A DNA stretch of 64,000 nt, from the sequence record PV745554.1, one strand, 5' to 3'. How positions within the stretch are numbered: the stretch's first letter is position 1; the number at the start of each line of letters is the position of its first letter. Positions 1 through 64,000 of this stretch are shown here, piece by piece. The position numbers and the translations under genes are program-made. Under the pieces are notes generated by a model that was given only the letters and a program-made list of their open reading frames with translations, had not been told where the DNA came from and did not search any database.

Positions 1-2
1 GC

Positions 3-779
3 GCTCTGGGCGAAGTTTTGTGGGACTACTATGACTTGCATTACTTCAAACGGAAGCGCTCCGAGTGGAAGTACCAAAGATTTACTTTGGTTTATCAACA
101 ACTTGCGGACGCCGCCTCGGACACGTCGATCGCGTCCAAGTTCCAGACCTACCAGCACCTGCCGCACCTGGACCCGAAGGTCCTCAAGGCGCGCATGGAC
201 GCGGGGCATGTTGACGATCGCGGCCGGCCGATCCCGGACCGCAAGGAGCACTTCCGCCGCATCGTGACCTCGGTCGACGCGGCCCAGAAAAAGGGCGCGC
301 GCAACGACTACACGGTCGTCCAGGTGTGGGGCGAGACCCACGATCGCAAGCACTACCTGATCTACCAGGAGCGCAAGAAGGTCGAGATCAACGACCTGAT
401 CGAGATGGTCGAGCGCATCTCCAAGCGCTTCGACGTCGACTCCATCCTGGTCGAGGACAAGGGCAACGGCACCGCCTACATCCAGGCGCGGGGCCAGACC
501 GACAACCAGCGGCGGCTCGCGCCGGCCCCGATCGAGGCGATCCAGGTCCCCAGCACCTACTCCAAGGAGTTCCGCTTCAACGAGGTCATCCCGATGATCG
601 AGGCCCAGGAGGTCTACCTGCCCGACAAGGCGCCGTGGCTCGACCTCTTCATCCGCGAAGTCGGGCAGTTCCCCGAAGGCGCCCACGATGACCAAGTCGA
701 CGCCATGACGCAGTACCTCCGCTGGGCCAAGTCCAAGCGCACGCGGTTCGGCGCGCGCAAGGTCGGCTCGATGGGCTGA
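3..779 (+). CDS. terL: Terminase large subunit, C-terminal nuclease domain (5'-partial)
   Basis: Frame open from the window edge; RNaseH-like terminase motifs VDAAQK...DYTVVQVWG, ILVEDKGNG and FPEGAHDDQVDAMTQ. Confidence 0.93.
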   Translation, partial: ALGEVLWDYYDLHYFKRKRSEWKYQRFTLVYQQLADAASDTSIASKFQTYQHLPHLDPKVLKARMDAGHVDDRGRPIPDRKEHFRRIVTSVDAAQKKGARNDYTVVQVWGETHDRKHYLIYQERKKVEINDLIEMVERISKRFDVDSILVEDKGNGTAYIQARGQTDNQRRLAPAPIEAIQVPSTYSKEFRFNEVIPMIEAQEVYLPDKAPWLDLFIREVGQFPEGAHDDQVDAMTQYLRWAKSKRTRFGARKVGSMG

Positions 780-842
780 TTAACCATCTTCGTTCACCCT
801 GTCCGGGCCTGTTAACCTTAACACAACGAGGGTTAACAGGCC

Positions 843-978
843 AGGGACCCATCGAAATTAACCCTTGGGGACCCAGGGAAATCATCAGCCGGGGACCCTG
901 CCAAATTCAACGCTGGGGACCCACCAAAATCATCCCTCGGGGACCCTAGCAAATCGTGGCTCGGGGACCCTGGCAAAT
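843..978 (+). repeat. Six-copy array of RGGGACCC-N4-AAAT with an exact 24-bp period
   Basis: Copies start at 843, 867, 891, 915, 939 and 963. Confidence 0.92.
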
Positions 979-991
979 CAAGGAGCCGGCG

Positions 992-1225
992 ATGGCCGAA
1001 CTCATGAGCCTGCTGTTCAACCTCGCCCCGTTCCTGCTGCTGGCGATCGTCGTCTACCACGTCCTGGAGGCCTTCTGGGCGGTCTGCCTGTGGGTCTACG
1101 GCCTGCGTACCCTGTGGAAGCTCCACCGCGACGACCTGTGGGAGGCGCTGAGCCTGGAGCGCGCCCTGAGCCCGTTCACCCATCACCGGGACATGAACGG
1201 CAACCTGCCGCGCCCGCCGACCTGA
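992..1225 (+). CDS. Small membrane protein
   Basis: AGGAG RBS; hydrophobic N-terminus LLFNLAPFLLLAIVVYHVLEAFWAVCLWVYGL. Confidence 0.7.
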   Translation: MAELMSLLFNLAPFLLLAIVVYHVLEAFWAVCLWVYGLRTLWKLHRDDLWEALSLERALSPFTHHRDMNGNLPRPPT

Positions 1226-1233
1226 TGCCCCAA

Positions 1234-1257
1234 GTCACGGACTGTAGGTTTCATGAC
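1234..1257. promoter_or_regulatory. 24-bp GTCAC-N14-RTGAC operator-like palindrome
   Basis: GTCACGGACTGTAGGTTTCATGAC; same length and arms as copies at 32699, 38619, 57729 and 59599. Confidence 0.5.
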
Positions 1258-1297
1258 AAGGTGGATTATTCCACAACGAAATCAAAGGCTTATCGCC

Positions 1298-1546
1298 ATG
1301 TCATTCCGCGCGTTCCTCCACGACCTCGCCGTCCGTTTCGTAGTTTTGGGGTGGATTTTTGCCCAAAAACCCCAGAAATGGGCTCCAAAAGGGCATAATT
1401 TTCAGCCCATCCCGCCGGCCCAGGTCGAGCGGCAGGACCTCCGGGGGCGCGTGCTCCTCCTGAGGAGCTTCGGCGTCCTCGCCGCCGCATGCACAACCAT
1501 GGGCCTGTGTCAATACCTGCTCTGGCGCCGCGCGGCCATGTCATAG
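1298..1546 (+). CDS. Hypothetical membrane protein
   Basis: 82-aa ORF with two hydrophobic stretches; weak RBS. Confidence 0.45.
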   Translation: MSFRAFLHDLAVRFVVLGWIFAQKPQKWAPKGHNFQPIPPAQVERQDLRGRVLLLRSFGVLAAACTTMGLCQYLLWRRAAMS

Positions 1547-1563
1547 ACTAGGGCTTTCGTGAC
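1540..1563. promoter_or_regulatory. 24-bp operator-like palindrome (reverse orientation)
   Basis: Reverse complement reads GTCACGAAAGCCCTAGTCTATGAC. Confidence 0.5.
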
Positions 1564-1593
1564 GACCTCACGTTTACGTTACCGGATAACCCC

Positions 1594-1749
1594 TTGCCGC
1601 ACCTGCTCTTCTGGCTCTCGGCCGCCTGCATCGCCCTGGCCTGGGTGATCTGGGCCGCCGCCCGGCTGATCCGCCGCGATCGCCAGCGCCGCGCCGCTGG
1701 AGCGCGCCTGGGCCGGCGCACCGCAGCCGCCCATATGCGCCATATCTGA
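1594..1749 (+). CDS. Tiny membrane protein (51 aa, TTG start)
   Basis: LLFWLSAACIALAWVIWAAA helix followed by an Arg-rich tail. Confidence 0.4.
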   Translation: MPHLLFWLSAACIALAWVIWAAARLIRRDRQRRAAGARLGRRTAAAHMRHI

Positions 1750-1795
1750 GCCCTTATCGCCCTTTAGGGCTCAGATACGCGACATTACGGCCCTC

Positions 1796-1963
1796 TTGAC
1801 GCCCCCGCGTTCTGAGGAACACGGGGGCGTTTTGACGTCGGCGCATTTCAGACTTGACGCGCGAGCATTTCAACGCCGGAGCGTTTTGACGCGGGCGCAT
1901 TTTCGATTCAACGCGCGAGCGTTTTGACGTCCGAACGTTTTTCAACTTGACGTCGTTTCATTT
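1796..1963 (+). repeat. Array of ~8 copies of a 17-bp element T(T/C)(G/A)ACG-N5-(G/A)C(A/G)TTT
   Basis: Starts at 1796, 1832, 1854, 1870, 1886, 1908, 1924 and 1947; preceded by a 12-bp perfect inverted repeat (1743-1777). Confidence 0.85.
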
Positions 1964-1980
1964 ACCACGAGCGCCTTAGG

Positions 1981-2207
1981 GTTAACCGCCGAGCCTGGGA
2001 ATGGTTAAGGCCCGTTAACCATGTTTGTTAACCCTCAGGCCGTTAACCTATCACCCGTTAAGGTTAACGCACCCCGGCCATTAACCCTGAGCGTGTTAAG
2101 GTTAACACCCCGTTAAGGTTAACAATTAAGGTTAACGCCCCCGGTAACCCTGCCGCCGTTAAGGTTAACAAACATGGTTAACGGGCCAGACCGGCGTTAA
2201 CCTTAAC
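1981..2207. repeat. TTAA-dense array: GTTAAGGTTAAC repeats and CtrA-type sites
   Basis: 19 TTAA in ~230 bp; GTTAAGGTTAAC at 2057, 2095, 2112, 2158 and reversed at 2196; TTAA-N7-TTAA at 2102-2116; TTAACCAT or its reverse at 2001, 2015 and 2174. Confidence 0.9.
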
Positions 2208-2220
2208 GGCCAGAGCCCAG

Positions 2221-2260
2221 GCCCTACCGGGTATGACCTGCCGGCCATACCCGGTAGGGC
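2221..2260. repeat. Perfect 15-bp inverted repeat GCCCTACCGGGTATG / CATACCCGGTAGGGC
   Basis: Direct reading; a related GCCCTACC stem recurs at 11062-11100. Confidence 0.85.
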
Positions 2261-2265
2261 GCGCC

Positions 2266-2523
2266 TCACGCGTCCGCGTCGGGCGACGCCGCCGCGCCGT
2301 ATTCGTGGTCATTCCAGAGTATGCCCAGAATTTCGTCAGGCCCGAACGAAGGAAGCAAGGTTTGCAGGGCGTCGTATGTCTCGCGAAAGGCGCTCGCGTC
2401 GTCGTCCTGCATCCAAACCGACTCCTTGCCGGCCTTGTCGCGGAACGTGTACGCCGCGCCGTTCCCGTAGCTGTCGAGGGCGAAGCGTTCGCCCTCAGAA
2501 ATGCGAATCGGTCCTGAATACAT
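2266..2523 (-). CDS. Early hypothetical protein (85 aa)
   Basis: MYSGPIRISEG...; CCTTGGAG RBS and a minus-strand copy of the early promoter at 2580-2596. Confidence 0.75.
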   Translation of the reverse strand: MYSGPIRISEGERFALDSYGNGAAYTFRDKAGKESVWMQDDDASAFRETYDALQTLLPSFGPDEILGILWNDHEYGAAASPDADA

Positions 2524-2579
2524 GGGGCGATCTCCAAGGGCGCGGGGTGCGCCGACCCGTGCAATCTGGACCCCCAATT

Positions 2580-2646
2580 CTTAACAAAACGTAAACGCCA
2601 GAGCCTTTTCCGTGTTTACGTTTTGTTAAGACTTTGCCGCTAGTGT
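2580..2646. promoter_or_regulatory. Divergent pair of CtrA-box-like early promoters
   Basis: CTTAACAAAACGTAAAC (2580-2596) and its reverse complement GTTTACGTTTTGTTAAG (2614-2630), then GCTAGTGT -10-like element. Confidence 0.8.
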
Positions 2647-2686
2647 TCCTTGTGCCGGCGCATCCCGCGCCCTTGGAGCCTGGATC

Positions 2687-2980
2687 ATGTCCAACCGTTA
2701 CGACGTTGAATATACAGACACTTTCGCAGGCGAGGCGAATTATTCTGGGGTCCGCCGCGCGGCCGTGACCATGCCAGAGCTAACCCATTATGGGTACGAT
2801 GGCGGAACAAACTACGCCAAGGCGAACAAGGTTTTTAACCGCGAACTCATGAAGCGCGCCAAGGCCGCCATGGGTCTAACGGGCGTTCGCGGCGTTTCGG
2901 CCGCGCACGGTGACGGGCTGGAATTTCGGCCCTATAGGTCCGCGACGGTGCTTTTCGTGACCTATCGCGACGCCGACTAG
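2687..2980 (+). CDS. Early hypothetical protein
   Basis: TTGGAG RBS; follows an early promoter. Confidence 0.75.
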   Translation: MSNRYDVEYTDTFAGEANYSGVRRAAVTMPELTHYGYDGGTNYAKANKVFNRELMKRAKAAMGLTGVRGVSAAHGDGLEFRPYRSATVLFVTYRDAD

Positions 2981-3140
2981 GCAAGCCGCCCGGCGCCCTC
3001 CAGAGGACGCTGGGCGAACGCTTGCCCAGCGCGTTAACCATGTTTTTGAAAAGCGCCCAGCCCCGCCGTAGCGCCCCTACGGTTCGAAGAGCCCGGCCCT
3101 GCCGGTCCTGCCGGCTACAGGTCCAATCTAGCGGCCAATC

Positions 3141-3217
3141 CTTAACAAAACGTAAACGCCAGAATCTTTTTCGGGGGCTTTCGCGTTTACGTTTTGTTAA
3201 GAAATAGGGTCTAGTGT
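3141..3217. promoter_or_regulatory. Second divergent pair of CtrA-box-like early promoters
   Basis: Same 17-mers at 3141-3157 (-) and 3185-3201 (+); CTAGTGT -10-like element. Confidence 0.8.
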
Positions 3218-3265
3218 CCCTCTTGTCGGGGCCACCCCCGGCGCTCTTTGACATTGTGAGGCAAC

Positions 3266-3454
3266 ATGATTCCCTCTGAAGTTCTGAATCCGCGCGAGCA
3301 CTGGACTCCCGTCGCCTCGCGCGAGGAAGCCGAAAAGATCGCCGCGCGCTGCACCGAAGGCGACCCCGTCGGCCGCTACTACGTCGAGGAAAAGGGCGCC
3401 GGCTACGCTGTCGCCTATGACGACGAGGCGGGCGAATTCGTCGCCTACCTGTAA
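3266..3454 (+). CDS. Early hypothetical protein
   Basis: GAGG RBS; 62-aa acidic ORF. Confidence 0.72.
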   Translation: MIPSEVLNPREHWTPVASREEAEKIAARCTEGDPVGRYYVEEKGAGYAVAYDDEAGEFVAYL

Positions 3455-3519
3455 ACCTTTTGTTAAGACCTGACCTCTAAACCGGGGTCAGGTTCAACCC
3501 CTGGAGGCCCTGCCCCATG
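3452..3519 (+). promoter_or_regulatory. Early promoter plus leader, nearly duplicated at 3900-3968
   Basis: TAAACCTTTTGTTAAGACCTGACCTCTAAA...CCCCTGGAGGCCCTGCCCCATG. Confidence 0.8.
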
Positions 3520-3903
3520 CCCAACCCCGGACTCTTTCGCGCCATGGCCAAAGCCGCCAAGCCGGTGATTAAGGCCTATCACGCCGACTTCGAAATTCAC
3601 GACGCCAAGGTGATTCACGGCCTAAAGGACGGCGATGTCATCTTGTGGGCGCCGGACGCGCACGGAACGACTCTTATCGTCCTGGCGCGGGCTGGACGGC
3701 CCAACCATCGCGCCGCCGAACACTTCGAAGCCGCCAAGGCCCGCAACGCCCCCGCGTGGTTTGTCGCGTCGCTGTACCATGACGGCGAGTCGGGTCACTG
3801 GAGCCTTTCGCCGGCGCCGGACGCGCCCGAAATCGTCGCCCGCTTCGCCGAACAAGCCGCCCGCGACACCGCCCCGGACCCGGTGCGCGAGCTACACCTT
3901 TAA
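3517..3903 (+). CDS. Early hypothetical protein
   Basis: GGAGG RBS; 128 aa. Confidence 0.78.
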   Translation: MPNPGLFRAMAKAAKPVIKAYHADFEIHDAKVIHGLKDGDVILWAPDAHGTTLIVLARAGRPNHRAAEHFEAAKARNAPAWFVASLYHDGESGHWSLSPAPDAPEIVARFAEQAARDTAPDPVRELHL

Positions 3904-3968
3904 CCTTTTGTTAAGACTTGACCTCTAAACAGGGGTCAAGTCCAACCCCCTGGAGGCCCTGCCCCATG
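3900..3968 (+). promoter_or_regulatory. Early promoter with perfect CtrA box TTAACCTTTTGTTAA
   Basis: TTAA-N7-TTAA at 3900-3914; near-copy of 3452-3519. Confidence 0.85.
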
Positions 3969-4505
3969 TCCGTTATCGAAACCGCCAACCTCTCGCGCGG
4001 CCGTGTTCTCACCGTCGAAATCGACGACTGCGCCCAAGAGCCCTACGCCGACGACAAGGGCGTGCGAATCGTCGTCCTGCATCGCCATTGGACGAACCCC
4101 GCCGCCGGCCTGCTGGACTCGGTCGAGGACGTTCAAGCCTTCGAGGCGCAGAACGCCGCGCCCGACTCTGAATGGGCGATCTTTGAGCTATGGGTGATGG
4201 ACCATAGCGGCCGGACCTTCAAGGCCGGCGCGCTGGGCGCCGGAAACCCGTTCGGCGCCGGACCCTACGCCCAATGGGATAGCGGCCGGGTCGGAGTCAT
4301 CGCCCTGGCGCGCGCCGAGTGGCCCGCCGCCGACCTCAAGACCGCCCAAGGCGTCGCCGACACCTACGGCGCATGGGCCGAAGGCGAGGTTTACCAATTC
4401 GTCATTTCGAACCGCCGGGGCGACGTGCTCGACTCGTGCGGCGGGTTCTACAGCGTCGCCGAAGCCCTGGCCGCCGGCCGCGACGCCGCCAAGGTGAAAG
4501 CGTGA
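3966..4505 (+). CDS. Early conserved hypothetical protein
   Basis: GGAGG RBS; WDSGRVGVI...WAEGEVYQF...DSCGGFYS motifs resemble a widespread phage/plasmid hypothetical family (recollection, not searched). Confidence 0.78.
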   Translation: MSVIETANLSRGRVLTVEIDDCAQEPYADDKGVRIVVLHRHWTNPAAGLLDSVEDVQAFEAQNAAPDSEWAIFELWVMDHSGRTFKAGALGAGNPFGAGPYAQWDSGRVGVIALARAEWPAADLKTAQGVADTYGAWAEGEVYQFVISNRRGDVLDSCGGFYSVAEALAAGRDAAKVKA

Positions 4506-4696
4506 GAGTCGCCCGCGAAAGCTTCGCCGTGTTCTGGACCCGCCCCGGCTGGCGCGTCCAGTTTCACGCCGACATGAAACGGGCGCTGTACCCGACCGCC
4601 AAGGCCGCCGCCGACGCCTTCGCCGCCATGTTCCCGGCTGATCAGGTCAAGAGCGTGCGCGACGGCTCCGGCCGCTTCCTGGCCTTCAAGCGCTAG
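4502..4696 (+). CDS. Early hypothetical protein (GTG start)
   Basis: GTGA overlap with the upstream stop; 64 aa. Confidence 0.7.
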   Translation: MRVARESFAVFWTRPGWRVQFHADMKRALYPTAKAAADAFAAMFPADQVKSVRDGSGRFLAFKR

Positions 4697-4701
4697 ACCA
4701 G

Positions 4702-4731
4702 ACGCCCCGGAAAACTTTTCCGGGGCGTTTA
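4702..4731 (+). terminator. Rho-independent terminator
   Basis: ACGCCCCGGAAAA-C-TTTTCCGGGGCGT stem followed by a T-rich tract. Confidence 0.75.
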
Positions 4732-4760
4732 CTTTTTGTTAAGGAATGGCGTCTAGTGTC
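4728..4760 (+). promoter_or_regulatory. Early promoter (CtrA-box variant)
   Basis: TTTACTTTTTGTTAA...CTAGTGT. Confidence 0.75.
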
Positions 4761-4804
4761 CCTCTTGCCGCCGGGCAATCCCGCCCGGCCTTGGAGTTCT
4801 TCCC

Positions 4805-5323
4805 ATGCCGGAATTTGTCCTAGATACGTCGGGCCAAGTCGCCCCGCCCGCCGCCGCCAAGCTTTGGCCGCACCCCCTGGCCTGGAATCAGTTGAGCGAT
4901 TTTGCTCAAGGCTACATCGAGGCCCTGTTTTTCACCGAGTCGTCGCCGGCCTATGACCGCGCCGAATGGTTCGGCGCCGAGTGTCAAGAGGCCCTGGAGG
5001 AAGGCACGGCGGACGGGAACATTCCGGGCGATGTCGGATTCGCCGACCTCGCGCCCGCCACCCTGGCGCGCATCGTCGCCGATTGCGCCGACTTCCAACG
5101 CCAGCACGCCGACGCCCTGGCCAAGGCCTATGACCACGGCGGCGCGTCGGGCGACTATGACGACGCCGCCGCCGGCCGTGATTATTGGTATACCCGCAAC
5201 GGCCATGGCGTCGGGTTCTGGGATCGCGGACTCGGCGCGATCGGTGAGGCCCTGAGCAAGGCCGCCCGCTACAGCGAGCAAAACGCCTCTTTCGAGGATG
5301 ACGAAAAGGTCTATCTCTCTTAA
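4805..5323 (+). CDS. Early hypothetical protein
   Basis: TTGGAG RBS; 172 aa; ...DYWYTRNGHGVGFWDR motif. Confidence 0.8.
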   Translation: MPEFVLDTSGQVAPPAAAKLWPHPLAWNQLSDFAQGYIEALFFTESSPAYDRAEWFGAECQEALEEGTADGNIPGDVGFADLAPATLARIVADCADFQRQHADALAKAYDHGGASGDYDDAAAGRDYWYTRNGHGVGFWDRGLGAIGEALSKAARYSEQNASFEDDEKVYLS

Positions 5324-5352
5324 CCTTTTGTTAAGACTTGGCCTCTAGGGTC
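5320..5352 (+). promoter_or_regulatory. Early promoter with perfect CtrA box
   Basis: TTAACCTTTTGTTAA at 5320-5334. Confidence 0.85.
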
Positions 5353-5415
5353 AGGTTGTCCCGGCGCCGGGGCTGGAACCCCCGGCGCGTCCATTCCGTG
5401 AAAGGAATCCATACC

Positions 5416-6162
5416 GTGTCTTTTGGTCAATTCTCCGCCGACGCCCGCGCCCCGCTGTCGAAATCCGCCATGCTGGACGCCCTCCCCGCCGCGCGCCGTG
5501 ACGCTCTGGTCAAGTCCAGCAAGCCGGCGCGAAACACGCTCGATTACACAACCGCCGACGGCGTGCGCCGCGTGCGCTTGCATGACACCGACGTTTTGAC
5601 GTTCCACGTTAACGGCGCCGTCGAGATCAACACGGGCGGCTGGAATACCCTAACCACGCGCGACCGAATCAACACGTTCGCCCCGCCTCACGTGCGCGTC
5701 TACAGCGACAAGGGCCGCGCCGTGGTTCGCGCCTTGCCGGCCGGTGACGGCGCCGTCACGTGGTCCAGCCCCGCCGCGTCCAAGCCGTTCGCCAAGCGCG
5801 CCACCGTTCACCCGGACGGCCGAATCGAAGTGGACGCGACCGTCAAAGAACTGGAGGCGATTCCTAGCCTCATCCGCCGCTATCTGGAGGCCTTCAAGGC
5901 CGGTTTCCCGTTCAACTCGTCGGGTGACCCGTGGATGACGCCCGGCGCCCTTGTCGCCCCGGAAACCGCCCTTGACTGGCTGGGCGCCGACAGCGGCAAG
6001 CCGTACCTGTTCGACTCGATCCTGTTTCACGCCCATGTCGCGGCCGGCCTGACCGAAGAGGGCGCGGCGTTCTACATGCGCGAGGCCGCCCGGCGCGGCG
6101 TCGACAAATTCAATCTCGGCCGCATCCGGCGTTACCTCAAGCGTTGCCTTCGCGAAGCCTAG
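5416..6162 (+). CDS. Early hypothetical protein (GTG start)
   Basis: AAAGGA RBS; 248 aa. Confidence 0.75.
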   Translation: MSFGQFSADARAPLSKSAMLDALPAARRDALVKSSKPARNTLDYTTADGVRRVRLHDTDVLTFHVNGAVEINTGGWNTLTTRDRINTFAPPHVRVYSDKGRAVVRALPAGDGAVTWSSPAASKPFAKRATVHPDGRIEVDATVKELEAIPSLIRRYLEAFKAGFPFNSSGDPWMTPGALVAPETALDWLGADSGKPYLFDSILFHAHVAAGLTEEGAAFYMREAARRGVDKFNLGRIRRYLKRCLREA

Positions 6163-6171
6163 ACCCTGCCC

Positions 6172-6202
6172 GGCCGCGCCGCCCTGGCGCGGCCTTTCTT
6201 TT
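6172..6202 (+). terminator. Rho-independent terminator
   Basis: GGCCGCGCC-gccct-GGCGCGGCC followed by TTTCTTTT. Confidence 0.8.
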
Positions 6203-6213
6203 CCGTGTACGCG

Positions 6214-6247
6214 TTAACTTCTTGTTAAGACTTTACGCGCTAATGTC
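6214..6247 (+). promoter_or_regulatory. Early promoter with perfect CtrA box
   Basis: TTAACTTCTTGTTAA at 6214-6228, then GCTAATGT. Confidence 0.85.
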
Positions 6248-6298
6248 CCCTTGCCGCCGGGCAATCCCGCCCCGCCGCCTCTCAAAGGATCGCCACCC

Positions 6299-6919
6299 AT
6301 GGCCCGCCTGATCAAAGCCAAGTCCACCGCCGAACAAGCCGAAGCCCTGGCCAGCCTGCAAAAAATGCTCAAGCCGGGCGACACGGTTTATCCCGTGCTG
6401 CGCCACGTCTCGACCTCCGGCATGATGCGAGTCATTGACCTGATTATCCCGGTCACGGTCGAGACGTCGCAAACCCTGCCGGCCGGCGCGCGCGGCTTCA
6501 AGATCGGCGTTCAAGCCTATGCGACCCCGCCGGAGCGCAACGCCCCCCGCGCCTTCTCAACCGGCGCCGTGACGGCTTTCGACGCCGACACCGTGACCAT
6601 TGCCTATCAGGCCACCGCCGACGGCCGGGGCGAGGCGGAATCGGTGACGTGGCCCCGTGGTCAGGTCAAGTTCTACGCCAAGAGCAAGCGCCCTGGCGTC
6701 CGCTCGATCGGCTGGCTTGCCGCGAAGGCTATGGGCGACACTTTCGACGCCGACCGCCAAGGAATCAAGGTCGGCGGGTGCGGTATGGATATGGGCTTTC
6801 ACCTCGTTTACAGCCTGGGCCGCACGCTCTGGCCAAAGGGAACGAAAAAGCCGCACGGCTCGCGCAACGGCGAGCCCGACCGCGACGGCGGTTATGCGCT
6901 GAAACATTCCTGGCTTTAA
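6299..6919 (+). CDS. Early hypothetical protein
   Basis: AAAGGA RBS; motifs LRHVSTSGMMRVID and GIKVGGCGMDMGFHLVYSLG. Confidence 0.8.
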   Translation: MARLIKAKSTAEQAEALASLQKMLKPGDTVYPVLRHVSTSGMMRVIDLIIPVTVETSQTLPAGARGFKIGVQAYATPPERNAPRAFSTGAVTAFDADTVTIAYQATADGRGEAESVTWPRGQVKFYAKSKRPGVRSIGWLAAKAMGDTFDADRQGIKVGGCGMDMGFHLVYSLGRTLWPKGTKKPHGSRNGEPDRDGGYALKHSWL

Positions 6920-6949
6920 CTTTTTGTTAAGAGTTTAGCCGCTAATGTC
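6916..6949 (+). promoter_or_regulatory. Early promoter with perfect CtrA box
   Basis: TTAACTTTTTGTTAA at 6916-6930, then GCTAATGT. Confidence 0.85.
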
Positions 6950-6997
6950 TCCTTGCGGCCGGGCAATCCCGCCCGGCCGCACCCGGAACCAAAGCCC

Positions 6998-7270
6998 ATG
7001 ACCCGCGCTCAAGTCCTCGCCGAAATCGCCGCCCTCGAAGGCGTCCAAGCCCGTTTCGTCACCGAAACCAAGGAATTCCGCGTCACCCTGACTTTTGGCC
7101 CGCTTCCCATGGGGCGCGGCTCGCAAGCCTGGATGAACGCCCGCCGGGAAGCCGTCGCCTACTACACCGAAGACAAGGCCGACGCCCTGGCCACCGCCCG
7201 CGACATGTCGGCCCGTTGGGTCGCCATGACCCCGGCGCAACGTGATCACCTGTACCGCAACGCCGCGTAA
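6998..7270 (+). CDS. Early hypothetical protein
   Basis: 90-aa ORF after promoter and leader motif. Confidence 0.72.
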   Translation: MTRAQVLAEIAALEGVQARFVTETKEFRVTLTFGPLPMGRGSQAWMNARREAVAYYTEDKADALATARDMSARWVAMTPAQRDHLYRNAA

Positions 7271-7308
7271 CCCTTCGTTAAGACCCGGCCGCTAGAGTGG
7301 CCGGGTCA
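7267..7308 (+). promoter_or_regulatory. Early promoter (CtrA-box variant) with -10 inside an inverted repeat
   Basis: GTAACCCTTCGTTAA, then GACCCGGCC-gctagagt-GGCCGGGTC. Confidence 0.75.
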
Positions 7309-7334
7309 TCAACCCCCCGCAAGGATCGCCCGAC

Positions 7335-7613
7335 ATGCGCAAGCCCCTGACCCAAGAGCAAAAGGCCCGCCGCCGCGCGCAACGCCGCGCCGCCCGCCTG
7401 ACCTGGAGCGACGAACGCCGCGCGGCCGAATACGCCCGCCAATCGCGCTTTTTCCTGATGATCGCCGAACGCGCCCAAGTCGCGGGCGACCGCACCGAAG
7501 CCGCCCGCCTCGCCACCGTCGCGCAACGCAAGGTGACCAACTGGCGCATGGCGGAGGCGTGCGCCCGCATCAACGCCCTTTCCGTCCACGCCTGGGCCGC
7601 TGTCGCGGCCTAA
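7335..7613 (+). CDS. Early Arg/Ala-rich hypothetical protein
   Basis: AAGGA RBS; 92 aa. Confidence 0.7.
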   Translation: MRKPLTQEQKARRRAQRRAARLTWSDERRAAEYARQSRFFLMIAERAQVAGDRTEAARLATVAQRKVTNWRMAEACARINALSVHAWAAVAA

Positions 7614-7630
7614 CTGGAGAACCCCGCCCC

Positions 7631-7954
7631 ATGCCCCCGATGACTCACCCTCACGCCCTGGCCTTGATCGCGCTCGCCGAAAAGGTCCTGCCCCTGACCA
7701 AGCTGCACCCGCTGGACCAAAGGGCCGCCGCTGTCGATCTTATCGGCGACCTCTACAGCCTCGCCGACTCCATCGACGCCACCGCCGGCCACTTGGTCGC
7801 CGCTGTCAACGGCGCCTTGCGCGACGGCTGCGAGGGTTACGCGCCCAAGAGCCGCGCCGCCGCCGCTGTCGCCACCGTCCGCGCCGACGAACTGCGCTCC
7901 GCCCTGGAGGCGTACACCGAAGCCGCCGCCCTGGCCCTGCCGAAGGTTGCCTAA
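7631..7954 (+). CDS. Early hypothetical protein
   Basis: TGGAG RBS; 107 aa. Confidence 0.68.
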   Translation: MPPMTHPHALALIALAEKVLPLTKLHPLDQRAAAVDLIGDLYSLADSIDATAGHLVAAVNGALRDGCEGYAPKSRAAAAVATVRADELRSALEAYTEAAALALPKVA

Positions 7955-8112
7955 CGTGACCGCCCTGCAATGCGCCGGCTTCGCCGCTCAACGTCGCGGC
8001 GTCAAATGGTGGAATAACCCGCATCCGGCCGGCTCTCCCGCCGCCTATCAATGGGATCAAGGCCACACTTTCGCCCGCCGCTCGATCACCGCCGCCTAGG
8101 AAAGGCCCCGAC

Positions 8113-8694
8113 ATGTCGCAACGCTACCGCCTCGCGCCCGCCGCCCGCGTCTCCAAGGCGCTTTCGGACCTGCTTTATGCGGCGTCGGAAGTCGTCGCCA
8201 CGGCGGCGCAATATGAGACGACGCCCGCCGGTCAAACCAAGCTCGCCAAGATGCGCGGCGACCTGATCACCGAAAGCGCCGGCGCCCTCGTGCGCAAGCC
8301 GCCTAGCGCCGTCCTCGCAACCCTCGTTTGGGTTGTCGAAATGGCGCAAGCCCGCGCCACGGATGCGGATTTCAATTCCGCCCAAGAGGGGCTGGACGAA
8401 CACGACGCTCTAGCGTTCGTCGCCGATTGGCTGGAAGCCGAAGGCGTGGACGTGACCGTCATTCGCAACGCCGCGCCCTCGGCCGAAGCCTTGGCCGAAC
8501 TCGTCGCCCGCCGCGACGCCGAACAAGAGGCGCTGGACGCCCTGGAAGCCGTCCAGAGCCCCGAAGACCCCGCCGACGTGATCACCGACGCCTTGCGGGG
8601 CTATCTGGGCGCCACGCTGGCGGAAAACCACGCCGACGACGTGCTAGACGCCCTCACGCGCGCCGGCTTCCAAATCACCCGCAAGGAGGCCTAA
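8113..8694 (+). CDS. Early hypothetical protein
   Basis: AGGAAAGG RBS; 193 aa, helical and acidic. Confidence 0.78.
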   Translation: MSQRYRLAPAARVSKALSDLLYAASEVVATAAQYETTPAGQTKLAKMRGDLITESAGALVRKPPSAVLATLVWVVEMAQARATDADFNSAQEGLDEHDALAFVADWLEAEGVDVTVIRNAAPSAEALAELVARRDAEQEALDALEAVQSPEDPADVITDALRGYLGATLAENHADDVLDALTRAGFQITRKEA

Positions 8695-8699
8695 AGCCC

Positions 8700-9527
8700 A
8701 TGACCAAAGCCCGCCACGCCTTCGAGGCCGTCCGCGTCGAATCGGCCGGGGAGTCGATCCTTGATCGCTTCACCGTGACCAAGAAACGCACCGCCGAACA
8801 AGCCTATGACGCGGCCGAAGCCCTTTGCGAGGCCGCCCGCGCCCTCGCGCCGGGTCAAGCCCATTTCGTCCGCGAAGTAAACGCGCCGGGCGAAGAGACG
8901 CCCGCCCAAGCCCTGGACCTCGCCAGCGTCTCGACGGCCGACCTCATCGCCGAACTCTACCGCCGCCCGGTCGCCGTCTGTGTGTTCGAAGGCGTGGACG
9001 TGCTCGCCGAAGCGGGCGGCGCCTTCGATGACGCCGACGACGCCGCCCAATGGCTGGCCAGCAAGTCCAGCTATATCGGCGACGCGATGAGCGGCGCCGG
9101 CTGGGACTCGGTGCGCTATCACCTGACCGCCGACGGCCGCGCCACCGACGAGGGCGACGACGAGGAAGAGCCCGCCGACGCCCTCCCCGTCGCCGTGACC
9201 CTGGAGCAAGGCGACGCCGTCCGCGTGGTCGGGCGCTTCGCCACCGTGGGCGAAGCCGTCGATTTCCTGGCCTCTCCGATCCGCGATCAAGACGCCCTCG
9301 CCGCCGGCCGCTACGGGATCGACGCGCCGCACGGCGTGGCCAGCGACGCGGACGCCGTGACCCTGGCGAACAAGCTGGGCTTTCAAGTATTCCGCTCCAT
9401 GGGGTCGGTCTACTACGCCCCGCCCGGCGTGGCGGTTTCCGGCAACGCCGACGGCCGGGGCTGGAAAGGCGGTTTCGACGACATCGCCGCCGCCGCCCTC
9501 GCCGCCCTGGCCACCGTCGACCCCTAG
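8700..9527 (+). CDS. Early hypothetical protein
   Basis: AAGGAGG RBS; 275 aa, acidic. Confidence 0.78.
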   Translation: MTKARHAFEAVRVESAGESILDRFTVTKKRTAEQAYDAAEALCEAARALAPGQAHFVREVNAPGEETPAQALDLASVSTADLIAELYRRPVAVCVFEGVDVLAEAGGAFDDADDAAQWLASKSSYIGDAMSGAGWDSVRYHLTADGRATDEGDDEEEPADALPVAVTLEQGDAVRVVGRFATVGEAVDFLASPIRDQDALAAGRYGIDAPHGVASDADAVTLANKLGFQVFRSMGSVYYAPPGVAVSGNADGRGWKGGFDDIAAAALAALATVDP

Positions 9528-9714
9528 CCGCCTAAGTCATCATTCCTCGTCTATGACATGTCACGGGCTGAATACTTGGCCCGTGACGACTTCCCCTAGT
9601 AAAGCTCACGCCTGTTTTCGTGACATAGCGCAAGGAACTGAAATCGTTGGAAAAACTCCTAGAGGGTCACAAAGTTCTGGTTTGGCTGCTGCTGCTGGCG
9701 TGCCTCTGGCGCTT

Positions 9715-9750
9715 TTAACCCTTTGTTAAGACTTTACCCGCTAGGGTGAC
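9715..9750 (+). promoter_or_regulatory. Early promoter with perfect CtrA box
   Basis: TTAACCCTTTGTTAA at 9715-9729. Confidence 0.85.
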
Positions 9751-9802
9751 TTTGCGGCCGGGCAATCCCGCCCCGCCGCCTTCCTTCTCTGGAGCCGCTA
9801 CC

Positions 9803-10243
9803 ATGCAAACCGCTTCCGTGATTCTCCCCGCCCAAACCCTGGCCGGCGCCGACCTTGGCCCCGTGCTGATGGTCTTCGCCCTGGAACTGTCGCAGCACTT
9901 CGGCGACGTCGCCCAAGCCCCGACCGTCGAGCGCTGGACCGATGAGGCGACGGGCGCCGAATTCGTCGCCGACTGTGTGGCGTTCACGGTGTCGGCGGAC
10001 TGGACCGCCAAGGGCGGACGCATGGCGCGCCGCCTGGAGAACATGGCCGCCCGCTACGCCGCCCCGTGCGAGGCCCCGGCCCTGACCGTCCAGCACGCCG
10101 ACGGCTCAACCGTCTACGTCGCCGCCCTGGAGGCCCTGGCGCGCCCTGCCCCGGTGCAAGGCCCCTCGCGCATCGCAGACCCGGCTTTCCTGCCCCGCCA
10201 GCGTGAGGACAAGGCCGCCCGCTTCGAGCGCCTGACCGCCTAG
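9803..10243 (+). CDS. Early hypothetical protein
   Basis: TGGAG RBS; 146 aa. Confidence 0.75.
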   Translation: MQTASVILPAQTLAGADLGPVLMVFALELSQHFGDVAQAPTVERWTDEATGAEFVADCVAFTVSADWTAKGGRMARRLENMAARYAAPCEAPALTVQHADGSTVYVAALEALARPAPVQGPSRIADPAFLPRQREDKAARFERLTA

Positions 10244-10267
10244 GCCCTGGCCTAGCCTCTCCCCTTG

Positions 10268-10300
10268 GCGCACCGCCTCGCAAGCGGTGCGCTTTTCTTT
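10268..10300 (+). terminator. Rho-independent terminator
   Basis: GCGCACCGC-N7-GCGGTGCGC followed by TTTTCTTT. Confidence 0.8.
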
Positions 10301-10305
10301 GCGTA

Positions 10306-10339
10306 TTAACTTGTTGTTAAGAGTTTAGCTGATAGTGTC
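10306..10339 (+). promoter_or_regulatory. Early promoter with perfect CtrA box
   Basis: TTAACTTGTTGTTAA at 10306-10320, then ATAGTGT. Confidence 0.85.
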
Positions 10340-10388
10340 TCCTTGTTGGCGGCGCATCCCGCGCCGCTCCTCTCTTGGATCGCTCGAC

Positions 10389-10781
10389 ATGGCCCGCCCT
10401 TCTGACCTGCTCAACGTCAACGCCGCCCGCGTCCTGGCTTGCCTCGAAGCCCTGGCCGGCGTCGTCAAGACCGCCCCGGAAGCCGACCGCGCCGCCTTTT
10501 CCTTCCTGCTGGACGCGGCCGAATTCGTCGCCTCCTGGCGCCGCAACCATACGGAAACCGACCGTCGCCGCGCCTACGGTGCGGCGTGCGCGGCGCAAGC
10601 CCTGGCCCTGACCAATGCCTATCAGCCCGCGACCATGCAAGGCGGGGCGGTGCGCCGCGCCCTGGGCGCCTATGCCGCCGCCCTTAAGCTGCTGCTGGAC
10701 GGCGAGCCGGTGCAAGCCGTGCGCGCGGCCGAAGGCGCCGCCCAAAGCGTGCGCGGGCGCTTCGCTAACACCCGCATCTAG
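10389..10781 (+). CDS. Early Ala-rich hypothetical protein
   Basis: 130-aa ORF after promoter and leader. Confidence 0.72.
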   Translation: MARPSDLLNVNAARVLACLEALAGVVKTAPEADRAAFSFLLDAAEFVASWRRNHTETDRRRAYGAACAAQALALTNAYQPATMQGGAVRRALGAYAAALKLLLDGEPVQAVRAAEGAAQSVRGRFANTRI

Positions 10782-10822
10782 TAACCTTTTGTTAAGACCC
10801 CCTGGCCTATAGTCAGGGGGTC
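10781..10822 (+). promoter_or_regulatory. Early promoter (CtrA-box variant) with -10 inside an inverted repeat
   Basis: GTAACCTTTTGTTAA, then GACCCCCTG-gcctatagt-CAGGGGGTC. Confidence 0.75.
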
Positions 10823-10839
10823 GCAAGGAGACACCCGAC

Positions 10840-11031
10840 ATGACCCGCCCCGGCCCCGCCTCGCTCCTCTCGCCCGCCGCCACCTTCTCGGCGCATAACC
10901 TGACCCTTCCGGGCGCTCGCCCTATGCCCCTGCCCAAGGCGCAAGGCCTGACCTATGGCCAGTGCATCGCCCTGGGCGCGAGCCTGGGCTTGCTGGGCTT
11001 CCTCGCCTTGCGCGTGTTCGGTCTGGTCTGA
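10840..11031 (+). CDS. Small early membrane protein
   Basis: AAGGAG RBS; C-terminal hydrophobic helix. Confidence 0.62.
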   Translation: MTRPGPASLLSPAATFSAHNLTLPGARPMPLPKAQGLTYGQCIALGASLGLLGFLALRVFGLV

Positions 11032-11411
11032 CCAGACCCCCGGCGCCCCCGGTCGCCTCGCGGTAGGGCTGTCCCATATTGAGACGGCCCTACCGGGGTA
11101 GTGTTTCTTTTTGGGACGAGGGACCCAAAGGCCCCCTACGTTAACCATTTTTGGCGGCGCCCCCCGGCGCCTCAGGATAGCATTGAACTTTTCGGTTGAC
11201 ATAATCAGACCCTCAGGCGAAGAAGGGCGCGTTCAGGCCGAGCGGCGCCCCCCGACTAACCGCCGGTCCAGGCCCCATCCCTTCTCCCCACGTCCACGGG
11301 GCCAGGGGGTGGGGCCTTTTTATTTTCCGGCCGGGGGACCCACCGGGAAGGCGTTTTCAAAACCCAAACGCCAAATCGACCCTCAAAAAATTTCCAAAAT
11401 CATAAACCCGG

Positions 11412-11440
11412 TTGACAGAACCAGACTGGCTGCTAAGTGT
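11412..11440 (+). promoter_or_regulatory. sigma70-type promoter
   Basis: TTGACA at 11412 with a GCTAAGT -10-like element, upstream of the 11478 gene. Confidence 0.6.
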
Positions 11441-11477
11441 TGCTCCACGACACGCCAACGCAAGCCCAGGAGGCTCC

Positions 11478-12209
11478 ATGACCGACACCAACACCACCGC
11501 CCGCTTCGCCCCGTTTGACTGGCGCGGCTTCATCGCCTTCCCGGCCGATGTCGACCTTTCCAAGATCGTCCAGAGCGTCTACGCCCGCAGCCAACCGCGC
11601 GGTCTGGGCATGCTCCACTTCCAGGCCGGCCCGCTGGAAGCCGACCGCGTCGCCGGCGCCATCGCCCAGGCGGACGAGAAGTTCACCGCCGAGCAGGCCG
11701 GTCCGACCCTCGACTATTCGGGCGATCCCCGCGAGAGCAAGGCCACCTTCTTCGACTTCGACTATGTCGACGGCCGCTGCGTCAAGTTCCGCCTCTACCG
11801 CGACCTCAACACCGGCGCCTTCTACACCGACGTCGAATGGTACGACCACGTCTTCATCGACGTCCTGGCCCTGGTCGCCGACACCTTCGGCGTCAATGAT
11901 ACGCAGGCCACCCAGATCATCGCCGACACCGAACTCGCCAAGAAGGCCAAGGCCAAGGACGAGTTCGACGTCAAGGCCGCCAAGGCGATGCCGCTGCTGC
12001 GCCAAATCCGCCGCGATGGCCCCTTGCGCTTCCTGCGCGACAGCGACGAGTTCAAGGCCATCGCCGCCAAGCCGAGCATCGAGTTCGCCTACGACCTCGA
12101 CGGCGATCCGCTGCTGGCCACCAAGTACAACTACGACGACAACACCGTCACCTTCAACCTCGATGCCGGCGGCCACAAGCTGCTGGCCGACGACACCGTC
12201 TCGGCCTGA
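11478..12209 (+). CDS. Hypothetical protein
   Basis: AGGAGG RBS; 243 aa; strong GC3 bias. Confidence 0.8.
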   Translation: MTDTNTTARFAPFDWRGFIAFPADVDLSKIVQSVYARSQPRGLGMLHFQAGPLEADRVAGAIAQADEKFTAEQAGPTLDYSGDPRESKATFFDFDYVDGRCVKFRLYRDLNTGAFYTDVEWYDHVFIDVLALVADTFGVNDTQATQIIADTELAKKAKAKDEFDVKAAKAMPLLRQIRRDGPLRFLRDSDEFKAIAAKPSIEFAYDLDGDPLLATKYNYDDNTVTFNLDAGGHKLLADDTVSA

Positions 12210-12223
12210 TCGGAACCCGCCTC

Positions 12224-12982
12224 GTGACCACGACCGCCGCCGACCTGCTCTTCAGCGCTCCAGATCGCTACGCCGCCTACGCGGCGCGCGAGGCCCTGGC
12301 GATGGCTCTGCATCATCAGACGCAGATTTCGCACATCGCCAGCACGCCCTACATGCGCGCGTCGGGCGGCGGCGGTTCGCCCTGCCCCACCCTCTGGACG
12401 CAACTGGCGCCCGAGAAGCGCGAGGAGTACCGCCAGATGGCGGATCGCTCCGTCGCCGAGCAGGCCGGCGATTCCACCGCCCTGACCAAGCACCAGAAGC
12501 GTAATCTGGAGGCCTGGGAGCGCGAGATACTGGCCCTGGCCGAAGGCCACGATCCCGACGGCTATTTCGACGCCAAGGACGACCGCGCCGGCAAGACCAT
12601 CGCCCAGCACTTCAAGCAGGAAGTGGCCTACGACCACAAGCTGGACGATAGTGATCTCCTCCAGGCCTGGGAGACCGCCGACAAGCTCGGGCTCCACCTG
12701 CCCGTCTTCCCAACCGACTATTTCGATCCGATCGTGGTCGAGAAGGTCGCCCGCCGGCAGTTGACCGAGTGGGAGGCCTCGATCATGGCCTTCAAGGTCA
12801 GCGCCTCCGTTAGCTCCTGGCCGGACTACCGGTTTGGCGTGCCGTTTGAGTTTCGCTTCACCCCCGAGGACGTCCAGGCCCACGAGCGGCACCTCATCAC
12901 GCCCGGCGCCATGGTCATCTCGACGCCGGCCATGACCGACGCCGACAAGGTCCGCTATGCCGGCGCCTGGGGCAAGGTCTGA
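12224..12982 (+). CDS. Hypothetical protein (GTG start)
   Basis: 252 aa; coding-like bias. Confidence 0.75.
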   Translation: MTTTAADLLFSAPDRYAAYAAREALAMALHHQTQISHIASTPYMRASGGGGSPCPTLWTQLAPEKREEYRQMADRSVAEQAGDSTALTKHQKRNLEAWEREILALAEGHDPDGYFDAKDDRAGKTIAQHFKQEVAYDHKLDDSDLLQAWETADKLGLHLPVFPTDYFDPIVVEKVARRQLTEWEASIMAFKVSASVSSWPDYRFGVPFEFRFTPEDVQAHERHLITPGAMVISTPAMTDADKVRYAGAWGKV

Positions 12983-13065
12983 TGGATCGTCTCGACCGCG
13001 TCATTCTCGCCGCCTTCGTCATCACCCTCGGCTGTTTCGCCGTTCAAGCCTGGATTCTCATCTGA
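12982..13065 (+). CDS. 27-aa membrane peptide
   Basis: TGATG overlaps on both sides; MDRLDRVILAAFVITLGCFAVQAWILI. Confidence 0.6.
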   Translation: MDRLDRVILAAFVITLGCFAVQAWILI

Positions 13066-13640
13066 TGAACCGTCGCAATTTCCTGACCGCCATCCTCGCC
13101 ACGCCCTTCATCAGCGCGATCGCGCCGGGCGCCCTGGCGGCGGGCCACAAGACCATCGACCTGGGCGGTCAGCCGCTCAGCGTCTCCTTCCTGAAGGAGA
13201 TCAGCCGCGAGCAGGGCGCGCTCGTGATGAACAAGCGCATGCGCAACCTTTTGTCGGCGTCGTCGCGCAATCCCGCGACGGAAGGCCAGATGGTCTGGGA
13301 CAAGAACGAGTTCGGCCAGCGCATCATGAAGCTGGGCGACGTCCCGATCATCCCCACCGACTACACGGGCGGCCCGGTCGTCCAGCAGGTCATCGACTTC
13401 GAAGGCCCCGAGGACGACCTGCGCACGGAAATCCTCGTCCTGTCGCCCGAAGCGGCCAAGCTGGCGCTGTCCTGGGAGACCGATTGGTCCAACCGCGTTG
13501 ACGCGGCGGGCATGACGGACACCAACGAGGGTCCCTATGACTACCGGGGCATGCCGGACGTCGCGGGCATCAACCTGCTCAAGAGCCGCTCCGACGTCCT
13601 TGTCCTCAAGGGCGTTCCGAAGAAGGCTCTGATCGCCTGA
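13065..13640 (+). CDS. Tat-signal-fused paralog of the C-terminal half of the major capsid protein
   Basis: N-terminus MNRRNFLTAILATPFISAIAPGALA; LVMNKRMRNLLSASSRNP...VWDKNEFGQRIMKLGDVPIIPTDY...QQVIDF aligns with MCP LIMSKRMRNLLAQSANNP...TWDKDEFGMRVMRYADLPILVTDY...QQVIDF. Confidence 0.85.
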   Translation: MNRRNFLTAILATPFISAIAPGALAAGHKTIDLGGQPLSVSFLKEISREQGALVMNKRMRNLLSASSRNPATEGQMVWDKNEFGQRIMKLGDVPIIPTDYTGGPVVQQVIDFEGPEDDLRTEILVLSPEAAKLALSWETDWSNRVDAAGMTDTNEGPYDYRGMPDVAGINLLKSRSDVLVLKGVPKKALIA

Positions 13641-13918
13641 TGCGCTTCTTCGGCTTCCTCCTCACCGTGGCCCTGGTCACCCTGCCATTCGCCCTGGCGG
13701 CGTGCGGCGGCCCGATCGAGACCACCGACAGCGTCATCGCCACCACCAAGGAAGGCTGCGCGGTCCACAAGATCGTCCGCCGCCAGGGCATGCTCTCCGA
13801 AGAGGTCTTCACGACCATCTGCCCGAACGGCGCGGCCCGCACCGAGTGGGAGACCACGCGCATGATCGGCAAGACGGTGACCACCGAAAAGCACGCTGTC
13901 GACACCCCGGCCCGCTGA
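13640..13918 (+). CDS. Putative lipoprotein
   Basis: Signal peptide with lipobox LAA-C; TGATG coupling. Confidence 0.75.
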   Translation: MRFFGFLLTVALVTLPFALAACGGPIETTDSVIATTKEGCAVHKIVRRQGMLSEEVFTTICPNGAARTEWETTRMIGKTVTTEKHAVDTPAR

Positions 13919-14376
13919 TGCCCAACCTCCCCTCGCGCTACGATCACGAGCAGGTCATCGCCCTCTACGAGAGCGGCATGACCTTCATGGAGATCGCCGA
14001 CAAGATCGGTGGCCAGCACAACTCGCTGCGCACGATCGTCGCCAAGAAGGCACCGCACCTGCTGCGCCCGGCTGGCCCGCGCCCGAAGTTCGACCACGCC
14101 GAGGCCATCGACCTCTACATGAGCGGCGAGGAGAACTACGAGTCCCTGGCCCAGCGCTACGGCGTGTCGCGCTCGGCGGTCCAGCAGATCGTCAGCGGCA
14201 AGGCCAAGGGCCGCCGCCCATCCAAGCGTCGGCCCTCGCCGCGCGCCAAGATCAGGATCGACGAACTGCTCGCCCTCAAGGCCAAGGGCCTGCGCAACGC
14301 CGATCTGGCGCGCCACTTTGGCTGCTCGCCGGCCGCCATTTCCAACACCTTCAGGAAGCTGGAAGCCAAGGCATGA
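13918..14376 (+). CDS. Triple helix-turn-helix DNA-binding protein
   Basis: Three HTH-like repeats: EIADKIGGQHNSLRTIV, SLAQRYGVSRSAVQQIV, DLARHFGCSPAAISNTF. Confidence 0.8.
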   Translation: MPNLPSRYDHEQVIALYESGMTFMEIADKIGGQHNSLRTIVAKKAPHLLRPAGPRPKFDHAEAIDLYMSGEENYESLAQRYGVSRSAVQQIVSGKAKGRRPSKRRPSPRAKIRIDELLALKAKGLRNADLARHFGCSPAAISNTFRKLEAKA

Positions 14377-14567
14377 ACAGCGATTTCGAGCGCAGCGCGC
14401 AGATCGAGGTCATCGCCATCGGGCTCTACGAGAGCAAGGTGCGCGCCCTGGGTCCCGACAGCGCCAAATACTGGCCCTCCTGGGAGGGGCAAGTCCCCCT
14501 GGAGCGCGCCCGCTGGCGCCAGCAGGCCAAACGCATGATCCTCGAAAGCCGGGACCAGAAAATCTGA
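14373..14567 (+). CDS. Hypothetical protein (LYE...W helical family)
   Basis: ATGA overlap; resembles the next ORF. Confidence 0.7.
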   Translation: MNSDFERSAQIEVIAIGLYESKVRALGPDSAKYWPSWEGQVPLERARWRQQAKRMILESRDQKI

Positions 14568-14806
14568 TGACCGTCACCTGCCCCGCGTGCGCCGCCGTCT
14601 TTGACGGCCTGGACGAAGCCGTCTCCGTCGGCGAGATCGAACTCTTGGCGCTCGGGCTCTACGAGAGCCAGCAGCGCATGTTCGGGCATGATCTGGACCT
14701 GCCCCGCAAGTCCTGGTCCGAAGCGCGCCTGTCCACCCGTCAGACCTTCCGCGCCATGGCCATGAAGCTGATAGACGAGCACCTGGAAAACCGCGAGCCC
14801 GCATGA
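14567..14806 (+). CDS. Hypothetical protein (LYE...W helical family)
   Basis: EIELLALGLYESQQR matches QIEVIAIGLYESKVR of the previous ORF. Confidence 0.7.
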   Translation: MTVTCPACAAVFDGLDEAVSVGEIELLALGLYESQQRMFGHDLDLPRKSWSEARLSTRQTFRAMAMKLIDEHLENREPA

Positions 14807-15015
14807 CCGACCACGCCTACTATTTGCCGGCCCTGCGCCGGATGCGCAACGCCATCCACGAGATCAGGGATCAGGGGCTGCGCTCCTGGGCCGCCATCCA
14901 GTACAAGTTCGTGGAGTCGCGCCTGCGCGATCGGCGCTCTACCGAGGCCGACATCGCCGTGCTCGAACTGCACATGACCGATGAGGACCGCGCCCGGCGG
15001 CCGTTGGCGGCATGA
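14803..15015 (+). CDS. Hypothetical protein
   Basis: Coupled ORF; 70 aa. Confidence 0.65.
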   Translation: MTDHAYYLPALRRMRNAIHEIRDQGLRSWAAIQYKFVESRLRDRRSTEADIAVLELHMTDEDRARRPLAA

Positions 15016-15434
15016 ACATCTTCAAGCGCCTCCTTTACCGGATCGTCGGCGTCGCGCCGATCAGCGTCCCGAAGACCGCCGCCCTGGTCGCCGCCGTCTG
15101 GTGGGCGACCCGGATGGACGTCGACAAGGCCGTCGATCCCGGCACCAGCGACGAGGAGAAGCTGATCATCGTCGACACCTTCCAGGACGAGCTTTGCCGG
15201 CTGATCGACGGGCGGATGCGGCGCTTCAAGCACAAGACCTCCGTGCTCGTCCTCAGTTTCGACTACACGCCCGATCCGCTGCTGGGCGAGGCTCTGCGCA
15301 AGGCCGGCGTTTCCCGCAGCGTCTGGAGCGACCTGTGGCTTCCCAGAACCCGCATGACCCTCCAGCGCCATCAACTCAGCGTCAAGCCCGGCCTGGGCGA
15401 GCAGCGCTATATCATCCCCATCGGAGAATCCTGA
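15012..15434 (+). CDS. Hypothetical protein
   Basis: Coupled ORF; 140 aa. Confidence 0.72.
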   Translation: MNIFKRLLYRIVGVAPISVPKTAALVAAVWWATRMDVDKAVDPGTSDEEKLIIVDTFQDELCRLIDGRMRRFKHKTSVLVLSFDYTPDPLLGEALRKAGVSRSVWSDLWLPRTRMTLQRHQLSVKPGLGEQRYIIPIGES

Positions 15435-15436
15435 GC

Positions 15437-15724
15437 ATGGCCCTCTTCCGCAAGAAGCCCGTCGTCATCGAAGCCATCACCTTCGACGAACTGGTCGCCC
15501 ACGGCCTCGCTGCCGGCGGCAACGTCGTCAACGGCATGCCGTGGTCGTTCACCTACAAGGGCCAGCCAATCACCCACGAGAACGACGACACCTACCTGAT
15601 CCCGACCATGGAGGGCACCATGGCCTTCCGGCGTGGCGACATGCTGATCACCGGAGTCAAGGGTGAAATCTACCCCTGCGAGAAGTCCATCTTCGAGGCT
15701 ACCTATGAGCAAGTCCAAGCCTGA
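15437..15724 (+). CDS. Conserved phage protein (FRKKPVVIEA...IPTMEG...GVKGEIYPC family, PGDYG-like)
   Basis: Recognisable family motifs. Confidence 0.8.
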   Translation: MALFRKKPVVIEAITFDELVAHGLAAGGNVVNGMPWSFTYKGQPITHENDDTYLIPTMEGTMAFRRGDMLITGVKGEIYPCEKSIFEATYEQVQA

Positions 15725-15989
15725 TCTGGTCGCGGTCGGCGAGCGCCGGCACGAGACCTGTCGCTTTGGTCGCCTGACCGAGCAATGGGAAGTCGATCCG
15801 CGCACGGGCAAGGAGACGCCGGGCGCGGCCCCGCTCTGCACCTGGGAGCCGGAGGGCGACGTCCCGCCGGCCCACAAGCGGGTCTGGGGCGGGATCATCG
15901 AACTCGACCGCGACTGCGCCGTCTGCTTCGCCTATCGCGAGTTGCCGGCCGCGCGCTTTGTCATGCCGCCCAAGGATGCCGCCGCGTGA
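15705..15989 (+). CDS. Hypothetical protein with Cys motifs
   Basis: GAGG RBS; 94 aa. Confidence 0.65.
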   Translation: MSKSKPDLVAVGERRHETCRFGRLTEQWEVDPRTGKETPGAAPLCTWEPEGDVPPAHKRVWGGIIELDRDCAVCFAYRELPAARFVMPPKDAAA

Positions 15990-16396
15990 CCCACGAAGAC
16001 GCCGACATGTTCGAGGAGTTCTTCCCCGAGAACCGCCCGCCGGTCAAGTCGTGGGGCTTCTCCAAGCACCCGCGCTACCGCGCCCAGCGCGTGGGCTCGT
16101 CCGGCAGCAGCGCCCCGCCCTTCTTCGACTGGCGCGTCAGCCGGCGCCTGCCGCTGCCGTGGATCAACATCTACGTGCCGCTGCGCCTGTGGGTCGTCGA
16201 CAAGCCGGGCGAGACGCCCGTCAAGCGCTGGGCGCGCTACAACACCCCCGAGGGGGCCGAGAAGTTCATCGCCACCAAGCCGGCCTTCTTTCCGAAGAAA
16301 CCCATCGGCGTCCTCAACGACGTTCTCTACTTCAACGAGCAAGGCGCGGGCGTGATCCTCGGCGCCGCGAAGGTCCGCAAGGAGCGCCTCTATTGA
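15986..16396 (+). CDS. Hypothetical protein (GTG start)
   Basis: GTGA overlap; 136 aa. Confidence 0.68.
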   Translation: MTHEDADMFEEFFPENRPPVKSWGFSKHPRYRAQRVGSSGSSAPPFFDWRVSRRLPLPWINIYVPLRLWVVDKPGETPVKRWARYNTPEGAEKFIATKPAFFPKKPIGVLNDVLYFNEQGAGVILGAAKVRKERLY

Positions 16397-17070
16397 CCCA
16401 TCTTCGCCTCGGCCAGTTCGACCGCGACTACGCCACCCAGAAGACCCAGTGGGTCCCGCGCGGCTTTTCCAAGCAGTCCGACCGCTACGTCTACCCCAAC
16501 ACCGGGTGGTCGTGGACCGACTGGGGCGGCGAGGTCAAGGACACCTACGACACCCTGGAGCAGGCCAAGTCCGCGATCACCTCCGGCTACCTGAAGGACA
16601 TGATCAAGGCCCAGGACATCGTCGACATCGTCTTCCTGGAGGTCAAGGTCGACCGTCAGATCGTCGAGAAGAAGTCGGTCAAGGCCTACACCGCCGCCGG
16701 CAAGCTCAAGGCCCTGACCGAGCCGGTCATGCACGTGGGACCCGGCAAGACGGCGCTCACCATGGGCGACTACGTCTTCCTCAACCTGGGCGGCCGGGCA
16801 GAGCCCGACATCTTCGGCCGCGTGATGGCGATCCACAAGGACATCGCCACCGTCTGGATATTGAACGGCGCCTGGACGCTGCTGATGCGCCTGGACGGCC
16901 TGGACCTCTTCATCGCGGCGGACGATCGCTCGGGCATGGGCGGCAAGCCCATCCATCTCCACTACGTCGGCCCGCTGCCCGATCCCACCATCGCCCCGCG
17001 CGACTACGAAGGCCAGCTTGAGGCCCTGCGCGGCATGCAGGCCAACGGCTGTCACTACAACAAGGTCTGA
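16393..17070 (+). CDS. Hypothetical protein (TTG start)
   Basis: TTGA overlap; AAGGAG RBS; 225 aa. Confidence 0.7.
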   Translation: MTHLRLGQFDRDYATQKTQWVPRGFSKQSDRYVYPNTGWSWTDWGGEVKDTYDTLEQAKSAITSGYLKDMIKAQDIVDIVFLEVKVDRQIVEKKSVKAYTAAGKLKALTEPVMHVGPGKTALTMGDYVFLNLGGRAEPDIFGRVMAIHKDIATVWILNGAWTLLMRLDGLDLFIAADDRSGMGGKPIHLHYVGPLPDPTIAPRDYEGQLEALRGMQANGCHYNKV

Positions 17071-17074
17071 CTCC

Positions 17075-17944
17075 ATGACCCAACAACCCCTCGACCCGCT
17101 CGACCGGGCCATCCTCGACCTTCTCCAGGAGGAGGCCGGCGAGGTCCTGCTGGAGTTCGCGCCGCTGATTGGCCGGCTCATCAAGGTCGCCTCCAAAGTC
17201 AAGCGCTTTGGCAACGCCAAGAACCCGTTCGTCGAGGACGCCAAGCCCAACTTCGAACTGCTCCAGGACGAGGTTGGCGACTTCGAGGCCCTGGTCGACA
17301 TCCTGATCGAACGCGGCGTCCTGACCCGCGAGGGCATCGACGCGCGCAAGGCCTGGAAGCGCGGCATGCTGCGCGAGCACAAGACCCTGCCGGACGCGGC
17401 CTTCTCGGCGGAGAACCTGCCCCCGGTCAGCGTGCCGTCCGCGCTCGACGACTTCCCGCCCGGCAACCCGGTCGTCAAGGCGGCCAAGGCCGCGCGCAAC
17501 GGCGGCTATGTCGCCCTCTTCGGCGGTCACGCCCCGTCGGCCGAGCCGCCCGACCAGGGACTGCCGCCGCTGGCTGCGCGGCGGGTCATCCCGGACGAGC
17601 CGGGCTTCCATTCGACCACCAACGGGATCACCGTCGAGCGCTTCGATGTGCGTCCGCCGAGCCCTGCGGTGACGGGCAAGGACCTCTACGAGGCCTATTA
17701 CACCAAAGCGCGTGTCGCCGACCATCTGCCCTCCTGGGATGATCTGCCGGCTGACAACCAGCGCCTGTGGGACGAAGCAGCCAAGAAGGGGCTGACCAAG
17801 CCGGAGCCGCGCGGCAAGGCCCTCTATACCCGCTACTGCGACTCCCAGGGCATCCACTCCAACCGCTTCCCCGGCTGGAGCGAACTGTCGGCCGAGAACC
17901 AGCGCCTGTGGGACGAAGCCGCGAAAGCCGGAGTGAACCTGTGA
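17075..17944 (+). CDS. MazG-like nucleotide pyrophosphohydrolase domain fused to two W-helical repeats
   Basis: LQEEAGEV...LQDEVGDFEALVDIL pattern; C-terminal duplication LPSWDDLPADNQRLWDEAAK / FPGWSELSAENQRLWDEAAK. Confidence 0.65.
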   Translation: MTQQPLDPLDRAILDLLQEEAGEVLLEFAPLIGRLIKVASKVKRFGNAKNPFVEDAKPNFELLQDEVGDFEALVDILIERGVLTREGIDARKAWKRGMLREHKTLPDAAFSAENLPPVSVPSALDDFPPGNPVVKAAKAARNGGYVALFGGHAPSAEPPDQGLPPLAARRVIPDEPGFHSTTNGITVERFDVRPPSPAVTGKDLYEAYYTKARVADHLPSWDDLPADNQRLWDEAAKKGLTKPEPRGKALYTRYCDSQGIHSNRFPGWSELSAENQRLWDEAAKAGVNL

Positions 17945-18177
17945 TCGAAGAAACCCTCGTCACCGCACCGATCGACCCCGTGGATCGCAAGGAGCGCTTC
18001 CGCAAGTACGCCAAAGCGCGCCACCTGCACGAGACCGACTTCGGCTGCTCGGCCTGGAGCCCTGAGGAGCAGGAGCAGTTCCGCGACGGCGTCAAGGCGC
18101 GCATCGCCAGGATCGAGGCGTCCGATCCGGACTTCCCGGCCCTGTTCGAGGAGACCCGGATGCGGAGGACGCCGTGA
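17941..18177 (+). CDS. Hypothetical protein (GTG start)
   Basis: GTGA overlap; 78 aa. Confidence 0.65.
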   Translation: MIEETLVTAPIDPVDRKERFRKYAKARHLHETDFGCSAWSPEEQEQFRDGVKARIARIEASDPDFPALFEETRMRRTP

Positions 18178-18392
18178 AGCGCGCCCAGTGCAAGGCCGGG
18201 CGGCTGCTGCTGGGCTGGACCCAGGCTGAGCTTGCCGACGCCGCCGGCTGCGCGGTCTCCACCGTCGCCGACTACGAGCGCGGCGCCCGGCGCACCGATG
18301 AGAGCATCATCCGCCGCTTCGTCGACGCCTTCTCCCGCCGGGGCGTGCGCTTTTCCCGCACCTCCGTCATCCACCCTGAGTTTAAGGCCTGA
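18174..18392 (+). CDS. XRE/Cro-family HTH regulator
   Basis: KAGRLLLGWTQAELADAAGCAVSTVADYERG. Confidence 0.9.
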   Translation: MKRAQCKAGRLLLGWTQAELADAAGCAVSTVADYERGARRTDESIIRRFVDAFSRRGVRFSRTSVIHPEFKA

Positions 18393-18394
18393 TC

Positions 18395-18766
18395 ATGTGT
18401 GACGTCTGCATCCGCAAAGAAGGCAAGATCGCCGACGCCCTGCGGCCGTTCCTGCGTCCGGGCATCTCCGTGACCTGGGAGGAGACCGAGGCCGGCGGCG
18501 AGCAGATCATCCTTCGGGGTGGCGATCGCAACCCGCACGACATCCTGGTCCTGCTCGCTGATGGCGACCATGAGCCGACCTTCTTCCACTGGGGCACCGA
18601 GCCGTCCGAGCCCAAGAAGGCCGAACTGAGTGATGCCGACCTCGTCGCCGAGATCGTCGAGAAGCTGCACCGGATGCCGATCAGTCAGATGCAGGGCATG
18701 GACGGCTACCACGTCGACCGGCTGCGCCGCATCGCCGCCAAGCTCAAGCAGGACGAGGATGACTGA
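18395..18766 (+). CDS. Hypothetical protein
   Basis: 123 aa. Confidence 0.68.
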   Translation: MCDVCIRKEGKIADALRPFLRPGISVTWEETEAGGEQIILRGGDRNPHDILVLLADGDHEPTFFHWGTEPSEPKKAELSDADLVAEIVEKLHRMPISQMQGMDGYHVDRLRRIAAKLKQDEDD

Positions 18767-18965
18767 TCCCTACGCCCACATCATGTTGCGCCCGCCGACC
18801 GGGACCTGCGACATGTGCAAGGCCGCGCCGGCGATCCGCTGGTTCGGTCAGACCTCGGTCGCCCACTGCGGCGCCCAGACCTGCATCGACGCCTGCAACG
18901 CCCAGGCGCGGGAGACCCTGGCGCGGATCGAGCGCGAACAGCAGCAGGACGAGGACCAGCCGTGA
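18759..18965 (+). CDS. Small Zn-finger-like protein
   Basis: CDMC...HCGAQTC; GAGG RBS. Confidence 0.62.
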   Translation: MTDPYAHIMLRPPTGTCDMCKAAPAIRWFGQTSVAHCGAQTCIDACNAQARETLARIEREQQQDEDQP

Positions 18966-19174
18966 TTGACCTGCGCGAGCGCTACGAATCCTGGGTGATC
19001 ACCAACACCCTCAAGTCGTGCGAGAAGAAGGGCATGTCCTGGGTCACCGAGGACAGCATCCGCAAGTCCATCCTCATGCGCGCCGCAGAGCGCCCGGAGG
19101 AGTACGAGATCAACGACATCCAGGCCGGCTACGTCGGCTTCCTGGCGGGCTATCGCTTGAGGGACGCCGAGTGA
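18962..19174 (+). CDS. Hypothetical protein (GTG start)
   Basis: GTGA overlap; GAGG RBS. Confidence 0.65.
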   Translation: MIDLRERYESWVITNTLKSCEKKGMSWVTEDSIRKSILMRAAERPEEYEINDIQAGYVGFLAGYRLRDAE

Positions 19175-19368
19175 ACCGCGACGGCATCCTGATCAAGACC
19201 TGGGAGGTCCACTGCCGGGCCTGCCAGCAGCCCAACCTCGGCATCCGGGGCGACAACACGGCCGCGCAGGTGCAACTCCGCAAGGAGGGCTGGCGCATCC
19301 GGGGCGAGCGCTGGGTCTGTGGGGATTGCGTCGACCACGTGCCAATCGGCCACCGGTGGCCAATTTGA
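19171..19368 (+). CDS. Small Zn-ribbon protein (GTG start)
   Basis: HCRAC...VCGDC. Confidence 0.65.
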   Translation: MNRDGILIKTWEVHCRACQQPNLGIRGDNTAAQVQLRKEGWRIRGERWVCGDCVDHVPIGHRWPI

Positions 19369-19417
19369 GGCCGAATGGCTTACCTATCGTCCATATAGGG
19401 CCGATATGCCTTACGTA

Positions 19418-19624
19418 TCAGGCGCCGGCCATGAACCGGCGGACCTGGAGGTAGCGGCCGAGCAGGTCGTGCAACACCTCGGCCTCCTTGAGCGTGATGA
19501 TCTGCTCGCCCAGCGACGTGGGGCCTTCCAGGGCGACCAGCACCTGCTCGTCGACCGCGTCCTCGACCGTGACCAGGATCGGGTTGCCGAGTTCGTTGAT
19601 GAAGGCCTTCTGGATCGTGCGCAT
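19418..19624 (-). CDS. Hypothetical protein
   Basis: MRTIQKAFINELGNP...; GGAG RBS overlapping the upstream stop. Confidence 0.65.
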   Translation of the reverse strand: MRTIQKAFINELGNPILVTVEDAVDEQVLVALEGPTSLGEQIITLKEAEVLHDLLGRYLQVRRFMAGA

Positions 19625-19626
19625 GG

Positions 19627-20367
19627 CTACTCCTTGAGATACCCGGCCTTGATCGCCTCGGCCCGCGTGTCGGCCTTGCTGAGAATCGTGTCGCCGCCCC
19701 GGCGGATGAACTTGACGCCCTCGTAAAGCTGGACCTCCAGCTTGCCGTCCATCTGGATGCGCCCCAGGCGCACCGGGCCGCCGGCGTAGGGCTCGGGCGG
19801 ATCGCCCACGCCGATCTCGATCATGCCCTTGTCGCTGGTCTGCACCAGGAGCGTGGCGTGCCCGCCGATCCACACCGGGTTCCAGATTTCGAGCCACATC
19901 GAGGCCCCGTCAGCGCCCGCGTCGCTCAGCCGGCGCGCCAGGGTCAGCGCGTAGTCCTCGCAGTCGCCGCAGAAGCCGTTTTCGGCGTAGAAATCGCTCC
20001 TCTGGTAGAGGATGTCGTCCGAAACGTAGGTGTAGTGGCTCCGAAGGGCCGAATCCTGCTCCGAAACCTCCGAAAACGTCAATTTTCGGCCGGTTTTTGC
20101 CTTGCAGAGCGGATTTTCGGTGAATTTTTGACAGAATTCAGTGATTCCGTCGATCGAGACCTCGACTTTGCCCCCGTAGTCGCGTTTTTCCTCGCCGGAC
20201 GCGGCGATCAGCTTGACTTGAGGGCAATGACCGGCGTCGCGGGCCGGCGCGGTGACGATCGGGACATCCTGGCCGCCGGCGACGACCTGATGGGCGCTCC
20301 AGGCGAACCAGCCGAGCGGCAGGAGCAGGCCGAGCGAGAAAAAGACGATCGCGATCCAGCGCCACAT
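19627..20367 (-). CDS. Membrane-anchored transglutaminase-like cysteine peptidase (BTLCP / peptidase C93-like)
   Basis: N-terminal TM helix; GDCEDYALTLARRL catalytic Cys motif; GGHATLLVQT His motif. Confidence 0.82.
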   Translation of the reverse strand: MWRWIAIVFFSLGLLLPLGWFAWSAHQVVAGGQDVPIVTAPARDAGHCPQVKLIAASGEEKRDYGGKVEVSIDGITEFCQKFTENPLCKAKTGRKLTFSEVSEQDSALRSHYTYVSDDILYQRSDFYAENGFCGDCEDYALTLARRLSDAGADGASMWLEIWNPVWIGGHATLLVQTSDKGMIEIGVGDPPEPYAGGPVRLGRIQMDGKLEVQLYEGVKFIRRGGDTILSKADTRAEAIKAGYLKE

Positions 20368-20677
20368 GACGACACCCCCGAAATGTCATTAACCATGACA
20401 CAGGATGTCGTGACGCGCAACATTCGCGCATAAGAAGAGCCCCGCCAGTAAGCCTAGCGGGGCTTGTTGCTGCTACAGGAGTTCAGGGAAGAAGAGCGGC
20501 CTCCTGGGTGTTCGGCCGCCCCACTTCTCGTCAAGGCTACTTCATACCGGTCTCCTTCCATGGTCTGTCGTTTTCAAGGGCCTACCCTGGCCCTGCTTGA
20601 GAGATTTCACGCTAGAGCTAGGCGAAACGGCCGTCAAGGGCAAAGTGTGTTGCCAGACCACTTTTCTACCCGCCAAA

Positions 20678-20694
20678 TGTCGTGAATCTTGACA
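20678..20694 (+). promoter_or_regulatory. Late-type promoter motif TGTCGTGAATCTTGACA
   Basis: GANTC directly abutting a TTGACA -35; one of ~10 copies. Confidence 0.75.
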
Positions 20695-20802
20695 ACCGCA
20701 CGTTAACCATGCCATTTTCCGGCTCACCTGCCTCATCCGGCGGGCTTCCCACGTCAAACTTCGGGGAGGATTCGTCCTCCCCGCCTCTTTCTCGGGCGCC
20801 GA

Positions 20803-22710
20803 ATGGCCGGTCAGACTCCGAACTCCACGAACATCTCGCGGGTCGCCCGCGCGACCTCGCAGGCGATCTATCTGGTCACCCATCCCGAGTACCAATACTG
20901 GCGCCCGGAGTGGACGAAGCTGCGCGACGTGATGGCGGGGCAGCGCGAGATCAAGCGCAAGGCCGAAGCCTACCTGCCGGCCATGAAGGGCGCGGACGGC
21001 GACGACTACGCCATCTACCTCCAGCGCGCGACCTTCTTCAACATGCTGGCCCAGACCCGCGACGGCATGACCGGGATGGTTTTCCGCCGCGATCCGATCG
21101 TCAAGAACCTGCCGCCCAAGTTCAAGGACGCCGTGCGGCGCTTTGCCAAGGACGGCTCCTCGCACGCGACGTTCGCCAAGGCCGTGCTGTCCGAGCAGGC
21201 CGGCGTCGGCCGCTTCGGTGTCCTGGTCGACGTGGTCGACAATCCGCGCAAGGGCGCGGTCGCAACCAGCTTCGCCGTTGGCTACTCGGCCGAGAACATC
21301 CTCGACTGGGACGAAGTCGTCGACATGGGCGGCTTCTACGTCCCCAGCCGCGTCCTGCTGCGCGAATTCGTCCGCGACCTGCGCTGGAAGTCCGACATCG
21401 AGCCCCTGACCACCGCCCAGGCCCGCAAGGCGCGCGCGGCGGCCCTGGCCTCGGGTAGCGCCAGCAGCCCGATGGTCCGTCAGACCGCCCGCACCCTGGG
21501 CGGCTACAGCTACATCACCGTCTACCGGGAACTGAAGCTCGAAGAGATCGAGTGGCCGTCCGGCGAGGTCAAGCTCGCCTACGTCCAGTACCTCTACGAA
21601 GAGGACCCCGAGAGCCGGCCGATCGCCCGCATCGTCCCGACCGTCCGGGGCGAGCCGCTCGACTTCATCCCCTTCAAGTTCTTCGGCGCCTCGGGCAACA
21701 CCGCCGACGTCGAAAAGCCGCCGCTTCTCGACATCTGCGATCTGAACCTGTCGCACTACCGCACCTACGCCGAACTCGAATACGGCCGCCTGTTCACCGC
21801 CCTGCCGGTCTACTACGCGCCGGGCACCGACAGCGAGGGCACGGGCGAATACCACATCGGCCCGAACATGGTCTGGGAAGTGCCCCAGGGCTCCGAGCCG
21901 GGCATCCTCGAATACACGGGCCAGGGCCTGAAGGCGCTCGAAACCGCCCTCAACGACAAGGAGCGGCAGATCGCCGCGATCGGCGGCCGGATGATGCCGG
22001 GCGCCTCCAAGTCGGTCTCCGAGAGCAACAACCAGACCGTCCTTCGCGAGGCCAACGAGCAGTCGCTGCTCCTCAACATCATCCAGGCCTGCGAGTCCGG
22101 CATGACCGACGTCGTGCGCTGGTGGCTGATGTGGCGCGACGTGCCGCTGGCCGACACCGAGAACCTGCGCTACGAGGTCAACACCGACTTCCTGTCGACG
22201 CCGATCGGCGCGCGCGAGATGCGCGCCATCCAGCTTATGGCCAACGACGGCCTGCTGCCCGACCCGGTCTTCTACGAGTACATGCGCAAGGCCGAGGTCA
22301 TCTCGTCCGACATGACCTTCGAGGAATTCCAGGCCCTGCGCGCCGACGAGAACTCGTTCATCAACAACCCCGACGCCCAGGCCCGCCAGCGCGGTTACAC
22401 CAACCGTGGCCAGGAACTGGAGCAGTCGCGCATGGCGCGCGAAGCCGACTTCACCCAGCAGAAGATCGACATCCAGGAGCGCAGTGTCGCGGTCCAGGAA
22501 GGTCACGCCGAGGTGGCGCACGCCGCTGGCTCGACCTCGATCTCTGGCTCGCGCAAGCTGGGCGACCCCGAGCAGGCCAAGCCCGCCGTGGCCGATCAGG
22601 CAACCATCGACAACGCCAAGAAGCAGACGGCGAACGCGGCGAAGGTCGCCGCCCAGCCGCCGGCTCCGGCCGCGCCGGGCGCTCCGCCCACCAATCGTCG
22701 CCCGACCTGA
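20803..22710 (+). CDS. Portal protein
   Basis: 635 aa; HPEY...WTKLRDVMAGQREIK...YLP...YLQRATFFN N-terminus (DUF4055-type portal); head-module position. Confidence 0.85.
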   Translation: MAGQTPNSTNISRVARATSQAIYLVTHPEYQYWRPEWTKLRDVMAGQREIKRKAEAYLPAMKGADGDDYAIYLQRATFFNMLAQTRDGMTGMVFRRDPIVKNLPPKFKDAVRRFAKDGSSHATFAKAVLSEQAGVGRFGVLVDVVDNPRKGAVATSFAVGYSAENILDWDEVVDMGGFYVPSRVLLREFVRDLRWKSDIEPLTTAQARKARAAALASGSASSPMVRQTARTLGGYSYITVYRELKLEEIEWPSGEVKLAYVQYLYEEDPESRPIARIVPTVRGEPLDFIPFKFFGASGNTADVEKPPLLDICDLNLSHYRTYAELEYGRLFTALPVYYAPGTDSEGTGEYHIGPNMVWEVPQGSEPGILEYTGQGLKALETALNDKERQIAAIGGRMMPGASKSVSESNNQTVLREANEQSLLLNIIQACESGMTDVVRWWLMWRDVPLADTENLRYEVNTDFLSTPIGAREMRAIQLMANDGLLPDPVFYEYMRKAEVISSDMTFEEFQALRADENSFINNPDAQARQRGYTNRGQELEQSRMAREADFTQQKIDIQERSVAVQEGHAEVAHAAGSTSISGSRKLGDPEQAKPAVADQATIDNAKKQTANAAKVAAQPPAPAAPGAPPTNRRPT

Positions 22711-22736
22711 TGACCATCCAGCAAGCCTGAGTTCAG

Positions 22737-22919
22737 ATGCCGCGTTCCTACGATTCCTTCGAAGACCTGATCCATGACCTCGACCACGAGGGGATCGTCG
22801 ACGCTGACGGCATCGCCGAACTGGACGACGAGGACCTGTCCTTGCTCGCCCCGCCGGTGATCCGCAAGGCCCCCGCCGCCCCGGCCAAGAAGCGCGGGCG
22901 CCCGAAGAAAGCGGCCTGA
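22737..22919 (+). CDS. Small acidic protein with an AT-hook-like tail
   Basis: KKRGRPKK C-terminus. Confidence 0.65.
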   Translation: MPRSYDSFEDLIHDLDHEGIVDADGIAELDDEDLSLLAPPVIRKAPAAPAKKRGRPKKAA

Positions 22920-23344
22920 TGCGCCACGCCACCGCCTGCTGGAACGTCCTGACCGTCCGCCTGGACGGCATCGCCCACTGGGTCGACGAGGTCGACGTCT
23001 CCATCATCGACCTGGAGACGGGCGAGCACCCGCGCGGCGACGACGGCGTGTTCCTGCCGATCCTGTCGGCCACCGAGACGACCATCAACCTCTACGGCGG
23101 TCAGACCATCGACGGCCGCTACGAGATCACCTCCAGCCTGCCCGAGGCTTCCATGACCGACCCCGTCCTGATCGGCGACCCCGCCGCCGAGCGCACCATC
23201 GAAGTCCTGGCCCTGCACCCCGACGAGGCCGCCGAGTTCGTGCCCTCGCCCGAGCAGGCCGCCAAGATCGCGGCCGGCGACATGATCATCGGCATCATCC
23301 GCTACGCCATGCCCGAGGACCTGGAGCAAATCCTCACGTCGTGA
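22919..23344 (+). CDS. Hypothetical protein
   Basis: TGATG coupling; 141 aa. Confidence 0.7.
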   Translation: MRHATACWNVLTVRLDGIAHWVDEVDVSIIDLETGEHPRGDDGVFLPILSATETTINLYGGQTIDGRYEITSSLPEASMTDPVLIGDPAAERTIEVLALHPDEAAEFVPSPEQAAKIAAGDMIIGIIRYAMPEDLEQILTS

Positions 23345-23353
23345 ATCTTGACA
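23337..23353 (+). promoter_or_regulatory. Late-type promoter motif
   Basis: CGTCGTGAATCTTGACA. Confidence 0.72.
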
Positions 23354-23404
23354 CCCAGAGTCAGGTGTGATGACATCGCCCTCGTTAACCACGAGGGCTT
23401 TTTC

Positions 23405-23665
23405 ATGACCACCGCCGTCTCCATCACCGCTGCCGGTCACAACCTCATCGTCTACCTGAACGATGCCTACGAGCCCTCGAACGGCGGCGAACTGGTCGAG
23501 ACCGAGACCATCGAGTTCGTGACCAAGAGCACCCAGCGCACCTTCCACGTCCACCAGACGCGCGACCTCTACGTCACCGAGGTCCGCGATGGCGAGACCG
23601 ATCTCAACGGCCTGATCGACGCCGGCGACTTCGACGCCGCGCGCGCGTACATCCAGGCCGGCTAA
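23405..23665 (+). CDS. Hypothetical protein
   Basis: GAGG RBS; 86 aa. Confidence 0.68.
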   Translation: MTTAVSITAAGHNLIVYLNDAYEPSNGGELVETETIEFVTKSTQRTFHVHQTRDLYVTEVRDGETDLNGLIDAGDFDAARAYIQAG

Positions 23666-23851
23666 AGTTCTACGGCGCCCTAATTGCCAGCCGGCGCATA
23701 CGGACACGGGCTGGATAAATCGGCAGCGATGCGAAGCGCTTGGGGCGAGGGGCCACGGGCGTGAGTCACAGGAGGGGGCGCCGCTGGGTCACCGGCCCGG
23801 TCCTTTCACCTCCCAATCGCCGCAAGTCCGCACCCTTCCAAGAGGCCCTCG

Positions 23852-24490
23852 ATGAGCGACGATTTCGACAAGCAGTTCGACGACAAGGTCCGCGCGCGTG
23901 ACGCCGCCGCCGTCGACGAGCAGCTTCGCCTTGCCCTGCCCGAGCCGGGCGTCTCCAGTAAGACGGTGGCGGAGTTGATTCAGCGCATCGCCCTGGGGCA
24001 GAGCGGGGAAGTCATCTTCGAGGTGAACGATCCGCCCTACGAGGCCGAGGTCGAACAGGCCGTGGAGATCGAGACCGCCCAGCGCCGCGACGGCAAGCCG
24101 GACGCGGTCTTCACCGAGCAGGACTACCTCGACCAGTCGGTCGACAAGTGCGCGGCCAAGTTCCTCGACACGCCGCTGGGCGGCCTGCCGTTCAAGCCGA
24201 CGCCGGACGGCAAGGGCTACGTCTACGCGCGCGAGTTGGCCGGGCAAGCGGCGCCCAAGATCACGATCTCGGTCTACCTCAACAACGGCACGGTCCGCGA
24301 GTACGACGTCGCCGACGCGGCGACCGCGCGCGAGCATGCCTTCGAGATCATCCAGACCGGCTACCGCAGCGTCGACCAGGATGCGCCCAACGTGCTCGTC
24401 CACTGGCCGCCGCACGAGATCAAGAAGGTCAAGCTGACCGCCAGCGAGCCGCTCAAAACCACCTACTTCGACCGCGTCCGGGGGACCTGA
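23852..24490 (+). CDS. Hypothetical protein
   Basis: GAGG RBS; 212 aa. Confidence 0.75.
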   Translation: MSDDFDKQFDDKVRARDAAAVDEQLRLALPEPGVSSKTVAELIQRIALGQSGEVIFEVNDPPYEAEVEQAVEIETAQRRDGKPDAVFTEQDYLDQSVDKCAAKFLDTPLGGLPFKPTPDGKGYVYARELAGQAAPKITISVYLNNGTVREYDVADAATAREHAFEIIQTGYRSVDQDAPNVLVHWPPHEIKKVKLTASEPLKTTYFDRVRGT

Positions 24491-24493
24491 CCC

Positions 24494-24886
24494 ATGCCCA
24501 CCATCCAATTTGATTCGATCGGCCTCGTGCCGGAAGGCCTTCGTGCATATGCCAAGGTCGCCGGCGACTACGAAGGTGAAGCCGTCTCGGTCGACGTCGT
24601 GCCGGCCGTCAGGATCGACGAATTCCGCGAAGCCAACATCCGCCTGGGCAAGGAGCGCGACGAGCTTGCCGAGCGCCTCGTCCAGGCTGACCGCCACGCC
24701 CAGGCCCTGGCCCAGGAACTCGTCGAGGCCGACGAGCGCATCCAGGTCCTTACCGACGATCTGGCTGCGAGCACCCGGCAGACGACGGTCCTGGCGGAAT
24801 ACATCGACGCCAACATCGATCTCGAAGCCGTGCGCAGCCATGTCAACGAGGTGATCATGATCGTCGACACCTGCGTCGAGGCCTGA
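24494..24886 (+). CDS. Truncated paralog of the scaffold protein N-terminus plus coiled coil
   Basis: MPTIQFDSIGLVPEGLRAYAK...VSVDVVPAVRIDEFREANIRLGKERDELAERL vs scaffold MPVLTYDTLDMVPEGLREVAK...FSVNVVPAKTIDEFRDNNIKISKERDSLLERL. Confidence 0.8.
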   Translation: MPTIQFDSIGLVPEGLRAYAKVAGDYEGEAVSVDVVPAVRIDEFREANIRLGKERDELAERLVQADRHAQALAQELVEADERIQVLTDDLAASTRQTTVLAEYIDANIDLEAVRSHVNEVIMIVDTCVEA

Positions 24887-24888
24887 TC

Positions 24889-25254
24889 ATGTGCGTCGTC
24901 TCCGCCGTTATGGATCACGGCCGCCAGCAGTGGCCTGATCTGATGGAGCCCAAGTTCTGGCCGCTCCCCACCCCGGTCGTCCCGGCGCATCCGGGCATGA
25001 AGCTCTGGCCGCCGCAGGAGCCCAAGCTCCCGACCAAGGCGGAGATCGAAGCGTTCCTGGCGCTCTACAAGGCCGCCCAGGAATACGACGCCAAGACCGG
25101 CCAGCCGCACTGCGAGGACCCCGAGAAGATCAAGCTCCTCGACGCCATCAACCGGCTCGCCGATCGCCTGGAGGCGATTGAAAAGCGCCTCGGCGCCCAG
25201 GACGCGGCAGAGGCCGAGGACGCGGCGGCGATCGCCGCCTCCGTCAAGACGTGA
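24889..25254 (+). CDS. Hypothetical protein
   Basis: 121 aa. Confidence 0.7.
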   Translation: MCVVSAVMDHGRQQWPDLMEPKFWPLPTPVVPAHPGMKLWPPQEPKLPTKAEIEAFLALYKAAQEYDAKTGQPHCEDPEKIKLLDAINRLADRLEAIEKRLGAQDAAEAEDAAAIAASVKT

Positions 25255-25499
25255 GCGTCTTCGACCTGCCGGCCGACGGCTTTGACCGCCGCAAGCCGCT
25301 CTTCCGCGTCTTCGACATCGACGGCGAGACCCAGTGGTGGACGGTGATCGCCGCGCTCAACGCGCCCGGCCGCCGCTGCACCCCCGAGGAGGAAGCGCGG
25401 ATCGTCGAGCGCCTCCAGGCCAAGTCCTGGGCCGACAAGTTCTGGACCTGCTACCACCTGAGCGGCAAGGCCACCATCTACGAAAGCACCCCGGAATGA
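25251..25499 (+). CDS. Hypothetical protein
   Basis: GTGA overlap; 82 aa. Confidence 0.68.
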   Translation: MSVFDLPADGFDRRKPLFRVFDIDGETQWWTVIAALNAPGRRCTPEEEARIVERLQAKSWADKFWTCYHLSGKATIYESTPE

Positions 25500-25780
25500 A
25501 GCTGACCATCAGCGGCCAGGACATGAGTGGCGAGGCCACCGTCTATTTGATGCTGGTCCCGCGCGCGGGCGTGCGCATGCAGAATGACGTGCCCGTCGCC
25601 CTCACCTTCGAGGCTCTGCCGGGCGCGGCCGGCGATGTGCGCCTGGACGCCATGACCGAGGTCTCCCTGTCGGACGCGCCGCCGCCGGGCACGCTCGTCT
25701 TCCTGCCGGGGGAGGCCGAGAAGGTCTTCTTCATCAACACCGCCGGCCCGTGGAAGCTCACGTTCCGGGAGACGCCGTGA
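25496..25780 (+). CDS. Hypothetical protein
   Basis: ATGA overlap; 94 aa. Confidence 0.66.
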   Translation: MKLTISGQDMSGEATVYLMLVPRAGVRMQNDVPVALTFEALPGAAGDVRLDAMTEVSLSDAPPPGTLVFLPGEAEKVFFINTAGPWKLTFRETP

Positions 25781-26016
25781 ACGCCAACCAGCACATGCCC
25801 GACAACATGCCGTTCGGCCTCAAGGGGTTCCCCAAGGTCGAGCGGATCGACGGCGTGCGCAACATCGTCTACCTGACCTGCGGCGACAGCGTGCCGATCG
25901 TCCACTACATGGCGGGCGGCGAGGAGTGCGGCAATCCGCTGCGGGCCGACACCCTGGTCGCCGGCCCCTATCAGGACAAGTGGCTGGTCCTGCCGATCCC
26001 GGACGGCGCCCTGTGA
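25777..26016 (+). CDS. Hypothetical protein (GTG start)
   Basis: GGGAG RBS; GTGA overlap. Confidence 0.65.
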   Translation: MNANQHMPDNMPFGLKGFPKVERIDGVRNIVYLTCGDSVPIVHYMAGGEECGNPLRADTLVAGPYQDKWLVLPIPDGAL

Positions 26017-26255
26017 CCCGGCCGCTCAACGCCACCGAGGTCCTCTGCGACGCCTTCCGCGACCTTTTGACCAAGGGCTTCTACGTCACCGACGAGCACG
26101 GCGAGGTTCACGGACCGGGCACCCCGCTGGGCGATGCGGCCCTGGCGGCGACCAAGGCGTGGCGCGGCGACCTGTGGAAGGCCTTCCGCCCGATCGACGA
26201 CAGCATGTGCCCGGTGCGGGTTCACGAGCGCGAAGCGGCCAAGCGCGCGGGCTGA
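26013..26255 (+). CDS. Hypothetical protein (GTG start)
   Basis: GTGA overlap; 80 aa. Confidence 0.62.
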   Translation: MTRPLNATEVLCDAFRDLLTKGFYVTDEHGEVHGPGTPLGDAALAATKAWRGDLWKAFRPIDDSMCPVRVHEREAAKRAG

Positions 26256-26257
26256 AC

Positions 26258-26407
26258 ATGTCCGGATATGTCCGGATTTGGCCGGCAAATGTCCGGCAAG
26301 CACCACCGCTCATTGATTTCATTGAACTTTTAGTCTCGACCGGTGTCCAGCAAATGTCCGGCAATGGCCGGATTAAGGTTTGGCCGGATGACCGGATCGC
26401 CGGCCGG
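26258..26407. repeat. CCGG-core short repeat array, partly helically phased
   Basis: ATGTCCGG/TGGCCGG units; CCGG at 26262, 26272, 26282, 26293, 26340, 26358, 26368, 26384, 26392, 26400 and 26404. Confidence 0.7.
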
Positions 26408-26419
26408 TTTCGAAAGTGG

Positions 26420-26436
26420 TGTCGTGATTCTTGACA
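26420..26436 (+). promoter_or_regulatory. Late-type promoter motif (GATTC variant)
   Basis: TGTCGTGATTCTTGACA; GANTC is retained. Confidence 0.72.
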
Positions 26437-26487
26437 CCCCATGTCGTCTGTGGTGACATCCCCTCGTTAACCACGACGGGCTCTCCG

Positions 26488-26829
26488 ATGATCCGCCTGA
26501 CCCAGACCAAGCACATGAGCAACGAGGCCTCCAGCGACCAGCGTTGGTTCCTCGACCACACCCTGCGGTTCGAGGTGCATCCGATCCGCAACGAGGCCCA
26601 GGTCAAGGCTTGGCCGGGTGCCAGGGCGGCGGTCGTGGTCCACGGCGAAGCCCACTACGTCGACGAGACGCCCGAGCAGGTCATGTCTCTGCTGAAGGTC
26701 GTGCGCCATCCGCACGCCTACCGGCTTCAGGACGAAGCAGGTCACCTGATCGCGCCGGACGATCTGATCTGGATCGGCATGGACGGCGAGGGCGTCCTGG
26801 AATTCGGTCTGACCGAGATCAAGGGGTAG
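26488..26829 (+). CDS. Hypothetical protein
   Basis: 113 aa. Confidence 0.68.
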   Translation: MIRLTQTKHMSNEASSDQRWFLDHTLRFEVHPIRNEAQVKAWPGARAAVVVHGEAHYVDETPEQVMSLLKVVRHPHAYRLQDEAGHLIAPDDLIWIGMDGEGVLEFGLTEIKG

Positions 26830-26832
26830 GCC

Positions 26833-27513
26833 ATGACCTTCAATCTCGTCAACCAGCGCGAGTACGAGGCGCTGACCTACGCCAAGATCGTGGCCGACGG
26901 CGGCGTGCTGGCGGAGAGCGAGGTCAGGGTCCTGGCCAACGCCCTGCTGCGCGAGGAAGCGCGCTACGAGGACCGGCGCCTTGCCTTCATGCACCCGTCG
27001 ATCCTCTGCGCGAACGGCGAGTATTACGACTTCACCAACCCGGACGCCTTCTCCTGGGACATCCAGGTGATCGCCGCCGGCCTGCGCGCGCCGCGCTTCA
27101 CGGCCCAGACCCGCAGCAAGGGCACCTACTCGATCGCCCAGCACTCGCTTCTGGCCAGCTACATCGTGCCCAAGGGCTTCGAACTGGAGGCCCTGCTGCA
27201 TGACGCTCAGGAGAGCGTGCTGGGCGACAAGGCCACGCCGTTCAAAATCCTGCTGCCCGACTACAAGCACTACGAGGACATCGCCGAGGCCTCCGTGCGG
27301 CGCCGGTACGGCCTGCCGCCGACGATGAGCCCGGAGGTCAAGCACGCCGACCTCGTCATGCTCGCCACCGAGAAGCGCGACATCATGCCCAACCCCGAGG
27401 ACGAGTGGGCGATGCTCAAGGGCGTCGAGACCCTGCCCTTCGAGATCGAGGTCTGGGACGTCGAGCGCGCCCGCGACGCCTTCATCGCCCGCTTCGCCGA
27501 CCTGACGGCCTGA
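26833..27513 (+). CDS. HD-domain phosphohydrolase (YfbR-like 5'-deoxynucleotidase family)
   Basis: RFTAQT...YSIAQHSLL...ALLHDAQESVLGD...VKHADLVMLATE. Confidence 0.88.
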   Translation: MTFNLVNQREYEALTYAKIVADGGVLAESEVRVLANALLREEARYEDRRLAFMHPSILCANGEYYDFTNPDAFSWDIQVIAAGLRAPRFTAQTRSKGTYSIAQHSLLASYIVPKGFELEALLHDAQESVLGDKATPFKILLPDYKHYEDIAEASVRRRYGLPPTMSPEVKHADLVMLATEKRDIMPNPEDEWAMLKGVETLPFEIEVWDVERARDAFIARFADLTA

Positions 27514-27545
27514 CGTCCGCTCCTGACGTAGAACGATACGAGAAC

Positions 27546-27887
27546 ATGCCCATGATCCCCGCCCTGACCGACCAGCCTGCGATCCTTTCCGCCGAGCAGG
27601 CCCGCGAATTGACGGCCGGCATTTCGACCGACCGCCTGATCGAGGCGATCAAGAACGCGGTGATCGCCGCCGCGACCGCCGGCCTGAGCCGTGCGGTGAT
27701 CGGCAAGGACGTTGTGCGCGGCGTGCCTGACTGGAACGGCGACGCCGACGACACCGTGATCGGCCGGGCCGCCAAGCAGGCGCGCGCCGCCGGCTACACG
27801 GTCAAGAAAGGCATGGACGGCGACCTCGTCATCGAGTGGAAGGCCGCTTCTCGCCCGACGGGCGGGCTGGGCTATCTCGACCGCTGA
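27546..27887 (+). CDS. Hypothetical protein
   Basis: 113 aa. Confidence 0.68.
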   Translation: MPMIPALTDQPAILSAEQARELTAGISTDRLIEAIKNAVIAAATAGLSRAVIGKDVVRGVPDWNGDADDTVIGRAAKQARAAGYTVKKGMDGDLVIEWKAASRPTGGLGYLDR

Positions 27888-27891
27888 TCCG

Positions 27892-28095
27892 ATGTCCACC
27901 CGCGTCCAGCCCCATGACCTGCGCCTGGAGTCGGCCTTCGCCGACTTCCACGAGCGCAACCTGATGTGTCCGGAGCCGGATTGCGACTGGGGCGTGATCG
28001 ACACCGGCGAGACCGACCCCGACACCTGCATCCCCATCACCAAGTCCTGCCCGGTCTGCGACGGCAAGGGCTTCATGACTAGGAAGGCCGCCTGA
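27892..28095 (+). CDS. Zn-finger protein
   Basis: CPEPDC...CPVCDGKG. Confidence 0.72.
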   Translation: MSTRVQPHDLRLESAFADFHERNLMCPEPDCDWGVIDTGETDPDTCIPITKSCPVCDGKGFMTRKAA

Positions 28096-28535
28096 TGGTG
28101 GAGGTGGATCGGGCCTACCTCGCCGGCCTTATTGATGGCGAGGGGTGTATTTCCGTCAGTCGGACGCACTCGAACGCCTCGGCTAAGGGGTGCCGTCGGG
28201 GTTACGCGTACAGGTCGAGTGTCTCGGTAGCGATGACCAACAAGGAGGTTCTGCTCTGGGCGTCTGAGACTACGGGCTTTGGTAAGATTTGCCCCAAGAA
28301 AACTAAACCGCACCACCGTCCAGCATGGACTTGGACGGTTTGGAGCAAGCAGGCGGCAGAGCTTTTGAAGGCTCTTCAACCCTACCTCAGGATCAAGGCT
28401 GAACAGGCCAAGGCCCTGATCGAGTTCCAGCAAGCTATGCGTCAGCCGGGAAGCAAGGGCCTCTCGGATGAAGAATGGGAAAATCGGGAGCGCTCTTATG
28501 AGGCCTTCCGTCAAATGAACAAGAGAGGCCTATAA
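28095..28535 (+). mobile_element. Free-standing single-motif LAGLIDADG homing endonuclease gene
   Basis: YLAGLIDGEGCISV; LKALQPYLRIKAEQA; visibly lower GC than flanking genes. Confidence 0.88.
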
Positions 28536-29584
28536 TGACCGATGCTTACGCCCCCGATCTTTGCCTCTATCACGGGTCGTGCGCCGACGGCTTCACCGCC
28601 GCCTGGGCGGTTTACCAGCGCTTCGGCGGCCTGACCCAGTACCTGCCGGCGACCTACGGCCGGCCGATCAGCGACGACGTCGTCCTGGGCCGCCACATCC
28701 TGCTGGTCGACTTCTCCTTCAAGAAGGAGGAGTTGAAGCGCATCGCCCGGATCGCCGCCTCGGTGACCATCATCGACCACCACAAGTCGGCGGCCGAGGA
28801 CCTGCGCGAGTTCATCGTCAGCGACGCGCTGATGGACCTGACCCCGAACGAGTACGCCGAACTGAGCCACTTCGCCGGCAAGCTGCCGATCCGCGCCATG
28901 TTCGACATGGACCGCTCGGGCGCGGGCATGGCCTGGGACTTCTTCATGCGCTCCAGCCCGCGCATGAAGATCATCAACTACGTCGAGGACCGCGACCTCT
29001 GGCGCTTCGACCAGGAAGGCTCGCGCGAGGTCTCGGCCTACATCTTCGCCCACGACTACACGTTCGACAACTGGAACGCCCTGGCCGGCGAGATCGAGAT
29101 CGACCTGCCCACGGTGATCTCCGCCGGCGCGGCGATCGAGAAGAAGCACCACAAGGACATCGGCGAGCTTCTGCGCCAGACCAAGCGCGAGATGATCATC
29201 GGCGGCTACCGCGTGCCGGTCGCCAACATGCCCTACACCCTGGCCAGCGACGCGGCCAATAAGATGGCCTCGACCCCGAACGAGGACGGCACCATGCCGG
29301 CCTTCGCCGCCTGCTACTTCGACAACAACGCCGGCAAGCGGGCCTTCTCGCTGCGGGCGATCGACGGCGGCGCCGACGTGTCCCAGGTGGCGTCCAGCTA
29401 CGGCGGCGGCGGCCATGCCAAGGCTGCTGGCTTCTCGGCCCCGCAGGGCTGGGAAGGCGAGGACGGTGACGACCACATCACCGCCCAGATCAAGCGCGCC
29501 CTGGCCGACCCGCGTCCGGGCATCCCCGCCGCCCAGGTCGAAGCCGAGTTCGCCGCCCGTCGCGCGGGCAAGACCAATGCCTGA
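28535..29584 (+). CDS. DHH/DHHA1-family phosphoesterase
   Basis: YHGSCADG, LLVDFS, IIDHHKS and GGGHAKAAGF motifs. Confidence 0.9.
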   Translation: MTDAYAPDLCLYHGSCADGFTAAWAVYQRFGGLTQYLPATYGRPISDDVVLGRHILLVDFSFKKEELKRIARIAASVTIIDHHKSAAEDLREFIVSDALMDLTPNEYAELSHFAGKLPIRAMFDMDRSGAGMAWDFFMRSSPRMKIINYVEDRDLWRFDQEGSREVSAYIFAHDYTFDNWNALAGEIEIDLPTVISAGAAIEKKHHKDIGELLRQTKREMIIGGYRVPVANMPYTLASDAANKMASTPNEDGTMPAFAACYFDNNAGKRAFSLRAIDGGADVSQVASSYGGGGHAKAAGFSAPQGWEGEDGDDHITAQIKRALADPRPGIPAAQVEAEFAARRAGKTNA

Positions 29585-29747
29585 CGCCGTCCCCGCGCTC
29601 TCGGACGCCTCCAAGGCGGTGCTGGTCCTGGAGGACCGCTATGCCTGCTCCGAGGCCAAGAAGGTGGCGCTGCGGCAGTTCCGCAGCGCGATCGGCGAAC
29701 TCGGCCGGGTCGCCAACCAGTTTGAGCAGGAGGTCGGCGGTGGCTGA
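29577..29747 (+). CDS. Hypothetical protein
   Basis: 56-aa coupled ORF. Confidence 0.55.
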   Translation: MPDAVPALSDASKAVLVLEDRYACSEAKKVALRQFRSAIGELGRVANQFEQEVGGG

Positions 29748-30204
29748 CGAAAGCACCCTGCCGGCGCCGCCCGAGCCGCCGGCCTACGATTTCCGCAAGG
29801 ACGTCCTCCTGGTCGACCGCGCCCGGATGATCGCCAACGGCCTGCTCTCGGGCCAGCGCATCCTCCACGGGGACGAGCACACCCTGGCGCGCGCCTTGAT
29901 CGTCCTGCTGGAAGATCGCGAAGCGCGCGCCAACCCGCCTTGCACCTTGCTGGTGGTCGAGGGCGTCGTAGAACGCGATCGGCTCCAGTGGATGCTCGAT
30001 CCGACCGCCAGGGCCGTCCACGTCATCACGCCGATGCAGCGCGGACACGCCACGGTCGGCCGGCGCTACGCCGCGATCTTCGTTCGCTATCCCACCGCCG
30101 CGTGGTTCGAGGCCAAGAAGGTCGAGACCCACGAGTTCCAGCAATGGGAACGCGAACACCTCTATCCCCGCCTGACCAAGGGCGGCCACTTCCAGCACAT
30201 CTGA
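29740..30204 (+). CDS. Hypothetical protein (GTG start)
   Basis: AGGAGG RBS; 154 aa. Confidence 0.7.
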   Translation: MADESTLPAPPEPPAYDFRKDVLLVDRARMIANGLLSGQRILHGDEHTLARALIVLLEDREARANPPCTLLVVEGVVERDRLQWMLDPTARAVHVITPMQRGHATVGRRYAAIFVRYPTAAWFEAKKVETHEFQQWEREHLYPRLTKGGHFQHI

Positions 30205-30210
30205 GGTCCC

Positions 30211-30372
30211 ATGGAACCCGAAGTCTTCACCGTCGACGCCGCCCCGGCTGACATCCCCGCCCCGAAGCCCAAGCCGCGCGCCCGGCCCTACGAGCCCCAG
30301 CGCTTCAACAGCTTCAAGGCTGCGCTGTTCGGCACCTCGTCGCTGGTCCAGATCACCTTCTACGCCGGATGA
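30211..30372 (+). CDS. Hypothetical protein (53 aa)
   Basis: GAGG RBS; ATGA overlap with the next gene. Confidence 0.55.
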   Translation: MEPEVFTVDAAPADIPAPKPKPRARPYEPQRFNSFKAALFGTSSLVQITFYAG

Positions 30373-30638
30373 CCCCGTCCCGCCGCAAGGCGCTCCAAGC
30401 CCAGATCGAGACGTGCAAGGAGTCGAGCTTGGTGGTCGAGGAGTCCACCAAGCACTGGCGGCGCGACTACGAGGCCTACCATCACATCATGGTCTCGGGC
30501 GAGGTGGGGCGCTATTCCGACGAGGCCCTGAAGGCGATCAGCCTGAGGGCCTCGGCCACCTACGAGGCGCTCTTGGACGCGCTCCGTGTACACGCCAACA
30601 ACCTGGACCGCCTGAGGTCCATCAAGGGCTCCTTCTGA
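30369..30638 (+). CDS. Hypothetical protein
   Basis: 89 aa. Confidence 0.65.
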   Translation: MTPSRRKALQAQIETCKESSLVVEESTKHWRRDYEAYHHIMVSGEVGRYSDEALKAISLRASATYEALLDALRVHANNLDRLRSIKGSF

Positions 30639-31081
30639 TGCGCTACTTCCTGGACACCGAGTTCAACGCGTTCGGCGGCGACCTGATCTCGCTGGCCCTG
30701 GTCCGCGAGGACGGGGCCTACATCTACCTCATCTACCCCAAGCTCGACGAGTACGATCCCTGGGTCGCCGAGAACGTCCTGCCCAAGCTGCGCCCGACCG
30801 GCATCGCCTGCACCGAGGTCGACCAGCAGCAGGGGGCCGTCCACATCGCCGAGTTCCTGAAGGGCGATCCCTCGCCGATGATCGTCACCGACTGGCCCGA
30901 CGACATCCGCTACTTCTGCGCCGCGATCATCACCGGCCCTGGGCAGATGGCGCCGATCCCCGGTCTGGCCTTCCAGATGATCCGCATCGACGCCTACCCG
31001 ACCAAGCTGGCGGGCGCGACCGAGATGCAGCACAACGCCCTGTGGGATGCGCGCGCCCTGCGCTATCTGCTGCTGTCGTGA
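30638..31081 (+). CDS. DEDD-type 3'-5' exoribonuclease (Rv2179c-like)
   Basis: YFLDTEF...LISLALV...HNALWDARAL. Confidence 0.85.
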   Translation: MRYFLDTEFNAFGGDLISLALVREDGAYIYLIYPKLDEYDPWVAENVLPKLRPTGIACTEVDQQQGAVHIAEFLKGDPSPMIVTDWPDDIRYFCAAIITGPGQMAPIPGLAFQMIRIDAYPTKLAGATEMQHNALWDARALRYLLLS

Positions 31082-31128
31082 GGCCGACCAGCCGGCGGGG
31101 GCGCAAGAAGCCCCCGCGCAACTACCGG

Positions 31129-31611
31129 ATGATGGCGGCGACCTCGACGGTCGGGGCGTCCGCCACCCACCGTACCTATCCGGGCAAGCTGGTCGCGCCC
31201 GCGCCGGGCCACTGCCGCTGGTGCAACGCCGGCATCTTCAAGCCGGACGGCACGATCAATCGCCGCAAGACCTTCTGCTCGCAGGTCTGCGTCTCCCACT
31301 ACCTCCTGCGGGCCGATCCCTCCGAGATGCGCCGCCACGTCTTCTTCCGCGACCAGGGGGTCTGCGGCATGTGCGGACAGCGCTGGCTCTACCTGGACGA
31401 TAAGTGGCAAGCCGACCACATCGAGCCGTTGTTTATGGCCTTCGGGGACATCTCCTACTGGGAGCCCGAGAACGTCCAGGTCCTCTGCACCGACCCCTGC
31501 CACAAGGAAAAGTCGGCCTCCGACATGCGGAAATACGGCTTCGTCCTGAAGATGACCAAGCCTGCCAAGCAGGCCCAGCCCCACCGGCGCCTAGCCGAAA
31601 GGTTGGGGTGA
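31129..31611 (+). CDS. HNH endonuclease
   Basis: RDQGVCGMCG...WQADHIEPL...ENVQVLC...CHKEKS, plus an N-terminal CRWC...FCSQVC zinc motif. Confidence 0.85.
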   Translation: MMAATSTVGASATHRTYPGKLVAPAPGHCRWCNAGIFKPDGTINRRKTFCSQVCVSHYLLRADPSEMRRHVFFRDQGVCGMCGQRWLYLDDKWQADHIEPLFMAFGDISYWEPENVQVLCTDPCHKEKSASDMRKYGFVLKMTKPAKQAQPHRRLAERLG

Positions 31612-31624
31612 GTCAAGCGCGAAA

Positions 31625-31641
31625 AGTCGTGAATCTTGACA
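31625..31641 (+). promoter_or_regulatory. Late-type promoter motif
   Basis: AGTCGTGAATCTTGACA upstream of the scaffold gene. Confidence 0.75.
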
Positions 31642-31771
31642 TTCCACGAATTTTTTGCTAGAACTCCCAGCATCCCGATTGAGGCTGGCGCCCATCCCCG
31701 ACAAAGCCAGTCGTCTCGCAACGCGACGGGTCGTCGCCCACTCCACGGGGTCCGTGGAAAGAGAGAAACCT

Positions 31772-32563
31772 ATGCCTGTTCTTACGTATGATACCCTCGA
31801 CATGGTCCCCGAGGGCCTGCGCGAGGTGGCGAAGCAAGTCGATGGCAGCGACAAGTTCAGCGTGAACGTCGTTCCGGCCAAGACGATCGACGAGTTCCGC
31901 GACAACAACATCAAGATTTCGAAGGAGCGTGACTCGCTCCTGGAACGGCTGGGCGTTCTGGAGCCCATCGTCGGGGAAGACCCCGCCGGCTTCCAGGCCA
32001 AGCTCGCCGAACTTCAGTCGATCGCCCAACGGGTGGCCGACGGTGACCTGAAGGAAGGCCGCACCCTCGAAGAAGCGCTTCAGAAGCGCACCGAGGAAAT
32101 GCGGAAGCAGTACGACGAGCAGCTTCAGAAGACGGGCAAGGACCGCGCCGCGTGGCAGTCCAAGCACGACGACCTGGAGCGCCGCTTCAAGCAGTCGCTG
32201 GTGTCGAACGCGATCACCGCCGCTGCGATGGCGCAGGGCTCGGGCGTCGATCCGACGGCCATCGGCGACGTGGTCCGCTCGGGCCTCGACGTCTTCAAGG
32301 TCGACGATCAGGGCCGCCTGACCCCCTATGCGGGCGATGCTCCGATCTACGGCGCCGACGGCGTCACGCCGATGACCGCCAAGGAGTGGCTGGCCAAGCT
32401 GAAGGAGGAGAAGCCCTACTTCTTCCTCAACAGCAGCGGCGGCGGCGCCGGTGGCGACAAGACCAAGACGGTCCATGGCGTCTCGGCCGAGAAGCTGAAG
32501 GGCATGTCGGCGGCCGAACGGCTGGCGATCGCCAACAACGAGAAGTCGGCGCGTCTGCGCTAA
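31772..32563 (+). CDS. Putative capsid scaffolding protein
   Basis: 263 aa, coiled-coil rich; ends PYFF...GGGAGG; immediately upstream of the MCP. Confidence 0.72.
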   Translation: MPVLTYDTLDMVPEGLREVAKQVDGSDKFSVNVVPAKTIDEFRDNNIKISKERDSLLERLGVLEPIVGEDPAGFQAKLAELQSIAQRVADGDLKEGRTLEEALQKRTEEMRKQYDEQLQKTGKDRAAWQSKHDDLERRFKQSLVSNAITAAAMAQGSGVDPTAIGDVVRSGLDVFKVDDQGRLTPYAGDAPIYGADGVTPMTAKEWLAKLKEEKPYFFLNSSGGGAGGDKTKTVHGVSAEKLKGMSAAERLAIANNEKSARLR

Positions 32564-32587
32564 GTCACGAAACCCTGGTTTTGTGAG
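32564..32587. promoter_or_regulatory. 24-bp operator-like palindrome
   Basis: GTCACGAAACCCTGGTTTTGTGAG. Confidence 0.65.
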
Positions 32588-32698
32588 ATGCGCCCTTCGG
32601 GGCAGGAGTTGCCGGGCTCTCCTAAAAGCCCGGAGCCAATTCGCCTGAACGGGCATCGGAGCTTGAGCGCCTAGCTGGCGATCGCTCGCACAAGTCAA

Positions 32699-32722
32699 GT
32701 CACGAAACCAGGGTTTCGTGAC
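32699..32722. promoter_or_regulatory. 24-bp operator-like palindrome (perfect 11-bp arms)
   Basis: GTCACGAAACC-AG-GGTTTCGTGAC. Confidence 0.75.
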
Positions 32723-32821
32723 AAGAGAATTCCCTCGGTGACTGCCGGTCGACCGAGGGACAGACCGAGACGGGGTCCGTCTCTCAACACGGCCGGCGCG
32801 AACACCAAAAGGAGCAAGCCA

Positions 32822-33757
32822 ATGGCTGCTGTGACCCTGCTGCAAGCGTCCGAAATGGCGCTCGGCAACGACGAAGTCAAGCGCGCCGCGATCATCGAGC
32901 TTTTCGCGACGCCCGACATCCTGCGCGTGATCCCGTTCCTGGACATCCAGGGCGGCGCGTACACCTACCTGCAAGAAGGCCAGCTCTCGGGCGTCGCCTT
33001 CCGGGGCATCAACGAGTCCTACGACACGTCGACCGGCGTGATCAACCCGCAAGTCGAGCGCCTGCGCATCGTCGGCGGTGACCTGGACGTCGACAAGGCC
33101 CTGCTGAAGACCCACGGCGCCAACGTCCGCTCGCAGCAGGAGCGCATGAAGGTCAAGGCTCTGAGCCTGTACCTCGCCGGCAAGATCGTCAACGGCGACT
33201 CGGAAAACGACCCGCGTGAGTTCGACGGTCTGCGCAAGCGCATCACCGGCTCGCAACTCTTCCCGGCCGGCAACACCTCGGGCGGCGACGCCCTGTCGCT
33301 GGCCGTCCTGGACGAAGCCATCGACGCGGTCGACGGTGCGACGCACCTGATCATGTCGAAGCGCATGCGTAACCTGCTCGCGCAGTCGGCCAACAACCCC
33401 AACGTCACCGGCTACGTGACCTGGGACAAGGACGAGTTCGGCATGCGCGTCATGCGCTACGCCGACCTGCCGATCCTGGTGACCGACTACGACGACAAGA
33501 ACCAGCAGGTCATCGACTTCAACGAAGCCAACCCCGGCGGTGGCGCCGCTGTCGGCACCTCGATCTACGTCGTCAACATCGGCGACGAAGGCGTGGTCGG
33601 CCTCCAGAACGGCATCATGGAGATCGAAGACCTCGGCGAGATCGACGCCAAGCCGGTTCTGCGTACCCGCGTGGAATGGCTGGTTTCGCTGGCCGTCCTG
33701 AGCGGCCGTGCTGCCGCTCGCGTCTGGGGCATCAAGAAGGCCGCTGTCACCCGCTAA
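32822..33757 (+). CDS. Major capsid protein (HK97 fold)
   Basis: 311 aa; AGGAG RBS; very strong codon bias; VAFRGINESY...LRIVGGDLDVD...EFDGLRK motifs; position after scaffold. Confidence 0.9.
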   Translation: MAAVTLLQASEMALGNDEVKRAAIIELFATPDILRVIPFLDIQGGAYTYLQEGQLSGVAFRGINESYDTSTGVINPQVERLRIVGGDLDVDKALLKTHGANVRSQQERMKVKALSLYLAGKIVNGDSENDPREFDGLRKRITGSQLFPAGNTSGGDALSLAVLDEAIDAVDGATHLIMSKRMRNLLAQSANNPNVTGYVTWDKDEFGMRVMRYADLPILVTDYDDKNQQVIDFNEANPGGGAAVGTSIYVVNIGDEGVVGLQNGIMEIEDLGEIDAKPVLRTRVEWLVSLAVLSGRAAARVWGIKKAAVTR

Positions 33758-33768
33758 GGGTGATGGCT

Positions 33769-33788
33769 CAGGGGGCTTCGGCCCCCTG
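33769..33788 (+). other. UUCG-capped hairpin after the MCP gene
   Basis: CAGGGGGC-TTCG-GCCCCCTG with no U-tract. Confidence 0.6.
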
Positions 33789-33833
33789 ACCTTCCTGGAC
33801 CTCGTCAACCCCATCTAAGCAGGAACTCCCCAG

Positions 33834-34280
33834 ATGGAATCCAAGATTCGTCACCAGTACGACGCGCTCCTGGCGCTTCAGCCGGTCGGCACCGCTGCGG
33901 TCACCGCTGACGGTTCGTCCGTGAATTCGGTCGACCTGTACCGCATCGCCAACGGTCGCGGCGACATCGCCGGCCGCTACGGCATCGGTTCGTTCGACAT
34001 CGTCTTCAACTTCAAGGCGATCACCACCGGCGGCACCGTCGCTGAGACCTACTCGGTCTCGGTCGTGACCACCGACGCGGCCGGCGCCAACCCGGTTGTC
34101 CAGCACACCTTCACGGTGGACGCTGGTCTGATCGGCGACCCCTACGTCCTGGCCTTCCACCCGGCTTCGCTGAAGCTGAAGGATGCCGACGCGGCCAAGG
34201 TGAAGCTGACCATCGACGTCGCGGGCACCGCCCCGTCGCTCGACTTCTTCGCCTTCGTGGCTCCGCACTCGCACCAGTAA
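33834..34280 (+). CDS. Minor capsid / decoration protein
   Basis: 148 aa, beta-rich; AGGA RBS; directly after the MCP. Confidence 0.7.
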   Translation: MESKIRHQYDALLALQPVGTAAVTADGSSVNSVDLYRIANGRGDIAGRYGIGSFDIVFNFKAITTGGTVAETYSVSVVTTDAAGANPVVQHTFTVDAGLIGDPYVLAFHPASLKLKDADAAKVKLTIDVAGTAPSLDFFAFVAPHSHQ

Positions 34281-34315
34281 TGGGCGAGCCGGACCACCGG
34301 CAAGTCGACCAAGTC

Positions 34316-34349
34316 AAACCCCGGACCTCGCGGTCCGGGGTTTTTCTTT
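34316..34349 (+). terminator. Rho-independent terminator
   Basis: CCCCGGACC-tcgc-GGTCCGGGG followed by TTTTTCTTT. Confidence 0.88.
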
Positions 34350-34375
34350 GGACCCAGCCCGGAAGCTCTCCGGAC

Positions 34376-34392
34376 TGTCGTGAATCTTGACA
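34376..34392 (+). promoter_or_regulatory. Late-type promoter motif
   Basis: TGTCGTGAATCTTGACA. Confidence 0.75.
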
Positions 34393-34479
34393 CAAGGCCC
34401 GTTTCATGCCAGAAGTCAAGGTCTCTTTTGCGCGCGTCTTTTTAGGCGCGCCGGCCTTCCCCGAAACGGATATTTCCCC

Positions 34480-34839
34480 ATGAGCAACAAGAACCTCGTC
34501 GAAGTCTTCTCGCCCGAAGGCAAGCGCGAACTGCACTCCCGCCTGAACGCCAACGATCTGGTCAACGGCGCCGGCTGGACCTGGAAGAAGAACGCCAGCC
34601 CGGACGTCACGCCGGCCGCGCACGCGCCCTACCGCTCGACCGCCAAGAACGGTCCCGAGCCGGCCCAGGCCGTCCTCGACATGGCGGGTCACCGCAACGA
34701 TCGCACGATCGAAGAAGTCACCGGCGCCGCCGACGCTGACGACACCGAAGTCGAGGACGAAGTCGTCGAGCCGGCCGCCGAGGAAGAAGCCCCGGCCGCT
34801 GCTCCGGCGCGCGGTCGCGGTCGCAAGGCGGGCGCCTAA
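34480..34839 (+). CDS. Hypothetical virion-associated protein with acidic region and RGRGRK tail
   Basis: 119 aa; resembles the 48721 ORF. Confidence 0.7.
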   Translation: MSNKNLVEVFSPEGKRELHSRLNANDLVNGAGWTWKKNASPDVTPAAHAPYRSTAKNGPEPAQAVLDMAGHRNDRTIEEVTGAADADDTEVEDEVVEPAAEEEAPAAAPARGRGRKAGA

Positions 34840-34842
34840 GCC

Positions 34843-35124
34843 ATGCTGGAACTCGGCTACTTCGCAAAGACCTGGGTGCTCGACGTGACGTCGGCCTCGG
34901 ACGCGTTCGACAATCCGGGCAACGGCCAGACGTTCGTCGTCCGCGCCGACCGCAAGGTGCATCTGGCGCGCTCGAACGATGCGGGGGCCGAGGCGACCAC
35001 GGACGATTGTCCGCTGCTGGAAAACGAAGCCGCGCGCTTTGCGATGGAGGCTGGCGGCTCGCTGGCCTTCATCCTGGCGGACGGCGAGACCGACGGCAAA
35101 ATCTACATCACCCAGGTGAACTAA
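34843..35124 (+). CDS. Hypothetical structural protein
   Basis: 93 aa in the structural operon. Confidence 0.7.
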   Translation: MLELGYFAKTWVLDVTSASDAFDNPGNGQTFVVRADRKVHLARSNDAGAEATTDDCPLLENEAARFAMEAGGSLAFILADGETDGKIYITQVN

Positions 35125-35127
35125 CCC

Positions 35128-35520
35128 GTGGCCAACCAGTCCTACAAGCTCCACGACGTCATCATCGCCTACGTCAAGGCCGGCAACCCGGAACTCGGGT
35201 TGCTGACCGCTGCCCCTAACCCGGACGGCACTGGCGTGGTCGAGCCCAACAGCGTCTTCGGCTATGGACGCCAAGCCATCTCCTTCGGCTCGACCGTCCG
35301 CATGACGGGCGTCGACGCCGGCAAGTCCTCGATCTCCAACACCGTGCCGATCGTCTTCGGCCCGACCGTCACCGATGGCTGGCCCACCGTCACCCACTGG
35401 GGCGTGTTCAACGAAGACGGCGACCTGCTCGATTACGGCCCGCTGCCGGCCACCCGCACCCTGCCGGTCGGGGACTCGATCTCGTTCGGCGTGGGCGCGG
35501 TGCAACTGCGCTACGCCTAA
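35128..35520 (+). CDS. Virion structural protein (fibre-associated beta family)
   Basis: GYGRQAISF...WPTVTHWGVFNEDGDLLDYGPL...GDSISFGVGAVQL. Confidence 0.75.
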   Translation: MANQSYKLHDVIIAYVKAGNPELGLLTAAPNPDGTGVVEPNSVFGYGRQAISFGSTVRMTGVDAGKSSISNTVPIVFGPTVTDGWPTVTHWGVFNEDGDLLDYGPLPATRTLPVGDSISFGVGAVQLRYA

Positions 35521-35523
35521 CCC

Positions 35524-37467
35524 ATGGCTCGCGTCTGGACTGCACGCGCCGGCGCCGTTGTCCGCTCCGAAGCGGTCATGGTGTCGAACATCGAGCAGGC
35601 GACTTCGTTCGTCGGCGAGATCGCGTTCGAGTCCACGCTCAAGCCGCTGGCGGGCCAGACCGCCGCTTTCGTCGCCGAGTTCGGCATCGACGGCGACTCG
35701 GTCTGGTGGCCCGGCTACCCGGTCGCCTTTGATCCGCCGTTCCGGATCATCGGCGAGTTCGGGCTTAGCCTGTCCAAGAGCGGCGGCTCGATCTTCCCGT
35801 TCGAGTTCGACCGGGGCATCGACGACAAGGACGCCCTGGTCCAGGCCCTCAACGACGCGGGCTATGAGGGCGGAGGCGGCGGCACCCCGTTCGACGACAG
35901 CTTCGACATCGTCCTGAGCGACGGCGACGAGGATGTCTCGCAAGGGGCCATTGATCTGACGGGGCTGTCGGTCGGCGAGTCGATCGTCAACCTCGACGTC
36001 CTCCTGGGCAAGCTGATCCCGCCGCAGCCGCCGGCCTTCCCGAACGGCACGCTCTCGATCAGCAACGTCTCGGGCAACGACCCGCGACTGGCGATCGGGT
36101 TCACCGACAACACCGCCTCGGGCCTGACGGCGGGGACTTCGGTCTCCCGGATCACGGCCTCGGGGGTTTCGACCTTCACGTTCAACGACATCGGTCCGGG
36201 CACCGAAGGCACGCTCGCCGCGCTCCTCAACGGCGCCGAGGCCGCCAGCCGGGTCCTGACGGGCACGGACGAGGGCACCTACTCGGGTCTGGTCATCGCC
36301 GACCAGAAGGACTACCCGGCCGATCGCCCCGGCTTCTGGAAGTCGATGGACGTCAGCCTGAACCTCCTGGCGGTCCCGGTCGGCGTCAACAAGATCAAGC
36401 TGACCCATTCGGCGGCGGGGCAGACCAACGAAGCGGTGTTCATCCGCGACACCCTGACGGCGGTCCCGACGGTCTCGGCCGGCAGCGTCGTCCAGGAAGT
36501 CGCCGGTGCCCTGGCCTACTCGTCGAGCGTCCCACACTACGGCACGGGCGCCTCGCTGACGGTGGGGATGTCCTACAACAACCTCGCGGGCGAGACCTAC
36601 TATGGCGGGTCGGACCCGGTGACGATCTCGGGCTCCAACTCGATCATCGCCGCCAAGTCTCTGAGCTACGGCTCGATCGGCTTCGTCACGCCGTTCGCGC
36701 GTAACACCACCGCCGCCCAGGCGATCAGCGCTCAGTCGATCGCCATCGACGGGACCAACGTCCACACCTCGGGCGTCATCCAGGGCGTGGCGCGTAACGT
36801 CAACGGCGCATCCGCCACGGTCACCCTGTCGTCGACCATCATCCTGGTCAAGCGCGGGACCGCGACGGGCAAGATCGACGAGCTTTCGGTGCCGGTCACC
36901 GGCATGGGCTCGACCCCCAACGGCCTCAACGCCCTGCGCGTGGGCCTGGGGGCGGGCGACACGCCGGCGGGCACGCCCCAGTCCTGGGATCAGACGGCGG
37001 CTCTGGCGACCCATGAAGCGGCCTGCGTCGCCGGCATCATGGGGCACAACCAGAACAACTACGCCACCGGCTATCTGCCCCAGGGGCCGAACCTGTCGGT
37101 GGGGCGCTCGGGCGCCCAGTACGTCACCCTGTCGTTCAAGCGCGCGGCGCGCTCGACCTTCAGGATCGCCATCACCGGCTCCTACGCCGGCTGCTGGGTC
37201 AAGCTGCCGGGCGTCTCCACCGCCCAGCCCAACGCCCCGAACGGCTGGTGGAACGGTTTCCAGGCCTACGACGGCGCCGGTATTCCGGGCGAGGCCGGGG
37301 ACCCCAACGCCGGCTGCGCCCTGGGCGCGGTCATGAACGGGACCTCCGGGACCTTCCAGATCACCTTCGGCACGGAGTCGTCGACCAACGCGACCAACAA
37401 CGAAATCCTGGTCCGCCTGAAGTTCGTCGCCGGGCAGACGCTCACGGCGCTGAGCTTCACGAACTAA
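35524..37467 (+). CDS. Virion structural protein (647 aa)
   Basis: Gly/Ser/Thr-rich, beta-rich long ORF in the structural operon. Confidence 0.78.
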   Translation: MARVWTARAGAVVRSEAVMVSNIEQATSFVGEIAFESTLKPLAGQTAAFVAEFGIDGDSVWWPGYPVAFDPPFRIIGEFGLSLSKSGGSIFPFEFDRGIDDKDALVQALNDAGYEGGGGGTPFDDSFDIVLSDGDEDVSQGAIDLTGLSVGESIVNLDVLLGKLIPPQPPAFPNGTLSISNVSGNDPRLAIGFTDNTASGLTAGTSVSRITASGVSTFTFNDIGPGTEGTLAALLNGAEAASRVLTGTDEGTYSGLVIADQKDYPADRPGFWKSMDVSLNLLAVPVGVNKIKLTHSAAGQTNEAVFIRDTLTAVPTVSAGSVVQEVAGALAYSSSVPHYGTGASLTVGMSYNNLAGETYYGGSDPVTISGSNSIIAAKSLSYGSIGFVTPFARNTTAAQAISAQSIAIDGTNVHTSGVIQGVARNVNGASATVTLSSTIILVKRGTATGKIDELSVPVTGMGSTPNGLNALRVGLGAGDTPAGTPQSWDQTAALATHEAACVAGIMGHNQNNYATGYLPQGPNLSVGRSGAQYVTLSFKRAARSTFRIAITGSYAGCWVKLPGVSTAQPNAPNGWWNGFQAYDGAGIPGEAGDPNAGCALGAVMNGTSGTFQITFGTESSTNATNNEILVRLKFVAGQTLTALSFTN

Positions 37468-37477
37468 GGGGGCGGCC

Positions 37478-38176
37478 ATGGCGATCAATAGCACTGAACT
37501 CGTCGACCGCCTGATCAAGCTGGTCGCCTTCGGGGTCACCAAGACCGGCAAGGCGTCCGACAAGAGCGGCTCGAACGAATCGATCCCCTCTCCGTCCGTG
37601 GTGTTCCCCGAGAACATCTGGAACGAGAAGGGCCTCCTGCCGGCGCTGCCGCCGACCAGCGACAGCGCCCAGGTCAAGGTCTACTCGGGCGCCACGCGCA
37701 TCCGGGCGACCGCCGATCCCACGGCCCAGCCCAACGAGACGTGGCTGGCCACCTCGACCTTCGGAACGCCGTCGACGCGGCTGACCAATTTCATCGCCCC
37801 CTCGGTGGGTGGCTCGGGCTACGCCGCCCGCGTCTTCATCGGGGACCCCAACACCGGCCCGGCCGCCCGCATCTTTCCCGACACCACCGGGGAAGAGTGG
37901 ACCTTCGACTACATGGCCGGCGTCCTCAACTTCCCGACCGCCGTGCCGGGAGCCAAGACCGCAACCATCGGCTCCGGCTCCGTCAGCATCGCGGCCAACG
38001 GCATCTATCTCGAACTCTACCGCTACATCGGCGCGACCGGCGGCGGCGGAGGCGGGGTCGACCCCGACAGCCTGGGCACCATGGCGTACCAGGATGCCGA
38101 TGACGTCGACATCACCGGCGGAGCGATCCGCAACGTCGTCTTCACCAACGTCACCATCGACGGCGGTACGTTCTAA
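37478..38176 (+). CDS. Virion structural protein
   Basis: 232 aa; AAGGGG RBS. Confidence 0.75.
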   Translation: MAINSTELVDRLIKLVAFGVTKTGKASDKSGSNESIPSPSVVFPENIWNEKGLLPALPPTSDSAQVKVYSGATRIRATADPTAQPNETWLATSTFGTPSTRLTNFIAPSVGGSGYAARVFIGDPNTGPAARIFPDTTGEEWTFDYMAGVLNFPTAVPGAKTATIGSGSVSIAANGIYLELYRYIGATGGGGGGVDPDSLGTMAYQDADDVDITGGAIRNVVFTNVTIDGGTF

Positions 38177-38194
38177 CCCTCAGGAGCCCCAACC

Positions 38195-38611
38195 ATGGCC
38201 TCGCTCGTCTACAACTCCATGCTGCACGATCTGGTCAATGGCGACATCGCCTTTGACACCGACACCTTCAAGGTCATGCTGGTGACCTCGGCCTACACGC
38301 CGAACAAGGACACCCACACCCGCAAGAACCAAGTCACCAACGAAGTGACCGGCGCGGGCTACACCGCCGGCGGTCAGGCCTCGGCCGTGACCATCACGCC
38401 CGACACCGCCAACGACCGCGAGGACCTGTCGTTCGCGACCGTGACCTGGACCAGCGCCACCATCACCGCCCGCGCGGCCGTGATCTACAAGGACACCGGC
38501 ACGGCCTCGACCTCGCCGCTGGTCGCCTACGTCGACTTCGGCACGGACGTGTCGTCGACCAACGCGAACTTCGCCGTGTCGTTCTCGTCGCCGCTGCGCT
38601 TCCAGAACTAA
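38195..38611 (+). CDS. Virion structural protein (fibre-associated beta family)
   Basis: AGGAG RBS; GYTAGG...SFATVTWTSATITARAAVIYKDTG...LVAYVDFG. Confidence 0.8.
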   Translation: MASLVYNSMLHDLVNGDIAFDTDTFKVMLVTSAYTPNKDTHTRKNQVTNEVTGAGYTAGGQASAVTITPDTANDREDLSFATVTWTSATITARAAVIYKDTGTASTSPLVAYVDFGTDVSSTNANFAVSFSSPLRFQN

Positions 38612-38618
38612 TCACTAG

Positions 38619-38642
38619 GTCACGAAACCAGGGTTTTGTGAC
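38619..38642. promoter_or_regulatory. 24-bp operator-like palindrome
   Basis: GTCACGAAACCAGGGTTTTGTGAC flanked by CTAG on both sides. Confidence 0.72.
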
Positions 38643-38682
38643 CTAGCCCTCCCGTCCATCCTCCCGTCAAAGGTCTCCCGCG

Positions 38683-41600
38683 TTGGTCGATCTCGTCGCC
38701 GGCACGCCCGCTTCCGTTGCCTATTCCGGCAGCGCGGTGGAGTATGTCGTCAAGGCTGCGGGTCAGGTCGACATCTACCTGTGGGGTGGCGCGGGCTCGG
38801 GCGGCTACTATGCCAACGGTTCGGGCAACGCCAACAAGTTCGGCGGCGCGGGCGGCTACACCAATGCCCGCTTCATGGTCGATGTCGGCGACATCATCAC
38901 CGTCGAGGTGGGCCAGGGCGGGCGCGTCCCGACCGGCTCGGGCACCACCGCGTCTGCCGGTGGCCTGGGCGGCTGGCCTGATGGCGGCTTCGGGGCGATC
39001 AACTCTGGCGCGGCTTGGGTTGCTCCTGGCGGCGGCGGCGGTTCGACCCGCATCTATAAGAACGGCGATCTGGTCGCCGTCGCGGGCGGCGGCGGCGGCG
39101 CCACGGGCTTCTACAGCGGCGGCAACGGCGGCGGCGCGCTCGGCATGGCGTCGACCGACGCCTCGTCCGGCGCGGGCGGCACGCAGCTTGCCGGCGGCGT
39201 GGCCGGCTCGGGCACGCTGGCTGTCCAGTCCGGCGGCTACTTCCGGGGCGGTCAAGCCAGCACCGCCGCGAACGTCTCCAACGCCTACACGGGCGGCGGC
39301 GGCGGCGGCGGCTTCTATGGCGGCGCGTCCAACGGCGGCGGCTCGGGCGCGCACGGCTCGGGCGGCGGCGGCTCGGGCTGGCTGTCCCAGGCCACCGACG
39401 TCGCGGGCGCGTGCCGTGTTGCGCCGCAGGACGGCACGGGCGCTCCGATCAACCCGGCGGGCATCACCATTCCGGCCGGCACCGCGCAAGGCGGGGTCGG
39501 CCCCACGGTCGCAAGCACGGGCTGGGCCTCGATCACGCCGGGCGGCAACGGCTTTGCCTACCTCGCCCTGACCGACATCGGGGCCACGGCCTCGGCCCTG
39601 CCGTCGGGCAGTAGCACGCTCAGCTATACCGGAACCCGGCAGGTCTACGAGGTCACCGACATCTGCTCGGTCGACTTCGAGATGTGGGGCGGCGGCGGCG
39701 GCGGCGGCTTCTATACCTCTGGCGGCAACGCCGCGCGCTTCGGCGGCGCGGCCGGCTACACCAAGCTCACCCGCATCCTCTATCCGGGCGACATCGTCGA
39801 GGTCGAGGTCGCCCAGGGCGGTCAGGCCCCGAGCGGCGTCAGCCAGACCGGCGGCGCGGGCGGCTGGCCCAATGGGGGCTCCGGCGGACGCCCGGCGGCG
39901 GCGGCGCCCAACTTTGGTGGCGGCGGCGGCTCGACCAACGTCTGGGTCAACGGACGTCTGCTGGCGATCGCGGCCGGCGGCGGCGGCTCGACCGGCTTCT
40001 ACTACGGCGGTGTGGGCGGCGGGCGCTTTGGCCTCCAGTCGACCGACCAGACGACCAACAACGGCACCGGCGGCACCTGGGGCGGCGTCAACGCGGTCAG
40101 CAGCCAGGGTCGCGGCTATTTCCTGCAAGGCGGCCACGGCTCGCCGATCGAATCCCCGACCGTCGCGATCGCCACGGCTGGCGCGGGCGGCGGCGGCGGC
40201 TATTACGGCGGCGGGGGCGCCAAGGGCGGCTCGGGCACGCACGGCTCGGGCGGCGGCGGCTGCGGCTACACCTCGGGCGATAACACCTACAACCGCGTTA
40301 TGCAGGCGGGGACGCCTGCCACCGGCGCGCCCTACGATCCGGGCACCAAGCCGGCTGGCGTGGGCGTGGGCGGAACGGGCGGCTCGTCGGCTGGCACCAC
40401 CGGCCCTGGCGGCGACGGTGCGATCAACCTGACCGTCACCCCCCTGACGAGTCTGCCGACCCTGCCGACTGGCAAGACGGTCTTCAGCTTCACCAACGCG
40501 GCTGAGCATTACGTCGCCGGAACCACGGGCCTGATGGCCCTGAAGGTCTGGGGCGCGGGCGGTGGCGGCTGCACGCGCTCGTCTGGCACGCTGCGGCGCG
40601 GCGGCGGCGGCGGCTTCTTCAAGGTCGACATCGTCAAGATCAACCAGGGTGACATCGTCACCTTCGTGGTCGGCGAGGGCGGCAAGGGCATGCCCGGCCC
40701 GAACCTGGGCGGACGCGGTGGCTTCCCGAACGGCGAATACGGCAACGCCGGCGACGCCACGGGTGGCAACGCCGGCGGCGGCGGCTCCTCCCACGTCTAC
40801 ATCAACGGCAAGCTTGTTGGGGTCGCGGGTGGCGGTGGCGGTGGCGCGATCTCGTTCGACGGCGGCACGGCGGGTCTGGCGTCCTATCCGCCCAGCGGCT
40901 ACGGCTTTGGCCCCTCCGGCTCGTCCCTCTTCTATGGCGGCTTCTCGCCCCAGCGCGGCGCGGAAGGCAACAACCGTGGCGTCTTTATGCTGGCCGGCAT
41001 CGGTCAGATTGACGGCGGCACGATCGACACGCCCAACAACCTCGCGGGCGGCGGCGGTGGCGGCGGCTACTGGGGCGGCGCCGGCTCGGCGCCCAACAAC
41101 TCCCGCTTCCAGCCCGGCGGCCCTGGCTCCACCTACATCACCGCCAACTATGTGGGCACCCAGCAGGCGGGCACCACCAGCGGCACCAACCTGTCCGATC
41201 CCGATTGGGGGTCCTCGGCCAGCGTGGGTGGCCAGGGCTCTAACACGCCCGGCAACTCCGTCACCAATGGTGGGCACGGGCGCATCGTCTGCTCGTTCGA
41301 CATCCCGACTCTGCTGAACGAAAGCGTCAGCGCCAACGTCCCCGTGGCCTCGGCGGTCCAGACCTTCATGGTCGGCAACGACGGCACCATCACGCTCAAG
41401 GCCTGGGGCGCGGGCGGCGGCGGCTCGATGATGACCGCCAACAGCGGCTCGGAACTGGCCGGCGGCGGCGGCTATGCGGCGGCGACGCTCGACCTCAAGA
41501 AGGGCCAAATCCTGCGCGTCTATAACGGCGCGGGCGGCAATGGCGCGGTCTATACCAGCGGCGTCTCTGGGGCCTTCGTTGGCACCGGCGGTCCCGGCGG

Positions 41601-44600
41601 CTGGCCCGATGGTGGTCAGGGCGGCATGCACGTCTCGGGCATCTTCGGCGGCGGCGGCGGCTCCTCGCGCGTCTATGTCGACGACATCCTGCTTCTGGTC
41701 GCGGGCGGCGGCGGCGGCGGCGGCATCCATACGGCCACGACCACCGCCGGCGGCGGCGGTGGCACGACGGGCGGCAACTCCGACACCGTCACGGTCTTCA
41801 ACACCGGCGGCCAGACCTATCGCGGCGGCTGGAACACCGGCCGCACGACCGACGCGACCACCTCGGGCAGCGGTTTCAAGGGCGGCGCGGGCTATCTGGC
41901 AGGCAGCACGGCCTCGACCAGCAACATCGCCCATGGTGGCGGTGGCGGCGGCGGCCTCTATGGCGGTTCGGGCTCCGGTTCCACCAACGCCTCCTCGACC
42001 GGCTGGCTGGGCGGCGCCGGCGGCTCGGGCTTCGTCGCGGACGGCTGGGACGTCACCGAGTACGACTACCTGCGCGACTACGTGGTCTTGCAGTATAGCT
42101 TCGACACGCCCAGCGGCGTGGCCGACGATGCGCGCAAGCTGAACACCCTGCTGCTCAATACGGCCCCGACGACGACGACCTCCGGCCCGAAGTTCGGCAC
42201 CACCTGCCTGACCATGTCTGCCGGCCACTTGACGACGGACATCCCGGCGATCGGCCAGCAGGACTTCACCCTGGAAGGTTGGTTCAACCCCGCGTCCTTG
42301 ACGACCGGGGTCATGATGATCATCGGGGACCAGAGCATCAACGGCCTGTCCCTGCACTACTACCCCTCGGCCACGGTCCTGGGCCTGCGGTACAACAACG
42401 CCGATCCCTCGGGCGCCACGCTCGACACCAAGTACACCGACTCTGCGCGCGCCGCCAACGTCTGGGCGCACTATGCGATCTCGCGCGACATCAACGGCAC
42501 GCGCGTCTACAAGGACGGCATCCTCGTCTCGACGACGACCGGCTCGCCGTTCTCGATCACCGCCACCACCCTGACCCTGGGCAACTACCGGTCGATCGCG
42601 GGGGCCAGCACGCGCTTCGTCGGCAAGATCGACGAGGTGCGCCTGACGGTGGGTGTCGCCCGCTACCGCCAGAACTTCAAGCCCCAGCAGTTCCGCAACA
42701 AGCGCACCCTGGGCCTGACGGGTGCGAGCACGGTCCAGGCCGGCAGCAGCGGCAACGGCCTGCCGGCCTCCACGGGCGTCTCGGGCTATGCCGCCGGTCG
42801 CGGTGTCGGCGCGGCCGTCAAGACCACGCCCGCCAATGGCAACCCTGGCGGCGACGGGCAGATCAACTATTTCCTGGCGACCTCGACGGTCGCGGCGACG
42901 GGTCCGATCGGCACCGTCCAGGTCGGTGGACTGATCACGGCCGCCGCCGGCGCCTTCTATCCGCTGCCGGCGGCCGGCACCACCGTCGTCCATCCCTATA
43001 CCGGCTCGCGCTACAACTACTCGGTCGACGATCCGGGTGGGGCGCGCATCAAGGTCGAGATGTGGGGCGCGGGCGGCGGCGGCTGCTCGGCGACCAACTC
43101 CAGCACCTCGACGGGTGGCGGCGGCGGCGGCTATACCGTCTACGAGATGGACCTTGTCCAGGGTGACAAGATCACGCTCCAGACGCCGTCCGGGGGCTTC
43201 GGCTCCAACACCGCCGGCGGCAGCGACGCCTCGGGCATCAATGCCGGCGGCTATCCCGACGGTGGCAACGGCTATCGCCCCGCCTTCACCGCGTTCAACG
43301 GCGGCGGCGGCGGCTCTGCGCGCATGTGGGCGGGCGGCGATCTGGCGGCCGTGGCGGGCGGCGGCGGCGGCGGCGCCTATGGCTCGGTCGCCTATGACTT
43401 CGCGGGCGGCCCCGGTGGCGGTTCGTCGGGCGGCTCGGGTGGCTACGACGGCGTCAACGCGACCTTCCCCAACACCGGCGGCACCCAAAGCGTCGGTGGC
43501 ACGGGCACGCCCAACGGTGTCTCGGGCTCGTTCATGCAAGGCGGCGTGGGCGGCACCACGATCAGCGTCGCCAACAACGGCCCCGGCGGCGGCGGTGGCT
43601 ATTACGGCGGCGGCGGCGGCGGCGCCTACAAGGCGGCCGGCGGCGGCTCGGGCTACATCAACACCACCCTGAGCGGCTATCGCACCGGCTCGACCTCGGG
43701 CGGCTCGGGCAACCTGCCGGGCGGCATGGGCTCGCCCAACTACGCCTCGGGCATCGGGGTCGGTTCGAACGGCAAGGCGGGCGTTCGCGTCGGCGGCAAC
43801 GGCCGGATCGTCCTGACGGTCATCACGCCCACGCCCGGCAACGCCGCCGGTCTGATCGGCACCGTCAACGTCTCGGGCCTGAACACCTTCGGCACCCTGG
43901 TCGGCACCCCGACCGGCGCGATCGGCACGGTCAATGTCGTCGTCCCGGTCGGCACGTCCGGTCAGCCGGCCTTTGCGTCGGGCGTCCTGCCGGTCATCGG
44001 GCTGGGTCCGCCCGAGACGATCCCGCAGGCCCAGGCGATCGTCATCGTTCCGATCAACGACCAGACCTCGCTCCTGGTCAGCCCGCCCGATCACGCGCCG
44101 TTCGCCATCGACGCCGAGGGCACGGGTGATCTGGGCACGATCACCGTCACGTCGTTCAACTCGACCCAGACGGCCGCCGCCAACGCCACCCCCGCCCTGC
44201 CGACGGTCACGCTCACCGCGCCCGAGGCTGACGCGGTCGAAATCCCGCCGGTCCTGGCGTCGGGCGCGCTCGTCACCATCCCGGTCACCGCGCCCGAGGC
44301 GTCCACCCAGGTCATCCCCCCGGTCGAGACCAGCGGCGACATCGGCACGATCACGCTCGTCACGCTCAACGGCGACGCCTCGACCAACAACAACGTCGCC
44401 ACCTCGGGCGACATCGGCACGATCACGCTCACCGCGCTGGATGGCAGCGCCCAGGGTGATGATCTGGCCGAGGGCCTGATCGGTACGATCACGGTCACCG
44501 TCCCCACGGCGGTCGTTCAGCAGAGCGCCGAGGCGACCGGCGACATTGGCACCATCTCGGTCTACGCGATCGAAGGGGGTCAACCGGCTGACGCCAGCGG

Positions 44601-47100
44601 CGACATCGGCACGATCCAGATCGTCCCGCTGGGCGTCTCGGTCAACGCCAGCAGCGGCGACGACGTCAACCTCTACGTCGATCCGGGCCTGATCTATGTC
44701 GTGGCCCCGTTCGGCCAGGGCTTCTGGATTTCCGAGGACAACTTCGTCCACGCCCTGCCCGATCCGCTGGTCGTGTCGGTCACCACGCCGACCGGCAGCG
44801 CGCGCGGCGACGTGCGCATGGTCGGCTCGTTCGCGCCGATCATCCTGTCCAAGCTGGATGGATCGGCTGGCGGCGACGGCCTCGCCGAGCCCTATACGGG
44901 CGACTGGATCATCCTGGTCTCGCCGCCGGTTCCGCAAACGGAACTGAACGCCAACGTCAACGTGGCGATGCCGCCGCCGATCGTCATCAACGGCAACGAC
45001 GCGGAAGCCTCGCTCGACATCACCGTGCCGTTCAGCGACACGGCGGTGTTCATCACCGGCCCCGAGGCGTTGGGTCTGGGCTTCCACGGCGGGCAACTGG
45101 GTCCGCCGATCCTGGTCACGCCCCCGGCGGGCGGCCCGGAGATCAGCGCCAACGGCATCGGCCAGATCGGCACGATCGGCGTTGAGCCGCCGCGCTTCCA
45201 CTACATCCCGCCGATCACCGTCATCCCGCCCGAAGGCGTGGCGCTGGACGCCAAGTCGGCCCAGGCCTCCGGCTCGCTGGGCACGATCACCATCGGCGTG
45301 CCGACGGGCGGCTATCAGGCCGCTGTCGCCATCAACCTGCCGCTGCCGACGATCTTCGTCACCACGCCGCAGGCCATGGTCTTCGCCTCGGTCGCCATCA
45401 GCGGCGCCCTGAGCACGATCACGCTCACCCCGCCCGTCGCCAGCCTGACGGCCGGCGCGAACGCGTCCTTCACTCTGCCCGGTCCCATCGTCCTGACCTC
45501 GCCCGAGGCGACGGCGACGGCCGGCACGGCGGCCTCGACCTCCGGCGCACTGACCACCATCACCCTGACGGCGCCGACTGGTTCGGTCGCGACCGGCAGC
45601 GCCGCCTCGGCCACCGGCTCGATCGGCACGATCACGGTCACGCCGTTCGACGGCAGCGTCTTCATCTCCTACCCCGGTTTTGCCACGGGCGCGATCGGCA
45701 CGATCACCCTGACGCCGCCGGCCGCGACCGTCAGCAACGGCCGTAACCTCTCGCTCGCTTTCCCCGGCCCGATCGTCGTCACCTCGCCGGTCGCCGTACC
45801 GCGCGGCTCGGTCGCCATCACCGGCACCATCGGCACGATCACGCTCACCGCGCCCATCGGCACGGCGACCGGCGACACCATCTTCGGCACCGGCGACATC
45901 GGCACGATCACCGTCACGGGGATCAATGGCGCGGCGACCGGGCGCGGCCTGGGCACGGGCGCGATCGGCACGATCGTCGTCACCCCGCCGGCCGCGACGC
46001 TCACCACCGGCGCCAACAAGTCCGTCGCCCTGCCCGGCCCGATCGTCGTCACCGCCCCGACGGGCGTGGGCCGCGTGCCCAGCGCTACCTCGGGCGCGCT
46101 CGGCACGATCACGATCACCAGCACGCCCGAGGCTACGGTCTCGGCCGGGCAGGGTCTGTCGGGTCAGATCGGCACGATCACGATCACCCCGCCCGAGGCG
46201 CAAGGCCAGGGCGCGGTCTTCATCCAGGCGACCGACGAACTCGTCGTTCAGACCCTGCCGCCGCAGGCGATCCTCTTCCAGGAAGCCACGGTCATCGTCG
46301 GCTTCCCGACGATCTACCTTGTCGCGCCCGAGGCGATCACCTACTCGCTGGCCGAGTTCGCCTCGATCACCCTGCTGCCGCCGGACGCCTATGTGACCGT
46401 GCCGCTGCCGCTGGGCAAGAACCGCATCCGCTATCGCCGCAACAACACGGCGGGACATGCGCCCGCGAGCCTGCTGCCCCACGAGATCGCGCTGAACGAG
46501 ACCGACGGCCTGCTGTTCACCCGCGACGGCGCGGGCGCGGTCAAGTCCACGCCGCTGGGCTTCATGCACGGCGAAGGCCTTCCGCCGCCGGCCACCGACG
46601 ATGGCAAGGTGCTGTCGGGCGGGATGTCCTGGGAGACGCCGTTCACCCAGTACCTGCTCCCGGTCCGCAACGCCCCGCCGGCCGGCGCGCGCATCGCCCT
46701 GGCCGAGGGCGTGGTCGGCACCACGACCTTCACGCCGACGCTCGACGTCACCTACACCCGTCCGTTCTTCGTGGCCAAGACCATCGACATCCAGGCGCTG
46801 TCGATCGAGGTCGTGGGCACCGCCGTCTCGACGGCCGAACTGGGCCTGATCGGCTGGTCGCTCACCGGCACGCCGGGCGCGGCGATCGTCACCGGCACGG
46901 TCAGCACCAGCACGGCGGGCGTCAAGTCCGCCGCCGGCACGGCCACGGTCTTGACGCCGGGCTGGTACGCCGCCACCTTCAAGGTCACCGGCGCGGCGGG
47001 GGCTTCGTTCCGGGCTCCCACCACCCCGACGGCGATCGCGCCGGACTTCACCACCGCGCCGGGCGCGCCCGCGCCGGTCATGGCGACCCTGGAGACCTAA
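38683..47100 (+). CDS. Giant Gly-rich fibre / receptor-binding-like protein (2805 aa) with a LamG-like domain
   Basis: Five Gly-rich modules opening with (L/M/V/A)WG(G/A)xG; lectin-like FTLEGWF...WAHYAISR...GKIDEVRLTVGVARY; many ASGxIGTITxTxP repeats. Confidence 0.85.
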   Translation: MVDLVAGTPASVAYSGSAVEYVVKAAGQVDIYLWGGAGSGGYYANGSGNANKFGGAGGYTNARFMVDVGDIITVEVGQGGRVPTGSGTTASAGGLGGWPDGGFGAINSGAAWVAPGGGGGSTRIYKNGDLVAVAGGGGGATGFYSGGNGGGALGMASTDASSGAGGTQLAGGVAGSGTLAVQSGGYFRGGQASTAANVSNAYTGGGGGGGFYGGASNGGGSGAHGSGGGGSGWLSQATDVAGACRVAPQDGTGAPINPAGITIPAGTAQGGVGPTVASTGWASITPGGNGFAYLALTDIGATASALPSGSSTLSYTGTRQVYEVTDICSVDFEMWGGGGGGGFYTSGGNAARFGGAAGYTKLTRILYPGDIVEVEVAQGGQAPSGVSQTGGAGGWPNGGSGGRPAAAAPNFGGGGGSTNVWVNGRLLAIAAGGGGSTGFYYGGVGGGRFGLQSTDQTTNNGTGGTWGGVNAVSSQGRGYFLQGGHGSPIESPTVAIATAGAGGGGGYYGGGGAKGGSGTHGSGGGGCGYTSGDNTYNRVMQAGTPATGAPYDPGTKPAGVGVGGTGGSSAGTTGPGGDGAINLTVTPLTSLPTLPTGKTVFSFTNAAEHYVAGTTGLMALKVWGAGGGGCTRSSGTLRRGGGGGFFKVDIVKINQGDIVTFVVGEGGKGMPGPNLGGRGGFPNGEYGNAGDATGGNAGGGGSSHVYINGKLVGVAGGGGGGAISFDGGTAGLASYPPSGYGFGPSGSSLFYGGFSPQRGAEGNNRGVFMLAGIGQIDGGTIDTPNNLAGGGGGGGYWGGAGSAPNNSRFQPGGPGSTYITANYVGTQQAGTTSGTNLSDPDWGSSASVGGQGSNTPGNSVTNGGHGRIVCSFDIPTLLNESVSANVPVASAVQTFMVGNDGTITLKAWGAGGGGSMMTANSGSELAGGGGYAAATLDLKKGQILRVYNGAGGNGAVYTSGVSGAFVGTGGPGGWPDGGQGGMHVSGIFGGGGGSSRVYVDDILLLVAGGGGGGGIHTATTTAGGGGGTTGGNSDTVTVFNTGGQTYRGGWNTGRTTDATTSGSGFKGGAGYLAGSTASTSNIAHGGGGGGGLYGGSGSGSTNASSTGWLGGAGGSGFVADGWDVTEYDYLRDYVVLQYSFDTPSGVADDARKLNTLLLNTAPTTTTSGPKFGTTCLTMSAGHLTTDIPAIGQQDFTLEGWFNPASLTTGVMMIIGDQSINGLSLHYYPSATVLGLRYNNADPSGATLDTKYTDSARAANVWAHYAISRDINGTRVYKDGILVSTTTGSPFSITATTLTLGNYRSIAGASTRFVGKIDEVRLTVGVARYRQNFKPQQFRNKRTLGLTGASTVQAGSSGNGLPASTGVSGYAAGRGVGAAVKTTPANGNPGGDGQINYFLATSTVAATGPIGTVQVGGLITAAAGAFYPLPAAGTTVVHPYTGSRYNYSVDDPGGARIKVEMWGAGGGGCSATNSSTSTGGGGGGYTVYEMDLVQGDKITLQTPSGGFGSNTAGGSDASGINAGGYPDGGNGYRPAFTAFNGGGGGSARMWAGGDLAAVAGGGGGGAYGSVAYDFAGGPGGGSSGGSGGYDGVNATFPNTGGTQSVGGTGTPNGVSGSFMQGGVGGTTISVANNGPGGGGGYYGGGGGGAYKAAGGGSGYINTTLSGYRTGSTSGGSGNLPGGMGSPNYASGIGVGSNGKAGVRVGGNGRIVLTVITPTPGNAAGLIGTVNVSGLNTFGTLVGTPTGAIGTVNVVVPVGTSGQPAFASGVLPVIGLGPPETIPQAQAIVIVPINDQTSLLVSPPDHAPFAIDAEGTGDLGTITVTSFNSTQTAAANATPALPTVTLTAPEADAVEIPPVLASGALVTIPVTAPEASTQVIPPVETSGDIGTITLVTLNGDASTNNNVATSGDIGTITLTALDGSAQGDDLAEGLIGTITVTVPTAVVQQSAEATGDIGTISVYAIEGGQPADASGDIGTIQIVPLGVSVNASSGDDVNLYVDPGLIYVVAPFGQGFWISEDNFVHALPDPLVVSVTTPTGSARGDVRMVGSFAPIILSKLDGSAGGDGLAEPYTGDWIILVSPPVPQTELNANVNVAMPPPIVINGNDAEASLDITVPFSDTAVFITGPEALGLGFHGGQLGPPILVTPPAGGPEISANGIGQIGTIGVEPPRFHYIPPITVIPPEGVALDAKSAQASGSLGTITIGVPTGGYQAAVAINLPLPTIFVTTPQAMVFASVAISGALSTITLTPPVASLTAGANASFTLPGPIVLTSPEATATAGTAASTSGALTTITLTAPTGSVATGSAASATGSIGTITVTPFDGSVFISYPGFATGAIGTITLTPPAATVSNGRNLSLAFPGPIVVTSPVAVPRGSVAITGTIGTITLTAPIGTATGDTIFGTGDIGTITVTGINGAATGRGLGTGAIGTIVVTPPAATLTTGANKSVALPGPIVVTAPTGVGRVPSATSGALGTITITSTPEATVSAGQGLSGQIGTITITPPEAQGQGAVFIQATDELVVQTLPPQAILFQEATVIVGFPTIYLVAPEAITYSLAEFASITLLPPDAYVTVPLPLGKNRIRYRRNNTAGHAPASLLPHEIALNETDGLLFTRDGAGAVKSTPLGFMHGEGLPPPATDDGKVLSGGMSWETPFTQYLLPVRNAPPAGARIALAEGVVGTTTFTPTLDVTYTRPFFVAKTIDIQALSIEVVGTAVSTAELGLIGWSLTGTPGAAIVTGTVSTSTAGVKSAAGTATVLTPGWYAATFKVTGAAGASFRAPTTPTAIAPDFTTAPGAPAPVMATLET

Positions 47101-47103
47101 GGC

Positions 47104-47772
47104 ATGTCGACCGACATCACCATGCCGCCTGACACGACGATCTTCGCGGACGTCAAGCTCAATGGCGGAGCCGGCGCGCCCGTCGATCTGGCCGATGGCG
47201 AACTCTACATCGACGAGGCTGGACGCAAGCTCTATGTCGAGACCGTGGTCGGCGTCCAGCCGATCCCGCTCGACGTCGGCTACATCCCGCGCCGGCCCAG
47301 CGGCACGCCGCTCGACCACGTGGTCACCAAGACCGCCACCGGCTCCGAGTGGGGGCCGCTCCAGGGCGGCGCGGGCGGCTCTCCGTTCGACGCGGCTGAG
47401 TTCCGCGTGCCGGGCATCGCGCCCACGGGCCTGGACACGGTCGTTCTGCCGGGCGCGTCCGGTGGCATGGCTCTCTTCGAGATGCCGCTCCAGGACGTCC
47501 TCCTGAGCGTGCGTGTACACGCCTCCGCCGGCGTCGGCGCGGTAACCCTGGGACTCTACCCGTTCAACGGCTCCCTGGGCTCGGAAATCTTCGCCCAGAC
47601 CCTGACGTTCACCGCGCCCGAGACCCAACTGGTGCCCGTCTCCCTGGCCTTGACGCCGGGGGTGTACGCCTGGGTGTGGACGGGGGCGTCCTCCGTGACT
47701 CTGGACGCGGTCAAGGGCTCCCTGCCCTGGGCGACGAGCGAGCAGGTCCACCCCGTGGCGATGAAGTTCTAA
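47104..47772 (+). CDS. Fibre-associated protein
   Basis: 222 aa; LADGELYIDE motif like the fibre C-terminus. Confidence 0.75.
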   Translation: MSTDITMPPDTTIFADVKLNGGAGAPVDLADGELYIDEAGRKLYVETVVGVQPIPLDVGYIPRRPSGTPLDHVVTKTATGSEWGPLQGGAGGSPFDAAEFRVPGIAPTGLDTVVLPGASGGMALFEMPLQDVLLSVRVHASAGVGAVTLGLYPFNGSLGSEIFAQTLTFTAPETQLVPVSLALTPGVYAWVWTGASSVTLDAVKGSLPWATSEQVHPVAMKF

Positions 47773-48548
47773 TGGCTATCCAGAACCCCCACTCCACCAC
47801 GCCGGGCGTCATGCCCCACCTGACGCCGGGCGAGATCGGCGTCAACAAGGCCGATGACATCCTCTGGTTCCGGTCCGAGGGCCGCCGCGTGCCGATCATC
47901 CTGAGCGATCTGGATCGGGCGCCGCCGCTCGACGGCCTGACCGGCGCGCCGCTGACCCTGGAAGGTGGCCAGCCGATCTGGAACGCGCATCTGGCCCCGT
48001 CCTCCGTGGTCAATGGGCAGGTCAAGGTCGATCTGCCGCCGGCGACGGGCCTGCACGCCATGCCCAGCGTCCTGCTGCAAGGCCTGGGAGCCGATCGCGC
48101 CCTGGCGGCCAACGATCTGGACCTCTCGCCCTTCTACGTCCGGTCCGACTCCATCACCCTGACCCAGTTGGCGTTCAGCGTCCGCTCGGCGGGCGCGCCG
48201 GCCATGCGGGTGGGGATCGTCGACAGCTTCGGCGTGGTCCAGGCCGACATTCTGGTCGCCGCGCCCGTGGTGGGCGCCAACGTGGTCAACCTCTCGCCGG
48301 TGCTGACGCTCCAGCGCGGCGTCTACCGCACGATCCTGGCAACCACCGGCGCGGTGACGATCGGGGTGGTCACGGGCGCGCGCATGGAGCAGGGCTGGGA
48401 CATCATCGGGGACACGCCCTCCTTCATCCACGGCTACAGCGGCTCGAAGAACACCGGCGGGGGGATCGGCAGTTTGCCGGGCCTGACCGCGCGGCGCTCG
48501 GGCGTGCCGGGTCAGGATCATTCGGTCCTGATGCGCTGGACGGCGTAG
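47772..48548 (+). CDS. Fibre-associated protein
   Basis: TAATG coupling; LTPGEIGVNKAD motif like the fibre C-terminus. Confidence 0.75.
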   Translation: MAIQNPHSTTPGVMPHLTPGEIGVNKADDILWFRSEGRRVPIILSDLDRAPPLDGLTGAPLTLEGGQPIWNAHLAPSSVVNGQVKVDLPPATGLHAMPSVLLQGLGADRALAANDLDLSPFYVRSDSITLTQLAFSVRSAGAPAMRVGIVDSFGVVQADILVAAPVVGANVVNLSPVLTLQRGVYRTILATTGAVTIGVVTGARMEQGWDIIGDTPSFIHGYSGSKNTGGGIGSLPGLTARRSGVPGQDHSVLMRWTA

Positions 48549-48650
48549 TGGGGAGAGCCGGGTGGGGCTTTGTATCGCTGGGGGAGCGAGGGACGGGCCG
48601 CTCCCCGGCGGCCCACCCGCTCTTTATAGACGGCCCTTTCCCGGCCCGCA

Positions 48651-48667
48651 AGACGTGAATCTTGACA
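48651..48667 (+). promoter_or_regulatory. Late-type promoter motif
   Basis: AGACGTGAATCTTGACA. Confidence 0.7.
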
Positions 48668-48720
48668 TGGTGGAAGATCGGGGTTAACCTGCGCGCTCAT
48701 CTGGAGTTTCGAGCGCCACC

Positions 48721-48984
48721 ATGGCTGAGCTTGTCCGCATCTATCACCCTGAGACGAACGAGCCGTTCGACGTGATCCCGTCGACCGCCGAACGTCTGCG
48801 CCTGGGTGATGGTCCCGACGGGCTGGTCTGGCTCTCGCAGCCCTTCGAGCGCGTCGCTGTCGAAGCCGCGCCGGAAGCCCCCAAGGGGCGAGGTCGTAAG
48901 CGCGTCAGCGCGCCCGTCTCGGAAGAAGCCGAAGACGACGGGTGGCGTGACGTGCCGACCGAGGAAGATCGCGAAGCCGCGTAA
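48721..48984 (+). CDS. Hypothetical protein with KGRGRKR motif and acidic tail
   Basis: TGGAG RBS; 87 aa. Confidence 0.7.
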   Translation: MAELVRIYHPETNEPFDVIPSTAERLRLGDGPDGLVWLSQPFERVAVEAAPEAPKGRGRKRVSAPVSEEAEDDGWRDVPTEEDREAA

Positions 48985-49028
48985 GGCGCTTCGTCTTCCA
49001 CTCTGCTGAAATTCGGTCTCAGTCCCAT

Positions 49029-49104
49029 GTCGGTCTAGCTCATGGGGTAGAGCGGCGGTCTCCAAAACCGCGCGTGGCAGGTTCGAGTCCTGCGTCCGGC
49101 GCCA
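49029..49104 (+). tRNA. trnW: tRNA-Trp(CCA)
   Basis: Cloverleaf; GCGGT-CTCCAAA-ACCGC; TTCGAGT T-loop; encoded CCA. Confidence 0.92.
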
Positions 49105-49108
49105 TTTC

Positions 49109-49183
49109 GCATCCGTAGTATATAGGTGATTACAGCGCGTTGCCAACGCGTAGAGTCGGGTTCGAGTCCCGACGGATGCTCCA
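49109..49183 (+). tRNA. trnG: tRNA-Gly(GCC)
   Basis: GCGCG-TTGCCAA-CGCGT; acceptor GCATCCG/CGGATGC; CCA. Confidence 0.92.
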
Positions 49184-49187
49184 TTTC

Positions 49188-49261
49188 GCGGGTATAGCTC
49201 AAAGGGAGAGTTGCTGCCTTCCAAGCAGAAGATGCGAGTTCGAGCCTCGCTATCCGCTCCA
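49188..49261 (+). tRNA. trnG: tRNA-Gly(TCC)
   Basis: CTGC-CTTCCAA-GCAG; CCA. Confidence 0.92.
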
Positions 49262-49555
49262 ACCTCGTGGTGAGGTGAGAACGCCCTCCTCATGCACCGC
49301 TTCGGCGGTAAAGTAGGCTCCAGCCGAAGAGATGCGGGACCAGGGGACCCCGCCACCACGAACGAAGTGCGCCCCAGGTACGCCTCTGACCGAGAAAGCC
49401 CGCTGGCCGTGGGTGAAGTGTATGGTCAAGCGTCTGGGTCCCCGTCCGCCAGGACCGGCGAAGGCCATATGCGCCGAATTCCTGGACCGGATCGTAGGAG
49501 GGGAGCGTTGGCGCCGGCCCAGCAGGGAAGGGTGAAGAGCCCAGCCGGCAATTTT
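49262..49555 (+). ncRNA. Candidate structured non-coding RNA
   Basis: No credible ORF; ACCGC-TTCG-GCGGT hairpin; GGGGACCC/GGGTCCCC long-range pair; CCAGGA/TCCTGG stem. Confidence 0.35.
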
Positions 49556-49569
49556 CTTCAACAACAAGC

Positions 49570-49598
49570 TTGACAGCCGTCGAGTTTCGTGAGAGCCT
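49570..49598 (+). promoter_or_regulatory. tRNA sub-operon promoter 1
   Basis: TTGACA-17nt-GAGCCT; near-identical layout to the promoter at 50186. Confidence 0.72.
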
Positions 49599-49608
49599 CC
49601 TCAACATT

Positions 49609-49671
49609 ATGACGCACCTCCTCACCCGTTACGAACGCGAGGCCACCGGCCTCGATACCACCACCGCCTAA
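49609..49671 (+). CDS. Putative leader peptide 1 (MTHLLTRYEREATGLDTTTA)
   Basis: Starts ~4 nt after the predicted TSS; carries GAA, GAG and GAT codons upstream of tRNA-Glu and tRNA-Asp; overlaps alternative hairpins. Confidence 0.55.
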   Translation: MTHLLTRYEREATGLDTTTA

Positions 49672-49703
49672 AAGCGGTTTTGGTCCGAGGCCTCTTGTGA
49701 TGT

Positions 49704-49781
49704 GGCCCGGTCGTCTAGCGGTTTGCAGGATTCCTGACTTTCAATCAGGAGAGCGGAGTTCGAGTCTCCGTCGGGCTTCCA
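49704..49781 (+). tRNA. trnE: tRNA-Glu(TTC)
   Basis: CCTGA-CTTTCAA-TCAGG; CCA. Confidence 0.92.
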
Positions 49782-49806
49782 CACCCCCAACTCATCTCTG
49801 AGCTTT

Positions 49807-49881
49807 GGTGCCGTCGTATATGGGTTATTATCACCGGCTGTCTCCCGGTGGAAACGGGTTCGAGTCCCGTCGGCATCGCCA
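49807..49881 (+). tRNA. trnD: tRNA-Asp(GTC)
   Basis: ACCGG-CTGTCTC-CCGGT; acceptor GGTGCCG/CGGCATC; CCA. Confidence 0.92.
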
Positions 49882-49944
49882 GCCCTCGCAGCAAATCCAG
49901 GTTCCAGCGCGGCTGTTCCGCGCGCCTGCATGCACGAGGCTACC

Positions 49945-50166
49945 ATGTTTTTCGATCCCTCCTCGCAGTCGAGCGACGCGCTCCTGCGCCACGTCTCCAC
50001 CCAATCTCCGTATGCGGAAGCGGCTCGCACCGAGTTGCTGTCCCGAGGCCTCGTTCCGCTCCTGACGCGGTTCAACGGCTGGCGCCTCGCCCCGAGCGCG
50101 CCGTTTCCGCAGCACCTCATCCCGCGCCCCGATCCGCTCGCGAAGTACACGTGGCGGGCGGGATGA
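49945..50166 (+). CDS. Hypothetical protein within the tRNA cluster
   Basis: GAGG RBS; 73 aa. Confidence 0.55.
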   Translation: MFFDPSSQSSDALLRHVSTQSPYAEAARTELLSRGLVPLLTRFNGWRLAPSAPFPQHLIPRPDPLAKYTWRAG

Positions 50167-50185
50167 AAAATATTCACCACGACGC

Positions 50186-50214
50186 TTGACATCCGTCGGG
50201 AGTTGTGAGAGCTT
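50186..50214 (+). promoter_or_regulatory. tRNA sub-operon promoter 2
   Basis: TTGACA-17nt-GAGCTT. Confidence 0.75.
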
Positions 50215-50307
50215 ATGGACTGTCACGGATCACGACACTCCTCGGAGTGCAAAAGCGTGATCCTTCGTTTTTCACGGCCGCCAGCGGGTGGCCAGTCGAG
50301 AGTTGTC

Positions 50308-50445
50308 ATGTTCGCCTTGTCGCATCTCAGCCTGAGCACGAAAGCCGCCTCCCCGGCGACGCTTTCGCTTGCCCTGCTGGCGACGGCCGCGAAGCCCTCG
50401 ACCAAGCCGACCACCTCGGCCTCGCACTCGACGGAGACCCACTAG
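50308..50445 (+). CDS. Leader peptide 2 (45 aa; 42 codons are A/L/S/H/T/K/P)
   Basis: MFALSHLSLSTKAASPATLSLALLATAAKPSTKPTTSASHSTETH; the residue set equals the downstream tRNA set. Confidence 0.85.
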   Translation: MFALSHLSLSTKAASPATLSLALLATAAKPSTKPTTSASHSTETH

Positions 50446-50547
50446 GGCTCTCGTCTCGGGTGCAGGCCTTGGAGCCGCACCCGCTACCTACATCCTGTAG
50501 ACCTAGCGCAAGGCGGCTCCTCACCAGGGAGACCGCCTTTTCTTTTT
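50419..50547 (+). promoter_or_regulatory. Attenuator 2 (alternative hairpins plus terminator)
   Basis: Hairpin 50419-50467 around the stop codon; CGGGTGC/GCACCCG (50457-50483); antiterminator GGAGCCGC(50471-78):GCGGCTCC(50513-20); terminator 50510-50547. Confidence 0.82.
50510..50547 (+). terminator. Rho-independent terminator between leader 2 and its tRNA operon
   Basis: AAGGCGGCTCC...GGAGACCGCCTT followed by TTCTTTTT. Confidence 0.88.
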
Positions 50548-50559
50548 CGCGTTGATCAT

Positions 50560-50635
50560 CGGGGTGTAGCTCAGTCGGTAGAGCGCTCGGTTCGGGACCG
50601 AGAGGCCGTGGGTTCGAGTCCCGCCACCCAGACCA
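50560..50635 (+). tRNA. trnP: tRNA-Pro(CGG)
   Basis: CTCGG-TTCGGGA-CCGAG; CCA. Confidence 0.93.
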
Positions 50636-50642
50636 ACGCCAT

Positions 50643-50719
50643 CGGGATGTAGCTCAGTTTGGGAGAGCGCGCGGCTGGGGGCCGCGAGGCCGCAGGTTCA
50701 AGTCCTGCCACCCCGACCA
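50643..50719 (+). tRNA. trnP: tRNA-Pro(GGG)
   Basis: CGCGG-CTGGGGG-CCGCG; CCA. Confidence 0.93.
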
Positions 50720-50724
50720 ACAAC

Positions 50725-50797
50725 GCTGTTGCGCGTGGCTTCGCGCCCACCCCTTGGTATGGGGCGGTAGAAGGTTCAATTCCTTCCAGCAGCACCA
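50725..50797 (+). tRNA. trnT: tRNA-Thr(GGT), atypical D-arm
   Basis: CCCC-TTGGTAT-GGGG; acceptor GCTGTTG/CAGCAGC; TTCAATT T-loop; CCA. Confidence 0.78.
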
Positions 50798-50802
50798 ACA
50801 AC

Positions 50803-50872
50803 GCCGATGCCTCTGGGAGGACGCGCCTTTCGTAAGGGTGCGAGGTGGGTTCAATCCCCACTTTCGGCTCCA
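50803..50872 (+). tRNA. trnT: tRNA-Thr(CGT), short D-arm
   Basis: CGCCT-TTCGTAA-GGGTG; CCA; 70 nt. Confidence 0.78.
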
Positions 50873-50927
50873 TCAAACAGCCTGCGGGCTATATCGGAGA
50901 TCAAGTTTCATAGCCTCCAGGCTATAT

Positions 50928-51014
50928 GGATGTGTCACCTCAGTGGCGAGAGGAACGGGCTCTTAATCCGTCAGCGCAAGCTCACCGTGGGTTCGAGTCC
51001 CACCACATCCTCCA
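50928..51014 (+). tRNA. trnK: tRNA-Lys(CTT) with long variable arm
   Basis: ACGGG-CTCTTAA-TCCGT; acceptor GGATGTG/CACATCC; 87 nt. Confidence 0.88.
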
Positions 51015-51019
51015 ACAAT

Positions 51020-51109
51020 GCACAAGTGACCCGAGCGGCGAAGGGCGTCGACTTTTAATCGACTAGGCGTCCAGCCTCACCGAGGGTTCGAGTCCCTCCT
51101 TGTGCTCCA
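51020..51109 (+). tRNA. trnK: tRNA-Lys(TTT) with long variable arm
   Basis: GTCGA-CTTTTAA-TCGAC; acceptor GCACAAG/CTTGTGC; 90 nt. Confidence 0.88.
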
Positions 51110-51112
51110 TGT

Positions 51113-51199
51113 GCGAATGTGGCGGAACTGGTAGACGCGCCGGCCTCAGGTGCCGGTGCCCTTCGGGGCGTGTGGGTTCGAGTCCCACCTTTCGTACCA
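51113..51199 (+). tRNA. trnL: tRNA-Leu(CAG)
   Basis: CCGGC-CTCAGGT-GCCGG; class II variable arm; CCA. Confidence 0.93.
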
Positions 51200-51206
51200 A
51201 CGACAT

Positions 51207-51294
51207 GCCTTGCTGGCGGAAGTGGTAGACGCACTGTTCTCAAAAAGCAGGCCGGGCGACCGGGCTCTGGGTTCGATCCCCAGGTGAGGCACCA
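51207..51294 (+). tRNA. trnL: tRNA-Leu(CAA)
   Basis: CTGTT-CTCAAAA-AGCAG; CCA. Confidence 0.92.
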
Positions 51295-51301
51295 AGACTG
51301 A

Positions 51302-51389
51302 TGCGAAGTGGCGGAAACTGGTAGACGCACCGGCATGAGAGGCCGGCGCCCTTCGGGGCGTGAGGGTTCGAGTCCCTTCTTCGCGACCA
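51302..51389 (+). tRNA. trnL: tRNA-Leu(GAG)
   Basis: CCGGC-ATGAGAG-GCCGG; CCA. Confidence 0.92.
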
Positions 51390-51392
51390 ATG

Positions 51393-51454
51393 TCCCGATC
51401 GGGAAGATTCCAGGCGGCGCGGCGCTCGCGACACCCGGATTTTCCCGATCGGGA
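51393..51454. repeat. Two copies of the palindrome TCCCGATCGGGA in a tRNA spacer
   Basis: 51393-51404 and 51443-51454. Confidence 0.8.
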
Positions 51455-51469
51455 AGACGACGAGATTAT

Positions 51470-51540
51470 GCTGATCGCCGCTGGGCGGGGAGCGGGTTGT
51501 GTCCCCGCTAGGCACGGTTCGATCCCGTGGGTCAGTACCA
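51470..51540 (+). tRNA. trnH: tRNA-His(GTG), atypical D-arm, A73
   Basis: GCGGG-TTGTGTC-CCCGC; acceptor GCTGATC/GGTCAGT; ACCA. Confidence 0.8.
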
Positions 51541-51545
51541 GATAC

Positions 51546-51616
51546 GGGGTATGCGCAGGGCGCAGGCATCCTTTGCAAGGAAGTCGGGGTGGGTTCGAGT
51601 CCCACATACTCCACCA
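51546..51616 (+). tRNA. trnA: tRNA-Ala(TGC), atypical D-arm
   Basis: TTTGCAA loop; G3:U70 in GGGGTAT/ATACTCC; ACCA. Confidence 0.85.
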
Positions 51617-51620
51617 ACAT

Positions 51621-51710
51621 GGAAGGTCAACCGGACAGGCGCGCCGGGACTGCCTCGAAAGCAGATCGCACTCTCCGGGGTGTGGGGATCGAGACCTCGG
51701 CCTTCCTCCA
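51621..51710 (+). tRNA. trnS: tRNA-Ser(CGA)
   Basis: CTGC-CTCGAAA-GCAG; long variable arm; CCA. Confidence 0.9.
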
Positions 51711-51714
51711 ATAT

Positions 51715-51804
51715 GGTGAGCGAACGGGACAGGCGTGCCCGGTCCGCCTGGAAAGCGCGACGCACTCTCCGGGGTGTGGGATTCGAGTTCTCCGCTCACC
51801 GCCA
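51715..51804 (+). tRNA. trnS: tRNA-Ser(GGA)
   Basis: CTGGAAA loop; long variable arm; GCCA. Confidence 0.9.
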
Positions 51805-51808
51805 ACAG

Positions 51809-51898
51809 GGTAGGCGAACCGGACAGGCGCGCCGGCGCCGTTTGCTAAACGAGCGGCACTCTCCGGGGTGTGGGATTCAAGCTCTCCGCCTACCGCCA
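51809..51898 (+). tRNA. trnS: tRNA-Ser(GCT)
   Basis: TTGCTAA loop; long variable arm; GCCA. Confidence 0.9.
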
Positions 51899-52174
51899 TT
51901 TTGATGTTGACGCCGGCCAGCACCGATGTCATACGTCACGACAGAGCCAACGCCCTCGGCCGGGTTGGTGGATGTGCCGGTTGCATCGCGCCCCGTCGAG
52001 CCCTAGTAGCTCTTGCCGTGGAGTTTTCCGCCTCCCTCCCAGACAAGGAGGCGGACCCCTACATCGCGATCCAGTGATCGTCGGCGACGGGCGCCGTCAG
52101 AGCCCCTTGCGCGCGGGAACGCTGCGGAGGGGATCGTCCCGACCACATTTTTCGACCCACGTTAACTTTTCTTC

Positions 52175-52203
52175 TTGACCTTCCCGAAAACGTAGTGTAG
52201 CTT
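52175..52203 (+). promoter_or_regulatory. tRNA sub-operon promoter 3 (leaderless transcript predicted)
   Basis: TTGACC-17nt-TAGCTT; ATG 8 nt after the -10 and no Shine-Dalgarno. Confidence 0.72.
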
Positions 52204-52210
52204 TCCCGTC

Positions 52211-52306
52211 ATGAGCAAGTCGTACCGTCAATTCGTGCAGATTCAGGTCGTCCGGAATTTCCGGGCGGGCCGTTCGCGCATGGATGATGGCGGGACCTTT
52301 ATCTAG
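52211..52306 (+). CDS. Leader peptide 3 (MSKSYRQFVQIQVVRNFRAGRSRMDDGGTFI)
   Basis: Codons 5-18 are all decoded by tRNAs of the downstream operon. Confidence 0.85.
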   Translation: MSKSYRQFVQIQVVRNFRAGRSRMDDGGTFI

Positions 52307-52372
52307 GTCCAGACACCTCAACCCAATTCGCGAAAGGCCCGCCTGGACACCCAGGCGGGCCTTTTTCTTTTT
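52261..52372 (+). promoter_or_regulatory. Attenuator 3 (antiterminator vs terminator)
   Basis: 52261-52278 pairs 17/18 with 52329-52346, overlapping the terminator 5' arm. Confidence 0.87.
52333..52372 (+). terminator. Rho-independent terminator between leader 3 and its tRNA operon
   Basis: AAAGGCCCGCCTGG-acac-CCAGGCGGGCCTTT followed by TTCTTTTT. Confidence 0.92.
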
Positions 52373-52429
52373 CCGTTTCGCTGATCCGCAGGAGATCGCA
52401 GATGAACAACGGGGGCTAGTCCTCCACAT

Positions 52430-52514
52430 GGATGCTTAAAGCTGGAGGGCTCCAGCCGGGGGCTGTAAACCCCCTCTCTTCGGAGGAGTGGTTCGATCCC
52501 ACAAGCATCCACCA
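52430..52514 (+). tRNA. trnY: tRNA-Tyr(GTA)
   Basis: GGGGG-CTGTAAA-CCCCC; variable arm; ACCA. Confidence 0.92.
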
Positions 52515-52519
52515 ATCAT

Positions 52520-52595
52520 GGACTCGTAGCTCAGCAGGTAGAGCGCCGGCTTGAAACCCCGGAGGTCGGAGGTTCGATTCCTCCCGTTTCCACCA
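52520..52595 (+). tRNA. trnF: tRNA-Phe(GAA)
   Basis: TTGAAAC loop; ACCA. Confidence 0.9.
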
Positions 52596-52600
52596 ACAAC

Positions 52601-52676
52601 GCCCGATGAGCCAGATGGGAAGGCACCGCTTTGACATGGCGGCATTGAGAAGGTTCGATTCCTTCATCAGGCACCA
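52601..52676 (+). tRNA. trnV: tRNA-Val(GAC)
   Basis: CCGCT-TTGACAT-GGCGG; ACCA. Confidence 0.9.
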
Positions 52677-52681
52677 ACCAC

Positions 52682-52757
52682 GCAAGTGTAGCTCAGTTGG
52701 TAGAGCAGCGGACCGATAATCCGCCCGTCCCTGGTTCGAGTCCAGGCATTTGCACCA
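52682..52757 (+). tRNA. trnI: tRNA-Ile(GAT)
   Basis: GCGGA-CCGATAA-TCCGC; ACCA. Confidence 0.92.
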
Positions 52758-52764
52758 TTTCTGA

Positions 52765-52840
52765 TGTGGCATAGCTCAGGGGTCAGAGCGCGCGCTTGAT
52801 AAGCGTGAGGTCGGTGGTTCGAGACCACCTGTCACTACCA
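52765..52840 (+). tRNA. trnI: tRNA-Ile(GAT), second copy
   Basis: CGCGC-TTGATAA-GCGTG; ACCA. Confidence 0.9.
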
Positions 52841-52874
52841 ATTCCCAGGCCCGGTGGAGATGCGCCGGTTCTGT

Positions 52875-52948
52875 AGGCGATTAGCTCAATGGTAGAGCAG
52901 GGGTGCCACATACCTCGGTCGTAGGTTCGATTCCTACATCGCCCACCA
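52875..52948 (+). tRNA. trnV: tRNA-Val(CAC)
   Basis: GGGGT-GCCACAT-ACCTC; ACCA. Confidence 0.88.
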
Positions 52949-52954
52949 ACATGT

Positions 52955-53028
52955 TGAGGGTTCGTCTAACGGTAGGACGCCTGGGTCTGGTCCAGGTAAT
53001 CTAGGTTCGAGTCCTAGCCCCTCATCCA
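52955..53028 (+). tRNA. trnQ: tRNA-Gln(CTG)
   Basis: CCTGG-GTCTGGT-CCAGG; TCCA. Confidence 0.9.
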
Positions 53029-53034
53029 AGTTGT

Positions 53035-53108
53035 TCTCGGGTCGTCTAATGGTAAGACATCTGGTTTTGGTCCAGAGGATTGGGGTTCGATTCCTTGGCC
53101 GAGAGCCA
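53035..53108 (+). tRNA. trnQ: tRNA-Gln(TTG)
   Basis: TCTGG-TTTTGGT-CCAGA; GCCA. Confidence 0.9.
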
Positions 53109-53125
53109 ACTGCTTTAGAGTTCAT

Positions 53126-53200
53126 TCCAGTCAATGCACAAGGTGTGCAGCGGCACTGTTAATGCCTGTGAGCCCGGTTCGATTCCGGGGTCTGGAGCCA
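53126..53200 (+). tRNA. trnN: tRNA-Asn(GTT)
   Basis: GGCA-CTGTTAA-TGCC; GCCA. Confidence 0.9.
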
Positions 53201-53225
53201 ACACGCCGGCCAAGGCCGGTCATGC

Positions 53226-53308
53226 GCCCTGGTAACCGAGGGGGATTACGAATCCCTTAGTCGTAGCAGGAGTTGAAAAGGGTGGTTCGAATCCACTCCA
53301 GGGTGCCA
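53226..53308 (+). tRNA. trnR: tRNA-Arg(ACG)-like, lacking a normal D-arm, long variable region
   Basis: GGGGA-TTACGAA-TCCCT; acceptor GCCCTGG/CCAGGGT; TTCGAAT T-loop; GCCA. Confidence 0.68.
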
Positions 53309-53315
53309 AATCTAT

Positions 53316-53398
53316 AGCGCGCAGGCCGATCAGGATCATCGTCAGGCGTCGCCCTCCGAAGGCGAAGAGGCCCGGTTCGAGTCCGGGGCGCGCTGCCA
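53316..53398 (+). tRNA. trnR: tRNA-Arg(CCG) with enlarged D region
   Basis: TCGCC-CTCCGAA-GGCGA; acceptor AGCGCGC/GCGCGCT; GCCA. Confidence 0.82.
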
Positions 53399-53401
53399 AC
53401 T

Positions 53402-53479
53402 GCGCGGGTAGCTCAACGGAACCAGAGCAGCCGTCTTCTACACGGTGGGTTGGGGGTTCGAGTCCCTCCCCGTGCGCCA
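53402..53479 (+). tRNA. trnR: tRNA-Arg(TCT)
   Basis: GCCGT-CTTCTAC-ACGGT; GCCA. Confidence 0.92.
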
Positions 53480-53816
53480 AAACTTGACGGGCAATGCCGA
53501 ATCGCCCAACTTCGACCCTGGCTCTCGGTGGGCCACGATTGCACGCCGTCGGTGCCCTGGCCGTACACCCAGGGAGCAGCCCGGCGGCGTTCCAACACGG
53601 TTTCTGGACGATCTTCGAACGCGGCTTGCCGTGGAGGGGTGCTGGATAGGGCCGAGGTAGGAGGAACCATCGAGCATCTCCTAATCCCGGCCTGGGCCTC
53701 CTGGGGGCTCCGCTGGGTCGATCAGGGCCTGACCCGACCCCGGAGATGCGCCGACCTAGATCACCCAGGATCGCTGGGTCGGTTGAAAGGGTCTGAAATT
53801 TTCTGGCTCCTATGTG

Positions 53817-53946
53817 TTGACACGCATTTCGGAGCCGGCTACAACCCTCCTCGTAGAGCGGCGCTGGGGCCTGAAGGCCCCAATCGTTGAGCCTCTGCGT
53901 TGTCGTCAGAAACGGCCCGCCGGCATCCCGCCGCGCGGGCCGTTTC
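53817..53946 (+). ncRNA. Candidate small RNA with its own promoter and a terminal hairpin
   Basis: TTGACA at 53817; TGGGGCC-TGAA-GGCCCCA hairpin; GAAACGGCCCGC...GCGGGCCGTTTC hairpin (53909-53946). Confidence 0.4.
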
Positions 53947-53985
53947 GTCATGGGCGTCATGCGACCTTGAGTCCACCGTGGGTAG

Positions 53986-54002
53986 TGTCGTGAATCTTGA
54001 CT
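53986..54002 (+). promoter_or_regulatory. Late-type promoter motif
   Basis: TGTCGTGAATCTTGACT. Confidence 0.72.
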
Positions 54003-54070
54003 TTCGACCACCTTTCCGGTAGCTTCCCCTTCATCACCAACGCTCATAAGTCGGGGACTAGAGAGCCGAT

Positions 54071-54469
54071 ATGTCGCAAGACCACACCGGCTCCGCAACG
54101 CAGAGCCAAGAACACATCTTTCGTAAGCTGGATGAGCTTGGCGCAATGCACATGCGTACCCGCGAGGACATGGCCGAAGTCAAGGAGAAGGTGAAGACCA
54201 TCGCCTCCTCTCAGGAGCGCTTTGAGCGCGACGTTTGGCGCGAGATGGACATTCGCCACGCCGAGACCAAGGAGCAACTGGCCGCCATCAAGAATCAAAC
54301 CGCCGATCGGATCGACGAGATCGAGGCCAAGGTGAACACCATTCGCGAGGAGCGGATCGCCGAAAAAGCCCAGTGGCGTGGCCCCGAGAAGGTCATTGCC
54401 GGCATCGTCGCCCTGGCGGGCGGCGTCACCGCGATCGGCGTTCTCTGGAGCATCTTCAAACCCCACTAA
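54071..54469 (+). CDS. Coiled-coil protein with a C-terminal TM helix (holin-like candidate)
   Basis: Heptad-rich body; VIAGIVALAGGVTAIGVLWSIF. Confidence 0.7.
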   Translation: MSQDHTGSATQSQEHIFRKLDELGAMHMRTREDMAEVKEKVKTIASSQERFERDVWREMDIRHAETKEQLAAIKNQTADRIDEIEAKVNTIREERIAEKAQWRGPEKVIAGIVALAGGVTAIGVLWSIFKPH

Positions 54470-54574
54470 GCCTACAGTCAAGCTTGTTCGCCTGCGGCCA
54501 GAAGTCGCGGTTCTTGACACCCCCCAGCGGCCCGAGCTAACCATAGGGTCATCTGTTCCTGGGGAGTTTCCTAG

Positions 54575-54796
54575 ATGGCTGCTGCGCTTACCCTCGTCTC
54601 CTGCGAGACGAACTTTTCGACCACCACGGACACCGATCCGGACGCGGCGCACGAGCGCCTCATTCTGGTCCTCAACACCGCCTCAGAAGCGGGCCTTGGT
54701 GAAATGACGTTGGAAGTCAAAGAAGAGATCGAGGCCCTGCTCAAGCAGGCGTCTATCGAACTCTCGAACTGCCGGATCGTGGGGGGAGTTCCTTAA
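54575..54796 (+). CDS. Hypothetical protein
   Basis: GGGGAG RBS; 73 aa. Confidence 0.62.
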   Translation: MAAALTLVSCETNFSTTTDTDPDAAHERLILVLNTASEAGLGEMTLEVKEEIEALLKQASIELSNCRIVGGVP

Positions 54797-54818
54797 TCGC
54801 CATCCCAGAGGGAGCGAC

Positions 54819-55685
54819 GTGTCCGAGTCTTCCGAATTCAACCCGCTCGACCAATCCCAGTTCCCTCCTCGCCTCACCAAGGCTGCTGCGCGTCAGGCGC
54901 GGCGCCAGGAGCGCAGCCAGAAAAAGGACCCCACGGCGAACAAGCCCAACTACAAGGCGCTCGAAGCCAAGACTGAACGCCAGAAGCGCTACATCCAGGC
55001 GCTGAAGGCCGGCGAGAGCGCCATCGCCATCGGCGGGGCCGGCACGGGGAAGACCTACATCCCGTCCCGGCTCTTCGCCAAGAAGCTGATCGAAGGCAAG
55101 ACCGAACGCCTGATCATCGCCCGCGTCACCGCCTCGCGGGCCAAGCACGCCCTGGGCTTCCTGCCCGGCAAGCTCGAAGCCAAGCTGGCCCCGTGGCTGG
55201 TGCCGGTGATCGAGGGCGTCAAGGCGGAAATGAACGCCCAGACCTATACGCAGTTGCAGGAGGCCGGCAAGATCGAGTTCGCCTCCTTCGAGCACATGCG
55301 CGGCCGGACCTTCGGCGAGTGCTGCGTCCTGCTGGACGAGGCCCAGAACGCCGACTACAAGGACCTGAAGATGGTCCTGACCCGTTGGGGTGAGAACGCC
55401 CAGTACGCGGTCACCGGCGACGTCGACCAGATCGACGTGGACGACTCCGGGCTGGACACGGTCATCGACATCGTCGAGGCCAACGACATCCCCATCCACG
55501 TCATCGAGTTCACCGACGAAGACGTCGTGCGCTCGCCCATGGCCAAGGCCTGGGTCAAGGCCTTCTCCGCCCACGAGGGCAAGGACGGCCGGCCCCGGCG
55601 CTTCCACCGCCCGGCTGTCAGGAATCTTGACGCTTTGCCGGCGTTCATCGATAATGGCCATGTCACGAAACCCGTGGCATCGTGA
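54819..55685 (+). CDS. phoH: PhoH-family ATPase
   Basis: GGAGTGKT Walker A; LGFLPG; HMRGRTF; LLDEAQN; GDVDQID; DVVRSP. Confidence 0.95.
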   Translation: MSESSEFNPLDQSQFPPRLTKAAARQARRQERSQKKDPTANKPNYKALEAKTERQKRYIQALKAGESAIAIGGAGTGKTYIPSRLFAKKLIEGKTERLIIARVTASRAKHALGFLPGKLEAKLAPWLVPVIEGVKAEMNAQTYTQLQEAGKIEFASFEHMRGRTFGECCVLLDEAQNADYKDLKMVLTRWGENAQYAVTGDVDQIDVDDSGLDTVIDIVEANDIPIHVIEFTDEDVVRSPMAKAWVKAFSAHEGKDGRPRRFHRPAVRNLDALPAFIDNGHVTKPVAS

Positions 55686-55686
55686 C
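55616..55686 (+). promoter_or_regulatory. Late-type promoter motif plus a 25-bp palindrome variant inside the phoH 3' end
   Basis: TGTCAGGAATCTTGACG (55616-32); GTCACGAAACCCGTGGCATCGTGAC (55662-86). Confidence 0.62.
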
Positions 55687-55702
55687 AAAGACGTAGAGCA
55701 CC

Positions 55703-56224
55703 ATGGCCTTCACCTTCGTTGTTGAGACCGGCGCCGGCGACCCGGCCGCGAACTCGTACTGCGACGTGCAGTTCGCGGACGACTACATCTACGCCAACGT
55801 CTACTCGAACACCGCCTGGGCCGCCTTGGAGGACGAGGACAAGGAACGCTTCCTGGTCCGCGCCTCCAAGTACCTGGACCGGACGGTGCAATGGGCGGGG
55901 GAGAAGATCGAGGAGGACTCCGGCCTGCGCTGGCCGCGCGCCGGGGTCTATGACGTCGACGGCTTCCTGATCCCCAGCGACGCCATCCCGCAGCAGTTGA
56001 TGGAGGCCACCGCCGAAATGGCGGCGGCGCTCCTCAACAACGACTGGACCTCGCCGCAGACCACGCGCGGCATGAAGGAAATCCAGGTCGACGTCATCGA
56101 ACTGAAGTTCGACACCGAGGTCCAGCGCGGCTCGATGCCGGACATCGTCATGCAAATCCTGGAGGGCCTGGGCGTGGTCAAGACCGGCCAGCGCCCGGCC
56201 TTCAAGAAGATCATCCGGCACTAA
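55703..56224 (+). CDS. Head-tail adaptor (DnaT-like phage neck family)
   Basis: ANSYCDV...RASKYLD...WAG...GLRWPRAGV...IPQQLMEATAEMA. Confidence 0.85.
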   Translation: MAFTFVVETGAGDPAANSYCDVQFADDYIYANVYSNTAWAALEDEDKERFLVRASKYLDRTVQWAGEKIEEDSGLRWPRAGVYDVDGFLIPSDAIPQQLMEATAEMAAALLNNDWTSPQTTRGMKEIQVDVIELKFDTEVQRGSMPDIVMQILEGLGVVKTGQRPAFKKIIRH

Positions 56225-56616
56225 TGGCGCTCGAAGCGTTCATCCAGTCGCAGGTCCTGGTTGCCTTCAACCAGCTTGACGACCTCTGCAAGCGCTGGAC
56301 CTATGTCCAGCGTTCGGGGACTGGCGTGCGCGACGTCGAGAGCGGCAAGACCGTCTACCCCACGACCGAGATCGACATCCCCAAGGCCGTGCGGGTGCGC
56401 TTCAAGAAGGACGAGAAGGACAAGACCGGGCAGGTCCTGGTCGGCGAGAAGCTCCTCTTCCCGCGCGTCTACCTGCCCAAGGGCTTCGAGACCAAGACGT
56501 CCGACTACCTCATCGACGAGGCGGACGTGATCTGGGAGATCATGAGCGACCTGTCGGACCCGGCCAAGGCCGTGGCGATCCTCCAGGTGCGCACCTCCCG
56601 GATCGTGACGCCGTGA
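56224..56616 (+). CDS. Putative head-closure protein
   Basis: TAATG coupling; neck gene position. Confidence 0.7.
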   Translation: MALEAFIQSQVLVAFNQLDDLCKRWTYVQRSGTGVRDVESGKTVYPTTEIDIPKAVRVRFKKDEKDKTGQVLVGEKLLFPRVYLPKGFETKTSDYLIDEADVIWEIMSDLSDPAKAVAILQVRTSRIVTP

Positions 56617-57086
56617 AGGTAGGCGGCGCCAAGCTCAACTTCTACACCGACGGGAACCTGGAGGCGGCGTTCAAGCGCTTCTTCGCCACCGCCGAGAAGC
56701 GTTACGACGAGCGCGCCGACCGGTTGCTGATCCGGCTGAACGAACTGATCCTCTCGCGCACCCCGGTGTGGGAGGGCGACACGATCCACAACTGGCGCTG
56801 GTCGACCCGCGCGCCGGACATGCGTCACGAAGACCCGATCGGCGGCGTCGACCCTGGCCGCACCAACGACATGCCCCTGGGCGTGGAGCCCCGGCGCCGC
56901 GCCAACGAGGCCCGCCCCCGCCAGTCGCTGGCCGGCGCGCTGCGGGCCAAGGAGCCGATCGACATCTACCTGACCAACACCGCCGAGAGCGCGGTCGATC
57001 TCGAATACGGGCTGCTGCCGACCAAGGCCCAGAGCCGTAACAGCATGGGGATGGTCCGAATCTCGGTTAAAGAGGTGTTCGGGTGA
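56613..57086 (+). CDS. Putative tail completion protein (HK97 gp10-like)
   Basis: RTPVWEG...NW...IYLTNTAESAVDLEYG. Confidence 0.75.
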   Translation: MKVGGAKLNFYTDGNLEAAFKRFFATAEKRYDERADRLLIRLNELILSRTPVWEGDTIHNWRWSTRAPDMRHEDPIGGVDPGRTNDMPLGVEPRRRANEARPRQSLAGALRAKEPIDIYLTNTAESAVDLEYGLLPTKAQSRNSMGMVRISVKEVFG

Positions 57087-57157
57087 TCCCCGCGTTCATC
57101 ATTCTGCCGCGCGTCTATCTCGCGGCGTGGCTTTCGTTCTGGCTCGGGGAGGACTAG
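57083..57157 (+). CDS. 24-aa hydrophobic peptide
   Basis: GTGA overlap; its 3' end supplies the GGAGG RBS of the next gene. Confidence 0.4.
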   Translation: MIPAFIILPRVYLAAWLSFWLGED

Positions 57158-57613
57158 ATGCTCGAACACGACATGCTCCGTCAAGTCCTGGAACAGCAGG
57201 CGCTCGCCGCCGCCGTCCTGGCCAACCTCGACCTGAAGTTCGACAACTCCCAGTTCGTCCAGCCGACCGACGGACGCCACTGGGCGGAGTTCTGGCACAA
57301 GACCGGCGCGACCAAGGCCTGCGAGGTCGCTGGGCCGAAGGGCTATGAGAAGACCGCTGGGCTGCTGCAATTCACCCTCAAGGCCCCCGAGGAGGAAGGC
57401 AACGGCGCGATCATCCGCGCCGGCGGTCTCGTCAAGCGGGCGCTGAACCGCAAGCAGTTGGTGATCCCGCCCGACGGCTGGGTCACGCTCGATCCGATCT
57501 CGGTCGACATGCACGGCAAGCCGATCGACGGCTTCTTCAACGTCATCGTCTGGGCGACGTTCGACTTCTACCACCGCGATCCCGACGCGCCCGATCACTG
57601 GCTCCGGGGTTGA
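57158..57613 (+). CDS. Putative tail terminator protein
   Basis: GGAGG RBS; FDNSQFVQP...GLLQFTL...pattern; position before the tail tube gene. Confidence 0.72.
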   Translation: MLEHDMLRQVLEQQALAAAVLANLDLKFDNSQFVQPTDGRHWAEFWHKTGATKACEVAGPKGYEKTAGLLQFTLKAPEEEGNGAIIRAGGLVKRALNRKQLVIPPDGWVTLDPISVDMHGKPIDGFFNVIVWATFDFYHRDPDAPDHWLRG

Positions 57614-57636
57614 CGGCGGAGCTTCACGGCTGCTAT

Positions 57637-57653
57637 AGTCGTGAATCTTGACA
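57637..57653 (+). promoter_or_regulatory. Late-type promoter motif
   Basis: AGTCGTGAATCTTGACA upstream of the tail tube gene. Confidence 0.75.
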
Positions 57654-57728
57654 TTCCGCGAAGTCTAGGGTAGGTTCACCACACTTGCGATGCAGGGCCG
57701 GGTCGGCGCGCTCGCTACCCTTCCTTTT

Positions 57729-57752
57729 GTCACAAAACCCTGGATTGGTGAC
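57729..57752. promoter_or_regulatory. 24-bp operator-like palindrome
   Basis: GTCACAAAACCCTGGATTGGTGAC, 6 nt before the tail tube ATG. Confidence 0.65.
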
Positions 57753-57758
57753 CTGCAC

Positions 57759-59591
57759 ATGGCTGCATCGTTCTTCGCCGACTCCAACCGCGCGCGGATG
57801 CGCTACATCAAGGAAAACAACGTCATCTGGGGTGTCACCCCGGCGACGGGCGTTTCCCGCGAACTGCGGTACACCGGCTCCACCGTCAACGCCCAGAAGG
57901 ACACGACCCTCTCGGAAGAAATCCGTGCTGACCGCATGGTGTCCGAGATCGTCGAGGTCGCTGCGCGCACCACTGGCGAAATCAACGTCGAATTCTCGGC
58001 TGGCTCGCACGACGACCTGCTCGAAGCCTTCATGTACGGCGCGTGGACGCGCCCGATGACCTTCGACTCGGTCCAGGGCGTCTCGCTCGAATGGTCCGAC
58101 ACCGACACCCTGTACGTCAAGGGCAAGGACGTCACCCCCTACTTCTTCGCGGGCCGCCGCGTCCGCACGCAGGGCTTCATCAACGTCGCGAACAACGGCT
58201 ACTGGCAGATCGCCACGATCACGTTCAACGCCGGCGCCAACCGCACCGAGATCAACATGTCCGCGTCGACGGCTGTCGCCGAGCGCGGCACCGCCTACTC
58301 GGCGATGTATGACGCCAACGACGTCATCGTCCTGAACAACGTCGCGATCCGCGCGGGCACCTCGGGCGAAGCTGCGTTCGACTCCAACGGCACCAACGCC
58401 TTCGCCGCCGCGATCGCTGCCGGCCAACTGCTGGTCGGTCAGAAGATTTTCGTCGAGGGCCTGGGCTTCGAGACGGGCACCGTCACCCTGGCTGATCTGC
58501 CGGCGGCTGGCGCGCGCGTCAAGATCGCCGACGGCGCCAAGGACGTCACCTTCCAATTCGGCGGCAGCGCCTCCCAGCCGATCGTCGTCGTGCCCCTGGG
58601 CACCGACGAAATCGACACCGCCCAGAACCTCGCTGACGCCATCAACAAGCTGCGCGTCCGCAAGCAACTGGAAGTGGGGGCCTCGGCCGCTGCCGGCGTC
58701 GTGACGCTGCGCAACCTGCTGGTGACGGGCGGCTCGGTCACCGAGACCGTCGCCGACGCCAACGTGACCGTCGCCAACTTCTCGGGCGGCAACGCCACGG
58801 TGCGCGGCATCTTCACCATCGAGTCGCTGACCGATGACAAGATCGGCGTCAACCCGGCTCCGACCACGCTGAACAACTCGACGGCCAAGGTCAACATCAA
58901 GGCCTCGACCCTGCGCAACCCGTCCGACCCGGACGTCATCACCGCGCAGTCGTTCACCTTCGAGACCGGCTTCGAAGACGTCGACCAATACTACCTCGCC
59001 GACGGCATGCGGATCGGTACGATCGGCCTGAACATCGCGGCCAACTCGATCCTGACGGGCTCCTACGGCCTGCAAGGTCGCGCCTCGACCCGCCAGAACG
59101 AGACCAAGCTGGGCGCTTCGCCCTACGTTGCGCTCCAGACGACCGCGACCCCGGTGGCCAACGCCACGGTCAACGTCGGCAAGATCGCGATGAACGGCGA
59201 GGAACTCTCGACGGCCGTCCAGTCGATCGCCATCAACGGCACGAACAACCTGCGCGACCAGATGGCCGTGGGCTACAAGTTCCCCGCCGGCATCGGCGCG
59301 GGCCGGATGGAAATCTCGGGCTCGCTGGTCGCCTACTTCGCTGACGGCAACCTGTGGGACAAGTTCATCAACCACGAGACCGTCTCGGTGAGCTTCCCGC
59401 TGACCGACGTGCTGGGCAACCACTACGAGTTCACGATCCCGGCGGCGAACTTCTCGACCGACACCGTGAACCCGGCCGGCGGCAACCAGGACATCATGGA
59501 GAACCTGGAGTACACCGCCAAGCGCGACCCGGTCACCGACTGCCAGTTCCAGATCGACCGCTACTCCTCGATCTTCGCGAACACGAACTAA
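57759..59591 (+). CDS. Major tail tube protein
   Basis: 610 aa; RYIKE...WGVTP...LRYTGSTVN...SEEIRADR...GEINVEFS N-terminus and GRMEISGSLVAYF C-terminus (Phage_tube_2-like). Confidence 0.88.
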   Translation: MAASFFADSNRARMRYIKENNVIWGVTPATGVSRELRYTGSTVNAQKDTTLSEEIRADRMVSEIVEVAARTTGEINVEFSAGSHDDLLEAFMYGAWTRPMTFDSVQGVSLEWSDTDTLYVKGKDVTPYFFAGRRVRTQGFINVANNGYWQIATITFNAGANRTEINMSASTAVAERGTAYSAMYDANDVIVLNNVAIRAGTSGEAAFDSNGTNAFAAAIAAGQLLVGQKIFVEGLGFETGTVTLADLPAAGARVKIADGAKDVTFQFGGSASQPIVVVPLGTDEIDTAQNLADAINKLRVRKQLEVGASAAAGVVTLRNLLVTGGSVTETVADANVTVANFSGGNATVRGIFTIESLTDDKIGVNPAPTTLNNSTAKVNIKASTLRNPSDPDVITAQSFTFETGFEDVDQYYLADGMRIGTIGLNIAANSILTGSYGLQGRASTRQNETKLGASPYVALQTTATPVANATVNVGKIAMNGEELSTAVQSIAINGTNNLRDQMAVGYKFPAGIGAGRMEISGSLVAYFADGNLWDKFINHETVSVSFPLTDVLGNHYEFTIPAANFSTDTVNPAGGNQDIMENLEYTAKRDPVTDCQFQIDRYSSIFANTN

Positions 59592-59598
59592 GGGCTAT

Positions 59599-59622
59599 GT
59601 CACGATTCCCCCGGATCGTGAC
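59599..59622. promoter_or_regulatory. 24-bp operator-like palindrome
   Basis: GTCACGATTCCCCCGGATCGTGAC. Confidence 0.62.
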
Positions 59623-59730
59623 AGCCCCCTCCAGCTTCCCCCGATAGACGAACGTCCACAGGACAGTTGTCTCAGCGCTGAGCACGGGCCGCCCGGAAAT
59701 CGGGGCCGGGCGGCCCACCCTCCCCGATAC

Positions 59731-60174
59731 ATGGACTCCCCGAAAATGACCGACAAGATCAAGATCGACATGCTGGACCTCTTCTCGACCGACCGCGAGT
59801 CGGAAGAAGCCGGCACCTGGATTTTCCTGGACGAGGCCGAGGAAGTCGGCTTCAAGATTCGCGCTCTGGGCGCCAAGGCCGTCCTGGACCTGCGCGACGA
59901 CCTGACCAAGAAGTACCAGTCCCTGCTCCGGGCCGGCGGCAAGCTGCCCGACGAGAAGGTCGAAGAAATCAACCTGAAGGTCATCGCCGGCGGCGTGCTG
60001 GCGGACTGGAAGGGCATCGTGGTCGGTGGGGAGGAAGTTCCCTACAGCCCCGACAACGCCTATGCGGTCCTGAGCAACCCGAAGCTGGGCAAGATGGCCG
60101 GCTTCATCGCCCAGCACTCGACGGACGCCCAGAACTATCGTGACGGCACCCGCGAGGACGCCGCAAAAAACTAA
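59731..60174 (+). CDS. Tail assembly chaperone (G-like)
   Basis: Between tube and tape measure genes; LADWKGIV...VPYSPDNA; ends at a slippery site. Confidence 0.85.
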   Translation: MDSPKMTDKIKIDMLDLFSTDRESEEAGTWIFLDEAEEVGFKIRALGAKAVLDLRDDLTKKYQSLLRAGGKLPDEKVEEINLKVIAGGVLADWKGIVVGGEEVPYSPDNAYAVLSNPKLGKMAGFIAQHSTDAQNYRDGTREDAAKN

Positions 60175-60626
60175 CGGCGGCTCTTGAGTTCGCGCTGAAC
60201 CAGAAGCAGGGCGGGAGCGGCCGAGTCAAATCGGCCGCCAAGTCCAACGAGTCCACCGACGATTGGCTCGCCCGCTTCAAGCAGCAGAAGGCTTCGGTCC
60301 CTGACCCCGAGGATGAAGCCGAGGACTCCGAGCCGCAGGGGGTCCAGCCCTATCCCGACCTGATGTGGGTCTGGGACGGCTTCTGGCGCCTCTCCAACAA
60401 ACGCCCTCAAGGCATGGCCGGCCCGGCGCGGATTCCCACCTCGGAGATCGAGGCTTTCACCCGCATCCGCCGCTGGGGCTACGCCAAAAGCAACGAGTTC
60501 CTCTACTTCGTTGACCTGATGGATGAGGTCTACATGGCCTACGTCGCAAAGGTCCTCGAAGAGCAGGAGCGGCAACGAGAAACCGCCAGCCAGAAGCCCC
60601 AGACCCATAGACGGGGCCGCCGATAG
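60165..60626 (+). CDS. Tail assembly chaperone -1 frameshift extension (GT-like)
   Basis: A-AAA-AAC heptamer at 60165-60171; the -1 frame is open from there to 60626 (...WDGFWRLSNKR...IPTSEIEAF). Confidence 0.85.
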   Translation, partial: KKLTAALEFALNQKQGGSGRVKSAAKSNESTDDWLARFKQQKASVPDPEDEAEDSEPQGVQPYPDLMWVWDGFWRLSNKRPQGMAGPARIPTSEIEAFTRIRRWGYAKSNEFLYFVDLMDEVYMAYVAKVLEEQERQRETASQKPQTHRRGRR

Positions 60627-60631
60627 GATCA

Positions 60632-63600
60632 ATGGACAGCGAAGCCCTCAAGCTTAAGATCGACTCTTCGCAGGCGCGCCAGGACCTGGATGCGCTTGCG
60701 CGGAGCCTCGACCGTGCTTCCAAGGCCGCCGGCTCCATGCAGTCGAACCTCGCCAAGGGGGTCGACAAGTCCAACGACGCGCTGGTGCGCGGCGCCAAGA
60801 ACATCGAGAAGTTCGCCCGCGTCACCGCCGAACTCTCGAAGGTCAAGCTCTCGGGCGATCCCGCCAAGCAGTTGACCGAATTCGCCAACGCCGTCTCGGC
60901 CGTGGCGCGCGCGCGGGAAATCTCCGCCGCCAAGCTGACCGGCCTGTCGAAGTTTGTCCAGGTCGGCGCCCAAATCTCCAAGCTCAAGTTCAGCGCCGAG
61001 TCGTTCTCGGGGCTGCGCGCCTTCACCCAGGCGATGGACGAGGCCGGCCGCGCGCGCGCCGTCTCGGGCGCCAAGCTGAAGGCCTGGGTCGATTTCATCG
61101 ACGTCTCGGCGCGCGCCTCGCGCCTGCGCTTCCCCTCTCAGACCACCTCGTCGATCAAGGCGCTGGCCGAGGCCATGGACGCCATCGCCAAGGTGCGCAC
61201 GCTCAGCCCCTCGCGGCTGGCCTCGATCAAGGAAATGTTCACCGTCCTGGCTTCGGCCAAGGGCATCAACGGCGCCAACGGCATCGCTCGGGACCTCGAC
61301 GCCATCGCCGGCGCGGCGACGCGCGCGGCCAAGGCGATGAACGAACTGAAGGGCGCGCGCTCGGGCATGGGCGGCGCGCGCGGCTCGGGTGGTGGAAGTG
61401 GCGGGATCAGCGCCGGCTCGGCCGCGACCGTCAAGCGCTTCAACGAAGAGGTCGCCAAGACCTCCCAGCACACCGCCACCGCCAAGAAGGGCCTCACGGG
61501 TCTGGGCGAGGGCCTGACGGGTCTGTCGGGCCGGTTCAACCTCGCCTATCAGGCCGGGACGCTGTTCAGCGCCATGTTCTCCTCGTTCACCTTCGGCGGG
61601 CTGATCAAGGGCATCTACGACACCTCGGTCTCGTTCCAGAAGCTGAACAAGGCCATGCTGTTCGTCACCGGCACCTATGACGGCGCCAAGAAGGCGTCGC
61701 AGGACTTCATCGACATCTCGGTGCAACTGGGCGCATCCGTCGAGGACAACGCCGACGCCTACTCGCGCTTCGCCATCTCGTCGGCCGCCGCCGGCCTGAA
61801 GCTGAACGACGTCAACAAGATTTACAAGTCGACCCAACTCGCCCTGACCGCCGTCGGCGCGAATAGCGAACAGGTCGGCTACGCCTTCTACGGCCTGTCG
61901 CAAGCCATGGCCAAGGGCAAGATTTCGTCCGAAGAGTTCAACCGCCAGATCGGCGAGCAAATCCCCGGCAACGCCCAGGCGGGTGCGCGCGCCCTGTCGA
62001 AGCTGACGGGCCAGCAGAAGTCGGTCGCCGACCTCTTCGACGAGATGCGCAAGGGCACGCTCCAGTCCGCGCCGTTCCTGAAGGCCTGGGCCGATGAAGT
62101 CAGCCGCATGTTCGCGCCGCTGCTGCCGGAAGCTGAGAAGCGCCCCGACTTCCAACTGAACAAGGTCAAGACCGCCTTCTCCCTGTGGAAGAAGGAAGTG
62201 GGCCAGTCGCAGTTCATCGGCGCCCTCACCACGCAGTTCAAGCGCCTGTCGGACATGCTCATCGTGGTCAAGGGCGACCACTACGTCCTGACCGATCGCG
62301 GCAAGAAGCTGGCTGACTCGTTCGGCAAGGGTCTGGCCCAGGCCGTCAACATCCTGGGCAACGCCCTGGCGTGGCTGGCGGACAACATGGACAAGGTCGT
62401 GTCGGTGATCAAGGTCATCGGCGCCCTGGCGATCGGCAATGAGTTCGCCAAGTGGGGCTCCCAGGTCGCCAAGTTCGCCGACAACATGCTGGGCGTGAAG
62501 AAGGCGATCGAGGAAGTCTCGGCCGCTGAGTCGACCGCCCAGGCCAAGCGCGCCGTCGTCAACAAGTCCGGCGCGGTCAACACCGCCGCGTCGCTGGCGA
62601 CCGATCGCATGGCGATGGCGACCAACCGCAGCCGTGACGCCGTCATGGGCGGCACCTTCGTGGGCTCGGCCGCCGCGCCGGCCGTGCGTCAGGCTCCGGC
62701 CTTCTCGCAACTGTCCTACCTGACCGGCGCTCCGACGGAGGCTGCGCGCGGACGCGCGACCTTCGGCCAGCGCCAGCCCTTCACCGGCAACTCCACCTTC
62801 GACGCGCGCCCGGCCGCGCGCGGTAACATGCTGGGCGGCCTGATGGGCGCGGCAAGCGCCGGCGCTGCCACGGCGGCGACCACCGCGTTCAGCGGCCTGC
62901 GTAAGGTCATCAACCTCCTGCCCGGCGTTGCGCTGACGGCGGCCGTTGCCCTGGCGATCTTCGGCAACAGCATGACCAAGCTGAACGACAAGGCCGTCTC
63001 CTACAACAACATCGCCGCCGGCGCCCTGGGCACGGCAGGCGATCAGGTTGGCATGGGCCTGACCGGGCTGTTCAACGGCATCCGGGGCCTGCTGGGCGCC
63101 CAGCAGAAGGCCGCCGGCACCGGCGACTGGCTGGTCGACATCTCCGCCTCGCTGATCGTCTTCGGCAAGACCATCTTCACCCTGGCCTCGACCCTGGGCA
63201 AAATCCTCGGCACGATGATGTCCAACATCATCATCCCCTGGATCGACCTGGGTCAGAAGCTGTCCTCGGGCGACCTGAAGGGCGCTGCGGCGGCCTCGGG
63301 TGAAATCCTGCTGGGTCAGTTCGGCAAGGAGAGCCGCAAGCGCTGGGGTGACCTGGGCAAGGAACTGGGTCAGGACTGGGGCAAGGCCCTGGACTACGCG
63401 GGCACGCGCAAGTCGATCGTCGACGGCGCCCTGAAGTCGGCCGCCGGCGACACGGCCGCCACGCAAGGCGCCAACGCCGCCCAGAAGATGACGGAAGCGG
63501 CCCTCGCCCAGATGAAGGCCGCCGACGATCAGGCCCTGGCTGCGGCTGACCTGAAGGACGCCACGGCGAACTTCAAGAAGGACCTCGCGCCGCTCAACTT

Positions 63601-64000
63601 CAACGACCTCTTCAAGCGCGCCCAGGCCCTGGCCGACGGCACCTTCCAGCGCACGGCCGCCGCCTCCAAGCCGGGCAGCGCGCTGATGGCTCCGTCGCCG
63701 GCGCAGACCCAGGCCAATGCCGCTGCCGTCAAGGCGACCATCGCCTCGATGGGCGATCGCGTGTACGCGACGGCTGGCCAGCACATGGGGCAGACCGCCG
63801 CCAAGGACGGCGCCTCGCTGCAAGCCTACTTCAAGGCCAACGGCGTCACCATCGACCCCAAGAAGTTGTCCTGGTGCGCGGCCTTCGTCAACGCGGTCCT
63901 GGCTCAAAACGGTCTCTCGGGCACGGGCTCGCTCGCGGCGTCGTCGTTCAAGGACTACGGCTCGGAAGTCAGCCGCGCCGACGCCAAGAAGGGCGACATC
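60632..64000 (+). CDS. Tape measure protein (3'-partial) with a CHAP-like domain starting at the edge
   Basis: MDSEALKLKIDSSQA...; tape-measure motif LSQAMAKGKISSEEFNRQIGEQIPG; SWCAAFVNAVLAQNGLSGTGSLAASSF near 63870; no stop before the window end. Confidence 0.92.
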   Translation, partial: MDSEALKLKIDSSQARQDLDALARSLDRASKAAGSMQSNLAKGVDKSNDALVRGAKNIEKFARVTAELSKVKLSGDPAKQLTEFANAVSAVARAREISAAKLTGLSKFVQVGAQISKLKFSAESFSGLRAFTQAMDEAGRARAVSGAKLKAWVDFIDVSARASRLRFPSQTTSSIKALAEAMDAIAKVRTLSPSRLASIKEMFTVLASAKGINGANGIARDLDAIAGAATRAAKAMNELKGARSGMGGARGSGGGSGGISAGSAATVKRFNEEVAKTSQHTATAKKGLTGLGEGLTGLSGRFNLAYQAGTLFSAMFSSFTFGGLIKGIYDTSVSFQKLNKAMLFVTGTYDGAKKASQDFIDISVQLGASVEDNADAYSRFAISSAAAGLKLNDVNKIYKSTQLALTAVGANSEQVGYAFYGLSQAMAKGKISSEEFNRQIGEQIPGNAQAGARALSKLTGQQKSVADLFDEMRKGTLQSAPFLKAWADEVSRMFAPLLPEAEKRPDFQLNKVKTAFSLWKKEVGQSQFIGALTTQFKRLSDMLIVVKGDHYVLTDRGKKLADSFGKGLAQAVNILGNALAWLADNMDKVVSVIKVIGALAIGNEFAKWGSQVAKFADNMLGVKKAIEEVSAAESTAQAKRAVVNKSGAVNTAASLATDRMAMATNRSRDAVMGGTFVGSAAAPAVRQAPAFSQLSYLTGAPTEAARGRATFGQRQPFTGNSTFDARPAARGNMLGGLMGAASAGAATAATTAFSGLRKVINLLPGVALTAAVALAIFGNSMTKLNDKAVSYNNIAAGALGTAGDQVGMGLTGLFNGIRGLLGAQQKAAGTGDWLVDISASLIVFGKTIFTLASTLGKILGTMMSNIIIPWIDLGQKLSSGDLKGAAAASGEILLGQFGKESRKRWGDLGKELGQDWGKALDYAGTRKSIVDGALKSAAGDTAATQGANAAQKMTEAALAQMKAADDQALAAADLKDATANFKKDLAPLNFNDLFKRAQALADGTFQRTAAASKPGSALMAPSPAQTQANAAAVKATIASMGDRVYATAGQHMGQTAAKDGASLQAYFKANGVTIDPKKLSWCAAFVNAVLAQNGLSGTGSLAASSFKDYGSEVSRADAKKGDI

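Follow-up and report, generated by a model that had tools for sequence, protein, structure and literature searches.

Whether phage tRNA genes respond to need, and how they are regulated, is still unsettled in the current discussion about the role of tRNAs in phages, in which codon usage, host tRNA decay, and escape from tRNA-cleaving defences are the options. A locus of Caulobacter phage BL64 raises this question in a concrete form, as a short ORF located in front of 14 tRNA genes is composed almost entirely of the amino acids of these tRNAs. We analyzed this locus within the first 64 kb of the BL64 sequence (PV745554.1; in the following called the window). BL64 is a CcrRogue-like phage of the phiCbK group and the window is about 100% identical to CcrRogue. 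Our analysis indicates that the region 50186-50549 is probably a ribosome-mediated leader-peptide transcription attenuator preceding a phage tRNA operon.

Organization of the region upstream of the tRNA genes

The unit consists of a promoter-like element (50186-50214), the leader ORF (50308-50445), a terminator, and tRNA-Pro starting at 50560. The putatively regulated tRNA genes extend from 50560 to 51899 on the plus strand and specify Pro-CGG, Pro-GGG, Thr-GGU, Thr-CGU, Lys-CUU, Lys-UUU, Leu-CAG, Leu-CAA, Leu-GAG, His-GUG, Ala-UGC, Ser-CGA, Ser-GGA, and Ser-GCU. An earlier note on this DNA had counted 14 tRNAs, which was borne out: ARAGORN detected 10 of them and the remaining four, Thr-CGU (50803-50877) and the three serine tRNAs Ser-CGA, Ser-GGA, and Ser-GCU (51620-51899), were recognized by their cloverleaf folds.

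The predicted host-type promoter (50186-50214, plus strand) has a -35 region TTGACA (50186-50191), a 17-nt spacer, and a -10 region GAGCTT (50209-50214), which would place the transcription start at approximately 50221-50223. In all relatives, a TTGACA..GTGAGAG element precedes the start of the leader at a distance of 77-124 nt. The TTGAC at 50186 is the only one within 50186-51907; no promoter-like TTGAC was found inside the 14-tRNA cluster or between the terminator and the first tRNA gene. MFE folds of the 5′UTR gave a hairpin and a U-rich tract (50227-50272, plus strand), with a helix 50227-50234/50256-50263, an inner helix 50236-40/50245-49, and the U-rich tract at 50264-50272. The hairpin is kept in 10 phiCbK-like phages, in some of which the U tract is broken, and might function in pausing, in stabilisation or in ribosome standby.

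The ATG at 50308 is the sole conserved in-frame start codon of the leader ORF and is replaced by GTG in the Brevundimonas phages. A clear Shine-Dalgarno sequence was not seen in front of the ORF. Translation of an ordinary 76-aa protein from the ATG at 50215 had been named in the earlier note as a case that would speak against a leader peptide. This ATG is positioned directly 3′ of the predicted -10 region and is missing from phiCbK, Magneto, Ccr5, and Ccr10, in which the upstream frame differs as well; the longer ORF was discarded on these grounds.

Amino acid composition and codons of the leader ORF

The leader ORF (50308-50445, plus strand) comprises 45 codons followed by TAG and its product is MFALSHLSLSTKAASPATLSLALLATAAKPSTKPTTSASHSTETH. 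It contains nine Ala, nine Ser, eight Thr, seven Leu, three His, three Lys, and three Pro residues, and thus 42 of the 45 residues belong to the set {A,S,T,L,H,K,P}. This set is given by the 14 tRNAs that follow downstream and is hence defined independently of the leader. The recount reproduced exactly both the residue numbers reported earlier and the codon numbers (CCG2, CCC1, ACC4, ACG4, AAG2, AAA1, CTG3, TTG1, CTC1, CTT2, CAC2, CAT1, GCG3, GCC6, TCG6, TCC1, AGC2). In a comparison along the lines of the test against random ORFs that had been proposed with these counts, the leader was the most extreme sequence, ranking first of 62,408 stop-free 45-codon windows in all six frames (mean 20.0, sd 5.4). 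For annotated proteins, the same in-set score had a mean of 19.7, an sd of 4.1, and a maximum of 35, and the binomial probability of 42/45 is 4e-12. The composition bias is specific to the frame of the leader. The open frame as such was rejected as evidence for coding, since in this GC-rich region each of the six frames stays open over 36-111 codons and frame openness therefore proves nothing.

Codon choice was likewise discarded as evidence. The codons TCT, TCA, AGT, ACA, ACT, CCA, CCT, CTA, and TTA are indeed absent, as stated before, but their absence reflects the ordinary codon usage of the genome, and strict decoding by the 14 tRNAs covers 36 of the 45 codons compared to 35.6 expected from codon usage. 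The only signal at the codon level was the presence of all 13 non-Ala Watson-Crick cognate codons (p = 0.021). The claim that every anticodon has a cognate codon thus holds for these 13, whereas the overall choice of codons corresponds to genome usage. GCC is not readable by Ala-UGC under standard wobble rules, which puts the six GCC codons of the leader outside the reach of the phage Ala-UGC tRNA.

Alternative RNA structures between the end of the ORF and tRNA-Pro

The 3′ end of the ORF is part of a long imperfect hairpin, A:B (50418-50468, plus strand; 21 bp, -32 kcal/mol), whose 5′ arm is formed by codons 38-45. Since the loop is located at 50441-50444 and the stop codon UAG at 50443-45, the first two nucleotides of this codon, U and A, are part of the loop, which agrees with the hairpin described earlier. 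Two alternative pairings follow. In the anti-antiterminator B′:C′ (50457-50483, plus strand; -17.6 kcal/mol), CGGGUGC (50457-63) pairs with GCACCCG (50477-83). In the antiterminator C:D (50471-50520, plus strand), GGAGCCGC (50471-78) pairs with GCGGCUCC (50513-20), enclosing a small hairpin, and the whole structure has -26.4 kcal/mol. The earlier note had listed both pairings, as CGGGTGC with GCACCCG and as GGAGCCGC with GCGGCTCC, and in each case we found a perfect complement. The small two-step hairpin in the antiterminator loop (50482-50508, plus strand; 50482-86/50504-08 and 50488-92/50496-500) shows one compensatory change, from U50489-A50499 to A-U, in seven of 10 phiCbK-like phages.

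The intrinsic terminator (50510-50549, plus strand) consists of the stem 50510-50521/50527-50539 with -18.9 kcal/mol followed by UUUUCUUUUU, and the terminator that had been claimed was found as such. With TTTTCTTTTT downstream of the stem at 50510-50539, it ends about 11 nt 5′ of tRNA-Pro. In the records of phiCbK, Swift, and Karma, a rho-independent terminator is annotated at the homologous site. The terminator was found in phiCbK-like, Brevundimonas, and metagenome relatives, with variation confined to the loop; Colossus and PW do not have a canonical U-tract terminator. The combination of terminator hairpin and small hairpin is estimated at about -28 kcal/mol, by which the antiterminator state (-26.4 kcal/mol) would be about equally stable.

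The 8-nt antiterminator and the 7-nt anti-antiterminator occurred jointly in three of 5000 dinucleotide shuffles (p = 6e-4), and the antiterminator alone had a shuffle p of 0.014. The fold is much more stable than that of shuffled sequence (z = -4.5 and -5.1).

Influence of ribosome position in folding models

The effect of the ribosome was modeled by constrained equilibrium folding with the ribosome footprint masked, keeping in mind that the real decision is kinetic and beyond such models. With the ribosome masked at codons 34-46 of BL64, the probability of the terminator was 0.95-0.97, that of the antiterminator 0.00-0.02, and that of B′:C′ 0.84-0.93. With the ribosome upstream (codons 2-33) or absent, the antiterminator reached 0.09-0.92 and the terminator 0.08-0.89. 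Before the 3′ arm of the terminator is transcribed, the antiterminator probability in BL64 was 1.00, and C:D is contained in the MFE structures of phiCbK and Ccr10. When BL64 was folded with a short 5′ context, the terminator shifted only from 0.85 to 0.96.

Among the relatives, Kabachok switched as BL64 did (terminator 0.38-0.47 to 0.89-0.97) and Bambus gave a terminator probability of 0.60 without ribosome and of 0.97 with the ribosome at the stop codon. In the models of BL64, phiCbK, Bambus, and Kabachok, the terminator is favoured when a ribosome is positioned at the stop codon. The scan of Gurke was noisy and that of Bajun reversed. The equilibrium accessibility of the antiterminator before synthesis of the terminator did not tell ribosome positions apart, because predicted long-range pairings interfere. 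The direction suggested in the earlier note, with termination caused by a ribosome at the stop codon and readthrough caused by a stall further upstream, is thus consistent with masked folding of BL64, whereas the relatives gave a mixed picture and the folding models for some of them are equivocal.

A sister unit upstream of the next tRNA sub-cluster

A second unit is located at 52175-52375 in front of tRNAs for Tyr, Phe, Val, Ile, Gln, Asn, and Arg. It resembles the first one in having a promoter, a short ORF composed of residues of the downstream tRNAs, a stop codon in a hairpin loop, a terminator, and the tRNAs. With YRQFVQIQVVRNFR, its leader has the longest uninterrupted stretch of {Y,F,V,I,Q,N,R} residues found anywhere in the window, and the match of each leader with its own tRNA cluster had a Fisher p of 2.4e-10. 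The sister unit is conserved in phiCbK, Colossus, and Gurke.

The two units differ in several respects. The mRNA of the sister unit is leaderless, its ORF (52211-52306) has 31-32 codons and no sequence similarity to the 50308-50445 leader, and its pairings follow a trp-like 1:2 / 2:3 / 3:4 geometry in which the antiterminator strand is positioned inside the ORF. Region 2, CCGGGCGGGCC, copies the 3′ arm of the terminator, and four diverged phages show its pairing with the 5′ arm. By analogy, this corresponds to the canonical trp arrangement, in which stalling gives readthrough.

Proposed mechanism of attenuation

The reading as a leader peptide is supported by comparative evidence, with conservation and in-set replacements among the relatives (see below) and with the sister unit. 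The sequence itself shows the ORF with its residue content, the pairings, and the terminator, together with the conservation of all of these. Translation of the ORF, the promoter with the start site, the direction in which the switch works, and the outcome without translation are inferred. RNA synthesis would start at the host-type promoter and a ribosome would translate the 45-codon leader. When the matching aminoacyl-tRNAs are plentiful, the ribosome would keep pace with RNA polymerase and get to the last dozen codons or the stop, where it would melt A:B and free B (50457-63) for pairing with C (50477-83). This would allow the terminator (50510-50539) with its U-run to form and transcription to halt 11 nt before tRNA-Pro. 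Scarcity of any one of these tRNAs would make the ribosome lag in codons 2-33 and A:B would remain closed, in which case C (50471-78) could capture the emerging 5′ arm of the terminator (50513-20), leading to readthrough into the tRNA genes. The outcome would be a homeostatic supply of phage tRNAs set by translation speed, with the seven amino acids adding up. According to this model, the state without translation would be readthrough, opposite to trp.

A regulator that is coupled to translation by another logic is unlikely. It might, for example, depend on leader translation to keep intrinsic or Rho-dependent termination from occurring, in which case stalling would reduce the output of tRNAs, or it might respond to amino-acid starvation or ppGpp instead of the tRNA pool size. 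The reversed equilibrium scan of Bajun fits such a logic, as does the ambiguous state without translation in our model, and a leader ribosome senses charged tRNA and therefore cannot alone distinguish low tRNA from low amino acid. Against it stand the predicted preference for the terminator with a ribosome at the stop codon in the four phages named above and the trp geometry of the sister unit, by which stalling would cause readthrough. The leader ORF has a slight excess of C (GC skew -0.16 to -0.21), which might hint at Rho, but this skew equals that of neighbouring genes and the idea of a rut site was dropped.

Extending leader-peptide attenuation to both units, we tentatively suggest that in these large tailed phages, the phiCbK-like phages of Caulobacter and the related ones of Brevundimonas, each tRNA sub-cluster might be autoregulated behind its own attenuator, which would act as a dedicated sensor of the tRNA pool. 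With an attenuator per sub-cluster written in its own codons, phage tRNA synthesis would be on only when the matching host tRNAs are depleted. Such depletion might be caused by phage codon demand, host RNA decay or anticodon-nuclease defences of the host, and synthesis would be switched off again after the phage tRNAs have refilled the pool.

Conservation and mode of evolution

The comparison covered phages of Caulobacter and Brevundimonas as well as two metagenome contigs. A short ORF between promoter and terminator directly in front of tRNA-Pro was present in 17 of 17 distinct relatives, and ORF, position, and composition are conserved across three diverged phage clades. From promoter to tRNA-Pro, 26 phiCbK-like records showed 87-100% identity, and the tRNA array of BL64 is 84-85% identical to that of phiCbK. 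In Colossus, PW, five Brevundimonas phages, and the two metagenome contigs, the ORF has 39-45 codons and a peptide identity of 21-40%, and 82-93% of the residues of these diverged ORFs are still within the set. The order of promoter, ORF, hairpins, and terminator is kept in the diverged relatives, with 107-118 nt between the stop codon and the tRNA. In Roseobacter phage DSS3P8, the tRNA region is laid out differently.

A hairpin equivalent to A:B was found in all eight representative relatives with stems of different sequence. The stop codon is always located in its apical part and, except for Colossus and PW, in the loop itself. For five Brevundimonas sequences, RNAalifold predicted the antiterminated fold, with only three pairs changed on both sides. 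Since the close relatives hardly vary in this region, covariation of base pairs is sparse.

These data bear on a second alternative, a structured 5′ leader or small RNA that is not translated and contains the ORF by accident, for example an element for processing or stability of the tRNA precursor or a riboregulator binding protein or tRNA. The stability of the fold relative to shuffled sequence, the near invariance of 50446-50560 among phiCbK-like phages, the openness of all six frames, and the missing obvious Shine-Dalgarno sequence would suit such an RNA. We nevertheless regard it as very unlikely, as the positions of start and stop codon are conserved, the composition bias is confined to one frame, no Rfam family including the T-box was matched, and the ORF evolves as a set of codons: 15 of 17 replacement states are within the set (null 0.469, p = 5e-4), and the single indel is an in-frame 9-nt insertion that adds three in-set codons.

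Relatives of the leader ORF outside this position in the locus were found neither in a scan of GTDB genomes, which gave no relative, nor in a search of a large protein database, which yielded two new metagenome relatives. A pattern scan of IMG/VR returned only contigs apparently belonging to the sequenced isolates CcrBL10, CcrRogue, and CcrColossus. A pattern scan of metagenomes gave 35 matches, 34 of which had no tRNA; the one remaining match, on an AT-rich contig of unrelated appearance, was rejected.

Least probable of all, by a small step, is a small phage protein of the usual kind, expressed from a promoter and ended by a terminator of its own, whose composition would be a low-complexity coincidence and whose downstream tRNAs would come from constitutive leak-through or upstream transcripts: the ORF is annotated solely as "hypothetical protein" in CcrRogue and every other record, matches the PHROG family 12742 (function unknown), and has some residues kept across clades (M1, H6, L21, A22, P30, T32), but third positions are not the most variable ones (10, 10, and 7 variable sites at codon positions 1, 2, and 3), replacements are chemically radical yet in-set (T/K/S, L/P/S, T/H), the most extreme composition in the window fits an independently defined set, the 3′ end of the ORF is embedded in hairpins that are conserved as a system, another ORF reflects the tRNA cluster that it precedes, and all relatives found occupy this position.

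Relation to known attenuators

Leader-peptide attenuation, a textbook mechanism, is to our knowledge established for operons of amino-acid biosynthesis and for a few genes of synthetases, and we know of no case for tRNA genes or in phages. The literature searched contained no description of the proposed attenuator, and the founding genome paper of these phages mentions neither attenuation nor leaders. In the region 50150-50560, no Rfam leader family (His_leader, Leu_leader, Thr_leader, Trp_leader etc.) reached the gathering score or E ≤ 1; elsewhere in the window, at 52303-52369, Thr_leader gave a match at chance level (E = 0.95).

If correct, the proposed mechanism would represent the broadest multivalent attenuator described, with seven amino acids over 42 codons, and possibly a compact natural reporter of global decoding speed. 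That these would be the first tRNA genes autoregulated via a translation speed set by their own products is conceivable, albeit rather doubtful at present. With two or three independent putative attenuators for different amino-acid sets, the locus makes the question of tRNA regulation directly testable, with Caulobacter NA1000 and phiCbK as a safe model.

The enteric his attenuator hisL encodes seven His residues in a row and controls biosynthetic enzymes. Like the phage unit, it has a short ORF rich in regulatory codons and a cascade of over three alternative helices, the last of which is an intrinsic terminator. The ribosome position selects between antiterminator and terminator in hisL and would do so in the phage. 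In contrast, the phage leader combines seven amino acids over 42 codons instead of one, its targets would be tRNAs, and it has neither sequence nor Rfam similarity to hisL. Codons of several amino acids are also mixed in the leaders of ilvGMEDA and ilvBN (Leu, Val, Ile) and of thr (Thr, Ile), and therefore shortage of any one of them relieves termination; these leaders use two or three amino acids compared to seven here and target biosynthetic genes. The pheM leader of E. coli pheST is similar in being a leader-peptide attenuator of a gene of the translation apparatus with feedback on charged tRNA, but it regulates a synthetase rather than tRNA genes and senses a single amino acid. T-box riboswitches, of which Rfam found no match, bind uncharged tRNA directly via a specifier codon and the T-box sequence in a ribosome-free manner. 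They resemble the phage unit as a terminator/antiterminator switch that reports tRNA status, whereas the phage unit would be read out through translation.

Composition of the leader 2 peptide

By blastn, the window corresponds, in the same coordinates, to the first 64 kb of Caulobacter phage BL64 (PV745554.1); its identity to the phiCbK-like long-headed siphophage CcrRogue is ~100%. Leader 2, the ORF 50308-50445, lies in the phage tRNA region, which is divided into the sub-clusters Trp, Gly, Gly; Glu, Asp; Pro, Pro, Thr, Thr, Lys, Lys, Leu, Leu, Leu, His, Ala, Ser, Ser, Ser (after leader 2); and Tyr, Phe, Val, Ile, Ile, Val, Gln, Gln, Asn, Arg, Arg, Arg (after a further ORF, leader 3). Ten of the 14 tRNAs following leader 2 were found with ARAGORN; Thr-CGU and the three tRNAs-Ser were recognized from cloverleaf folds.

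Every record annotates the ORF only as a hypothetical protein, and it is a member of PHROG 12742. As the earlier note had claimed, 42 of its 45 residues are A, S, T, L, H, K or P, a set defined in advance from the downstream tRNAs. When all 62,408 windows of 45 codons free of stops in the six frames were ranked (mean 20.0, sd 5.4), leader 2 came first; the remaining high-scoring windows were off-frame Ser/Thr/Pro/Ala stretches without Lys, His and Leu. Leader 2 also lies far beyond the annotated proteins, whose mean is 19.7 and whose maximum is 35 (set frequency 0.444), and the binomial probability of 42/45 is 4e-12. The codons themselves give a weak signal. The codon inventory matches the earlier list exactly, and strict decoding by the 14 tRNAs covers 36 of the 45 codons compared to 35.6 expected. 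All 13 non-Ala Watson-Crick cognate codons are present, including the rare TTG and AAA, which is mildly unusual (p = 0.021); the rare CTT is used twice. The codons listed as absent are indeed missing, but this carries no special signal, such codons being simply rare in a genome of 66% G+C.

Predicted RNA structures

In the mechanism proposed, a fast ribosome on leader 2 would cause termination before the tRNA cluster and a lagging ribosome would allow readthrough into the tRNA genes. All claimed elements were found: the A:B hairpin (50418-50468; -32.0 kcal/mol) with the stop codon at its loop, the 7-bp B':C' or anti-antiterminator pairing 50457-63/50477-83 (hairpin, -17.6 kcal/mol), the 8-bp antiterminator pairing 50471-78/50513-20 (-26.4 kcal/mol including the inner hairpin) and the terminator 50510-50539 with UUUUCUUUUU (hairpin, -18.9 kcal/mol). 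Dinucleotide shuffles of 50446-50509 gave an 8-nt perfect antiterminator in 1.4% of cases, and jointly with an anti-antiterminator of at least 7 nt in 0.06%. By an estimated sum of roughly -28 kcal/mol for terminator plus inner hairpin, the antiterminator and terminator end states would differ little in energy, which also holds for trp.

A 29-nt ribosome footprint was then moved as a mask along the ORF in its full 5' context. With the mask at codons 34-46, the probability of B':C' was 0.84-0.93, that of the antiterminator 0.00-0.02 and that of the terminator 0.95-0.97. With the mask at codons 2-33 or without a mask, terminator probability was 0.08-0.89 (average ~0.56) and antiterminator probability 0.09-0.92; when the terminator 3' arm was absent, the antiterminator reached 1.00 with the ribosome at codons 2-35. 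Masked folding in BL64 thus agrees with the cascade, but the relatives gave a mixed picture: Kabachok showed the same direction, as did Bambus when no ribosome was compared with a ribosome at the stop, whereas phiCbK responded weakly, Gurke was noisy and Bajun was reversed. Another test at equilibrium failed to separate the ribosome positions. As attenuation is decided kinetically, equilibrium models can show compatibility only. For the exact helix cascade, a model based on folding, we regard the case as evenly balanced.

The predicted 5'UTR upstream of the ORF contains a conserved hairpin followed by a U-rich tract (50227-50272). It is terminator-like in BL64, its U-run is interrupted in phiCbK-type phages, and in PW and Bambus its counterpart is a GC hairpin with a U/C tract.

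Conservation of leader 2

The comparative evidence is, on sequence grounds, the decisive part of the case. From promoter to tRNA-Pro, identity is 87-100% across 26 phiCbK-like records. The tRNA arrays of BL64 and phiCbK are 84-85% identical, and for the whole genomes of Rogue and phiCbK an identity of 62.6% is given by Gill et al. (2012). Variable sites in leader 2 are distributed 10/10/7 over codon positions 1/2/3, unlike those of a protein shaped by purifying selection. Residues are exchanged for chemically very different ones that nevertheless belong to the set (T/S/K, L/P/S, A/P, A/L, A/T, K/T/S, T/H, H/L); 15 of 17 replacement states are in-set, against 0.469 under the mutational null (p = 5e-4). 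Ccr10 carries a 9-nt in-frame insertion adding Ala-Ala-Thr. The upstream ATG 50215 was rejected as start codon, being unconserved and located immediately 3' of the predicted -10 element.

In more distant relatives this position is occupied by an equivalent ORF of diverged sequence: MTFSTHKPSTLKPATGAASLAHASLLTPATSKPSLSRSL in CcrColossus (in CcrPW, residue 4 is L instead of S), VTTLSHKLS...LSTLAHAP...KSPTT... with a GTG start in five Brevundimonas phages, and a peptide of the same type in two Logan metagenome contigs. These leaders share 21-40% identity with BL64, yet residues from the set make up 82-93% of them. All are preceded by the same predicted TTGACA promoter, their stop codons lie 107-118 nt from tRNA-Pro, and the downstream tRNA families are unchanged. 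In all eight representatives a long hairpin carries the stop codon in its apical loop, or, in Colossus and PW, in the stem just under it, with stems differing in sequence (GGAGACC/GGCUCUC, GGCUGG/CCAGUCC, CCUGU/ACAGG, GGGACC/GGUCCC and others). In the relatives the terminator stem is kept and its loop varies; the terminator of Colossus and PW is non-canonical. One compensatory change, U-A to A-U, supports the small inner hairpin.

The leader/terminator/tRNA-Pro layout was seen in uncultured relatives from public runs SRR26541668, SRR26541666 and SRR26885033 (L060 604-738, L061 1207-1341 and L062 1873-2007), with the new leader peptides MTKLSHTLSKLKTATTASLSLAHAPAKPSTKSPTNGGLTFEETL and MTTLSHKLSLKPASLASLSLAHAPATLKPTTPAIVALTDSGTQI, whose start codon in the DNA is GTG in either case.

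Leader units at other tRNA sub-clusters

A sister unit is located at 52175-52375, with the promoter TTGACC-17-TAGCTT, the 31-codon ORF 52211-52306 (leader 3, MSKSYRQFVQIQVVRNFRAGRSRMDDGGTFI) and a perfect 13-bp terminator with U-run (52334-52363) upstream of the Tyr to Arg tRNAs. As ATG 52211 lies just 7 nt past the -10 element, the mRNA would be leaderless; leaderless mRNAs are common in Caulobacter. With 14 residues, YRQFVQIQVVRNFR is the longest {Y,F,V,I,Q,N,R} run in the six-frame translation of the window (next, 9), and the homologues in phiCbK (MSKTYRQFVRQIQVVRNIRAGRSRMADEGFRD), Colossus (MMTYRNNVRQIRVRQFNLAGRSHVGDGGSEG) and Gurke (MMTYRQNVQNIRVVRFYRAGRSCMCEGLVGG) retain this composition. 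Region 1, GUCGUCCGG (codons 13-15), is complementary to region 2, CCGGGCGGGCC (codons 17-21), which is a copy of the terminator 3' arm and in 4/4 phages pairs with the 5' arm over ~12 bp when the 3' arm is missing. This geometry, with the antiterminator strand CCGGGCGGGCC inside the ORF, is classical and trp-like. Leader 2 has 42 residues from its own set and one from the other, and leader 3 has 18 and six, respectively (Fisher p = 2.4e-10); each leader fits its own tRNA cluster and not the other. By its sequence features, 52175-52375 is a second putative leader-peptide attenuator and shows that the principle would be general.

The region 49570-49703 may be a third, weaker attenuator candidate. 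Downstream of a promoter-like TTGACA lies a conserved ORF of 20-21 codons (49609-49671, MTHLLTRYEREATGLDTTTA), in which E-R-E...D is retained across clades and the stop codon lies within a hairpin loop. CGAGGCC / GGCCUCG / CGAGGCC-UUUU repeats directly precede tRNA-Glu and tRNA-Asp. Residue enrichment in this ORF was not significant.

Comparison with known attenuators

The leader 2 unit comprises the elements that structurally define known attenuators, namely a leader ORF, cognate codons, an intrinsic terminator and predicted alternative helices, and would operate like the his, ilv, thr and trp attenuators and pheM-pheST. It differs in that the genes under its control would be those of tRNAs instead of enzymes and that the leader covers seven different amino acids. 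Neither an Rfam leader family nor T-box matches the unit; full-text literature searches yielded no account, from phages or other systems, of tRNA genes controlled through a leader peptide, and such control is not mentioned by Gill et al. (2012). Leader 2 is, in our judgement, quite probably part of a translation-coupled attenuator of its tRNA cluster. The earlier interpretation is supported and extended, in that the predicted attenuator appears conserved across the phage subfamily and recurs at a second tRNA cluster.

Further features of the tRNA region

Atypical tRNAs at 50803-50877, 51620-51899, 52431-52516 and 53124-53401 (Thr-CGU, Ser-CGA, Ser-GGA, Ser-GCU, Tyr-GUA, Arg-CCG and probably Arg-ACG) were missed by ARAGORN and scored under the Rfam threshold, and the gene labelled 'Ile-aat' (53126-53200) folds as Asn-GUU, so that deposited annotations undercount the tRNAs. 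The tRNAs-Lys CUU and UUU (50928-51014 and 51020-51109) are 87-90 nt long and have a long variable arm, in all relatives too; this class II shape is usual for Leu, Ser and Tyr tRNAs. Between tRNA-Leu-GAG and tRNA-His, which are 80 nt apart, there is a 15-nt direct repeat, TCCCGATCGGGAAGA (51393-51407 and 51443-51457), with the palindrome CCCGATCGGG inside both copies, possibly a processing or binding site. Immediately 3' of the Trp-Gly-Gly tRNAs, at 49265-49361, lies a skipping-rope RNA motif (RF02924; 45.8 bits, gathering score 36.7). The region 53817-53950, with a near-consensus Caulobacter promoter (TTGACA-17-TACAAC), a terminator-like GC hairpin ~90 nt further on and no evident ORF, may encode a small RNA.

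Follow-up and report, generated by a model that had tools for sequence, protein, structure and literature searches.

The leader-peptide attenuators of amino-acid biosynthesis include those of trpL, hisL, pheL, leuL and thrL, together with the multivalent leaders of ilvGMEDA and ilvBN (Yanofsky; Landick and Turnbough). The present analysis concerns a locus termed leader 3, which precedes a tRNA operon of BL64, a Caulobacter phage that is a CcrRogue-like relative of phiCbK; the window, i.e. the whole 64,000-nt stretch of record PV745554.1 that was analysed, represents the left end of its genome. Leader 3 is likely to act as a leader-peptide transcription attenuator that depends on the ribosome, controls entry into a 12-tRNA operon and reads the supply of those same tRNAs. 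Phage tRNAs are usually viewed as constitutive supplements to codon usage, or as replacements after decay of host tRNAs or their loss to defence systems. In the literature searched, including the phiCbK genome paper (PMC3556154), leaders or attenuation are not described for phage tRNA genes, and a phiCbK RNA-seq paper that was consulted mentions neither tRNAs nor terminators.

Leader 3 ORF, sensor codons and tRNA operon

The leader open reading frame (ORF) is located 124 nt 5' of the first tRNA gene, within the same predicted transcript, and the locus comprises the following features.

52175-52203, plus strand: promoter-like site (-35 TTGACC at 52175-80, 17-nt spacer, -10 TAGCTT at 52198-203), read from the sequence
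52211-52306, plus strand: leader ORF of 31 codons (MSKSYRQFVQIQVVRNFRAGRSRMDDGGTFI, then stop) with no Shine-Dalgarno sequence, read from the sequence
52223-52264, plus strand: sensor run of 14 codons (YRQFVQIQVVRNFR)
52390-52419, plus strand: AGGAG and a mini-ORF (ATG AAC AAC GGG GGC TAG; MNNGG, then stop), between the attenuator and the first tRNA
52430-53479, plus strand: 12-tRNA operon (Tyr-GTA, Phe-GAA, Val-GAC, two Ile-GAT, Val-CAC, Gln-CTG, Gln-TTG, Asn-GTT, Arg-ACG, Arg-CCG and Arg-TCT)

The ATG is located 7 nt 3' of the TTGACC-N17-TAGCTT hexamers, a geometry that fits the initial annotation, which had placed the ATG at a predicted start site lacking a Shine-Dalgarno sequence; the leader 3 mRNA is thus predicted to be leaderless. 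The site at 52175-52203 is absent from the list produced by a consensus promoter scan because its -10 hexamer is weak. The spacing TTGAC-N17(18)-hexamer-N7-ATG is common to 12 lineages, with 36-37 nt from TTGAC to ATG, and the start, length and stop position of the ORF are kept in every one of these lineages, which comprise phages of Caulobacter and of Brevundimonas. The ORF is annotated only in RBC57, Domovoi and Kabachok, in each case as a hypothetical protein, and a protein search with the 44-aa Domovoi annotation retrieved one further metagenomic lineage, which fits the pattern. Comparable leader ORFs 5' of tRNA groups were not found in the distantly related Rhodobacter phage RcXuper. RcXuper carries many tRNAs and has a virion module in common with the BL64 group. 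The MNNGG peptide of the mini-ORF is the same in BL57, Colossus and PW, is replaced by MTGGD in Brevundimonas phages, and has no counterpart in phiCbK.

With default settings, ARAGORN recovered Phe-GAA, Val-GAC, both copies of Ile-GAT, Val-CAC, Gln-CTG, Gln-TTG and Arg-TCT, plus one gene labelled "Ile-AAT", while neither default ARAGORN nor Rfam called Tyr-GTA, Asn-GTT, Arg-ACG or Arg-CCG. These four non-canonical genes are as follows.

52430-52514, plus strand: tRNA-Tyr-GTA; cloverleaf fold, stated anticodon loop, 3' CCA
53126-53200, plus strand: tRNA-Asn-GTT, the "Ile-AAT" of ARAGORN; cloverleaf fold, stated anticodon loop, 3' CCA
~53224-53308, plus strand: tRNA-Arg-ACG; acceptor stem and CCA in the free fold, ACG loop and T arm by eye
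~53315-53398, plus strand: tRNA-Arg-CCG; cloverleaf fold, stated anticodon loop, 3' CCA

Homologues of all four are annotated accordingly in CcrPW, Gurke and Bajun. In the phiCbK genome paper the Tyr and Thr tRNAs were reported as absent in every phage, and that for Asn in Colossus only (PMC3556154). The leaders of BL64 list Tyr, Thr and Asn, and matching non-canonical tRNA genes sit in the clusters; such leaders offer an independent aid to tRNA annotation.

As proposed in the initial annotation, codons 5-18 of the ORF are, codon for codon, all decoded by the downstream tRNAs, and they cover 10 of the 11 anticodons with Arg-TCT alone missing, a count that holds after the four genes missed by ARAGORN were checked. 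When the 19 codons read by this tRNA set, which make up 30% of codons in BL64 coding sequences, are taken as in-set, the run of 14 is the longest of the window in six frames (runner-up, 9). The chance of such a run is 0.301^14 = 5e-8 per position, and the window, with its ~128,000 codon positions, would be expected to contain ~0.004 of them; given 14 in-set codons at genome codon usage, coverage of at least 10 anticodons has p ~0.003. The sensor is also the longest in-set run of its own locus in the 11 relative loci scanned. A chance resemblance would draw on the definition of the codon set after inspection of the sequence and on the non-canonical status of four of the tRNA calls, but the small expected number of runs, the recurrence of the longest run in 11 relatives and the fit of leader 2 to a different set, with codon-level covariation with tRNA content (see below), leave this reading disfavoured and extremely improbable.

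Across lineages the sensor takes nine distinct peptide forms, e.g. YRQFVQIQVVRNFR, YRNNVRQIRVRQFN and YRQNVQNIRVVRFYR, in which residues are reshuffled within the set Y, R, Q, N, V, I and F. Of the 15 residue replacements inferred, at least 13 give a residue that is again in-set (neighbour expectation, 23%; P ~4e-7). Rare A/T-ending codons number 3-6 in the sensor against 1.8 expected, ATT being invariant, and upstream of 52234 the restricted codon set is kept where no conserved pairing is present. Judged from these sequences, selection is acting on the composition of the sensor, not on its order. Codons for Arg-TCT are sampled by the leader 3 sensor in no lineage, and the CGG codon is missing from the Colossus and PW leaders, though PW encodes Arg-CCG.

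Alternative RNA helices of leader 3

The RNA elements of leader 3 begin within the sensor run and extend to the T-tract.

52234-52256, plus strand: segment 1, 5' strand of the anti-antiterminator (inner stem CGTCCGGA at 52249-56; outer stem at 52234-38)
52260-52280, plus strand: segment 2 or arm A (52261-78 in the initial annotation), whose partner is segment 1 or segment 3
52282-52325, plus strand: apical hairpin of the antiterminator (inner stem 52293-98 with 52305-10), from per-lineage folds
52329-52346, plus strand: segment 3 or arm B, 3' strand of the antiterminator and also 5' strand of the terminator
52351-52372, plus strand: segment 4 and T-tract (terminator 3' strand 52351-65, T-tract to 52372), from the terminator scan

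The pairing of 52261-78 with 52329-46, first described as matching at 17 of 18 positions, consists of 16 Watson-Crick pairs, one G-U pair and one G/A mismatch. The terminator and its T-tract were likewise recovered, with a stem of 15 pairs (52332-52365) instead of the 14 bp initially given; this stem is G+C-rich with the T-tract on its 3' side, and the phiCbK, Swift and Colossus records annotate a rho-independent terminator. An element that did not figure in the initial annotation is the covarying anti-antiterminator (52234-56), which shares sequence with the sensor codons and, by pairing, ties up arm A.

Covariation of the antiterminator helix had been suggested as a check, and compensatory changes are indeed present in related phages, all three helices recurring in the 12 lineages. 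Helix 1:2 (52234-56 with 52260-80) is 93% paired across lineages with 3 compensatory pairs, helix 2:3 has 83% of cells paired in register in 11 lineages with 5 compensatory pairs (slid partner, no more than 52%), and helix 3:4 is 96% paired with 3 compensatory pairs, slid controls for the three helices reaching at most 68%; shuffle-based covariation statistics overstate independence here, as the lineages compared are kin. The inner hairpin of 1:2 has a folding energy of -13.4 kcal/mol (RNAfold), and RNAalifold without guidance recovers 1:2, as an extended stem, and 3:4. Arm A covaries with segment 3 where segment 4 is unchanged, as in Bajun. The apical hairpin occupies the same place in 13 of 13 sequences with differing stem sequences, and the stop codon (52304-06), which lies at the 3' edge of the apical loop in BL64, is always 25 nt past arm A. 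Helices 1:2, 2:3 and 3:4 together with the stop-codon hairpin thus define a four-segment trp-type attenuator. This supports the trp-like reading of the initial annotation, every sequence-level prediction of which that could be assessed here was borne out.

Alternatively, leader 3 could be an ordinary small phage gene, with a hairpin that ends its own or an upstream transcript, tRNAs that arise by constitutive leak-through or from another promoter, and an incidental codon match. Some annotators do label the ORF as a hypothetical protein, and the phiCbK, Swift and Colossus annotations place terminators ahead of tRNA clusters with no remark on them. This explanation is nevertheless improbable, since the composition of the peptide is conserved but its order is not, and the conservation of a C-terminal 'AGRS..' motif coincides with arm A, which points to an RNA constraint. 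The covariation between arm A and segment 3 in phages such as Bajun also argues against it, as do the complementary amino-acid set of leader 2, which matches its own cluster, and the lack of any promoter-like site seen by eye between the terminator and tRNA-Tyr.

Even less probable is an untranslated RNA switch, either a T-box-like element that binds tRNA or one that binds protein, in which the open frame is a by-product. A riboswitch-type element would need no more than three mutually exclusive helices, and translation of the ORF is a prediction; yet the frame is open in 12 lineages with its start and stop fixed, the promoter-ATG spacing is held at the value of a leaderless start, and the codon set is restricted even in the region 5' of 52234, which is devoid of conserved pairing. 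In addition, an Rfam cmscan of 47000-56000 at E<=1 matched no described family of leaders, T-boxes or other cis-regulatory elements. The sub-threshold matches at leader 3, to ctRNA_pGA1 (27.7 bits, gathering threshold 45), ctRNA_p42d and HepC_CRE (24 bits, threshold 140), are attributable to the terminator hairpin. A scan of IMG/VR with the conserved arm-A motif GCGGGCCGYTCGYRCRTG re-found isolates only (BL10, Rogue, Colossus and Karma); its 19 further matches lay inside genes and were rejected as chance.

Leaders of the other tRNA clusters

Two further leaders precede tRNA clusters in BL64.

50308-50547, plus strand: leader 2, a parallel attenuator (ORF 50308-50445; antiterminator arm 50471-78; terminator 50510-39 and T-tract)
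49609-49700, plus strand: Glu/Asp leader, which is built differently (ORF 49609-49671, MTHLLTRYEREATGLDTTTA, then stop), before tRNA-Glu and tRNA-Asp

Leader 2 precedes a cluster of Pro, Thr, Lys, Leu, His, Ala and Ser tRNAs. It contains 40 residues in a row drawn from the amino acids that its own cluster serves, which is the maximum of the window (runner-up, 23), and covers 14 of 14 anticodons (p ~0.003). An antiterminator and a terminator are present, with arm sequences that differ between lineages. The rare AAA codon is present in leader 2 exclusively where Lys-TTT is encoded (9 of 9 lineages), and a Trp codon occurs in leader 2 of CcrSC alone, where tRNA-Trp has been relocated into that cluster. 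Six GCC codons of leader 2 are unread by Ala-UGC under strict wobble, and the ACC codons of CcrSC leader 2 are read by a tRNA outside that cluster; the match is thus firmer for amino acids than for anticodons. For Gln, Arg, Ser and Thr, the comparison of codons with tRNA content is limited by U34 tRNAs, which read both codons, and by non-canonical tRNAs, which escape detection.

The Glu/Asp leader includes a long terminator-like hairpin whose apical loop contains the stop codon; the phiCbK and Swift records list a terminator here, and a role as sensor is weakly suggested for this leader. No leader of the kind seen at leader 3 precedes the Trp/Gly tRNA cluster. The three sets split 18 amino acids with no overlap.

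Proposed mechanism and relation to known systems

The proposed attenuation mechanism is built on the following observations: the ORF of leader 3 and its codon match, the three alternative helices, which are conserved and covary, and a second leader of parallel design. For the steps that follow we infer where transcription starts, that the ORF is translated, that polymerase pauses and in which direction control runs. Host RNA polymerase would initiate at the A of the ATG at 52211, or within one base of it, to yield a leaderless mRNA, and a 70S ribosome would translate the 31-codon ORF, with codons 5-18 testing Tyr, Arg, Gln, Phe, Val, Ile and Asn. With fast decoding, the ribosome would pass arm A and reach the stop codon, which the antiterminator fold places in its apical hairpin, at the loop edge in BL64; segment 1 (52234-56) would then re-pair with arm A (52260-80), 3:4 would form and transcription would terminate at the T-tract near 52372. 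If any sampled aminoacyl-tRNA were scarce, the A site would linger at around codons 9-14, covering segment 1 and leaving arm A free to pair with segment 3 (52329-46), so that the terminator would be blocked and polymerase would enter the tRNA genes. Production of these tRNAs would probably rise only when their supply to ribosomes falls short, and would be demand-driven and self-limiting.

The energetics of these states were explored by folding the transcript with and without a ribosome mask. In transcripts ending at 52346, A:B forms whenever arm A is free. The full-length transcript folds into 1:2 plus terminator (-79.6 kcal/mol) unless a ribosome masks segment 1: with segment 1 unmasked this state is favoured by ~20 kcal/mol, and with segment 1 masked the antiterminator equals or beats the terminator state. 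In the same mask-and-fold simulations, a ribosome on the sensor leaves arm A wholly free at 10 of 14 codon positions, while stalls at codons 15-18 mask arm A and, at codons 5-8, the inner 1:2 hairpin stays. A ribosome on the stop codon does not cover arm A, so that in the replete state 1:2 must refold for transcription to terminate.

The same hardware could work with the opposite polarity, as a translation-competence check in which efficient translation gives read-through and stalling shuts off the tRNAs, a phage analogue of stringent control. Such an arrangement is compatible with the Glu/Asp leader, whose ORF enters the 5' arm of the terminator, such that a close-following ribosome would block the terminator and one stalled on the Glu codons would mask a small antiterminator, and with the masking of arm A by stalls at codons 15-18 of leader 3; the polarity of control is not derivable from the folds of leader 2 or of the Glu/Asp leader. 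We consider it unlikely for leader 3, where the sensor codons are placed over segment 1 and not over the terminator, most sensor positions leave arm A free, and masking of segment 1 tips the energy towards the antiterminator, which is the geometry of the trp, his and phe attenuators.

Extending induction by scarcity to the phage group, we lean slightly towards a closed-loop "tRNA homeostat" in CbK-like phages, in which a sensory ORF before each tRNA operon would carry about one codon per encoded isoacceptor and its transit time would set read-through of the attenuator. If this is true, the phage would top up exactly those tRNAs that limit decoding, whether through late-gene demand, host tRNA decay or a host anticodon-nuclease defence. 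This would be the first instance in which tRNA genes regulate themselves by having their own codons translated, and the device would be a ready-made natural sensor of how well each isoacceptor is decoded. An attenuator that senses the codons of the tRNAs it precedes would constitute a direct feedback mechanism, extend classical attenuation from amino-acid to isoacceptor supply and explain the grouping of phage tRNAs into operons by amino acid; as a compact natural part of ~160 nt, the leader could serve to report decoding capacity in Caulobacter.

Leader 3 has the 5' ORF, enriched codons, intrinsic terminator, strand-sharing antiterminator and 1:2 helix over the sensor of a leader-peptide attenuator, while its downstream genes are 12 tRNAs and not genes that make or charge the sensed amino acid. 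With trpL- and hisL-type attenuators it shares a codon-rich short ORF, segments pairing as 1:2, 2:3 and 3:4, a T-tract terminator and a sensor placed over segment 1, and with the thr and ilv leaders the joint sensing of several amino acids. In contrast with the biosynthetic attenuators, it regulates tRNAs instead of biosynthetic enzymes, is phage-encoded with an mRNA predicted to be leaderless, samples seven amino acids and about ten isoacceptors with roughly 1-2 codons each rather than a homopolymeric run, and has a stop codon that falls within the antiterminator's apical hairpin instead of adjoining segment 2. It shows no similarity, by sequence or by Rfam model, to Trp_leader, His_leader, Leu_leader, Thr_leader or other Rfam leaders. 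Leader-peptide attenuation that controls tRNA genes via their own codons would represent a new form.

Attenuation of a component of the translation apparatus by its cognate codons is known from E. coli pheST (pheM leader; mentioned in PMC3082878), where the regulated product is a synthetase, one amino acid is sensed and the loop is indirect, as opposed to the tRNAs of leader 3. A possible E. coli precedent, a Phe-rich attenuator leader before the tRNA-Phe genes pheU/pheV, was examined at pheV and dropped, as this gene starts ~8 nt past its promoter with no leader, unlike the leader 3 operon. The leaderless poly-Cys short ORFs of mycobacteria (Canestrari et al., bioRxiv 10.1101/834739) are similar in being sensory ORFs at the 5' end of an operon, where stalling remodels the downstream RNA, but they sense a single amino acid and act on translation of cysteine-metabolism genes, by sequestering the ribosome-binding site, whereas leader 3 has an intrinsic terminator before non-coding tRNA genes. 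As in T-box elements, tRNA status would govern a terminator/antiterminator choice for translation-related genes; T-boxes, however, bind uncharged tRNA directly and ribosome-free through a specifier codon and the T-box sequence, motifs that leader 3 lacks, its antiterminator being a plain 18-bp helix with neither a stem I specifier loop nor a T-box sequence. Finally, stringent and growth-rate control by ppGpp/DksA also ties stable-RNA synthesis to translational status; that control is global, acts at initiation and represses on starvation, while leader 3 would act per operon, post-initiation, codon-specifically and probably as an inducing device.

tRNA genes behind leader 3

The window comprises bases 1-64000 of Caulobacter phage BL64 (PV745554.1, Poindextervirus rogue), to which CcrRogue, RBC8 and RBC11 are 100% identical over the tested stretch. 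Its tRNA region extends over 4.5 kb (49029-53479), with the PhoH and head-tail adaptor genes downstream. Three tRNA groups, {W,G,E,D}, {P,T,K,L,H,A,S} and {Y,F,V,I,Q,N,R}, have no amino acid in common and together account for 18, leaving only Met and Cys without a phage tRNA. Leader 3, the ORF and terminator preceding the last group, is one of a set of tRNA-cluster leaders in the window, while no leader was found for the Trp/Gly cluster. Promoter-like TTGAC-N17/18-(T/G)AGCTT-like sites recur at 48660, 49571, 50186, 52175, 53815 and 53997, one upstream of each leader and often preceded by a T-rich stretch. An Rfam match to skipping-rope RNA (RF02924; 45.8 bits, gathering score 36.7) lies at 49265-49361, directly 3' of tRNA-Gly-TCC.

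Downstream of the leader 3 ORF, ARAGORN with default settings identified nine tRNAs (Phe-GAA, Val-GAC, two Ile-GAT, Val-CAC, Gln-CTG, Gln-TTG, "Ile-AAT" and Arg-TCT). Four further identities listed in the initial annotation correspond to non-canonical genes:

52430-52514, tRNA-Tyr-GTA
53126-53200, tRNA-Asn-GTT (ARAGORN "Ile-AAT")
~53224-53308, tRNA-Arg-ACG
~53315-53398, tRNA-Arg-CCG

Free folds of the Tyr, Asn and Arg-CCG genes are cloverleaves with an odd D arm, the respective anticodon loop and an encoded CCA; the free fold of Arg-ACG recovers its acceptor stem and CCA, and the ACG loop and T arm were assigned by eye. In all four non-canonical genes, the odd D arm combines a long stem with a tiny loop. 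CcrPW carries homologues annotated as Asn-GTT, Arg-ACG and Arg-CCG, and Gurke and Bajun, both Brevundimonas phages, have one annotated as tRNA-Tyr. These four genes, together with Thr-CGT and three Ser genes (within 50802-50871 and 51621-51898), are unannotated in the BL64 record and missed by default ARAGORN. The phiCbK genome paper (PMC3556154) reported Tyr and Thr tRNAs in no phage, Asn in Colossus only, and tRNAs as the only RNA elements detected. The phiCbK counterpart (5578-5655 of the phiCbK sequence) of BL64 Arg-TCT (53402-53479) carries the anticodon TCC (Gly), which looks like an anticodon switch; phiCbK was reported without an Arg tRNA because TCC replaces TCT there. Between the attenuator and tRNA-Tyr, a strong Shine-Dalgarno AGGAG precedes a five-codon mini-ORF encoding MNNGG (52390-52419). 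BL57, Colossus and PW encode this peptide too, Brevundimonas phages have MTGGD, and phiCbK lacks the mini-ORF; in BL57 and Colossus its stop codon lies inside a hairpin loop.

Codon run, helices and conservation of leader 3

The elements of leader 3 are as follows:

52211-52306, ORF encoding MSKSYRQFVQIQVVRNFRAGRSRMDDGGTFI, then a stop codon
52223-52264, sensor run, codons 5-18
52234-52256, segment 1
52261-52278, segment 2 (arm A)
52329-52346, segment 3 (arm B)
52351-52365, segment 4
52332-52365, terminator of 15 pairs, followed by a T-tract

A promoter-like TTGACC-N17-TAGCTT is followed, after 7 nt, by the ATG. The initial annotation had described codons 5-18 as an unbroken run read by the downstream tRNAs; these codons matched exactly on re-reading, and the run samples 10 of the 11 downstream anticodons, Arg-TCT being the sole omission. 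Of the 15,076 codons that annotated BL64 genes contain, 30% are among the 19 read by this tRNA set, giving a 14-codon in-set run a probability of 5e-8 per position, or ~0.004 runs expected in the window. The sensor run is the longest in-set run in the six frames of the window (runner-up 9), and if 14 in-set codons are sampled at genome codon frequencies, hitting at least 10 of the 11 anticodons has p ~0.003. Rare A/T-ending codons are used in excess, and the ATT codon, which represents 6% of Ile codons, is invariant.

Pairing of arm A with arm B at 17 of 18 positions, proposed initially as an antiterminator, holds on re-examination. The sensor codons themselves are overlapped by a strong hairpin of -13.4 kcal/mol, formed by CGTCCGGA (52249-56) and TCCGGGCG (52260-67), which RNAalifold lengthens by pairing 52234-38 with 52276-80; all of arm A can therefore be sequestered by segment 1. 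With segment 1 included, leader 3 has all four of the segments that make up a trp-type attenuator. The 50 nt separating the two arms fold as a hairpin with the stop codon at or near its apical loop in 13 of 13 sequences (in the loop in most lineages, at the 3' edge in BL64). The distance from arm A to the stop codon is 25 nt in all 13, while the stem sequence varies by lineage.

The region was compared in 12 distinct lineages: Caulobacter phages (Rogue/BL64, BL10, BL57, the phiCbK group, Magneto, RBC57, Colossus, PW and CcrSC), Brevundimonas phages (Gurke, Bajun and Domovoi/Kabachok) and one metagenomic contig. Every lineage presents a TTGAC-to-ATG distance of 36-37 nt (leaderless geometry), an ORF of 31-32 codons and a sensor run of 14-15 residues drawn exclusively from {Y,R,Q,N,V,I,F}. 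Residue order varies by lineage (YRQFVQIQVVRNFR, YRQFVRQIQVVRNIR, YRQFVRQIQFVRVNR, YRNNVRQIRVRQFN, YRQNVQNIRVVRFYR, YRNNVQQIQVVRFNR and others), and of the 15 replacements inferred, 13 or more remain in the set, compared with only 23% of non-synonymous single-base neighbours (P ~4e-7). The leader run exceeds every other in-set run of its locus in each of the 11 relative loci scanned.

An alignment of 11 lineages gives 93% pairing for helix 1:2, 83% for the antiterminator 2:3 and 96% for the terminator 3:4; pairs with changes on both strands number 3, 5 and 3, respectively. Such changes in 2:3 include G-C to A-U (Bajun, CcrSC), G-U to U-A (Colossus) and U-A to C-G (BL57, Magneto, RBC57). Shifting the partner by 1-3 columns lowers pairing to 28-68%; the aligned sequences are related, and shuffle controls cannot serve as probabilities. 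Register-specific pairing and three-way changes in arm A and segments 3 and 4 are what an alternative-pairing switch would predict. Conservation and covariation of the antiterminator, the sequence-level tests named at the outset, are thus both observed.

Leader 2 and the Glu/Asp leader

Two further leaders precede other tRNA genes of the region:

49609-49700, Glu/Asp leader element, with an ORF at 49609-49671 encoding MTHLLTRYEREATGLDTTTA, then a stop codon
50186-50191, promoter-like TTGACA of leader 2
50308-50547, leader 2 element, with an ORF at 50308-50445 that is annotated "hypothetical protein" and encodes MFALSHLSLSTKAASPATLSLALLATAAKPSTKPTTSASHSTETH, then a stop codon
50471-50478, leader 2 antiterminator arm
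50510-50539, leader 2 terminator, followed by a T-tract
50560-51898, cluster behind leader 2 (two Pro, two Thr, two Lys, three Leu, His, Ala, three Ser)

Leader 2 contains 40 consecutive residues from exactly the set of its own cluster (A, L, S, H, T, K, P), more than any other stretch of the window (runner-up 23), and touches 14 of 14 anticodons (p ~0.003). Among nine lineages, leader 2 has a single copy of the rare AAA codon, which makes up 3% of Lys codons, wherever a Lys-TTT gene is present, and none where Lys-CTT alone is found. CcrSC, the only phage with tRNA-Trp moved into this cluster, is also the only one with a Trp codon in the leader. The codon-level match is looser in places, with GCC used six times without a tRNA-Ala-GGC, and ACC in CcrSC. 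Brevundimonas phages have counterparts of the antiterminator and terminator whose arm sequences differ. The 5' UTR of leader 2 (~90 nt) carries, at 50228-50273, an 8-bp stem (GGATCACG/CGTGATCC) around a small hairpin, with TTCGTTTTT next to it on the 3' side; relatives keep the hairpin and lack the T-run.

The third small ORF precedes tRNA-Glu and tRNA-Asp and is not enriched for Glu/Asp codons. A long terminator-like hairpin carries the stop codon of this ORF in its apical loop, and a Glu codon is overlapped by a small, covarying antiterminator hairpin of 6 bp. This geometry suggests a different logic, possibly of opposite polarity. The stop codons of the three leader ORFs (52304-06, 50443-45 and 49669-71) each lie in or at the edge of the loop of a covarying hairpin, an arrangement that recurs in relatives and might serve ribosome parking, act as a pause signal or bring the arms together.

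Proposed switching and relation to known attenuators

The trp-like reading of leader 3 offered by the initial annotation is supported by the conserved, covarying antiterminator, and both the 1:2 element and the existence of a second, independent leader add weight to it. Under the classical logic, segment 2 would be free to trap segment 3 as long as a ribosome is halted on segment 1; once the ribosome had passed segment 1, 1:2 would re-form and 3:4 would terminate transcription. A transcript ending at 52346 adopts the antiterminator fold in every case where arm A is free; the full transcript folds as 1:2 plus terminator (-79.6 kcal/mol). With a 28-nt ribosome mask and the A site at codons 10-13, the terminator state reaches only -58 to -61 kcal/mol, and at codon 11 the antiterminator is the minimum-energy fold; 10 of the 14 sensor codons, when in the A site, leave arm A wholly free. 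We infer where transcription starts, that the ORF is translated, that polymerase pauses and in which direction control runs. Proposed roles of phage tRNAs include offsetting host tRNA decay or anticodon-nuclease defence, and a stall-induced attenuator would suit such compensation. Leaderless translation is plausible in C. crescentus; 375 leaderless mRNAs are translated there with an efficiency equal to that of led ones (PMC4117421).

Leader 3 matches no Rfam family, and such a leader was not described in the full-text literature searched or in the phiCbK genome paper (PMC3556154). A possible precedent, a leader upstream of tRNA-Phe genes in E. coli, did not hold up for pheV. Leader 3 displays every structural hallmark of leader-peptide attenuators and would belong with them functionally, nearest to the multivalent thr and ilv leaders. 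In contrast with these, its regulated target would be tRNA genes, its sensor devotes ~1-2 codons to each isoacceptor over seven amino acids, its mRNA is predicted to be leaderless, and its stop codon is located in the apical hairpin of the antiterminator. The nearest conceptual relatives are the pheST attenuator, the mycobacterial leaderless poly-Cys sensory ORFs (10.1101/834739) and T-boxes.
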